A stretch of DNA of 35,747 bases from Reclinomonas americana ATCC 50394. Its lineage: Eukaryota. The stretch spans positions 1 through 35,747 of the forward strand of contig PS015216.1 of assembly GCA_048213135.1 (NCBI GenBank). The letters run 5' to 3'. This document shows positions 1 through 35,747 of the stretch, piece after piece; positions within the stretch are counted from its first letter, which is position 1; each line of letters starts with the position of its first letter. Position numbers and translations under genes: made by a program. The notes beneath the pieces are model-generated. The model ran no database searches, was not told the DNA's origin, and worked only from the letters and a program-made list of their open reading frames with translations.

Positions 1-35
<35 letters not shown>

Positions 36-170
36 CTCCTCCTCCTCCTCCTCCTCCTCCTCCTCCTCCTCCTCCTCCTCCTCCTCCTCCTCCTCCTCCT
101 CCTCCTCCTCCTCCTCCTCCTCCTCCTCCTCCTCCTCCTCCTCCTCCTCCTCCTCCTCCTCCTCCTCCTC
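1..170. repeat. (TC)n followed by (TCC)n microsatellite, within the intron preceding the visible eEFSec exon
   Basis: Directly visible; followed by a pyrimidine tract and acceptor tccag at 211-215. Confidence 0.97.
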
Positions 171-215
171 ACCCCTTCGCCCTCATCCCTCACCCTTCCC
201 CTCTTCTCGCTCCAG

Positions 216-1969
216 GTGGCCTCCCGCTACTCCCGCCTCCAATTCACGCTCGTCGACTGCCCCGGCCACGCCTCACTCATCCGCGCCGTCATTGGCGGCG
301 CGCAAATCATCGACTCGATGATCCTCGTGATCGACATTCAAAAGGGCATTCAGACGCAGACGGCCGAGTGCATTGTCATTGGAGAGATTCTCGCCGGCGA
401 CCTGGTGGTGGCCCTCAACAAGGTCGACCTGATTCCGGCCGAGGCGCGCGAGGAGGCCATTCGGAAAATGTCGCTCCGCCTCTCCAAGACCTTTGCGACG
501 TCGACGCGGTTCGGGGCCGAGGTGCCGATTGTGCCAGTGAGTGCGCTGACGGGTGGCATTGAGGCGCTGGTGGCCACGCTGCGACAGCGTGTGCGCGTAC
601 CGCAACGGGACTCGAAGCCGTCGCGCTTTGTGGCCGCCATCGACCACTGTTTCAGTGTGCGTGGCGTGGGTACGGTGTTGACGGGCACGGTGCTCAGCGG
701 CAGTGTGGCTGTTGGCGACAACATCGCGGTGCCGTCGGCGGGCGACTCGGAACTGCACCGCGTCAAATCGCTGCAGGTGTTTCATCGACCGGTGCAGCGG
801 GCGGCGCAGGGCGATCGGGTCGGCATGTGTGTGCACGGAGTGGACGCCAGCAGCATGGAGCGCGGACTGGTCGGCGCCCCCGGCAAACTGGTGCACGTGA
901 ATGCGTGTGTGTGCTCGGTGCATCCGGTCAACTTTTTCAAGCTGGACGCCCCCTCGCGCTCCAAGTTCCACGTTACCGTGTCGCACACCACCGTCATGGC
1001 CACTGTCAACTTCTTTTCGCCCCCACTCGCCGCCGTCGATGCCGATCGAGGTGGCAGCAGTTCGGGTGCACCATCGGCACCGGTGGAGGCTGCCGCGCTG
1101 TCGCGAGTGGCACTGGAGGGTGTGCAGGACGAGCGTGCGCGCTTCACTCTCGACATGGACTACCTGGATGACGCAGAGATGCGGCGAGCGGGCAGTGGCG
1201 CCGCGGCCGGCGGCAGCAGCAGCACCACCACGGCAACAACAACAACCTCGTCGAGTGCCGCAGGTCCGTCGGCGGCGGCCGGTGATGGTGGCGACGACGG
1301 CGACGGCGATGATGATGCTCCGCGCAAGTCGCTGATTGACGAGCCACGAGCGCCGTACCAGTTCGCCCTGTTGCGATTCGACCAGCCCGTGTTGGTGCCA
1401 CACGATGCGCTCCTCATTGCGTCGCGTCTCGACACCGACATTCGTTGCGTCGCGCCATATCCCCTCATTCTCTCCGTCTCGTGTGTGCTGATGATGAGTC
1501 ACACAACACAGACTCGCCCGTCTGTCGCCTGGCCTTCCACGGACACATTGTGTCGCCACCGCTCACCGACGACATGCTGGCGCAGCTGCGGCTGTACAAG
1601 CCGAAGGCCAAGACGGGAATCATCGAGCGTGTGCAGGATGCGTACACGGTGATTGCGCGCCGCATGTTCAAAAAGGACACCGATATGAGTGTGTTTCTCG
1701 GGTTGCGCGTCACCACCTCCACGGGCGAGGTCGGTGTGATTGACTCGCCATTCGGCAAGTCGGGCAAGTTCAAGGTTCGCTTCCCGTCGGGTGGCATCAC
1801 CGACGCCTGGAAGGGCCGCGAACTGTACCTTCGCTTCAAAAAGTACATGCACAGTTTTGGCAGCGCTGCTTCCGGCAGTGGAGGCGCCTCGTCGTCTGGC
1901 GGCAGTGGCTCCTCCTCCTCGTCGGCTGCCGGAGCCGGCAAGGGTGCACACCGAAAGATCCACCAGTAG
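216..1969 (+). CDS. EEFSEC: Selenocysteine-specific elongation factor eEFSec (eukaryotic SelB), 5'-partial; exons 216-1443 and 1512-1969
   Basis: G-domain motifs LQFTLVDCPGHASLIRAVIGGAQIID, KGIQTQTAEC and NKVD; domain II DHCFSVRGVGTVLTGTVLSG; SRLDTDIH|SPVCRLAFHG rebuilt across intron 1444-1511 (GTTGCG...CAG); C-terminal GVIDSPFGKSGKFKV. The P-loop exon lies upstream of the window. Confidence 0.95.
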
Positions 1970-2049
1970 AACACGCAATGAAGGGAGAACACAAAAAAAC
2001 GCGCGATTTTCACTGATATTCGATTTCAACTATTGACAGGAGCGGCGTA

Positions 2050-4450
2050 CTAGTTTCGATGGGCCATGATCTGCACATGCGTGATTGAGTATTCTGCTAT
2101 TGCATCAGCAGCGCTATAATGTGCAAGAGACGCAACATGAATCCAATTGTTGAGCTGCGTGCGTTTGGTCTTGAGCGAGACGTGAATCTGCTTCTCGAAA
2201 TGCGCCGCGGCCTCGGCATCCGAGCAGCCGAGCAGTAGTCTGTCACGCAGCCAGTAGATGTCCTCTTCTGATGTGAGCTCCGGAATGCCGGTGGAGATCA
2301 TCAGTTTGAAGAGATTCATCAGCATGTCACCGTGGCGGCGGATAATGTTGTAGGCCGTGCAGCACAGCTTGGTGAACAACTGGAAGTTCTGATGGCTCGT
2401 GCCGCCCATGACGTAGCAGTAGTCGGGCGTGAACACAAACGGCGCCGTCTCGCGCTTCCAGCCAGCAAAGGTCTTGTAGTTGCCGAGGAAGTGACCGAAA
2501 TCAATGTCTGTGTGCCGGAATTATCGTGAGCGAGGAAGGACAAGTAGGCGGTGCACACCCTATCAGGAAAACGCAACGGAACAACTGGCCGCTCTTGGTG
2601 AGCATAATGTTGTCGTTGTGACGATCGCCGATGCCCATGACATAGGTGGCCACACAGTAACCGGCACATGAGCTGATAAAGTTGTCGACTGCTCTCCTGT
2701 AGTGGTCCTCTCGCGGGTTGTTTCGTCGTAGCCACTTGGCGAGCGGATCCTCACGGAAGGCAGCCGTGGCACCACCGGCCTCCTTCGTGATGTTGGCCGT
2801 TGTTTCTGAGTTGAGCACCACCTCGATCATGCCGACGGCGTCGCCCAGCACAATGCACCCGTACGGAATCATGTGCAAGTCGAGACCCTCGCGTTTCCAC
2901 AACTTGTCCATGATGCGCAGCATCTGCAGCGTCAGCATGTCCTGCCGTGGATCGTCGCCGGCCTTGAAAATGACACGAATCGGGTCGCCCACTGGGTCGG
3001 CGTTCTTGAACACGAGCCATAGTGGTAGCTGCAGCAACAGAAAAAGGTAGTGAGCGACATGGCTGAACTAAGAGCAACGAGGAGAAAAAGCACCTTTTTC
3101 GAGTCCATCACACGACATGAATCAATCACCAGTCCGCACGCCTCTAGCCGCGGACTCAGTGCCAACTTGAACTGTGCGGGGAACTTGACCTCTTGCAGGC
3201 CCTCGTGAAGCACGCGCAGCTGCTCCGCCTTACTACTGCCAGCATCCTTCACTCGATACGCCACCCGCGTCAACTCGGTCACCACCATGTTCTGATTGCG
3301 GAACTCGCCTCGAATCGGTCCACACATGCGCAAAAACTCCTCCAGCAGCAGTCCATTGCGTTCAGACACGTGGTGTACGTGCATTTCGGCCTGCGCAGCA
3401 ATGGAAAGTACGTCAGAATCATTCTACTCGCCCTTCCACTCTCTCCTTCAATCTCATACCCGCAAATGCCAGTAGAAAATGTGTCCGACCAAGTGCGGCG
3501 TTTGCACGGCTCGCTTGAGGAGGAAGCGTGCCAGATCGGAGTCGTGGTGAGCCTCGTACTTGAGCACCTGATGATGATGCGAGAGTTGGCAAGTGTGGGG
3601 AGAGAGAGAAAGAAAGACAATCAGTCACCTGCGTCAGTTGCAGCATCAAGTCGTACAGCTCCGCGTCGTCCAATTGATCCAGTCGCTCCACGGCATATGC
3701 GCGAACCAGCTCATCAGCGTGACCGCCATCCAGCAGCTGCATGGAGGTGGAGTGTGTGAATGAGAAAAGAAAAACAAGTGAATTGAGGGAGGAATCAATG
3801 CTCACCTCGAGCGCATCGACGGCCGACAGTGGGGCCCACTCGTGCAAGAGACTGCAAGCCACAACTCACGTGTCAGATGAGAGAAAACGGACCATCCTTT
3901 TCGGAAAACAAGATGCAACGCAACACATGAGCCTCGTGCGTCTTGGATGGACTGTGCCATGGCACCGACGACATGAACTTGGCCAGACCCTTTGGTTCCA
4001 TTGTGTAAAAGTGTCGATATCGCCATAGCATTGCTCGGTCTTCGGGAGTCAACTTGTACAGGGGATCTGCAAAAGGATGAAGAGGGGAGAGTGGGTTGGC
4101 GTGGTCAACATTTCACAGGCAACAAATAATCGGCTCGGAACGCAACCGGCATTAGCCAGCGTGATCAGGCCCTCCCGTTCTCCGCTGGACGGCGTGCCCG
4201 GCTCAAAATCGACCTCGCTCGGATCCTGCGGTGGTTCGCCGAGCGGGAACACCACGGGCAGCGGGAATTGCTCGAATGCGAAGAACAGGGTCGCAGCATT
4301 CACTGCGCCCACGTTCTCGACGCAAGTGACTGCCAAGAAGAGAAGAAGGGGAGAGATACAGCAGTTTAGCACACACACTCACTCACTCACAACACAAAAA
4401 ACAGCAACAATAACAATGCTCTCTCTCTTTCTCTCTCACTCACTCACACA

Positions 4451-4501
<51 letters not shown>

Positions 4502-7500
4502 CCCCCCCCCGCCCCGCCGCGCCCTCTCTCTCTCTCTCAAACACACACACCAATGGGGTTCGCTTTGGCATCCGGCCACATGCGCATGCTGTAGGGTCCA
4601 CGTCGCAACTCGCCGACGTGATCAATCAACTGGCAGTTGACCCAGGCCACGGGAATGTCACGCATCACATTGAACCCTTGCAAGTCGCCCGTGCCACTGC
4701 GTAAAAAGGCTACCAATCAGAGAGGGTAGGAATGTCATTGTGACAGGCGCAACCACGCACGTAAACAACAAGCGGTCATCTCTCCTGTATGGCCGTGCGT
4801 ACAGCGTGAAACACAGACGTGTTTCCTGTGCGACAGTGTCAGCTAATACACACATCACGCAGAGTCGCCAAGGTCCCCACAAACAAACCTTGGACAAATG
4901 TGAGAGCATCGTGTCGTCGAACATGACCCACTCGTTCCACCTCGCGTTACCGTCCAGCGGTACCGCGCGCGATGTCTTTGGCGCGCCAATCAGACTGTAA
5001 CCGTGGTGCCTGCGAGTGCGTATAGGTGAGCCGAGCATCACATGGAACATAGCGTTGGGACGCAACAGCTCAGCCACAATGTACACGGAAATCTCCTCGG
5101 GTGCGCGGCCGAGACTGTGCAGAGCCGTCGACGACGCCACGAGATTGTCGACACCAATGAGCTTGAAGCGGAACGGTCGATTAATGTCCCACATGCTGAT
5201 CTGCTTCAGTTCGTGCCAGTCGTGCTGCTGGATGTTGATTTGCTCGTGGAAGTAGCTCGGCTTCATGTTGATTTCGTACATGATGCGTGACTAGAGAAGA
5301 AGGAGGAGAGGGTGGAAGTGAGTACAAAAGCCATCTCTTCTGAAGATGGAGAACGAGGGAAGACGTTACCTTGGCCGGTGCCGTCACTGGCTTCACGGTC
5401 CCGCGACGCACCAAACTCAACTCGACCGTCACCTTTTCGTTCTCCTGCTCACGCAGATCCTTCAGTCGCCGCCGCACGTATTCGAATTGGTACATGGGGA
5501 ACGAGCCGAAAATGAACTCGGCGAGACCGGTGACCTGTGCGCACAAGAGGTGAGAAGACAAAGAAGAGGAGACAGTGGAAGAGAAAGGCGAGTCACCTTG
5601 AACACGTAGTCCTCCACCGTCGAGTTCTTCCGAGACGCCGTGCGATTGAATTTTTGCACGAGCTTGGACATGATGTCGGTCGGTGTGTCGGTGACTGGCG
5701 GGGGAGGTGAGGTGTGAGAGAGGAGCAAGGGAGAAAGGGGGAAGAGAGAGAGAGAAAGAGGAGAAGAGAGAGAGAGAGGAGAAGCGAGAGAGAGAGAGGA
5801 GACAGAGAGCAGAGGAAAGAGAGAGAGAGAAAGAGAGCGGCAGACAGTCAGATGGGCAGACACACACAGAGACACAAAGAGAGAGAGAGCGTGTGTGTGT
5901 GAGAGAGAGTGAGAGAGGTGGAGAAAGACCGATATACAAACAGGCAGACAGACAAGAGAAAGAGAGAGAGAGAAGAGGAACAAGAGAAAGAGACAGTCAA
6001 AAGTTGGACAAGAAGGGAACCAGACAGATAGACATCAGAAACGAAGAGAGAACAGAAGAAAGCACAACATCAATACACAACTGTTGCAAGGAATGGTCTT
6101 TCGCTGAGCCTCGTCTGGCAGCGTGACACGCACAAGGAAGCGTTGCGGGAAATTGGCCGGCAACGCTTCGTTGCTGAGGTACACAGGCATGTCGGGATCT
6201 ACGGCGACACGCACAAACCACTCTCAGACTCAAACAATGTGCGCACCAAGGAATCACAGATACAACTCACCGCTGCTCGCACTGGCACGACGCTCTGCCC
6301 CATCGCCCTTGGTTGCTGCTGCCGCCGCCGCCTCGGCGGCCGCATTGATGGGTCCGTATTGCTCACTGAGCTCGTGAATGGAACGCAGTGTCTCGCGGAA
6401 GCGCTGCGCCTCGCGCGACACCACCTTGAACTGCGGGCCGATCATGTCGGCGATCTCGCTGAGGGGGATGTCGTCGGGCTTCACCTCGGCCGCCCGTCCA
6501 ATCGTATCCTGCCGCGAGCGCAGCATGCGCCGTCGGTGCAGCATGCCACCGTTTCCGTCCTCCGCCACGTCAATGCCAGGTGTGCCGCCGTTGCCGTTTG
6601 CGCGGAGGAGGGATTGACTGTGCAAGGGAGGGGAGAGAGAGAGAGAGAGAGAGCGAGTGAGGAGAGTGAGGAGAGACAGCAGAGAGAGGGATGGCCGGAA
6701 AAAGGAAAAGGAATGAAAAGCAATGGCACACAAAACGAATGAATGGCAGCGCTTGTGTAGGCAATCATTGTGCAAAAGAGGCAGAGGAATGATGCGGAAT
6801 GATGCAGCAGAGCACACAAGCATGATGGAGAAAGAGTAGAAGGTTGTGAGGAGAAGCTGCTCGGAACTCGCGGACACTCAGTGGGAGAGGGAGAGATTGA
6901 GACTGTGTGTGTCAGAGAGAGAGTGAGAGAGTGAGAGAGAAAGACGCAGGGCTGCAGAGAGAGGAGTCGGAGCACAATGGCAACCAAGAGACTGCACAGT
7001 GCACATGCGAGACTGAGAAAGAGGAGAATAAGAGGAGCGGACAGTCACATCAGACCACTGCAGTGAGTGAGTGTGAGTGTGAGAGAGACGCAGGGCTGCA
7101 GAGAGAGAAGTCGGAGTACAATCGCCACTGAGAGTGAACACAGTGTGCACACAGGATTGAGAATGAGGAGAATGAGCGGACAGTCTCATCAGAGTGAACT
7201 ACAGTGAGTGCGTGAGTGTGCGTGTGTGTGTGTGGAGAGAGAGAGAGAGAGAGCGCAGAATGCATCAATCTCTCACAGACACACTCCGATGCATTTGACT
7301 GCACACACACACACACACACTCTCACTCAAATTCACCGATGTGGTCGCGACGAAGGCGACACTGCTCCTCCCGCACTCGCCGCACCACTCCCAGACGACT
7401 CTCCATGTATCTAACACACACACACACACACAGTCAGTCACACACAGACAGAGTTATGTGTGTGTCTTGTGTGTGTGTAACTCTCTGCTGCTGCTCCTGC

Positions 7501-7670
7501 AACTCCTGCGCAGTACGCATGAGCGCAGCCACGTTCTTAGGCAAGCGCTCCACACTAACGCGCACGGCCTTTTGTGAGAGGCGATGGGCGTCGCTCATGC
7601 CCACCAAGCCCACCGCCTGCGCGCCCCTCTCCACACAACAGTACCTCCGGAAGATCACATTCGCATCCAT
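2050..7670 (-). CDS. Class I-like phosphatidylinositol 3-kinase (RBD-like, C2, helical and kinase domains), about 1,117 aa. Exons: 7670-7482, 7410-7337, 6617-6271, 6222-6082, 5694-5597, 5534-5370, 5290-4889, 4825-4761, 4696-4551, 4329-4147, 4066-3925, 3851-3806, 3736-3629, 3567-3460, 3390-3094, 3028-2578, 2507-2137, 2070-2050
   Basis: Kinase motifs MDSKKLPLWL, IFKAGDDPRQDMLTLQ, SCAGYCVATYVMGIGDRHNDNIM, FHIDFGHFLG, RETAPFVFT; helical-domain VRAYAV...LLQLTQVLKYE-like segment; C2 WNEW and AWVNCQLID; RBD-like DYVFKVTG. All exon phases are compatible. The start codon is uncertain (7670 or 7598). Confidence 0.93.
5710..6000. repeat. GA/CA-rich low-complexity microsatellite tract in a PI3K intron
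   Basis: Directly visible (GA)n-dominated sequence. Confidence 0.9.
6935..7220. repeat. Degenerate tandem duplication, unit about 145 bp, in a PI3K intron
   Basis: agacgcagggctgcagagagag-agtcggag and gcggacagtc-catcaga each occur twice, about 145 bp apart. Confidence 0.8.
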
Positions 7671-7689
7671 CCTGCTCTCTCACACACAC

Positions 7690-9338
7690 TTACACTACTT
7701 GATCAAGTTGCGCAGCGTCAAACAACTGCGGGACAGGCGCCTCTGCACGTCGCCACATGAGCAGCGGGTGCGAGGCCGGAACTTCGGCTTGTGGACCCAT
7801 CAAGCCCGTTCTACGCAGCATCTCACTGTGTAGAGTCATTGCTGCAGTGCCGCTCAAGGCAGCGGATTGGCGGTCGCGCAGGAATTCAAAGTGGTCGGCG
7901 GAGACGGTGTTGTCGCCGTGCTGCACGTACCAGTAGAGCGTGGGCGCGTCGAGCATGATGATGCGGTGGGATTGGAGGAGCTGGTGCATGGCGACTGTGT
8001 CCTCGCCGCGGTTGAGGTTGCCGTAGGGCGGCATGGCTGACTTGCGGCACACGAGTGTGTTGTCCTGGTGCCACATGACGGAGAAGCGGAGGGTCGGCGG
8101 CCACTCGTTGGCGTGCCAGATGATCTCGCGCGCCAACGTCGATGCGGCCACGGACTCGTCGGCGAAACGCACAATGGCCTGCATTTGCACGGCCAGGCGA
8201 TCTGGATCGTAGATATCGTCGTCGTCCCACACGGCCACGTACTCGCCACGTGCCATCTCCACGGCAAAGTTGCGCTGCGTGCCCAGTGTCATCTGTTCGC
8301 GCTCCTCCTCCGACGAGGTGCGGATGCCAAACAGGCGGATGCGTGAGTCGCCCAGGCGCTGCAGCACGCTGTCGAGCATGCGTTCCGTCGTCGGGTTCTT
8401 CGTCACAATCACCAGCTCGCGATTGGCATACGTCTGCAGCTGAAACAGGTACACCGCGCGCAGGGCGTGCCAGACGCGTCGATCGGTGATCATCAGGCAC
8501 GACACGAGCGGCAAGTCGGGCGATTCAGGCGAAAAGTACGGCGCCGGGAACGTGCGACTGTCGCCAAACATGATACCGCGCGCAATGACCAGTACTTCTG
8601 TTGGGTTCGCGGGCGACGGATGCTTGTCCGTGATCAGATAGCCAACATCGGTGAGCGCTGAGAGGCGAGCGCGCGTGTGTGAGCGAGTGAGTCAAGCAAC
8701 AACGAAACACACCGAACGAACCACGACCGCTGCCCTCAATCAACTGCGCAGTGACGAATCAGTGAAGATGACGCGCGTTGAGAGGGGCGACTCAAGAGGA
8801 GGGGGAGGAGGCACGCACCCAGTCTCGCATGTTCTCTGTGATGGGTGGGTGCTGCAGCTCGTTGGCGGGTGTCTCCTTGGCGACCAGTTGCCACGAGCCG
8901 CGTCCAATGCCTCCAATGCTCTGTCCGTCTTTCTCAGGGTCGGGAGGAGGTCCACACACGAGCAGAGTGAAGGTGTCGGTGAGAGGGTAGTAGATCCACC
9001 AGCGGAGAGAGCAGGTCGAGCGCAGGAAGAGAGTCGGGTGTCGTGTGCAGAAGCATGCGCGCGTCTGTGCACAGAGTGAGTGTGTGTGAGAGGGGGAGAG
9101 AGTGTGCGCGTAATCAGCGCACCTCTTCGCCTGCAATGGACACCGCATGGTCGACAGCCACTGTGCGCGCGCACATACACGTCATTCAATGCACACATAG
9201 ACACTCACACACAAACTGACGCAACATTGCGCATTGCTGTGTCTCACAAGGCACACGCGAGGTGACAAGGAGGAGGAGGAGGAGGAGAAAAGGAAACCGC
9301 AAATAACACACGGCCTCTCTTCTTCTCTCCGCAATCAT
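7690..9338 (-). CDS. GT2/GT-A fold glycosyltransferase paralog 1 with N-terminal signal or anchor; exons about 9338-9209, 9160-9123, 9064-8819, 8743-8713, 8657-7690
   Basis: LPLVSCLMIT, ELVIV, TLGTQRNFAVEMARGEYVAVWDDDDIYDPDRLAVQ (DxD motif), RGEDT, LYWYVQHGDNT; first exon MIAERRREAVCYLRFPFLLLLLLLV. The first donor site is uncertain. Confidence 0.85.
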
Positions 9339-9460
9339 CGATTTTCTTGTGCACTTTTCCCGCCAGTTCTTTGTCGCAAATGGACTTCAGAGAAGGCCGC
9401 CCCACACACACACACACGTCAAAGCATGCATTGTCTAAGCTGTATTCTCTCCGCGCTCCA

Positions 9461-11147
9461 TCACTGCACATTCGTTTCGTTGTTATGCAGCGATGGGGAT
9501 CCGGATATCGAGGTCTGTAATGTGGACGTCGACGTCGTCTGCTGAGTCCAGACGAGGAGCGGGTGCGAGGCCGGAACTTCGGCTTGCGGGCCCACCAGGC
9601 CAGTTCGCTGCAGCATATTGGCATGCAACGTCTTGGCAGAGAGGCCGCTCAGGGTGAGCGAGCGGAGGCCGAGCAAGGCGTTGACATGCTCGGTCGTCAC
9701 CGTGTTGTCGCCGTGCTGCACGTACCAGTAGAGCGTGGGCGTGTCGAGCATGATGATGCGTTGCGCCTGGAATAAGTGGTGCAGCGCGGCCACGTCCTCG
9801 CCGGTGTCGTGTTTGCTGTAGGGCGGCATCACCGACTTGCGGCACACCAGTGTGTTGAACGCATGCCAAGTGTCCGTGAAGTGGATCTGCGGCGGCCACA
9901 CGTTGGCGTGCCAGATGATCTCACGGGCGAGTGTGGAGGCGGCCAGCGAGTGGTCGGCAAAACGCACAATAGCCTGCATCTGCACGGCCAGGCGATCCGG
10001 ATCGTAAATGTCGTCGTCGTCCCACACGGCCACGTACTCGCCGTGCGCCATCTCCACGGCAAAGTTCCGCTGATCGCCCAGCGTCATCTGCTCGTACTCC
10101 TCCTCCGACGATGTGCGAATGCCGAACATGCGGATGCGTGAGTCGGCCACACGCTGCAGCACGCTGTCGAGCATGCGCACCGTCGTCGGGTTCTTCGTCA
10201 CAATCACCAGCTCGCGATTGACATACGTCTGCTTCTGAAACAGGTACACCGCGCGCAAGGCGTGCCAGATGCGTCGATCGGTGATCATCAGGCACGACAC
10301 GAGCGGCAGGTCGGGCGATTCAGGCGAAAAGTACGGCGCCGGGAACGTGCGACTGTCGCCGTGCATGATACCGCGCGCGACAATCGACACATCACTCGGA
10401 TCGCTGGCTCCGTCCACCTTGTCGGTAATCATGAACCACACGTCGGTGAGTGCTGAGAGGCGAGCGCGTGTGTAAGTGAGCAAAAAACTGAGGAGCATCC
10501 CCCAGCAAGGCAATCACGCACCTCGCCCGTTTCCTCCGATGAGCTAACGAATGACCATATCAAGGAGTGAGCATGCATGCAGGCAGTCGCGCGTGTGGGT
10601 AACAAGACACACTCTCACGCACCCAGTCACGCATCGTATCCGTGAGTGGAGGGTGCTGCTGCTGCTGCTGCTCCTCAACTGGTGTCTCTGCAGTCACCAG
10701 TTGCCACTCGCCACGCCCAACGCCACCAATCGACTTTCCGTCCATCGCTGGATCGACGGGTGGCCCACAGAGGTGCTCAGAGAAGGAGTGTTGCTGTGGA
10801 TTGTAGGTCCACCAGTGGAGAGAGCACGTGGAGCGCAAGAAGAGTGATGGATGTCGTGTGCAGAAGCATGCGCGGGTCTGCGCAGAGTGAGAGGNNNNNN
10901 NNNNNNNNNNNNNNAGAGAGAGAGAGAGAGGGACAGCACACACACAGATGCACCTCTTCGTCCGCGATGGAAACCGCGTGGTCGACAGTGACTATGCGCA
11001 CGAACGCAGGCACAAGTGAGCAAGCAGTTCACACATACGCACACACACGCATTCACTCGCGCAACTTTGTGCATTACACAGAGACACAAAGAGTATGAGA
11101 AGAAAGCAGAGAGGGAGGAGGAGGTGAGGCAGCCAGTGAGCGCACAT
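9461..11147 (-). CDS. GT2/GT-A fold glycosyltransferase paralog 2 with signal peptide; exons 11147-11057, 10991-10954, 10877-10623, 10543-10522, 10452-9461
   Basis: Near-identical catalytic exon to paralog 1 (GEYVAVWDDDDIYDPDRL, TGEDV); first exon MCAHWLPHLLLPLCFLLILFVSLCNAQ; exon phases consistent. Confidence 0.88.
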
Positions 11148-11392
11148 GAGCGCTCACAGAATGAAAACGCGGTCCAATTGGTTTTCTCAAAGACCTTGGT
11201 TTTTCCAGTCGTCCGACGACTCGGCAGCGTGCATGCGACCTTTGTTATTTTGTTTTCAGAGCGACGAGGGTGCAGATGTATCGATATCAGCAGCTTGCAT
11301 GGCCGGTTGCGCATGCGGGGATTTGGATGTACACTAATATTACAGCCCTCACACCCATTGCAGCGCGAAAACCCGCGGCCACCCGTCCACCA

Positions 11393-14061
11393 CTATGTTT
11401 TCCCCAGCACGGAATCAGTCAACGGAGCATGCAAGGCACACAACGACACAACGATACCTGACTGGCGCAAGTTGGAGCGCAGATAGAGTCGCAACAGACC
11501 GGTGACCGATGGCGTCAGGCCGACACGCACCAAGTCGTTGAAGTACAACAGCAACTGGCGCACAGTGTACACGCCCTGCACATGCAAGTGTGTAAGTCAC
11601 CCCACCAGGAACACAGAGACTGGCCTGGTGAATCGAGGAAAAAACGCACATGCGTTCGCAGCACTCGAATAATATGTGCCTGTTCCGGTGGCGTCCACGG
11701 TGCCAGTGGTGCGGCCGCGCTGATCAGCGACTCGACGTGATCCGACTCCTCGACGAAACGCTGCGCATCGGCCAGATAAGAAAAAGGACACGTCTGTAAG
11801 TCGCCCTTTCTGACGCAGCACTCACCGCGCCCACACGCGCGTCTGGTCGGGACGACAGAATGGTCGAGTCGAACAGTCGGCGAGCCAGCATCTTCTCCTC
11901 CCATCTGCACTCACTATGAGCATCACACCCTCAACAACCCTCCCCCCACCCTTTTGTCCTCTCGCAACTCATTGACTTCGCTTCGTCTCTTGGCCTCGGC
12001 TATGCGCGGCGCTTGCGGCTGCTCGTCCAGCGAACCCGCCTCCGACGCGAATCGCGCATACGACTGCGACAAGAGGCGACTCGGGGGCAGCTGATTGTCC
12101 ATCAGCGCCCCCACACCGTCGTCGAGCATGGCCGCCAGCGCAATCTCGTGCGCCGGCGCCACACGACGACTCGGCGACATGGGTCGATCGAGTCGCACAC
12201 CGTAGCGCATCGGCGACAGAGCGCGCGCACTTGACTCACCAGCACCGGCACCCGGGCGCCAGCTCGGCGAGCCACGGCTGATGAGACGCGACGGATCCAC
12301 GACCAGTGGCGCAAACTCGGCCGGCAACGCAGAGCCGGGGTACGCCGACGATCTGGGCGACGAGAGGCTGGCGGCCGAGGTGCGCGCCGACAGCAGCGAC
12401 ATGTCGGAGATGTTTTCCAGCACATTTGCTTCCGAGATGCCGTCGCCGACGCGCCCGAGTCGTTGCAGAGCCGAATAGGTGCGCGAGAGGCCTGGTGAAC
12501 CGGACCGTGGTGGCGACGACGACGACATGCGTGTGGGGAGCGGGGGTGGCGGTGGAGGAGACGGGTACGATAGCGACTGCGGTCCCCACAACTCCTTCAC
12601 CAGGGTGGCGTACGGCCCGGCAGGTTCCACCGGCTCACTGTAGTGGTGGTGCTGGTGATGGCGCGGCGAATGCACCGGCGATCCGGGCTTGAAGCTGGGC
12701 GACGGCGGGATGAGGGAGGCGGCAGAGTTGCTGACGGGGCTCCAGAACCCGGACGGTGCCTGCACGCGATCCAGCAGCGGATTGGCGGCGAATGTGCTCG
12801 TCGATGTGTTGACCACCAACGACACTATGCCGCGCGACGAGAGATGAGATAACGACACACAAAGAAAAAAAGATAGAACGAGCGAACACACCTGGCACCT
12901 CGACCAAGAACGAATCGTGTCGCGGTTCGGCCTCGATGCCGAAACCGCCCCACATGATGATGCCGTCGTCGCACGATTCGTCGCGCTTCGGCAAGCGCAA
13001 CATGCGATGACAGCACAGAGTCGGCAGCAGTCCGTCGACCGGTACACGTCGCCACACCATGAGGCCGGGGTCCTCACGCTCCCCAAGCACCAACATGAAC
13101 ACGTCGTTGACGCGGTCCATCGAGTTGCGATCGCCGCCGTGCATCATCACCAGATTGTCACGCACGGGCGTCAGCAGGTGACCACACCGCGGACCGGGAT
13201 CATCGCCGCGAGGAAAGAGCTCCCGACACGTCATGCGATCCAGGTCGAACAGCCACATGTCGTTCAGCACGTCCACCCCATCCACACCACCGTGCACGAC
13301 CACCAGCCGCTCCGAGTGATCGGAACTGAAGGCCACGCCGGCCATCAAGCAGCGCGCACGCGGCGGATACGTGCCCGCATAGTGAAACTCGAGTCGTTTG
13401 CTCGTGCGCGCGTCCAAGTCGACGAGGAACGGATCGCTGAGCGGACCTGTGGTGTCGGACCCGCCAAAGATGAACATCTCGTGCGACGACACCATCACCG
13501 CGAGGTGATCGCGTCGCGGCAGTGGCAGGTCGCCCGATAGCCGCACGTCGTCCCATACCCACGTGTCTGCGCAGTGTGAGAAGGAAGAAGAAGAGGACAG
13601 GGGTGGAGAGAAGATCGCGTACCGAGATCGAGAGCGTGCACTCGTCCACTGGTCACATTGAGCGGACCACCTCCAAAGAGCACTAGCGAGTTGCGGTAGA
13701 GCACAGCCGAGTGACCAGAGCGTGGTGATGGGCGTGAGCGGCCTCCTCCACACAGCTTCTTGTTCCATCGCCACGATCCTGATCGACAGTCAGCTGCGTG
13801 CAAGAGAGTGCGTGTGTGAGAGAGGAGAGTGAAGTCACCTGGCTGGCACACCCACACATCGTCGAGGTGCTGAGGAGTCGGGGTGGGCCCGCCTGCGGTC
13901 CACAGATCGGGCTCGTTGGCCGAGGTCGAGTACCCGAATCCGCCGACCATGATCACACGTCCGTCGCTGTCGGAGCGACTGACCATGGCGTGCCCAAAGC
14001 GCGCTCCGGGAAAGTTCAGCGGCGACGTGTCGGCGTTGAAGAGAGGCGTCGCGCGCAGCAT
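11393..14061 (-). CDS. Kelch-repeat beta-propeller protein with Ser/Pro-rich linker and unidentified C-terminal region (multi-exon)
   Basis: Repeated kelch signatures PGARFGHAM...VGG, PSPRSGHSA...LFGG, PLPRRDHLA...IFGG, VHGG...LNDMW, PGPRCGH...MHGG, MWGG. The C-terminal exons (to TAG at 11393-11395) are joined by inferred splices and are less certain. Confidence 0.82.
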
Positions 14062-14168
14062 TTGATCAAAAAGCAATGAAAATATCGGACAAATGTGATG
14101 GAGTCGCTCGATACCAGCTTGCTTCATTTCCACAACTTCGTGACGGCTCGATAACAAAGAGAGCTTCG

Positions 14169-15726
14169 TCACTTGGTCGTAGTTGTCCTCTTTTTCTTCT
14201 TCTCAGTCACCAATTCCTCCCACCACGGCTCGTCGCTGTCGCCAACGGGCGCCGATAGCCAGACATGATGGGCGGGTACTGCCGCGGTGGGGCCGACCAG
14301 TCCCGTGCGCTGCAGCAGCTGGGCCAGCAGAGTGCGCGCCGTCAGACCGGACCACTCCACCGACATGACGCGTCGCATGTCGTCAAAGTGCTCCGCCGGC
14401 CACAACTGCGCACCGTGCTGCACGTACCAATACAGCAGCGGCGCGTCGACAATGAGCAACGAGTCGCGTGCCACAATCGTGCGGACGGTGCTCGTGTCGC
14501 CGCCGCGTGTCAGCAAGCCGTAGGGCGGGAGACGTGACTTGCGACACAGCAGGGTGTTTTCGTGGATGAACACAGCGGTGGCCGCCAGCCGCGGATCGTC
14601 GGGCAGCGGTGGTGTGACGTTCCACAGGACTTCGCGCGCCAGTGTGACCGCCGTGGCACCCTGGCGGAGCAGCGCGCCCATCTGCACCGTCAAGCGGTCG
14701 GGATCGTACACATCGTCGTCGTCCCACACGGCAATGTACTCTCCGCGGGCCATGCGCACACCCAAATTGCGCTGGTGGCCGACGGTCAGCACCTCGCCGC
14801 TCTTCTCTTGGGCCAGCACGAGCCGAAGACGCGCGTTGCCCGTCAGCTCCTGCACGCGCTGCAGAATGGCCAACGTGCGCTCATTCTTGGTGACAATGAC
14901 CAGCTCCCGATTGACATACGTCTGCTGCTCGAACAGGTAAATGGCGCGCAACGCCAGCGCCACTCGCCGATCGGTAATCATCAGACACGACACCAGCGGC
15001 AGCATCGGCGACGACGGCCGGTAGTACGGTGCCGGCAGATCTCGACCATCGCCCGGTAGCACACCGCTGTGCGACAGCACCCCCTCCGCACCCGACACCA
15101 CGCCAAACCACAGGTTCTTCAGTGCTGCGACGACTTGGTTTCAATAGAAGAGACAGGGCGACAGGAGCAACAACAAAACGACGGCGTACCAGTGCCTCCG
15201 CCGTCGATCCGCTGCACAGCAGGTCAATGAGTGCGCAGATCACCAACAACGACAACGAGTAAGGAAGGACTCACCCACTGCCGCATGACATCGTCCGCGC
15301 TCACTGCTGCATCCCCATCGTCCTCTGGCACACGCACCCACACGCCACTGCCTGGCCCACTCGCCGCATCGCCCCGACACTGCGTCGCCTCCAGTCGCCC
15401 CCCCGATCGCCGATGCACCGCCCACGCCCGCTGCAGACAATTGTTGGAGGCCGAACGCAACGCCATCTCATCACAAGAGCACCGTCGCAGCTGAGGCAAG
15501 CACGCATGAGTCAAGACGATGCAACAGCAAGAGAGAAGAAGAAACGCAACTTCTTCGCCGTAGACAAAGACAAACGGAGGTGGAGGATCGTGTGTCACTG
15601 AAGAAGCGAGTCAGTGCCGCACTCACTCACTCACACACACACACACAGACCTTCCATCGCCACTGCCACCACCACTGCCACCGTCAATAACACGACGAGG
15701 GCGATGGTGGCGCAAGGCGATCTCAT
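14169..15726 (-). CDS. GT2/GT-A fold glycosyltransferase paralog 3 (more divergent) with signal peptide; exons 15726-15651, 15597-15551, 15490-15275, 15211-15190, 15124-14169
   Basis: LPLVSCLMITDRR, TVGHQRNLGVRMARGEYIAVWDDDDVYDPDRL, LYWYVQHG; first exon MRSPCATIALVVLLTVAVVVAVA; same five-exon layout as paralogs 1 and 2. Confidence 0.87.
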
Positions 15727-15796
15727 GAGAGCACAAACAACGATCATGATCAGCTTGAATTTCCGTCTTCCTTCCCGCGCAAAAAACAACAACACA
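15727..15796. promoter_or_regulatory. Putative 70-bp bidirectional promoter region between divergent start codons
   Basis: Inferred from head-to-head ATGs at 15726 (-) and 15797 (+). No specific element is proven. Confidence 0.45.
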
Positions 15797-16092
15797 ATGG
15801 TGGAGAACGAGCGCGTATCGCGTGTGTGGCTCACGGCGGAGACTGTGACGACGGTGGTGCTGGCTGTCTCCACGCGCATTCTGCTCAAGACGGTGCTCTC
15901 GGGTGGAATGGTCAGTTGGACAACTTTTGGTGCAGAAGGATAGGAAGGCGATTAGGCGGCGCCTAAGTGCGCGCCTGTGATCGCCTTCTGCACACACTCA
16001 TTCACTCACTCGTTCGCACATACATCAGCCACATTGCCTTTCTGCAACTCGGTCGCACAATCATTTCTTCTGTTCACACTCACTCGCTCACT

Positions 16093-16145
<53 letters not shown>

Positions 16146-18886
16146 CGCTCTCTCACTCACTCATTCGCTCTCATCAGTCACCCTGTTACTCTCACTCCTG
16201 AATCATTCTCTCCTTCACTCTTCATCATCCTCCTTGTCATCAGTGACTCACTCACTCTCTCACGCACACTCACTCTCTCACTCATTCGCTCTCATCAGTC
16301 ACATCTTCGTCATTCTCGCACCTAAATCATGCTCGCCTTCACTCTTTCTCCTCTTCTCCCTCCATTCGCCTTCTCCCTCTGTTCCCCTCCTTCTCTCCCC
16401 TTCTCTCGCTCTCTCTCATCGCCAACGAGAACCAATTTGCGATCGCCCTTCGTTGTTGATATTGCAGCGTTTGCATGTCACGTTCCTGTTGCAATGGATG
16501 ACGGTGGCACTGGCGCCAGTGTTCTACGCGGTCGCGGTGTTGCGCAAGAGCAAGTCGGCATCGCCCGGGTGCGTTGTTCTTGTCTCCGAAACAGTACACA
16601 CTCGTGACTGAAAGTCGCACACTGGCGCAGCGATGCGAAGAAGGCAGCGGAGAAAGGTGGAGAGGGCGAGTCGCAGCAGAAGAAGAGTGGCGTCTCGTCG
16701 TGGCGGTTTGCCATTGTTGCCGCACTGGAGACAACAGCCTCGGTGCGTGCGTCTATCTGTCTATCTCTCGCATCTGCGAATCTTGTCTACTTTTTCCTCA
16801 CTGCCGCCGCTGCAGCTCATGTTTGTGTGCTCCTCGGCACACCTCTCCGGCCCGCTGGCCTCCCTGCTGCAGCAAGCCATTGTGCCCATCACGATGGCCC
16901 TGTCGTACATGATGCTGCGCGAAAAGTACACCAGCGCGCAGCTGACCGGCGCCTTTATCATCCTCGTCGGCATCGGCATTGTCATGGAGCCGCACGTCAG
17001 CGGGACGTCGCTCACCCTCTCCGTCCTTCCGTGGGCGCTGCTGTGTCTGGCCAGCACTGTGCCGATGGCGCTGGCCTCCATTGTGAAGCAAATGATTTTC
17101 GAGGACGAGGTTATTGGAGTGTTCTATTTTGTCGCGCCTCACCTGCATGCTCACCCGCTCGTTTCGCAGATGGACGTGTGGGAGTTGAATGCTCGCGTGT
17201 GCTCGTGGCAGGTGGTGCTCGGACTGCTGACGCTGCCGATCACGGCCTCGTTTGACGGTGTGGCACTGGCCGACATTCCGTCGGGACTGTTGCGTGTGGC
17301 TGCTGCTGCTAGCTTGTGTGTGTGCGTGGAGTAAGTGGTGCTGACGGATAGTTGTGAATCAGGTGGCATGGCTTCGAGTGCTACGCGTTTGGCGTCTCCG
17401 GCAGTGCCGAGGCTTCGGTGAGTGTGGTGGCGGCTGTTTTTGTGTACCTCGCTCCTAATTCTCATCGCTTGCCAGTGCGCTGGCGCCTTCTGGAGCGTCA
17501 ACATGTACCTGCTGGTACTCGTGCTGGTGAATGTGTCACTGACGGCCTTGCTTCGTGACGGAGGCGCCGGGTTGGCGGCCATTGTCAGCACACTCTCGTT
17601 CCCGCTCACCAACATTGCCTTCGCGTTGCCGTTTCGTTCACCCGACCACAGATCTCTCTTTCCCTATTGGCATCTCGCTCAACTATTCTGAGCAGTGCAA
17701 TCATGGGCGAGCATGCGCAGCGACTGAATGGATCCGACATTCTCGGCCTGTCCTTCATCCTGGCTGGCCTCGTGTACTACCGATTCCACAAGACGTTTTT
17801 CACGTCCACTCAATCGGTGAGCCGTTTGCGATCATCCATGATGTGCCGTGCAGCAGCTCACTTACTCTGCCGCAGATCGTGTCGCCGATACCAACATTGA
17901 AACGTGCAGCGTACTACGCGTACCCGACCGTGGAGTTGATGACGGTGATGCCGGAGGAGGACCTGGAGACGGTGGTTAATCTGGAGATCGGTCACAAGAA
18001 GCACGGCTTTATTCTGTACACCAGTTGAGGCTCGCGTTGATACCTGTATGTGCATTTTCATCCTTCTCTCAATCGTGTGGCAGGTTCGCCCACCGACGTC
18101 CGTGGTGTCTCATTCGACTGTGTGATGTTTGCGCACGGCTCGGTGCGGATGCGCTTCACGGATGAACGAAGTTGCGTGCACACTTTCTGCCTCTCGATCA
18201 GCTCTGGCGAGTTGCCTGGTGTCTGAGTTTGCTTGTTTGACGCAGCACGTCACAACCTCAACAAGCCGGCCATGGTACACCTGAACAATATTCTACCGCC
18301 GACCGGTGTCAATGTGGAGGCCTTCCGCGAGTACATTCGTGTGGAGCTCGAGAAGCAGGATGTAAGTCCAGAGCACTGTTTCCTTCCTCCCCCCGATGCT
18401 GATAGATTCGGTGCAGGCTGTGTTTGTGGACCTCACCGATGAGGGCGAGTTGATCTTTGGCGTGCCGGACTTTGACCACGGGTATGGCTTCTCGCCGACC
18501 GCAGACGCCAACGTGGAGGAGCTCGTGGTGCGTCTGTGTCCTGCAAACCTGCACTGCTGAGAGAATCACTGAACGCATTATTTTCTATGTAGCGCGCCGC
18601 GCTGGCAAAAGAGGAGGCTGCCACCGAGCACCACTATGAGAAGCCGTCTCCGGTTCCGTCAATCCAGCAGTTGCTGGCATCAGAGCCGGCTCCCGAGCCG
18701 GTCGAGCCGCCGCCGCAAGAGCCACCAGCAGCGGAGAAGGAAACGTCGACGGCCGCCGCATCAGCTGCGTCGTCCGACAAGGACGGTGGAGTAAGGTGAG
18801 TCGGGAGTAGTCCGTCATGCATTTATGCTTTTGCCTGACTTTTGGTGTATGCACGCAGGCGTCGGCGGCGACGAACGGGTGACTGA
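15797..18886 (+). CDS. CRT-like (chloroquine-resistance-transporter-like, DMT superfamily) membrane transporter with a C-terminal Nup98-like peptidase S59 domain. Exons: 15797-15910, 16468-16568, 16631-16742, 16816-17109, 17170-17288, 17363-17417, 17476-17630, 17696-17816, 17876-18023, 18084-18170, 18246-18361, 18417-18527, 18593-18795, 18859-18886
   Basis: CRT/CLT-like segments AHLSGPLASLLQQAIVPITMALSYMMLREKYTSAQLTGAFIILVGI, STVPMALASIVKQMIF, MDVWELNARVCSWQ, WHGFECY, STLSFPLTNIAFALPAIMG, with many hydrophobic helices; in-frame splicing continues into the S59-like domain. Confidence 0.8.
17876..18491 (+). other. Nup98/Nup145-like autoproteolytic (Nucleoporin2, peptidase S59) domain, four exons, HFS motif degenerate
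   Basis: Spliced peptide PTLKRAAYYAYPTVELMTVMPEEDLETVVNLEIGHKKHGFILYTSSPTDVRGVSFD...NLNKPAMVHLNNILP...EKQDAVFVDLTDEGELIFGVPDFDHGYGF follows the Nup98 domain pattern (GYYTxPS, FTIGRKGYGxIxF, DVxxLxLD, GLNxxAxVTL, KQGAxF, GxWxFxVxHFSxYG) over its full length. Recognised by eye. Confidence 0.75.
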
Positions 18887-19035
18887 GTGGACGTGCCGCC
18901 GTTGGTCTGTGAAACATGAATGCACATTGATGAATAGCAGATGATGACTGGGGTTTACTTGCGAGGGATTACTGTGAGGGTGTGTGTGTGGGGGGTACAA
19001 TTACAACATGCAGACACATTTGTTGCTGCAATAGT

Positions 19036-23970
<4,935 letters not shown>

Positions 23971-24054
23971 GGGAGTGAAAATGAGTGTGTGACGGACGGA
24001 GTAATATCATGTCCTACTCTCGATATCTTGAGTGATGGCGGTGAAGGTGTGGTG

Positions 24055-24416
<362 letters not shown>

Positions 24417-24444
24417 GTACGACGNNNNNNNNNNNNNNNNNNNN

Positions 24445-25009
24445 TCTGCAAGTGCGATGGCTCGAGGGACACACCAGGGAGGTGCGATGTGTCGCCGTCA
24501 CTCCCGACGGTCAGTACATTGTGAGTGGCGGCGATGACATGACTATTCTCGTGTGGCCTTTGGCAAGTGGACAATTAGTAAGAGAGTTGGCGGGGCACAC
24601 GGGGCTGGTGTGGTCCGTCGCCGTCGCTCCCGACGGTCTCCACATTGTGAGCGCAAGTGCGAGTCCGGACAAGACGGTGCGTGTGTGGTCGCTGGCTGGC
24701 GCAGAGGAGGTGCAACGGTTGAAGGGACACAGTCGGCCAGTGACAACTACCGCCGTCTCACCCGATGGTCAGCACATTGTTAGCGGCGGCGATGACAAGA
24801 GTGTGCGCGTGTGGTCCACGCCACGTGGCCTTGCTCGGCGGGAGCTCGACCTCGCCAGATTGGCCATGCAGGCCGTGCAGGAGGAGATGCAGGCATGCGC
24901 GGAGGTGGAAGTGGACTCGCGTTGCCTTGCCGAGATGGTGCTGCGCTGTTTCATTGTCGAGGATGCCGAGGTCGTGGTGTTTCGGCGGCCGTGGGAGGTG
25001 GAGATGTGA
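24445..25009 (+). CDS. WD40-repeat protein, 5'-partial (three visible repeats plus a helical C-terminal tail)
   Basis: Three GH...V..VAVsPDG..IVSg.dDkt+rVW repeats with no introns; the 5' end runs into an N gap; stop TGA at 25007-25009. Confidence 0.85.
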
Positions 25010-25118
25010 ATGTATCTGGAAAATGAGGCATGGTGAACAACACCATATTAATTAGCCAAGTGCAAGAAATTGCAATAGCTTGACAGCACAGTATGCAAAC
25101 AGTGCGAACACGTCGTTT

Positions 25119-25242
25119 CACTGCAACAACAATAACAACTTTAATCCAAACAGCGACACAGCTGCATATGATCACCATCTTGAGTGAGCACCAGAAACTC
25201 AGACATCACGAAAAATTGCTTGCTGTTGTTGTTGGATCAGTG
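25119..25242. mobile_element. 124-bp internally deleted (MITE-like) copy of the downstream CACTG element
   Basis: Left inverted repeat (25119-25202) and left subterminal sequence are joined at TTGCT (25220-25224) to the outermost 18 bp of the right end, followed by the same flank (aagttcctactatgggacac) as at 35726-35745. Confidence 0.8.
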
Positions 25243-25264
25243 AAGTTCCTACTATGGGACACAC

Positions 25265-26019
25265 NNNNNNNNNNNNNNNNNNNNNNNNNNNNNNNNNNNN
25301 NNNNNNNNNNNNNNNNNNNNNNNNNNNNNNNNNNNNNNNNNNNNNNNNNNNNNNNNNNNNNNNNNNNNNNNNNNNNNNNNNNNNNNNNNNNNNNNNNNNN
25401 NNNNNNNNNNNNNNNNNNNNNNNNNNNNNNNNNNNNNNNNNNNNNNNNNNNNNNNNNNNNNNNNNNNNNNNNNNNNNNNNNNNNNNNNNNNNNNNNNNNN
25501 NNNNNNNNNNNNNNNNNNNNNNNNNNNNNNNNNNNNNNNNNNNNNNNNNNNNNNNNNNNNNNNNNNNNNNNNNNNNNNNNNNNNNNNNNNNNNNNNNNNN
25601 NNNNNNNNNNNNNNNNNNNNNNNNNNNNNNNNNNNNNNNNNNNNNNNNNNNNNNNNNNNNNNNNNNNNNNNNNNNNNNNNNNNNNNNNNNNNNNNNNNNN
25701 NNNNNNNNNNNNNNNNNNNNNNNNNNNNNNNNNNNNNNNNNNNNNNNNNNNNNNNNNNNNNNNNNNNNNNNNNNNNNNNNNNNNNNNNNNNNNNNNNNNN
25801 NNNNNNNNNNNNNNNNNNNNNNNNNNNNNNNNNNNNNNNNNNNNNNNNNNNNNNNNNNNNNNNNNNNNNNNNNNNNNNNNNNNNNNNNNNNNNNNNNNNN
25901 NNNNNNNNNNNNNNNNNNNNNNNNNNNNNNNNNNNNNNNNNNNNNNNNNNNNNNNNNNNNNNNNNNNNNNNNNNNNNNNNNNNNNNNNNNNNNNNNNNNN
26001 NNNNNNNNNNNNNNNNNNN
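25265..26019. other. Assembly gap (other long gaps at 27921-28316 and 29322-30240; 20-N gaps at 10895, 21633, 23385 and 24425)
   Basis: Runs of N. Confidence 1.
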
Positions 26020-26177
26020 AGGTGGACTCGCGGTGCCTGGCCATGCAGGCCGTGCAGGAGGAGATGCAGGCATGCGCGGAGGTGGAAGTGGACTCGCGGT
26101 GCCTTGCCGAGCTGGTGCTGCGCTGTTTCATTGTTGAGGATGCCGAGGTCGTGGTGTTTCGGCGCAGATATGAATGA
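26020..26177 (+). CDS. Second copy of the WD40 gene C-terminal tail (fragment after an N gap)
   Basis: LAMQAVQEEMQACAEVEVDSRCLAELVLRCFIVEDAEVVVFRR is nearly identical to 24860-24987; the 3' flank is also duplicated. Confidence 0.75.
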
Positions 26178-26283
26178 ATTTGGAAAGTGAGGCATGGAGA
26201 GCAACTGTCGTACTGTTTGGCCAAGTGCAAGAAATTGCAATAGCTTGACAGCACAGAAAGCAATCAGTGCAAACATGGCGATT

Positions 26284-26362
26284 CACTGCAACAGCAACAA
26301 CAACTTTAATCCATACAGCAACACAGCTGCATGGTGATAACCATCTTGCACCAGAAACTCAG
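26284..26362 (+). repeat. Left terminal inverted repeat
   Basis: cactg...taatccatacagcaacacagctgcat...ccatcttg...caccagaaactcag. Confidence 0.85.
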
Positions 26363-26682
26363 ACATCACGAAAAATTGCTTGCTTCACGGATCCGGACCC
26401 AGCTTAAGCTTTGCTTTGTTTGCCTGGCACGCCCAAACGCGTCCAAGTGTGCACACCGTCTGTGAAACTCGGAGGAGTTGGTAAACGTTTCACAACAATT
26501 CTCGCTGTCGTGAAAATGTTGGCCGCAGTCGGCTCGGTACGCGGTCGCACAACGTTGCACTGCAAACCCGCACCGACTGTCAGTCGACTGTCAGTGTCGC
26601 GAAATCGTCGACCGATGTGCCTTCTGTATGCTCACACAGTCCACAGTCGACGTAATTCGTTCACTTTTTGCCCCTCGCTGAC

Positions 26683-29600
26683 TCACGTGGTGCAGCGGCT
26701 ATCGCGGCCGGCTTGCGGCGCGCGAGCGGCAACAGCAGCACGTCGAGCACTGGAACGTGCACGGGCGTCCATCGCCGTATCCACAGGAACCTGGCCCCAC
26801 GCACCACCGCCGGCATGCCACGCATACAGTTCGTTGTCTTTGCGTGATTCCACCCAGTGCCGAAAGCCGATGCTCTTGGCCTGCTGTGCCGCCTTGCGGA
26901 GCTCTTGAATCGCCTTTCGGCGCCACCGCGCCGCAGCCTCTTCCACGTCAACGTCGTCGTCATCCTCCTCCTCCTCCTCCACCACCTCATCCACCTTCCT
27001 CACTCCATTCTCCTCGTGATCTTCGCCGTCCCTCTCATCTGCGTCCTCTGCGGCCACCTCGTCACCGACGCCAACAGAGGCCGTGGCGCTGTCACTCGCG
27101 CTCGACCGAGTCGCGAGTAGGTGGGTGTGCGAATGAGGAGCCGCCGCACTTGCACTTGCCATTAATTCGTGGCTGTGGCGACTCGGACGTTGTTGCTGTC
27201 GCCGCGGTCGCAGACGAGCGAGGATCAACGCCTCCTCACCAGCAATAGTTGAATTCCCGCAGTCGTCGTCGTCGGCGTCGGGATTCTCGACGCCCCAGTC
27301 TTTCACCAGTGCATCGAACTGAAAACGCCGACCATCCAGTCGATTGTAGCGGCCGTGGAGGGAACAATCACCATCTTCTCCGGTGTAGCGGTGCTGTGCA
27401 CACATTTCACGCGCACGAAGGCAGTAAGCAAGCAGAAGCACACATGGCCACGGCAGATACAGTCGCGGCGACAAGGAAATTACCTTGATGGCGAAGCATC
27501 GATTACTGCCACTGCGCTTGCCAGCCACACGATGCACCGAGCATTCTCGGCACATGTGCCGGAACTGCGCAAAGCTGGAGGGGAACAACACTTTCACGTC
27601 GTCGATGATCACAGCATTCGCTAGGCGGTATCTGTGTCGCACGCGCAGAAGTACGTGAGACAACATGCGAAACAATCATCCTCGTCATCGACAGCAGCAC
27701 GACGCACACAAAGCAGCGTGTCAGTGGATCAAAGCGCGCCTCGCCTGCTTCGTCGTACACTGGAATGTACGGACGGTACGCCACCATGTACCGCTCGCGC
27801 TCGAGTGGCTCGGAGGCCCGCACGTGACGCCGTCGGCCAGTGTAAAACCCCTCGATCCGGCAGTGCAACACCGGGAGACTCGCGGAGCCCACTGTCTCCT
27901 GCAGAGCTGACGGTGCGTCANNNNNNNNNNNNNNNNNNNNNNNNNNNNNNNNNNNNNNNNNNNNNNNNNNNNNNNNNNNNNNNNNNNNNNNNNNNNNNNN
28001 NNNNNNNNNNNNNNNNNNNNNNNNNNNNNNNNNNNNNNNNNNNNNNNNNNNNNNNNNNNNNNNNNNNNNNNNNNNNNNNNNNNNNNNNNNNNNNNNNNNN
28101 NNNNNNNNNNNNNNNNNNNNNNNNNNNNNNNNNNNNNNNNNNNNNNNNNNNNNNNNNNNNNNNNNNNNNNNNNNNNNNNNNNNNNNNNNNNNNNNNNNNN
28201 NNNNNNNNNNNNNNNNNNNNNNNNNNNNNNNNNNNNNNNNNNNNNNNNNNNNNNNNNNNNNNNNNNNNNNNNNNNNNNNNNNNNNNNNNNNNNNNNNNNN
28301 NNNNNNNNNNNNNNNNAACATATTCGTTCTGCTTCAAGTCGCGACGCTCCTCACTGTGCACACCGCCGACACGCTTGTTATTATGCGCACCGCAACAGCA
28401 CAGCATCCAATGAGCCCCCATGCGTAACTGGTGTAGCTTCTCGCCAACTGCCTCGGACACGTAGCAGCACATGCCAGCCTGCTTCTCCTGCTGGAGAGAG
28501 TGCGCCAGTGCGTGGGTCTTGTAGGATTCGACGGATACACCATCGCCACACGCTCTGCGCATACGTGTTCGTGCCGTGAGTGAGGAGCGTGATCACAATT
28601 GCGCGGCATTCGACGACTCACTCACCCAATGACGGCTCGCAGATACCAAATGGTTCGCGCGTACGCTGCATCGTCACTGCTATCCCGATGAGTGGCCATC
28701 GTGTGCGAATAGTAATCCGCCAGCGCTGGAAAGAGCAGCAAAGCTGGCTCATCCTCCATCAACGTGAACAGCTCGGCCTCCGAATACGACGGACAGTACA
28801 TGACGAGCACCGCTGCGTGAAGCGAGCATTCCCAGTGTGAGTGCTCACGCACAACTCCGAATGCATGCGTGTGTGTATGTGTGGCTTGCTGGCTGGAAAC
28901 AGCCTCACCTCGCAGTGCAAACATGATGACATGCGTTACGGCGATCCAGTCTCGCCCAAGGAAGGAACCACAGTTGTTGGCGAATGAGTAAATGACGCGA
29001 GCCAGTGTCGGATCGTCGCCAGACATGGCACTTATGAAATCGGCCAGGTCCGACATCATCTAGCCGACGATGCTCTTCTCGTCGACGAGGCGCAAAAAGC
29101 AGGTCTCGAGTGCGGCGCGGAAACGGACAGCAATGCCCTCAGCAACTATGTGACGATAGATGGGCAGCAAGATGTCTCGATGAACCTGCATGTGTCGGTT
29201 GTGAGTTTTTGAGGGCGAGGGAAGATCTCAAACACATACACAGGCACGCACGTTAAAGTCCGGCAAGTCGGTGACGAGTGCCGATGCAGGGTTCCTGTCA
29301 CCTGCCACACCCAGTATAACCNNNNNNNNNNNNNNNNNNNNNNNNNNNNNNNNNNNNNNNNNNNNNNNNNNNNNNNNNNNNNNNNNNNNNNNNNNNNNNN
29401 NNNNNNNNNNNNNNNNNNNNNNNNNNNNNNNNNNNNNNNNNNNNNNNNNNNNNNNNNNNNNNNNNNNNNNNNNNNNNNNNNNNNNNNNNNNNNNNNNNNN
29501 NNNNNNNNNNNNNNNNNNNNNNNNNNNNNNNNNNNNNNNNNNNNNNNNNNNNNNNNNNNNNNNNNNNNNNNNNNNNNNNNNNNNNNNNNNNNNNNNNNNN

Positions 29601-32600
29601 NNNNNNNNNNNNNNNNNNNNNNNNNNNNNNNNNNNNNNNNNNNNNNNNNNNNNNNNNNNNNNNNNNNNNNNNNNNNNNNNNNNNNNNNNNNNNNNNNNNN
29701 NNNNNNNNNNNNNNNNNNNNNNNNNNNNNNNNNNNNNNNNNNNNNNNNNNNNNNNNNNNNNNNNNNNNNNNNNNNNNNNNNNNNNNNNNNNNNNNNNNNN
29801 NNNNNNNNNNNNNNNNNNNNNNNNNNNNNNNNNNNNNNNNNNNNNNNNNNNNNNNNNNNNNNNNNNNNNNNNNNNNNNNNNNNNNNNNNNNNNNNNNNNN
29901 NNNNNNNNNNNNNNNNNNNNNNNNNNNNNNNNNNNNNNNNNNNNNNNNNNNNNNNNNNNNNNNNNNNNNNNNNNNNNNNNNNNNNNNNNNNNNNNNNNNN
30001 NNNNNNNNNNNNNNNNNNNNNNNNNNNNNNNNNNNNNNNNNNNNNNNNNNNNNNNNNNNNNNNNNNNNNNNNNNNNNNNNNNNNNNNNNNNNNNNNNNNN
30101 NNNNNNNNNNNNNNNNNNNNNNNNNNNNNNNNNNNNNNNNNNNNNNNNNNNNNNNNNNNNNNNNNNNNNNNNNNNNNNNNNNNNNNNNNNNNNNNNNNNN
30201 NNNNNNNNNNNNNNNNNNNNNNNNNNNNNNNNNNNNNNNNGACATCTTCCTCTGCGTAACCACTTCACGTGTGTGGTCTTGATTGCGCCAAGCCACCTTC
30301 GATCGCACGCCGACATACTGGTTGCGGACAAATACAGGGTGCCGCAGTCTGCGGGCAGTGGATAACATTCGATCCAGTCCTGCAGCCAGCATGCACCACC
30401 GTGCAGGTGAGGATTACGCAGCACAACGGGAGTTCTCCATTCCACACACTCACCATGGCACCACCAGCAGTGTAGCTGGCGAATAACCGCAGCAGCCTCC
30501 TGCGCCTCAGGGCCGTCGGCTGAGTGGAACAGCAGGTCGGCTACCACCCACAACTTCCGGCCATTGATCTCCGCCAGAAAGCCATTCCGAAGCCGGTTCA
30601 TCGAAATGGTGAGCTGTTTGTATGCCGACATGTTGCTCGTCTCTGCAAGACCATTCTCGAGCGTAAGCACCTCGAGCGTAAACACGGCTCACCACTACCC
30701 GCGTGTACGTATGCGCACCTGGTGGCGTGAGACCAACGCACGGGAAGTAGCGGGATTTTCCAGAGCGCAGCTCATCGGCCGGCCGATTGACAATCGCCAG
30801 GTGCAATGCACCTGTTGGTCGCTGCGCGCGTGTGCTCAGTGACTCTGCATCAGCGTGACAACGAATACAGTCAGTGCACGCATGCTGCTGGCAACAAACA
30901 AGTCCACATCGCTCACCCTTGAAATCATCATAGTCTGTCTTTACAAACAATACCACCACTTCGTCCGCGCCGGCCTCTGCTGCCCTGACCTCCATCGTGT
31001 TATCATACTGCAATCAAGACAGTCTCTCTCTTAGTAACAACTGCGAAATGAGCAGCCGAGAACAACAGCAGCCTACCGTCAGCGCGACACCACTCTCAGT
31101 GCCGCGAATCTGATCGTCGGTGCATTGCACAAAGGCCATCTTGCCGCCGGCAACAACATTTGTCGGAATGACGCACAGCAATGGGACGCTGCGTGGACGA
31201 TCGGCGGAAAGCATGTCCATCAGAACACTGGACTGGAAACTCGTCCGAGCACCGTCCCGGGATTGAGTGTGACTTCCACAACAGCCGTCGTTGACGGATG
31301 TCTCGGCCACACCAAGAGGCAAGCAAAGCGCTGAGCCACATCTGTTGCTGGTTCACCCCAAACGCTGACATTATTCTGCCGTGCAAAGCACTGTTTGTCA
31401 GCGCTACCGCAAGAGACAACAATCAAACATGAATTGGCGCAACTGAGGGATACGGATGGCTGTCAAACAACCACAATTGCACCACGGTTCTTTTGACTCC
31501 GTCGGGCCCCACCTGCCACATGCGCAAGCGTACACGTTGGCAACATGAGATGCATGCCAGCACAAACGACAGTGGATGATGATCAACAACTCAACGACAT
31601 CCCACGAATTCAGCACCTTGGCAATCACGTCCGCGCCGTTAACAGCAGCGCACACAAAAGAGTTCTTCCAGAGAGCGACGCGCTTGCCGTTCCCGAGGGT
31701 CGCATACGTGACAAGAGCATGCAGCTCCTTCGTCTTCACTCGCGCCCCTGTCATGGGCCCGCGACGAATAACGCTGCCGGGTGTCTGCGGAGGTGCCGGG
31801 GGTCGTTGGTCAGGGAGACACACACGCTGGGGCGCGTTGAAACACACAATACCTTGCCAGCAACATGCAAGTGACGAGGTGTGAGGCTATCCAGTGTACC
31901 AGGCAGTGCCAGCTGACGAGCAATGGTCTTCTCCAGCCGCATGTAGTGGCCTGGTTGCTCGTTGAAGTGCGTGACGCTCTCCACATACTCCGACGCCGCA
32001 AGCCCAAATGTGCTCAACTTGCACCGCCAGTCGGATATCTTCGGGGTGGTGTCCTTGTTGAAGTTGGCTCGGGGATACGTGAGAAGCGCATAAAGCAGCT
32101 CTTGTTGGCTGTGACTGAGTTTCACCAGCTCGATGAATTGCATGAGAAGGGCGTGTTCGAGTGATTTGGCAGGCGCGAACGGGTTGTCGGGCGGGATGAC
32201 TTTCTGTGCGCACAGGCAAACTCAGGCACTCGCATCACCAGTAGTAACATTAGCATGATGACGCTCACATGCGCACGTACCATCTGCTTGGCAGTGAATT
32301 CCTCAATCATGTTCACAACGCGCTGATGCTCCTCGTCGGTGAACGCCTCCAGCTCGGCAGCAGCCCGCTTGAGGTCGCGCTGAAGCTCTCGCTCACTCTC
32401 GTCAGCGGCGTACGCCTCATAATCATAGTTCTCGTCCTCGTCCTCGTCCGAGCTCGGCTCAGCCTCTTCCTCGACGCACACATAGTCTGCATCACAGCGT
32501 GAGAATGAACCAACAGGGATGTCACGAAGCAGCAACCGCAGCAACACACCGTCGCTTGCACAAGCACTCTCCACATCCTCTTCCTCGTCCTCGTCATCGT

Positions 32601-33262
32601 CATCGTCCATGGGGGCTGTAGCGGTGGACTCACAGAGACTGCCGCCACCGTCGATCATCACCTGATCGTTCTTCGGCGCAACGCGCTCGAGGACGCCATC
32701 AACTGGCATCTCATCATCGTCGCTGGTGTCTGCGGATGAGAAACGCAGCTCCATCGGGGCATCAGCAATCTCACGAGCCAGTGCGTCGTCGGCCTGTCGC
32801 TGCCACACATCGTGCGGCCCATGTCTCGCGAGCTGAATGCGGTGGCTCTGTGTGCATGTGTGAGAGCATCAGCACCACGGAAGGGAACGCACACACACAC
32901 ACACATACAAACACACACACATGCCTGTGCACATCAGCGCAGAGCGACGTCGAGACAAAGATGATGAAGTCAATCCGCGAGTTTGAGCTTTTGTCCGTCA
33001 CGCACACACGCACCGACACACACACGAAGAGCGCGCCCATGCACACCTTGCTGTTGATGTGTCTGAGAAAGTTGCTTGAGCGATGAGGGGCCATTGGTTT
33101 GCGGCCGCAACACCAACAGCGCCACTTATTGGAGGGCACCGCGTGTTTTCCTGTCGAGTGATGGACTCGCTTTACCCTTGCTAACACGCCTGCGAGCGCA
33201 TCGAGCAGGCCTACACTGTGTAGACTCTGTGCAATGACCTGGTTGATGGCACTGTCGGGCAC
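26683..33262 (-). pseudogene. Intron-rich CMC/CACTA(Plavaka)-like DDE transposase with N-terminal zinc finger; interrupted by two N gaps and an in-frame TAG
   Basis: Ordered motifs: CWCC...SSNFLRHINSK|SH (zinc finger); NPFAP; KTDYDDF (about 30930, candidate D1); GALHLAIVNRP..LR...VGLTPP; LRNGF...LLFHSADGPEAQ...CWWCH (candidate D2); LPDFN|V...HIVAEGI; GRDW; KTHALAH...SEAVGEKLH (candidate E); HMCREC. In-frame TAG at 29060-29062. Both gene ends are uncertain. Confidence 0.72.
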
Positions 33263-33590
33263 CGTTCACAGTGCAGCGCGAGAGGAAGAAAGATGAGATG
33301 GAGAGGAGACGTCAGATGAGGAGGGAAACGTGTGTAGAGAAGGGCTGCTCGCGTTCGAGCAGTGCACTAATGTACCGCAGCGCGTACTCGATTCATCATC
33401 ATGAGCTTGCGGTTTGATGATGAAAACAGTGACTCCATCGCCGAGTCCACGGCAGCGGCGCCATTCTCGCCGGCTGCTCTGCGCTCCAGCTCAGGCGGAA
33501 GCTCCTACAGCAGTTGCGTGCGTCGTTCGCAGTTGGGTAACGTTGTCGAACGTTGTTGCTAAACTCCTGCGCCTCTTCATTACAGGTGAG

Positions 33591-34321
33591 ATGATGATGA
33601 TGATGAGTCCCAGGAACGCCATTGTGGGTGGCGGTGGTTTAGGTCCCAGCATGCCTGTGTCTGCTCGCAAGCGAGGAGCCCATGGCTTCGAAGACGACGA
33701 CGGCTCGCAGCCGCCCTTCAAGAGGCGGTCCATGTCACAGTACCTGTGCAACGCCGGCGTCCCTACGGACAGTGATGATGTTCGTGCCCTTGGCCTGTTC
33801 ACCGAGGAGGGTCACTGCAAGGAGAAGAACCGCACCGAAGTACTGATGGTGGTCAACGCACAAATCGTCAAACAGCTGGTTGACACAAACAAGCTGTTGG
33901 CTGCGATGGTCACGGAGCAGACCCAGTTGACCAAGACCACAAACGTGATTGTGAGCAAGACTACCAAGATGCGCGAGGACATTGAGGCGATGCGTCACGC
34001 AGCATGTGAGACGGTTGCCACGCTAGACAGCAAGGCAGTGGTTTGTGTCGTTCGATTGGTGCCGTTTTCTGTTCACCGTGTGGACCCCACTCTCACTTCA
34101 TCGCGGTACAGAACGCCTTTGCCAACGTGGCGCGCTTTTCAATCCGCCGCAGCCTTGACAGTGGTGACTTTGCGACACTCAAACGCTGGCACAAGAAGGA
34201 CCCCGACCTCATCCAGGAAACTGTGATGAACACGCCCAGGCTGTCAAGTATAGGGCTATTGTAGAGACTTATGACGGGGCGAAGGAGGTTGCTGGGAAGG
34301 TACGCTGCTTGGACGTCGTTT

Positions 34322-34357
<36 letters not shown>

Positions 34358-35138
34358 ATAGACACACGCACATACACTCCCTCCGTCCTGTGTGTGCGCG
34401 TAACGTAAGCCGATCACCTGCATCGTGCAGATTGCGTCGAGAATCAACTCGGCCCTCTCCAGTATCACCAGCAGAATCAGCAATGAGTGCCTCGTTGCTG
34501 GTGCCGCTGCTTACCGCTCTCTTGATGAATTCAAGCAGTTTTTGCAGCGCACCGGAGTCGAGGATGCCAAGGTGTGTTTTTAGCCTGATTGGCGCAGCGT
34601 ACATTCTTCCTTCTTTATCGGCGCCAACACGTTGACACACAGGTGGCGAATGCAAAGGATGGCCGTGCTGAGGCTCTTTCGGCTGCCTTTGCAAACCGTG
34701 AGCAGTCGCGTGTGGTCATTGGAATGATGGTTTGTGGGCGGGAGCTTGAGCGTTGGTCGTTGGGTGCAGCCCACACTCACCGTACTGGTGATGTGTGTGC
34801 AGGTACTTTCAGCTATCACCTCCACCATGTTGACGGCAAGAACGCGACGTTTGGGAAGATTGCTAACTGGCTGTACCAGCATTGGCTTTTACTTCTCTCA
34901 TCTCCGGAGACTGTTTTCCGTGCTCTGCGGCTCGGAGGGGAATACGGCCTTCATGGTGCATCTACCGTGGGAGTTCTTGTTTCCGACGGCAGGTGGGATG
35001 GAACACGGTGACCCTGTGGATCTGGCCGCACAGGCAGCTGGCAGTGACGTTGTTGGGAGCTCCTCGAGTGACGATCGCGGCGTGGGAGATGAGCTGGAGG
35101 AAGCGGAACGGGAGGAAGATGACGGTGATCTTGACTGA
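33591..35138 (+). pseudogene. Accessory gene of the transposon, unknown family (NLS-like motif, coiled-coil, acidic tail), about five exons with an apparent frameshift
   Basis: RKR...PPFKRR; heptad-like IVKQLVDTNKLLAAMVTEQTQL; GT-AG-bounded exons at about 34111-34299, 34431-34571, 34644-34729 and 34804-35138. The reading frame hits TAG at 34262-34264, while a shifted frame (KYRAIVETYDGAKEVAGK) reaches the donor in phase. Confidence 0.55.
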
Positions 35139-35636
35139 CGGATCCCGATCTGGAGCGGGATATTTTTAGCAGTTTTTCGCAGCAGTGCAGACAAACAGAC
35201 AGACTTAGAAGATGAGTACTGTATAGTACATGGTGCAGCACTTGCTTGCGGATTGTGGCAGTGTGGGAGCTGGTGCAGCGGGGTGCGCGGGATTTGGCGA
35301 TATAACCGGCCCGACGATTGCAACTGATTCGTCCAGTCGTCGTCCAAACGATTGTCGGCAGTAGCCAACGCTGGCAAACGTTTTCACCAGAGATCTGGGC
35401 AAAACGTCGCAACGAGGGCTTAATCAGGTACAAGTCGGGAAAACGCTGTAAACTAATTGGTCAAACGCTGTCGTATCGATGTCTACGTGAGATTTGCCGA
35501 CAATTTACCGAGATTTCTGCCTTATACAGGACATGAGGCGCCCAGGAATCGGTAGTCCCTCTTCCCAACGTCGGACGCACTCGCCGTGTATACATGCAGC
35601 TGGTGCCCGTTTGGTTGTTGGTAAATGAATTGTTTG

Positions 35637-35725
35637 CTGAGTTTCTGGTGTTCACTCAAGATGGTGATCATCATGCAGCTGTGTTGCTGTTTGGATTAGT
35701 AGTTGCTGTTGTTGTTGGATCAGTG
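35637..35725 (-). repeat. Right terminal inverted repeat
   Basis: Reverse complement reads cactgatccaacaacaacagcaactactaatccaaacagcaacacagctgcatgatgatcaccatcttgagtgaacaccagaaactcag, matching 26284-26362 and 25119-25202. Confidence 0.85.
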
Positions 35726-35747
35726 AAGTTCCTACTATGGGACACAT

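Follow-up and report, generated by a model that had tools for sequence, protein, structure and literature searches.

The window analyzed here, a 35,747-nucleotide stretch of Reclinomonas americana ATCC 50394 (contig PS015216.1), belongs to a draft scaffold with seven runs of N, none of which falls between positions 10914 and 21633. Inside this interval, a single open frame runs on the + strand from an ATG at 15797 to a TGA at 18886 through 14 exons (601 codons, 1806 nt, stop-free), with GT-AG borders on every intron. Genes flanking the locus lie on the opposite strand. The genome looks compact, and short intergenic spacers do occur here, given that two convergent ORFs in the window end only 87 nt apart (1966 and 2053). 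Across the whole window, Rfam (gathering thresholds) and ARAGORN returned 0 matches each. The features of the gene model are listed below; codon log-odds were computed with a training set of 2727 codons from the other genes of the window.

15797..15910, + strand: exon 1, ATG and first hydrophobic helix, CRT-like; within the phmmer alignment to the CRT-like protein P0002; no match when scanned alone against Pfam; codon log-odds +24.3 bits
15911..16467, + strand: intron 1, 557 nt, GTCAGT...CAG; (CA)24 microsatellite and CACTCACT repeats; tandem repeats at 16077-16163
16468..16568, + strand: exon 2, CRT-like; within the P0002 alignment; codon log-odds +11.6 bits
16631..16742, + strand: exon 3, CRT-like, charged loop then helix; within the P0002 alignment; codon log-odds +19.9 bits
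16816..17109, + strand: exon 4, CRT-like core; PF08627 E 7.6e-24, 84.7 bits, profile 84-178 of 335
17170..17330, + strand: exon 5, CRT-like; PF08627 E 0.02, profile 182-212; final 14 codons uncertain
17363..17417, + strand: exon 6, CRT-like Cys-containing loop, 18 aa; preceding intron unusually short (32 nt)
17476..17630, + strand: exon 7, CRT-like; PF08627 E 3.3e-7, 30.1 bits, profile 256-306
17696..17816, + strand: exon 8, final helix of the transporter; PF08627 E 0.013, profile 309-335 of 335; ends TFFTSTQS, stop-free
17817..17875, + strand: intron 8, the putative fusion intron, 59 nt, phase 0; GTGAGC, CTCAC at -15, CAG
17876..18023, + strand: exon 9, start of the putative Nup98-type (Nucleoporin2) domain; PF04096 match; codon log-odds +38.6 bits
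18084..18170, + strand: exon 10, presumed middle strands of the domain; codon log-odds +8.5 bits vs -14.9 and -12.9 in the other frames
18246..18361, + strand: exon 11, presumed middle of the domain; codon log-odds +33.0 bits
18417..18527, + strand: exon 12, presumed last strands of the domain; holds ...FGVPDFDHGYGFS; codon log-odds +29.1 bits
18593..18795, + strand: exon 13, low-complexity tail, acidic and Pro-/Ala-rich; codon log-odds +17.4 bits
18859..18886, + strand: exon 14, Arg run and TGA (18884-18886); uncertain, codon log-odds negative over 8 codons

If intron 13 were retained, the frame would end after one further codon. The spliced peptide of exons 9 to 12 runs from IVSPIPTLKRAAYYAYPT to ...FGVPDFDHGYGF.

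As judged from sequence, the product of exons 1 to 8, approximately the first 360 residues, is a CRT-like polytopic transporter of the drug/metabolite transporter superfamily, an identity already proposed by the sequence-only reading and borne out by the exon 4 match to PF08627. Four of the 12 exon peptides scanned matched this Pfam family collinearly (exons 4, 5, 7, and 8, profile 84-335), and its curated cut-off of 26.9 bits was exceeded by exon 4 alone and by exon 7. Likeness to the CRT and CRT-like proteins (PfCRT, plant CLTs, and Dictyostelium Crt homologues) therefore extends to the last position of the profile. When spliced, exons 1 to 8 aligned by phmmer with P0002 (E 2.2e-48; model residues 17-361 vs P0002 124-447), whose own CRT-like match covers profile positions 3-335. 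The last 14 codons of exon 5 are uncertain because P0002, the closest homologue, is gapped by 14 residues there. Against PDB, the sole match of exon 4 at E<=1 was PfCRT (6ukj_A, E 5.3e-4, query 9-96 to chain 153-239). The same exon matched 367 library proteins at E<=1e-3, with best identities of 43 to 48%, and the closest named relatives were from Endostelium, Dictyostelium citrinum, Rhodelphis, and Andalucia ('Crt homolog 1'). No Pfam family besides CRT-like and related transporter families matched the membrane part. The family has about ten transmembrane helices; here, hydrophobic stretches (Kyte-Doolittle, 19-residue window, threshold 1.4) were found only in residues 12-334, merging into approximately 8 to 9 segments, and by the same measure residues 372-601 contained none (maximum 0.75).

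Directly after the last helix lies the phase-0 intron that the sequence-only reading had described (GTGAGC...CAG); its coordinates proved correct, with exon 8 ending at 17816, and the four exons placed downstream of it (exons 9 to 12) do continue in frame and free of stops. Most other introns of the gene are, like this one, short (55 to 75 nt), the exceptions being intron 1 and the intron before exon 6. A CTSA branch-like motif occurs 11 to 20 nt before the AG in 12 of 13 introns, including intron 8, the one intron without it being intron 1; the background frequency of the motif on the + strand is 277 of 2270 AG dinucleotides (12.2%). For each of exons 9 to 13, the proposed frame had positive codon log-odds (sum +126.6 bits) and the two alternative frames had negative ones. 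Per codon, exons 9, 11, and 12 scored 0.79 to 0.87 bits, exceeding all 39 intron-frame values (maximum 0.41), while exons 10 and 13 (0.30 and 0.26 bits) lay inside the range of some intron frames.

These features bear on whether the locus holds one gene or a pair of neighboring + strand genes. In the latter case, the transporter would read to the stop at 17898-17900, and a small nucleoporin-domain gene would begin at, for example, the ATG at 17939, or would receive a 5' exon or leader spliced to the acceptor at 17875/17876. Consistent with two genes, unspliced intron 8 carries a stop after 27 codons, very short intergenic gaps such as the 87 nt above are present in the window, and a C-terminal domain of this kind was found in none of 58 CRT-like relatives (see below). 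However, the 27-codon read-through tail has negative codon log-odds (-0.48 per codon), and the 59-nt spacer bears the full intron signature of the gene. The earlier observation that the frame has no ATG of its own before the domain also held: none occurs in frame from 17600 to 17938, and the first, at 17939, lies past AYYAYPTVEL. A start there would remove this segment, which is part of both the Pfam and the Nup116 alignments and has in-frame codon bias; the 21 codons upstream of 17939 include the residues matched to PF04096 profile positions 2-12 and score +8.1 bits in frame vs -9.0 and -0.1. With the flanking genes on the opposite strand, there is also no one-directional array that would hint at leader trans-splicing. 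We consider two separate genes improbable. Support for an in-frame fusion of a CRT-like transporter with a putative Nup98-type domain comes from the splice signals, the codon bias, the lack of an ATG before the domain, and the exon-level Pfam match.

The nature of the downstream half was scrutinized exon by exon. Exon 9 matched Pfam Nucleoporin2 (PF04096) with E 0.003 and 18.2 bits over profile positions 2-39 of 148, a score below the curated cut-off of 28.4 bits that covers a quarter of the profile and comes from exon peptides scanned singly. For comparison, chance-level Pfam matches among the same 12 exon peptides had E values of 0.11 to 0.29. Against PDB, the best of three matches of exon 9 at E<=10 was Nup116 (3nf5_A, E 0.51, query 12-46 to chain 15-49), the alignment sitting at the N-terminal end of the construct. 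Exons 10, 11, and 12 (28 to 38 aa each) matched no Pfam family when scanned singly. In the PDB sequence search, exons 10 and 11 had 0 matches and exon 12 matched only a phage baseplate spike (E 0.32), which is irrelevant. ESM Atlas gave no usable match for exon 9, and for exon 12 it gave only unnamed bacterial clusters with scores of 0.80 to 0.81, which is chance level. Co-folding the peptides of exons 9 to 12 as separate chains, without alignments and with one chain of <30 residues, gave a score of 0.00, which speaks neither for nor against a common fold. The Nup98-type domain recognized by the sequence-only reading across all four exons was thus recovered in exon 9, under the cut-off, and not in exons 10 to 12 taken singly. 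At the level of sequence, confirmation of a Nup98-type identity stops at exon 9, the first quarter of the domain.

With a Nucleoporin2 score under the cut-off, exon 9 as the sole match, and a PDB E value of only 0.51, the frame might be real and the C-terminal extension nonetheless a lineage-specific tail, its Nup98 likeness being due to a single short exon matching by chance. Many CRT-like proteins do have tails of 80 to 300 residues, often Pfam-free (for example, P0053, P0106, P0118, and P0096). Against this stands the size of the search: with 24736 models, an E value of 0.003 means a chance of approximately 1e-7 per family, and this family had been named beforehand. Moreover, the Nup98-type family tops two libraries, Pfam and PDB, with agreeing N-terminal positions. 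The combined length fits as well, since the exons after exon 9 add approximately 95 residues, roughly the remainder of the 148-position profile, and exons 9 to 12 add up to approximately the length expected of the domain of Nup98, Nup145N, Nup116, and Nup100 (PF04096, peptidase S59). The C-terminal strands presumably also fit the Nucleoporin2 family consensus. A chance resemblance is, on this evidence, unlikely.

The peptidase S59 label given to the domain requires qualification: the HFS cleavage triplet is absent from the whole 601-residue product. Exon 12 reads ...VPDFDHGYGFS, and by the family consensus its DFD would stand at the HFS cleavage position. HFS is described as the conserved and required cleavage site of the Nup98 domain in the available text of two studies (PMC4483485, PMC6062611). 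Given this absence, the predicted Nup98-type domain can be no more than a docking fold that does not cleave itself. The missing catalytic triplet and the draft state of the scaffold, with its N runs, would fit a reading in which exons 9 onward are the decaying, untranslated leftover of a Nup98 3' end that was duplicated and landed behind the transporter, or one in which the gene model is an assembly artefact. Such an origin is very unlikely, as the frame stays open with canonical splice sites across five consecutive exons, local codon bias is kept (the +126.6 bits over exons 9 to 13), and the surrounding 10914-21633 is free of N runs.

Other hallmarks of nucleoporins were sparse. The product contains two FG dipeptides and 0 GLFG, and its exon 13 matched no Pfam family and no part of Nup96 in the Pfam scan. 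Among all ORFs of at least 40 aa on both strands of the window, one had three or more FG (exactly three), and it lies within a minus-strand Kelch-repeat gene. We also considered whether the transporter might sit inside an intron of a canonical Nup98 gene, and rejected this because the window is without any FG-rich frame.

Relatives gave no second example of the architecture proposed by the sequence-only reading. None of the 58 CRT-like representatives of at least 420 aa matched Nucleoporin2 at E<=0.01, and no recognizable domain followed the last helix in any of them, which sets the putative fusion described here apart from these representatives. The 230-residue C-terminal part found nothing by phmmer among all 150 representatives (best E 0.86), and Nucleoporin2 was found in 0 of 14 control genomes. 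Word-indexed protein searches for longer proteins, with exon 9 and exon 4 as queries, returned no match; metagenome scans with the same two exons did return pattern matches, but tblastn confirmed no relative among them. A full-text literature search on CRT-like proteins and nucleoporins recovered no such fusion and only an unrelated cassava paper. Nor did such a fusion appear, among the papers listed on the Nup98 autoproteolytic domain, transmembrane segments, and domain fusions, in any title or opening lines of an abstract. Both halves are known domains, and for their combination we found no record in the literature and proteins searched.

Taken together, the locus is probably one gene encoding one polypeptide of approximately 600 residues, in which a CRT-like transporter is followed by a Nup98-derived domain and a low-complexity tail. 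In such a protein, splicing of the 59-nt phase-0 intron would place, behind the last transporter helix, a soluble domain of approximately 130 residues whose origin is the autoproteolytic domain of Nup98/Nup145N/Nup116. The four exons may fold together as one Nup98-type beta-sandwich, and the tail after it would span approximately 85 to 110 residues. The C terminus of PfCRT faces the cytosol, and the Nup98-type domain is predicted to lie on that side too. Canonical Nup98 has the HFS triplet, FG/GLFG repeats upstream, and Nup96 downstream, whereas the protein here is without all three and has a polytopic transporter upstream. Lacking these, it would neither cut itself nor form a permeability barrier, and the activity of the fold that could remain is protein docking.

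As in the short Nup98 isoforms, what comes after the putative domain here is a short tail and not Nup96; the spliced isoform of S. pombe has a tail of 33 residues (PMC4483485, available text). The same text describes naturally uncleaved Nup98-96 orthologues, including Trypanosoma TbNup158, that kept the domain and lost HFS, so that cleavage is not essential to the use of the fold (PMC4483485); unlike the present protein, those orthologues remain canonical FG-Nup98 joined to Nup96. Also comparable by description is Nup221 of Plasmodium berghei, a Nup100-like FG nucleoporin with no HFS site and two predicted transmembrane segments, for which a role in anchoring the pore to the membrane was proposed (PMC6062611, available text). 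Both proteins would be of Nup98/Nup100 type, HFS-less, and membrane-spanning. As described there, however, Nup221 is large, carries FG repeats, and was localized by tagging, whereas the protein here is without FG repeats and has an entire transporter domain as its membrane part.

With regard to function, CRT-like members reside in the membranes of digestive vacuoles, acidic vesicles, or plastids, and we know of no link between them and the nuclear envelope. It is through the Nup98-type domain, in turn, that Nup98, Nup145N, and Nup116 fit into the pore scaffold. In the putative fusion, this domain may tether or regulate the transporter through a binding partner, for which the Nup82/88 beta-propeller and Nup96, at the pore membrane, are candidates. 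The autoproteolytic domain of Nup145N binds the Nup82 beta-propeller (PMC5653651, available text). That the protein is tethered to the pore or nuclear envelope, or is a transmembrane nucleoporin, as the sequence-only reading suggested, is pure conjecture. Known transmembrane nucleoporins, which reside in the pore membrane, include Ndc1, gp210, Pom121, Pom152, and Pom33. In a more specific version, to which we assign a low probability, the lineage would have a pore-membrane protein of its own, a working transporter of small molecules in the nuclear envelope/ER whose non-cleaving cytosolic Nup98-type domain would occupy the Nup82/88 or Nup96 docking site, and which would either anchor the pore or place metabolite transport there.

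If the join were not real, the locus would hold a transporter gene beside a small orphan Nup98-domain gene, which is still unusual but minor. If the fusion is real, it would be a natural case of a Nup98-type fold serving solely as a docking module. How pores are anchored in lineages without the usual membrane nucleoporins is a question raised by the authors of the Plasmodium Nup221 study (PMC6062611, available text), and, should the pore-anchoring version be true, the lineage represented here may likewise lack them. A real fusion would also offer a candidate membrane anchor, or a pore-proximal transporter, in a deep-branching protist.

Exon joining over 15000-19800 gave a plus-strand gene model of 14 exons and 1806 coding bases, a 601-codon frame running from ATG 15797 to TGA 18884-18886 without an internal stop and with GT...AG at every intron. 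The junction proposed in the sequence-only reading was recovered exactly. Exon 8 ends in ...TSTQS at 17816 and is followed by a 59-nt, phase-0 intron (intron 8, 17817-17875) that begins with GTGAGC and ends in CAG as claimed, and then by the four anticipated exons (17876-18023, 18084-18170, 18246-18361, and 18417-18527). A low-complexity tail lies on two further exons (13 and 14).

Intron 1 (15911-16467) measures 557 nt, nearly 10 times the usual length. It includes CACTCACT repeats as well as a perfect (CA)24 microsatellite, and is the sole intron lacking CTSA, a branch-like motif, near its acceptor. The intron at 17331-17362 (GTAAGT...CTGAC...CAG) spans 32 nt and is required for the open frame; in the alignment with P0002, the closest CRT-like representative, a 14-residue gap lies opposite the end of exon 5, where the 14 codons before this intron have no counterpart. 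Hence, the model is uncertain at the end of exon 5, and either this intron is unusually short or the model is wrong there. Exon 14 (18859-18886), with only 8 codons and a poor codon score, would end the protein in a run of six arginines, while retention of intron 13 stops the frame at once. If it sat on a cytosolic tail, such a run might act as an Arg-based signal for ER retention or as a patch for nuclear targeting. An in-frame ATG also occurs in exon 8 (17703), just upstream of the last transmembrane helix; speculatively, starting there would give a predicted short form consisting of a single-helix membrane anchor and the nucleoporin-type domain.

The CRT-like identity of the N-terminal half was borne out by a Pfam scan of 12 exon peptides (exons 6 and 14 were too short to include), four of which matched PF08627 in order along its 335 positions:

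Exon 4, E 7.6e-24, profile 84-178
Exon 5, E 0.02, profile 182-212
Exon 7, E 3.3e-7, profile 256-306
Exon 8, E 0.013, profile 309-335

Since the last match reaches position 335, the CRT-like profile finishes within exon 8, with 12 codons left to the donor. Of the 1.84 billion representatives searched with exon 4, 367 matched at E<=1e-3, with 27-48% identity among the best 150, and PfCRT (6ukj, E 5.3e-4) was the only solved structure matched at E<=1. The spliced N-terminal 371 residues aligned with CRT-like representatives, best with P0002 (E 2.2e-48, model residues 17-361). Named neighbors of the best representatives came from Endostelium, Dictyostelium citrinum, Rhodelphis, and Andalucia ('Crt homolog 1').

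The Nup98-type domain read into the exons beyond the junction was matched at its start by exon 9 and not by exons 10-12 taken alone. Residues 11-48 of the 49-aa exon 9 peptide matched positions 2-39 of the 148-position Nucleoporin2 profile (PF04096, E 0.003, 18.2 bits), a match that stands out because chance-level matches among the same 12 peptides sit at E 0.11-0.29; arithmetically, it equates to roughly 1e-7 for the single pre-named family. A phmmer search of PDB sequences with exon 9 returned three at E<=10, the best being Nup116 (3nf5_A, E 0.51), with peptide 12-46 aligned to chain 15-49, the N-terminal end of the domain, as with Pfam. Exons 10, 11, and 12 (28, 38, and 37 aa) singly gave no relevant family or structure match in Pfam or PDB sequences, nor did exon 12 return anything relevant in the ESM Atlas. 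Judged by the consensus of the family, later exons presumably follow the domain as well, with DFD in ...VPDFDHGYGFS at what we take to be the position of the His-Phe-Ser (HFS) autocleavage triplet. The proposed autoproteolytic (peptidase S59) character has to be qualified, as HFS occurs nowhere in the 601-residue product. Passages of PMC4483485 and PMC6062611 describe HFS as the conserved, required cleavage site of this domain. FG dipeptides number just two in the product, which lacks GLFG altogether, and a single window frame of at least 40 aa has as many as three FG dipeptides.

The join of the two halves is supported by four lines of evidence, all internal to the sequence. At 59 nt, intron 8 resembles the others, 11 of 12 of which measure 55-75 nt (exceptions, 557 nt and 32 nt). 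CTSA was found 11-20 nt before the terminal AG in 12 of 13 introns versus 277 of the window's 2270 plus-strand AG dinucleotides, and intron 8 carries CTCAC at 15 nt. A codon-bias table was trained on 2727 codons from nine of the window's other frames. Read in the proposed frame, exons 9-13 scored +38.6, +8.5, +33.0, +29.1, and +17.4 bits, whereas both alternative frames scored negative; exons 9, 11, and 12 (0.79-0.87 bits per codon) exceeded all 39 intron-frame values (maximum 0.41), and exons 10 and 13 (0.30 and 0.26) did not. As the sequence-only reading had held, the exon 9 frame has no start of its own: it lacks ATG over 17600-17938, and the first, at 17939, comes after AYYAYPTVEL, a segment present in both the Pfam and Nup116 alignments, so the complete domain is translatable only from upstream, through exon 8. 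The 21 codons preceding that ATG scored +8.1 in frame versus -9.0 and -0.1. Left unspliced, intron 8 would lead to a stop at 17898 after 27 further codons with a negative codon score (-0.48 each). Counting against the join, some window genes are tightly packed, with two ORFs ending at 1966 and 2053, only 87 nt from each other; a short intergenic spacer is more likely a priori in such a setting.

The window (35747 bases, G+C about 55-65% outside gaps) is eukaryotic, with short GT-AG introns. Seven N runs totaling 2150 bases (25265-26019, 27921-28316, 29322-30240, and four of 20 nt) mark it as a draft scaffold; none falls between 10914 and 21633. A Pfam scan of 88 stop-free frames of at least 120 aa identified the following neighbors:

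3-1966, plus strand, selenocysteine elongation factor (eEFSec)
2053-3865, minus strand, PI3/PI4-kinase
7693-8691, minus strand, family-2 glycosyltransferase frame
9464-10513, minus strand, family-2 glycosyltransferase frame
12638-14202, minus strand, Kelch repeats
14172-15140, minus strand, family-2 glycosyltransferase frame

No Pfam family was found on any long open frame in the second half (19000-35747). The convergent eEFSec and kinase genes, their frame ends ~87 nt apart, are very tightly packed. The three glycosyltransferase frames could be a tandem family; the last directly adjoins the Kelch-repeat frames, perhaps as one glycosyltransferase-Kelch fusion gene starting divergently from the transporter gene. 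eEFSec occupies long open frames, interrupted by few introns if any, and matched 892 proteins at E<=1e-20, the best only 42-55% identical and scattered across every eukaryotic supergroup, including animals, green algae, amoebae, and stramenopiles. Hence, no close sequenced relative is present in the 5.8-billion-protein collection. The organism belongs to a poorly sampled lineage and uses selenocysteine.

Neither word-indexed protein searches nor metagenome scans, each run with exon 9 and with exon 4, yielded a relative with the fused architecture, an absence that says little because the lineage is unsampled. By phmmer, the C-terminal 230 residues matched none of the 150 CRT-like representatives better than E 0.86. 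Among the 58 representatives of at least 420 aa (92 were shorter), Pfam found CRT-like in all and Nucleoporin2 in none at E<=0.01. Full-text literature searches turned up no description of such a fusion, and on sequence-internal evidence we rate the combination as a putative new domain architecture. CRT-like transporters are the closest known counterpart of the membrane half and the Nup98/Nup145N/Nup116 domain that of the fold, although membership is tentative and the catalytic triplet is missing. HFS is likewise absent from Nup98-96 proteins that are naturally uncleaved (in part of PMC4483485), as does Plasmodium berghei Nup221, a Nup100-like FG nucleoporin with two predicted membrane helices (in part of PMC6062611). 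Unlike our candidate, none of these systems couples a Nup98-type domain to a transporter.

We propose that the gene encodes a polytopic transporter with a noncleaving fold of Nup98 type in its C-terminal tail, followed by an acidic, proline-rich stretch, after which the arginine run may come if the last intron is real. The termini of PfCRT are cytosolic, and the Nup98-type fold binds the N-terminus of Nup96. Nucleoporins use the fold for docking, and through it Nup145N binds the Nup82 beta-propeller (in part of PMC5653651). The domain would thus be cytosolic and able to dock on a partner. That this partner is the nuclear pore seems improbable to us, while fusion of a transporter with a Nup98-derived docking domain is the reading we favor, with modest confidence.

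Follow-up and report, generated by a model that had tools for sequence, protein, structure and literature searches.

Positions 26284-35725 of the window (the whole 35,747-nucleotide stretch of Reclinomonas americana DNA analyzed here) probably represent an autonomous-type cut-and-paste DNA transposon, delimited by terminal inverted repeats and encoding a DDE transposase of the CMCT clade. The 9.4 kb element, present as a single full copy at one locus in the window, lies downstream of a WD40 gene of the host, at a distance of 130 bp, and encloses two genes between its inverted repeats (Table 1). As given in PMC12730594, the CMCT clade comprises EnSpm/CACTA, Mirage, Chapaev, Transib, Plavaka, ESTA, Lanisha and RAG1, and its signature consists of D, D, C(2)C, xxH, H(3)H and E together with 5'-CA..TG-3' termini. 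Judged from its sequence, the product of gene 1 would be a DDE transposase of this clade, a family call that we regard as weak.

The element begins with CACTG (26284-26288) and ends with CAGTG (35721-35725), termini of the classic CACTA type; one further T/A pair per side lengthens the inverted repeat to TTCACTG..CAGTGAA. The two arms (26284-26362 and 35637-35725) can be aligned along some 80-90 nt if indels are permitted, about 6-7 nt (GAGTGA) being missing from the left arm; within them, 42-nt cores (26307-26348 and 35657-35698) show 93% complementarity. Blastn aligns the ends at 88.5% identity over 61 nt (E 6e-16), and the inverted repeats are far above chance (E 6e-16 to 5e-27). These are the imperfect 80-90 bp repeats starting with CACTG reported in the initial annotation; such a length is long for CACTA elements. 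The same annotation saw no evident target-site duplication and, likewise, we found none of 2, 3, 5 or 8 bp at the flanks of this one insertion site (..gcgatt / aagttc..; 8-bp flanks tggcgatt/aagttcct). The 3-bp flanks, att/aag at the full copy and ttt/aag at a short copy described below, are not duplications, in a comparison that covers one insertion site and two versions whose flanks are about 10% diverged.

Seven AAACG/CGTTT motifs occur within 35300-35725 and a weaker cluster is found on the left at 26435-26490, the motif having been picked post hoc after inspection of the sequence. The dinucleotide signature of the element (TpA 0.44 versus 0.35 in the host; CpG about 1.0) equals that of the host, which indicates a long residence there. 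Features beyond those initially described are two assembly gaps within the element (27921-28316 and 29322-30240, the latter of 919 N), an in-frame TAG in gene 1 (29060-29062) and a further copy of the end sequences at 25119-25242. This full copy is probably not active, since the transposase gene carries the in-frame TAG, the two arms have diverged by about 10% and contain indels, and a target-site duplication is not recognisable.

Gene 1, on the minus strand, has at least 17 exons separated by GT-AG introns of 53-199 nt, with about 1,280 visible codons plus any lying within the two gaps. Its frame is open for 700 aa from the ATG at 33438 to the first internal gap, then for 257 aa with one TAG, and then for 356 aa to the TGA at 26683; splice sites were picked to keep the frame open, so that the open-frame argument is partly circular. 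Independent support is provided by single exons of 189, 236 and 117 codons that are open (chance P 0.013, 0.004 and 0.07, respectively), and by a database fragment, P0001, that matches two neighboring exons (G and H in Table 1) and skips the intron between them. P0001, an unnamed fragment of 160 aa, is the only match among 1,835,955,588 representative proteins (E 8.8e-15). It is 71% identical to exon G and 60% to exon H, has the same exon boundaries as gene 1 and terminates where the window has a donor site. That it matches the exons and not the intron, and ends at the donor, argues that the exons are real and conserved in a second source.

Gene 2 is transcribed divergently from gene 1, on the plus strand, in five exons (33591-35138) forming an open frame of about 358 aa. 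The initial description of an intron-rich minus-strand gene and a divergent second gene is borne out. The spacer between the two start codons is presumably a bidirectional promoter. No family was assigned to the gene 2 product; by analogy with TnpA of En/Spm, it would most likely be an accessory factor, though the analogy carries no evidential weight.

Table 1. Coordinates of the element, its genes and the neighboring short copy
Feature	Coordinates	Strand	Basis
Left terminal inverted repeat, starts CACTG	26284..26362		repeat alignment, blastn
Right terminal inverted repeat, ends CAGTG	35637..35725		repeat alignment, blastn
AAACG motif cluster, right subterminal region	35346..35467		motif count
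Gene 1, tentative first exon, ATG 33438-33436	33388..33438	-	5' end model only
Gene 1, exon, CxxC...H of BED-like zinc finger; last H from next exon	33047..33226	-	Pfam zf-BED sub-threshold
Gene 1, exon, 189 codons, acidic tracts	32281..32847	-	open frame
Gene 1, exon, 117 codons	31853..32203	-	open frame
Gene 1, exon, 56 codons	31617..31784	-	open frame
Gene 1, possible small exon; frame open without it too	31429..31512	-	model
Gene 1, exon; acceptor at 31233 keeps frame	31077..31232	-	model
Gene 1, exon, candidate first catalytic D (..TDYDDFK)	30917..31007	-	motif
Gene 1, exon G, GA.H..I.N.P...R	30719..30844	-	71% identical to P0001
Gene 1, exon H, candidate second D (DGPE) and C(2)C (CWWC)	30454..30642	-	60% to P0001 over 67 aa
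Gene 1, probable exon, runs into N gap 29322-30240	30241..30379	-	model
Gene 1, exon fragment following gap	29252..29320	-	open frame
Gene 1, exon, IYRH..AEG; holds in-frame TAG	28909..29185	-	motif
Gene 1, exon	28626..28812	-	open frame
Gene 1, exon, H(3)H (HALAH) and candidate catalytic E (..VSEAVGEK..)	28317..28554	-	motif; runs into gap 27921-28316
Gene 1, exon following gap	27708..27920	-	open frame
Gene 1, exon	27484..27631	-	open frame
Gene 1, last exon, acidic tail, stop TGA 26683-26685	26683..27393	-	open frame
Spacer of 152 bp between divergent start codons	33439..33590		model
Gene 2, exon 1, 150 codons, starts ATGATGATGATGATG	33591..34040	+	open frame
Gene 2, exon 2, acceptor cag ends at 34239	34240..34299	+	open frame
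Gene 2, exon 3	34431..34571	+	open frame
Gene 2, exon 4	34643..34729	+	open frame
Gene 2, exon 5, acidic C-terminus, stop TGA 35136-35138	34803..35138	+	open frame
Internally deleted derivative, 124 bp	25119..25242		repeat alignment, blastn
Left flank of short copy	24861..25118		repeats 26038-26283 (left flank of full copy)
Right flank of short copy	25243..25264		identical to 35726-35746

The motifs of gene 1 follow the order D, D, C(2)C, xxH, H(3)H, E and fit the CMCT signature. All those listed in the initial annotation are present where it had placed them: YDDF (31007-30917), GA.H..I.N.P...R (30844-30719), ADGPEA..CWWC (30642-30454), IYRH..AEG (29185-28909) and KTHALAH...SE (28554-28317). 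Spacing agrees as well: CWWC is found 16 residues after the D of DGPE, and HALAH 16-20 residues before SE/GE. Shuffling the same residues 5000 times recreated the bare ordered signature 377 times (7.5%), which makes it weak on its own. Catalytic residues were assigned from position only; IYRH, which lies after C(2)C and before H(3)H, with the 919-N gap separating it from C(2)C, is the candidate for the xxH histidine. The two gaps conceal whatever joins C(2)C to xxH as well as the sequence beyond E.

Also as first described, gene 1 encodes an N-terminal CxxC..HxxxxxH finger, which spans the splice between 33226-33047 and 32847, and long acidic tracts in exons 32847-32281 and 27393-26683. The finger scores 17.4 bits (E 0.0047) against zf-BED (PF02892), below the Pfam gathering cut-off of 20.6, a score taken on the unspliced reading frame, without the last His supplied by the next exon. 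AlphaFold, run on P0001 plus the exons (unjoined), yielded no confident fold (pLDDT 32.4, pTM 0.22).

Pfam, including Transposase_21 and Plavaka, gave no family match for 29 translations (15 + 4 + 10) of exon reading frames, in-phase exons and P0001, run piece by piece so that each piece covered only 30-120 residues of the Transposase_21 domain; P0001 had no Pfam match even at E up to 10. A PDB sequence search at E up to 10 gave no match, RAG1 and Transib entries included. In a language-model search of the Atlas with P0001, 23 of the 30 nearest clusters were unnamed. The named neighbors were RAG1_RNase_H (0.91, 3 matches), Transposase_21 (0.90, 2 matches) and Plavaka (0.89, one cluster): among the matches listed, all named sets belong to the CMCT clade. 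We take these neighbors as leads only: the recognition value of 2272 is under the tool's mark of 2300, and the 146-160 shared features fall under 170, a range that the tool grades as 'distant relative or chance'. The same search with the H(3)H..E exon returned nothing.

The termini of the element, CACTG..CAGTG, are of the 5'-CA..TG-3' type of the CMCT clade. They fit EnSpm, given as 5'-CAC..GTG-3' in PMC12730594, and not Plavaka, whose termini are given there as TGT..ACA (PlavakaA) or CATCA..TGATG (PlavakaB). Similarity to the named families is below detection. From the initial proposal of a CMC/Plavaka-like transposon, we thus retain a two-gene element with terminal inverted repeats and the CMCT motif order, whereas membership of CMC proper or a likeness to Plavaka is not supported. 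We tentatively put forward the possibility that the element and P0001 belong to a so far unsampled, deep-branching lineage of the CMCT clade, distinct from the current definitions of EnSpm, Mirage, Chapaev, Plavaka and Transib. Besides CACTA-type ends and long repeats, such a lineage might have a BED-type finger, a divergent partner gene and a core stitched by C2H2 as in RAG1, in a host that may itself be a eukaryotic lineage without close relatives in protein databases.

The element could instead be an ordinary divergent member of CMC proper, EnSpm/CACTA- or Plavaka-like and already in Repbase/Dfam under EnSpm, a possibility that we find doubtful. Shared with EnSpm/CACTA are CAC(TG)..(CA)GTG ends, the motif series D, D, C(2)C, xxH, H(3-4)H, E, short motifs enriched near the ends, an internal-deletion derivative (like dSpm) and two genes, as in En/Spm, to which are added the Transposase_21 and Plavaka clusters among the Atlas neighbors. 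However, no exon matches Transposase_21 (PF02992) or Plavaka, and RAG1_RNase_H clusters score at least as high as Transposase_21 in the Atlas, which thus points to RAG1/Transib as much. Furthermore, the inverted repeats are long, a BED-like finger is present, a 3-bp target-site duplication is not seen, and the xxH motif reads IYRH where the initial annotation gave DxMH as the usual form. The second gene of the element is divergently transcribed, whereas in EnSpm/CACTA the second product arises by alternative splicing. As for Plavaka (fungal, PF18759), it shares the CMCT signature group and one Atlas cluster with the element, but differs in its termini and in the Pfam result, exon by exon, and the host of our element uses selenocysteine machinery (its eEFSec is at most 43-55% identical to any sequence found). 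Transib and RAG1 resemble the element in that RAG1_RNase_H is among the nearest named Atlas neighbors of the region of the second D and in that the element termini begin with CAC; unlike them, the element lacks a PDB match to RAG1 or Transib and a 5-bp target-site duplication, and has a second gene and many introns.

That the element belongs to a different DDE superfamily, such as hAT, with C(2)C and H(3)H arising by coincidence, is in our view very unlikely. BED fingers are typical of hAT transposases, zf-BED is the sole near-threshold Pfam family, and the shuffles show that the bare CMCT signature is not rare by chance; cut-and-paste transposition with terminal inverted repeats and deletion derivatives with microhomology junctions (Ds-like) are also shared with hAT. 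On the other hand, the element has C(2)C/H(3)H motifs and CACTG termini, without an 8-bp target-site duplication; no C-terminal exon among those visible matches the hAT dimerisation or hAT core domains in Pfam, and none of the named Atlas neighbors listed is hAT.

The 124-bp copy at 25119-25242 is an internal-deletion derivative. Both termini are kept: roughly 104 nt from the left end are fused to the final 22 nt of the right end. As in deletion derivatives of other cut-and-paste elements, the junction falls on a microhomology, here the 5-nt TTGCT found at 26380-26384 and 35703-35707 in the full copy. Gap repair that was interrupted following excision may have produced it, or else a deletion mediated by microhomology. 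The short copy derives from the long form, and not the reverse, since the right arm of the long form (35637-35702) has 65 further nt that correspond to the inner part of the left arm, and the 124-bp copy lacks them. We judge it highly improbable that 26284-35725 is not one mobile unit, with two host or unrelated genes caught between inverted short repeats (a MITE pair) and the 124-bp copy as the real element: only one full-length copy is seen in the window, no target-site duplication delimits the long unit, and a 124-bp copy with both termini could pass for a MITE, but the 65 additional nt, the flanks shared by long and short forms, the transposase-like motif order and Atlas neighbors of gene 1, and the fact that gene 1 has no relative but an unnamed fragment, a common situation for masked repeats, all speak against this view.

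The flanks of the short copy are the same as those of the full copy. On the left, the duplicated flank includes the 3' end of the WD40 gene; identity reaches 98% in the 127 coding nt and drops to about 88-90% outside them. On the right, 25220-25263 equals 35703-35746 (44/44 nt), and both versions break off after 21-22 identical nt, at a 755-N gap and at the end of the window, respectively. Regarding these surroundings only, we lean on balance towards an assembly artefact, two haplotypes joined in tandem, and not a true tandem duplication: both versions end at the same base, and the WD40 3' end is present twice at high identity. The identity of about 88% in the left non-coding flank and left arm is, however, a high divergence for alleles and equally fits an old segmental duplication.

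Returning to the CMCT transposon that we favor, the N-terminal BED-like zinc finger of the gene 1 product would bind the element ends. The RNase H-like core predicted to follow the finger would carry the residues D, D, C(2)C, xxH, H(3)H and E, of which the two Cys and two His may form a zinc site stitching the core together, as in RAG1. The transposase would bind the inverted repeats of about 85 nt, and possibly the AAACG-rich subterminal DNA too, cut at the CACTG/CAGTG ends and reinsert the element elsewhere.

The value of this element lies in classification and annotation and not in a new mechanism, for a copy that is probably dead and known from one locus. Among the CMCT transposases is the ancestor of RAG1, the enzyme responsible for assembling the antigen-receptor genes of vertebrates, and deep branches of the clade are poorly sampled outside plants, animals and fungi. 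If true, a deep lineage would supply a further branch close to the root of the group that gave rise to RAG1. A lineage with a C2H2-stitched DDE core that escapes all current profiles would help root the CMCT group and show which features are ancestral, such as end sequences, zinc fingers and partner genes. It would also benefit the annotation of repeats in eukaryotes that have received little study, whose elements of this kind are at present left as hypothetical genes or unannotated DNA.

The long element begins with CACTG and ends with CAGTG, and both the coordinates and the description given for it in the initial annotation proved correct. Aligned with gaps from the termini to ..CTCAG, its two arms (26284-26362 and 35637-35725) match each other in blastn with an E-value of 6e-16 and contain an ungapped inverted repeat core of 93% identity over 42 nt; they have diverged by about 10%, the left arm carrying a 6-7-nt deletion. 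The reported absence of a target site duplication (TSD) was also borne out, as comparison of the flanks of the long element at 2, 3, 5 and 8 bp revealed no duplication. An exact k-mer search found no subterminal repeats of 11-12 nt. The motif AAACG/CGTTT occurs 7 times in 426 nt of right subterminal DNA (35300-35725) and 3 times in 417 nt of left subterminal DNA (26284-26700), against about 1.5 per kb elsewhere, a 5-11 times enrichment of a motif picked post hoc, after inspection of the sequence; these clusters give only a hint of candidate binding sites. The left subterminal DNA also holds a palindrome made of two tandem CGACTGTCAGT units, at 26574-26595.

Features of the long element, its short derivative and the neighboring host genes
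Feature	Position	Strand	Description
eEFSec-like gene (selenocysteine-specific elongation factor)	about 228-1852	plus	intron-containing
PI3-kinase-like, Kelch-like and WD40 genes	in window		intron-containing host genes
Glycosyltransferase-like paralogue 1	7690-8691	minus	tandem; ..GEYVAVWDDDDIYDPDRL..
Glycosyltransferase-like paralogue 2	9461-10513	minus	tandem; ..GEYVAVWDDDDIYDPDRL..
Glycosyltransferase-like paralogue 3	14169-15140	minus	tandem; ..GEYVAVWDDDDIYDPDRL..
Short copy	25119-25242		about 104 nt of left end fused straight to last 22 nt of right end
Long element	26284-35725		full copy
Gene 1 start (putative transposase)	33438	minus	ATG
Gene 1, ATG to first gap		minus	ten introns of 68-199 nt; 700 codons open
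Gene 1, between gaps		minus	three exons and a fragment; 257 codons, one in-frame TAG at 29060-29062
Gene 1, past second gap		minus	three exons; 356 codons, ending TGA at 26683
Gene 2	33591-34040, 34240-34299, 34431-34571, 34643-34729, 34803-35138	plus	five exons

The 124-bp short copy shares its surroundings with the long element. On the left, positions 24861-25118, which take in the WD40 gene's 3' end, duplicate the flank of the long element at 26038-26283; identity is 98% within coding sequence and about 88-90% outside it. The right end and flank of the short copy (25220-25263) are identical to 35703-35746 at 44 of 44 positions. Both versions of the locus stop at the same right-flank base, where the version with the short copy meets a 755-N gap and that with the long element meets the end of the window; given these shared flanks and the common break-off base, the locus is present twice. 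In the simplest view, the two versions are probably haplotypes placed in tandem by the scaffolder, the alternative being an old tandem duplication; their non-coding DNA is about 12% divergent.

TTGCT is found at the short-copy junction and, in the long form, at 26380-26384 and 35703-35707. A stretch of 65 nt in the right arm of the long form is missing from the short form, which therefore derives from a long form through an internal deletion of about 9.3 kb at a microhomology; the reverse is excluded. Internal deletions of this sort are how cut-and-paste elements give rise to Ds-type and dSpm-type derivatives. The same 65 nt of extra arm homology rule out a scenario in which TTGCT is a 5-bp TSD created when a 9.3-kb element entered a 124-bp MITE. 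Within the window, blastn detected no further copies of the ends.

Gene 1 boundaries were read directly on the strand and then checked by script. The two assembly gaps that interrupt the gene span 29322-30240 and 27921-28316. All introns are GT..AG and all acceptors cag. Splice sites were selected for an open frame, so that openness by itself is little proof; with a stop-trinucleotide frequency of 0.0228 per position, single open exons of 189, 236 and 117 codons have chance P values of 0.013, 0.004 and 0.07. A frameshift considered near 31223-31352 was dropped, since an acceptor at 31233 leaves the frame open. Support for the exon structure comes from P0001, an unnamed singleton protein fragment of 160 aa in the Logan collection, located on a 6,187-nt contig. 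P0001 is 71% identical to the exon at 30844-30719 and 60% identical to that at 30642-30454, while the 23 residues between these matches do not align with the intron read-through of the window, and its terminus coincides with the window donor after ..CWWCHG. That P0001 matches exons rather than intron and ends at a donor argues for these two exons. Gene 2 faces outward from gene 1, their start codons lying 152 bp apart; its frame stays open for about 358 codons across four GT..AG introns (199, 131, 71 and 73 nt), and its product matched no Pfam family.

Read directly, the gene 1 protein carries an N-terminal, intron-split CxxC..H(5)H finger followed by acidic tracts; the finger resembles Pfam zf-BED with an E-value of 0.0047 and 17.4 bits, under the 20.6 cut-off. 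After the acidic tracts come, in order, ..TDYDDFK, ..GALHLAIVNRPADELR.., ..ADGPEAQ.. and CWWC, the latter 16 residues from the D of ADGPEAQ; beyond a 919-N gap follow ..IYRHIVAEG.. and then ..KTHALAH..(16-20)..SEAVGEK. When these 484 residues were shuffled 5000 times, 377 of the shuffled sequences contained the ordered pattern D-x(10-25)-CxxC ... H-x(3,4)-H-x(10-25)-E, and motif order taken alone is not very strong evidence of family.

Profile and sequence searches returned little. Across 29 translations (exon calls, ORFs and P0001), no transposase family was found in Pfam at E-values up to 1 or 10. Word-seeded protein searches gave 210 candidates for the D2 ORF at longer lengths, none at E<=0.01, and 3051 candidates for A3, the alignment of P0001 with the exons, none at E<=10. 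Against 1.84 billion representative proteins, the D1+NxP ORF had P0001 as its sole match. Comparison of P0001, A3 and the H(3)H..E exon with PDB sequences yielded nothing other than one spurious match (E 0.61), and an AlphaFold model of A3, composed of P0001 and contiguous, unjoined exon pieces, was unusable (pLDDT 32.4). In a scan of prokaryotic contigs, the exon at 30642-30454 matched 30 aa of a Streptomyces contig at 48% and 19 aa of an Oscillospiraceae MAG at 68%; these two resemblances to the ADGPEAQE pattern (L001 10001-10090; L002 5793-5849) coincide with ordinary bacterial genes but lie in their non-coding, shadow or alternative frames, and were dismissed as chance.

The sole independent pointer to a known group is the Atlas, a language-model neighbor search. 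It gave no usable match for the H(3)H..E exon. For P0001, 23 of 30 neighbors are unnamed, and the sets listed with a name comprise RAG1_RNase_H (0.91, three hits), Transposase_21 (0.90, two hits) and Plavaka (0.89), all of the CMCT clade (EnSpm/CACTA, Mirage, Chapaev, Transib/RAG1, Plavaka, ESTA, Lanisha). With recognition at 2272, below the search's yardstick of 2300, and shared features at 146-160, below that of 170, these neighbors suggest a distant relationship but do not prove one.

In PMC12730594, elements with 5'-CAC..GTG-3' ends and 3-bp TSDs are regarded as EnSpm-like, and Plavaka termini are given as TGT..ACA or CATCA..TGATG. By that account, the element shows the termini of the CMCT clade and, with IYRH as the candidate xxH motif, its signature motif order, and its end sequences fit EnSpm but depart from Plavaka in one defining feature, the termini. 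Of the CMC/Plavaka-like assignment proposed initially, the motif order and the CACTG ends stood; membership of CMC proper and likeness to Plavaka gained no support, none of the 29 translations bringing a Pfam match. Considering the inverted repeats, termini, deletion derivative, motif order and consistent Atlas families, we think there is a good chance that the element is a DDE transposon of the CMCT clade, placed at clade level only; it would work as an En/Spm-type or Transib-type cut-and-paste transposon.

Among about 15 billion proteins, P0001 is the one relative, and profile matches number zero; judged against these protein collections and profiles, the element would be new within a known kind of transposon. 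Repbase and Dfam are the usual catalogues of such elements. A literature search on EnSpm, Chapaev and Mirage in protists found nothing relevant.

The host sequence is a draft eukaryotic scaffold of about 58% G+C with seven N runs. The eEFSec gene, whose presence indicates that the host uses selenocysteine, has 43-55% identity in the best of 2001 hits (animals, green algae, stramenopiles, slime moulds), so that no close relative of the host is present in the protein collection; the eEFSec protein encoded here is itself absent from it. The three glycosyltransferase-like copies are likewise intron-containing host genes; the first two, 1,795 bp apart, share blocks of 75-100% identity, and the third has 71-84%. 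Three repeats of about 126-132 nt (24451-24828; 69-73% identity) correspond to WD40 units of the gene adjoining the insertion. The WD40 3' end, intergenic DNA and left end of the element occur twice (24861-25264; 26020-26400), flanking the 755-N gap. Both intergenic and genic DNA is densely populated by (CT)n, (CCT)n, (GT)n and (GA)n microsatellites at several places (1-180, 4410-4540, 5700-7000, 16070-16420 and 23340-24420), several coinciding with 20-N assembly gaps. Neither an Rfam scan nor a tRNA scan gave a match anywhere in the window.

TpA is depleted in host and element alike (rho 0.35 and 0.44), and CpG is near 1.0; the dinucleotide signature of the element is that of the host, with no CpG loss. 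In the whole window, TGA trinucleotides number 1139, versus 176 TAA and 214 TAG (about five-fold), and TGA terminates 21 of 27 long stop-to-stop ORFs. A role for TAG as a sense codon is unsupported: TpA depletion accounts for the rarity of TAA and TAG, and no in-frame stop interrupts the eEFSec alignments. The single TAG in gene 1 is premature. Together with the divergence of arms and locus and the host-like dinucleotides, it points to an old resident of this genome, its long copy probably inactive.
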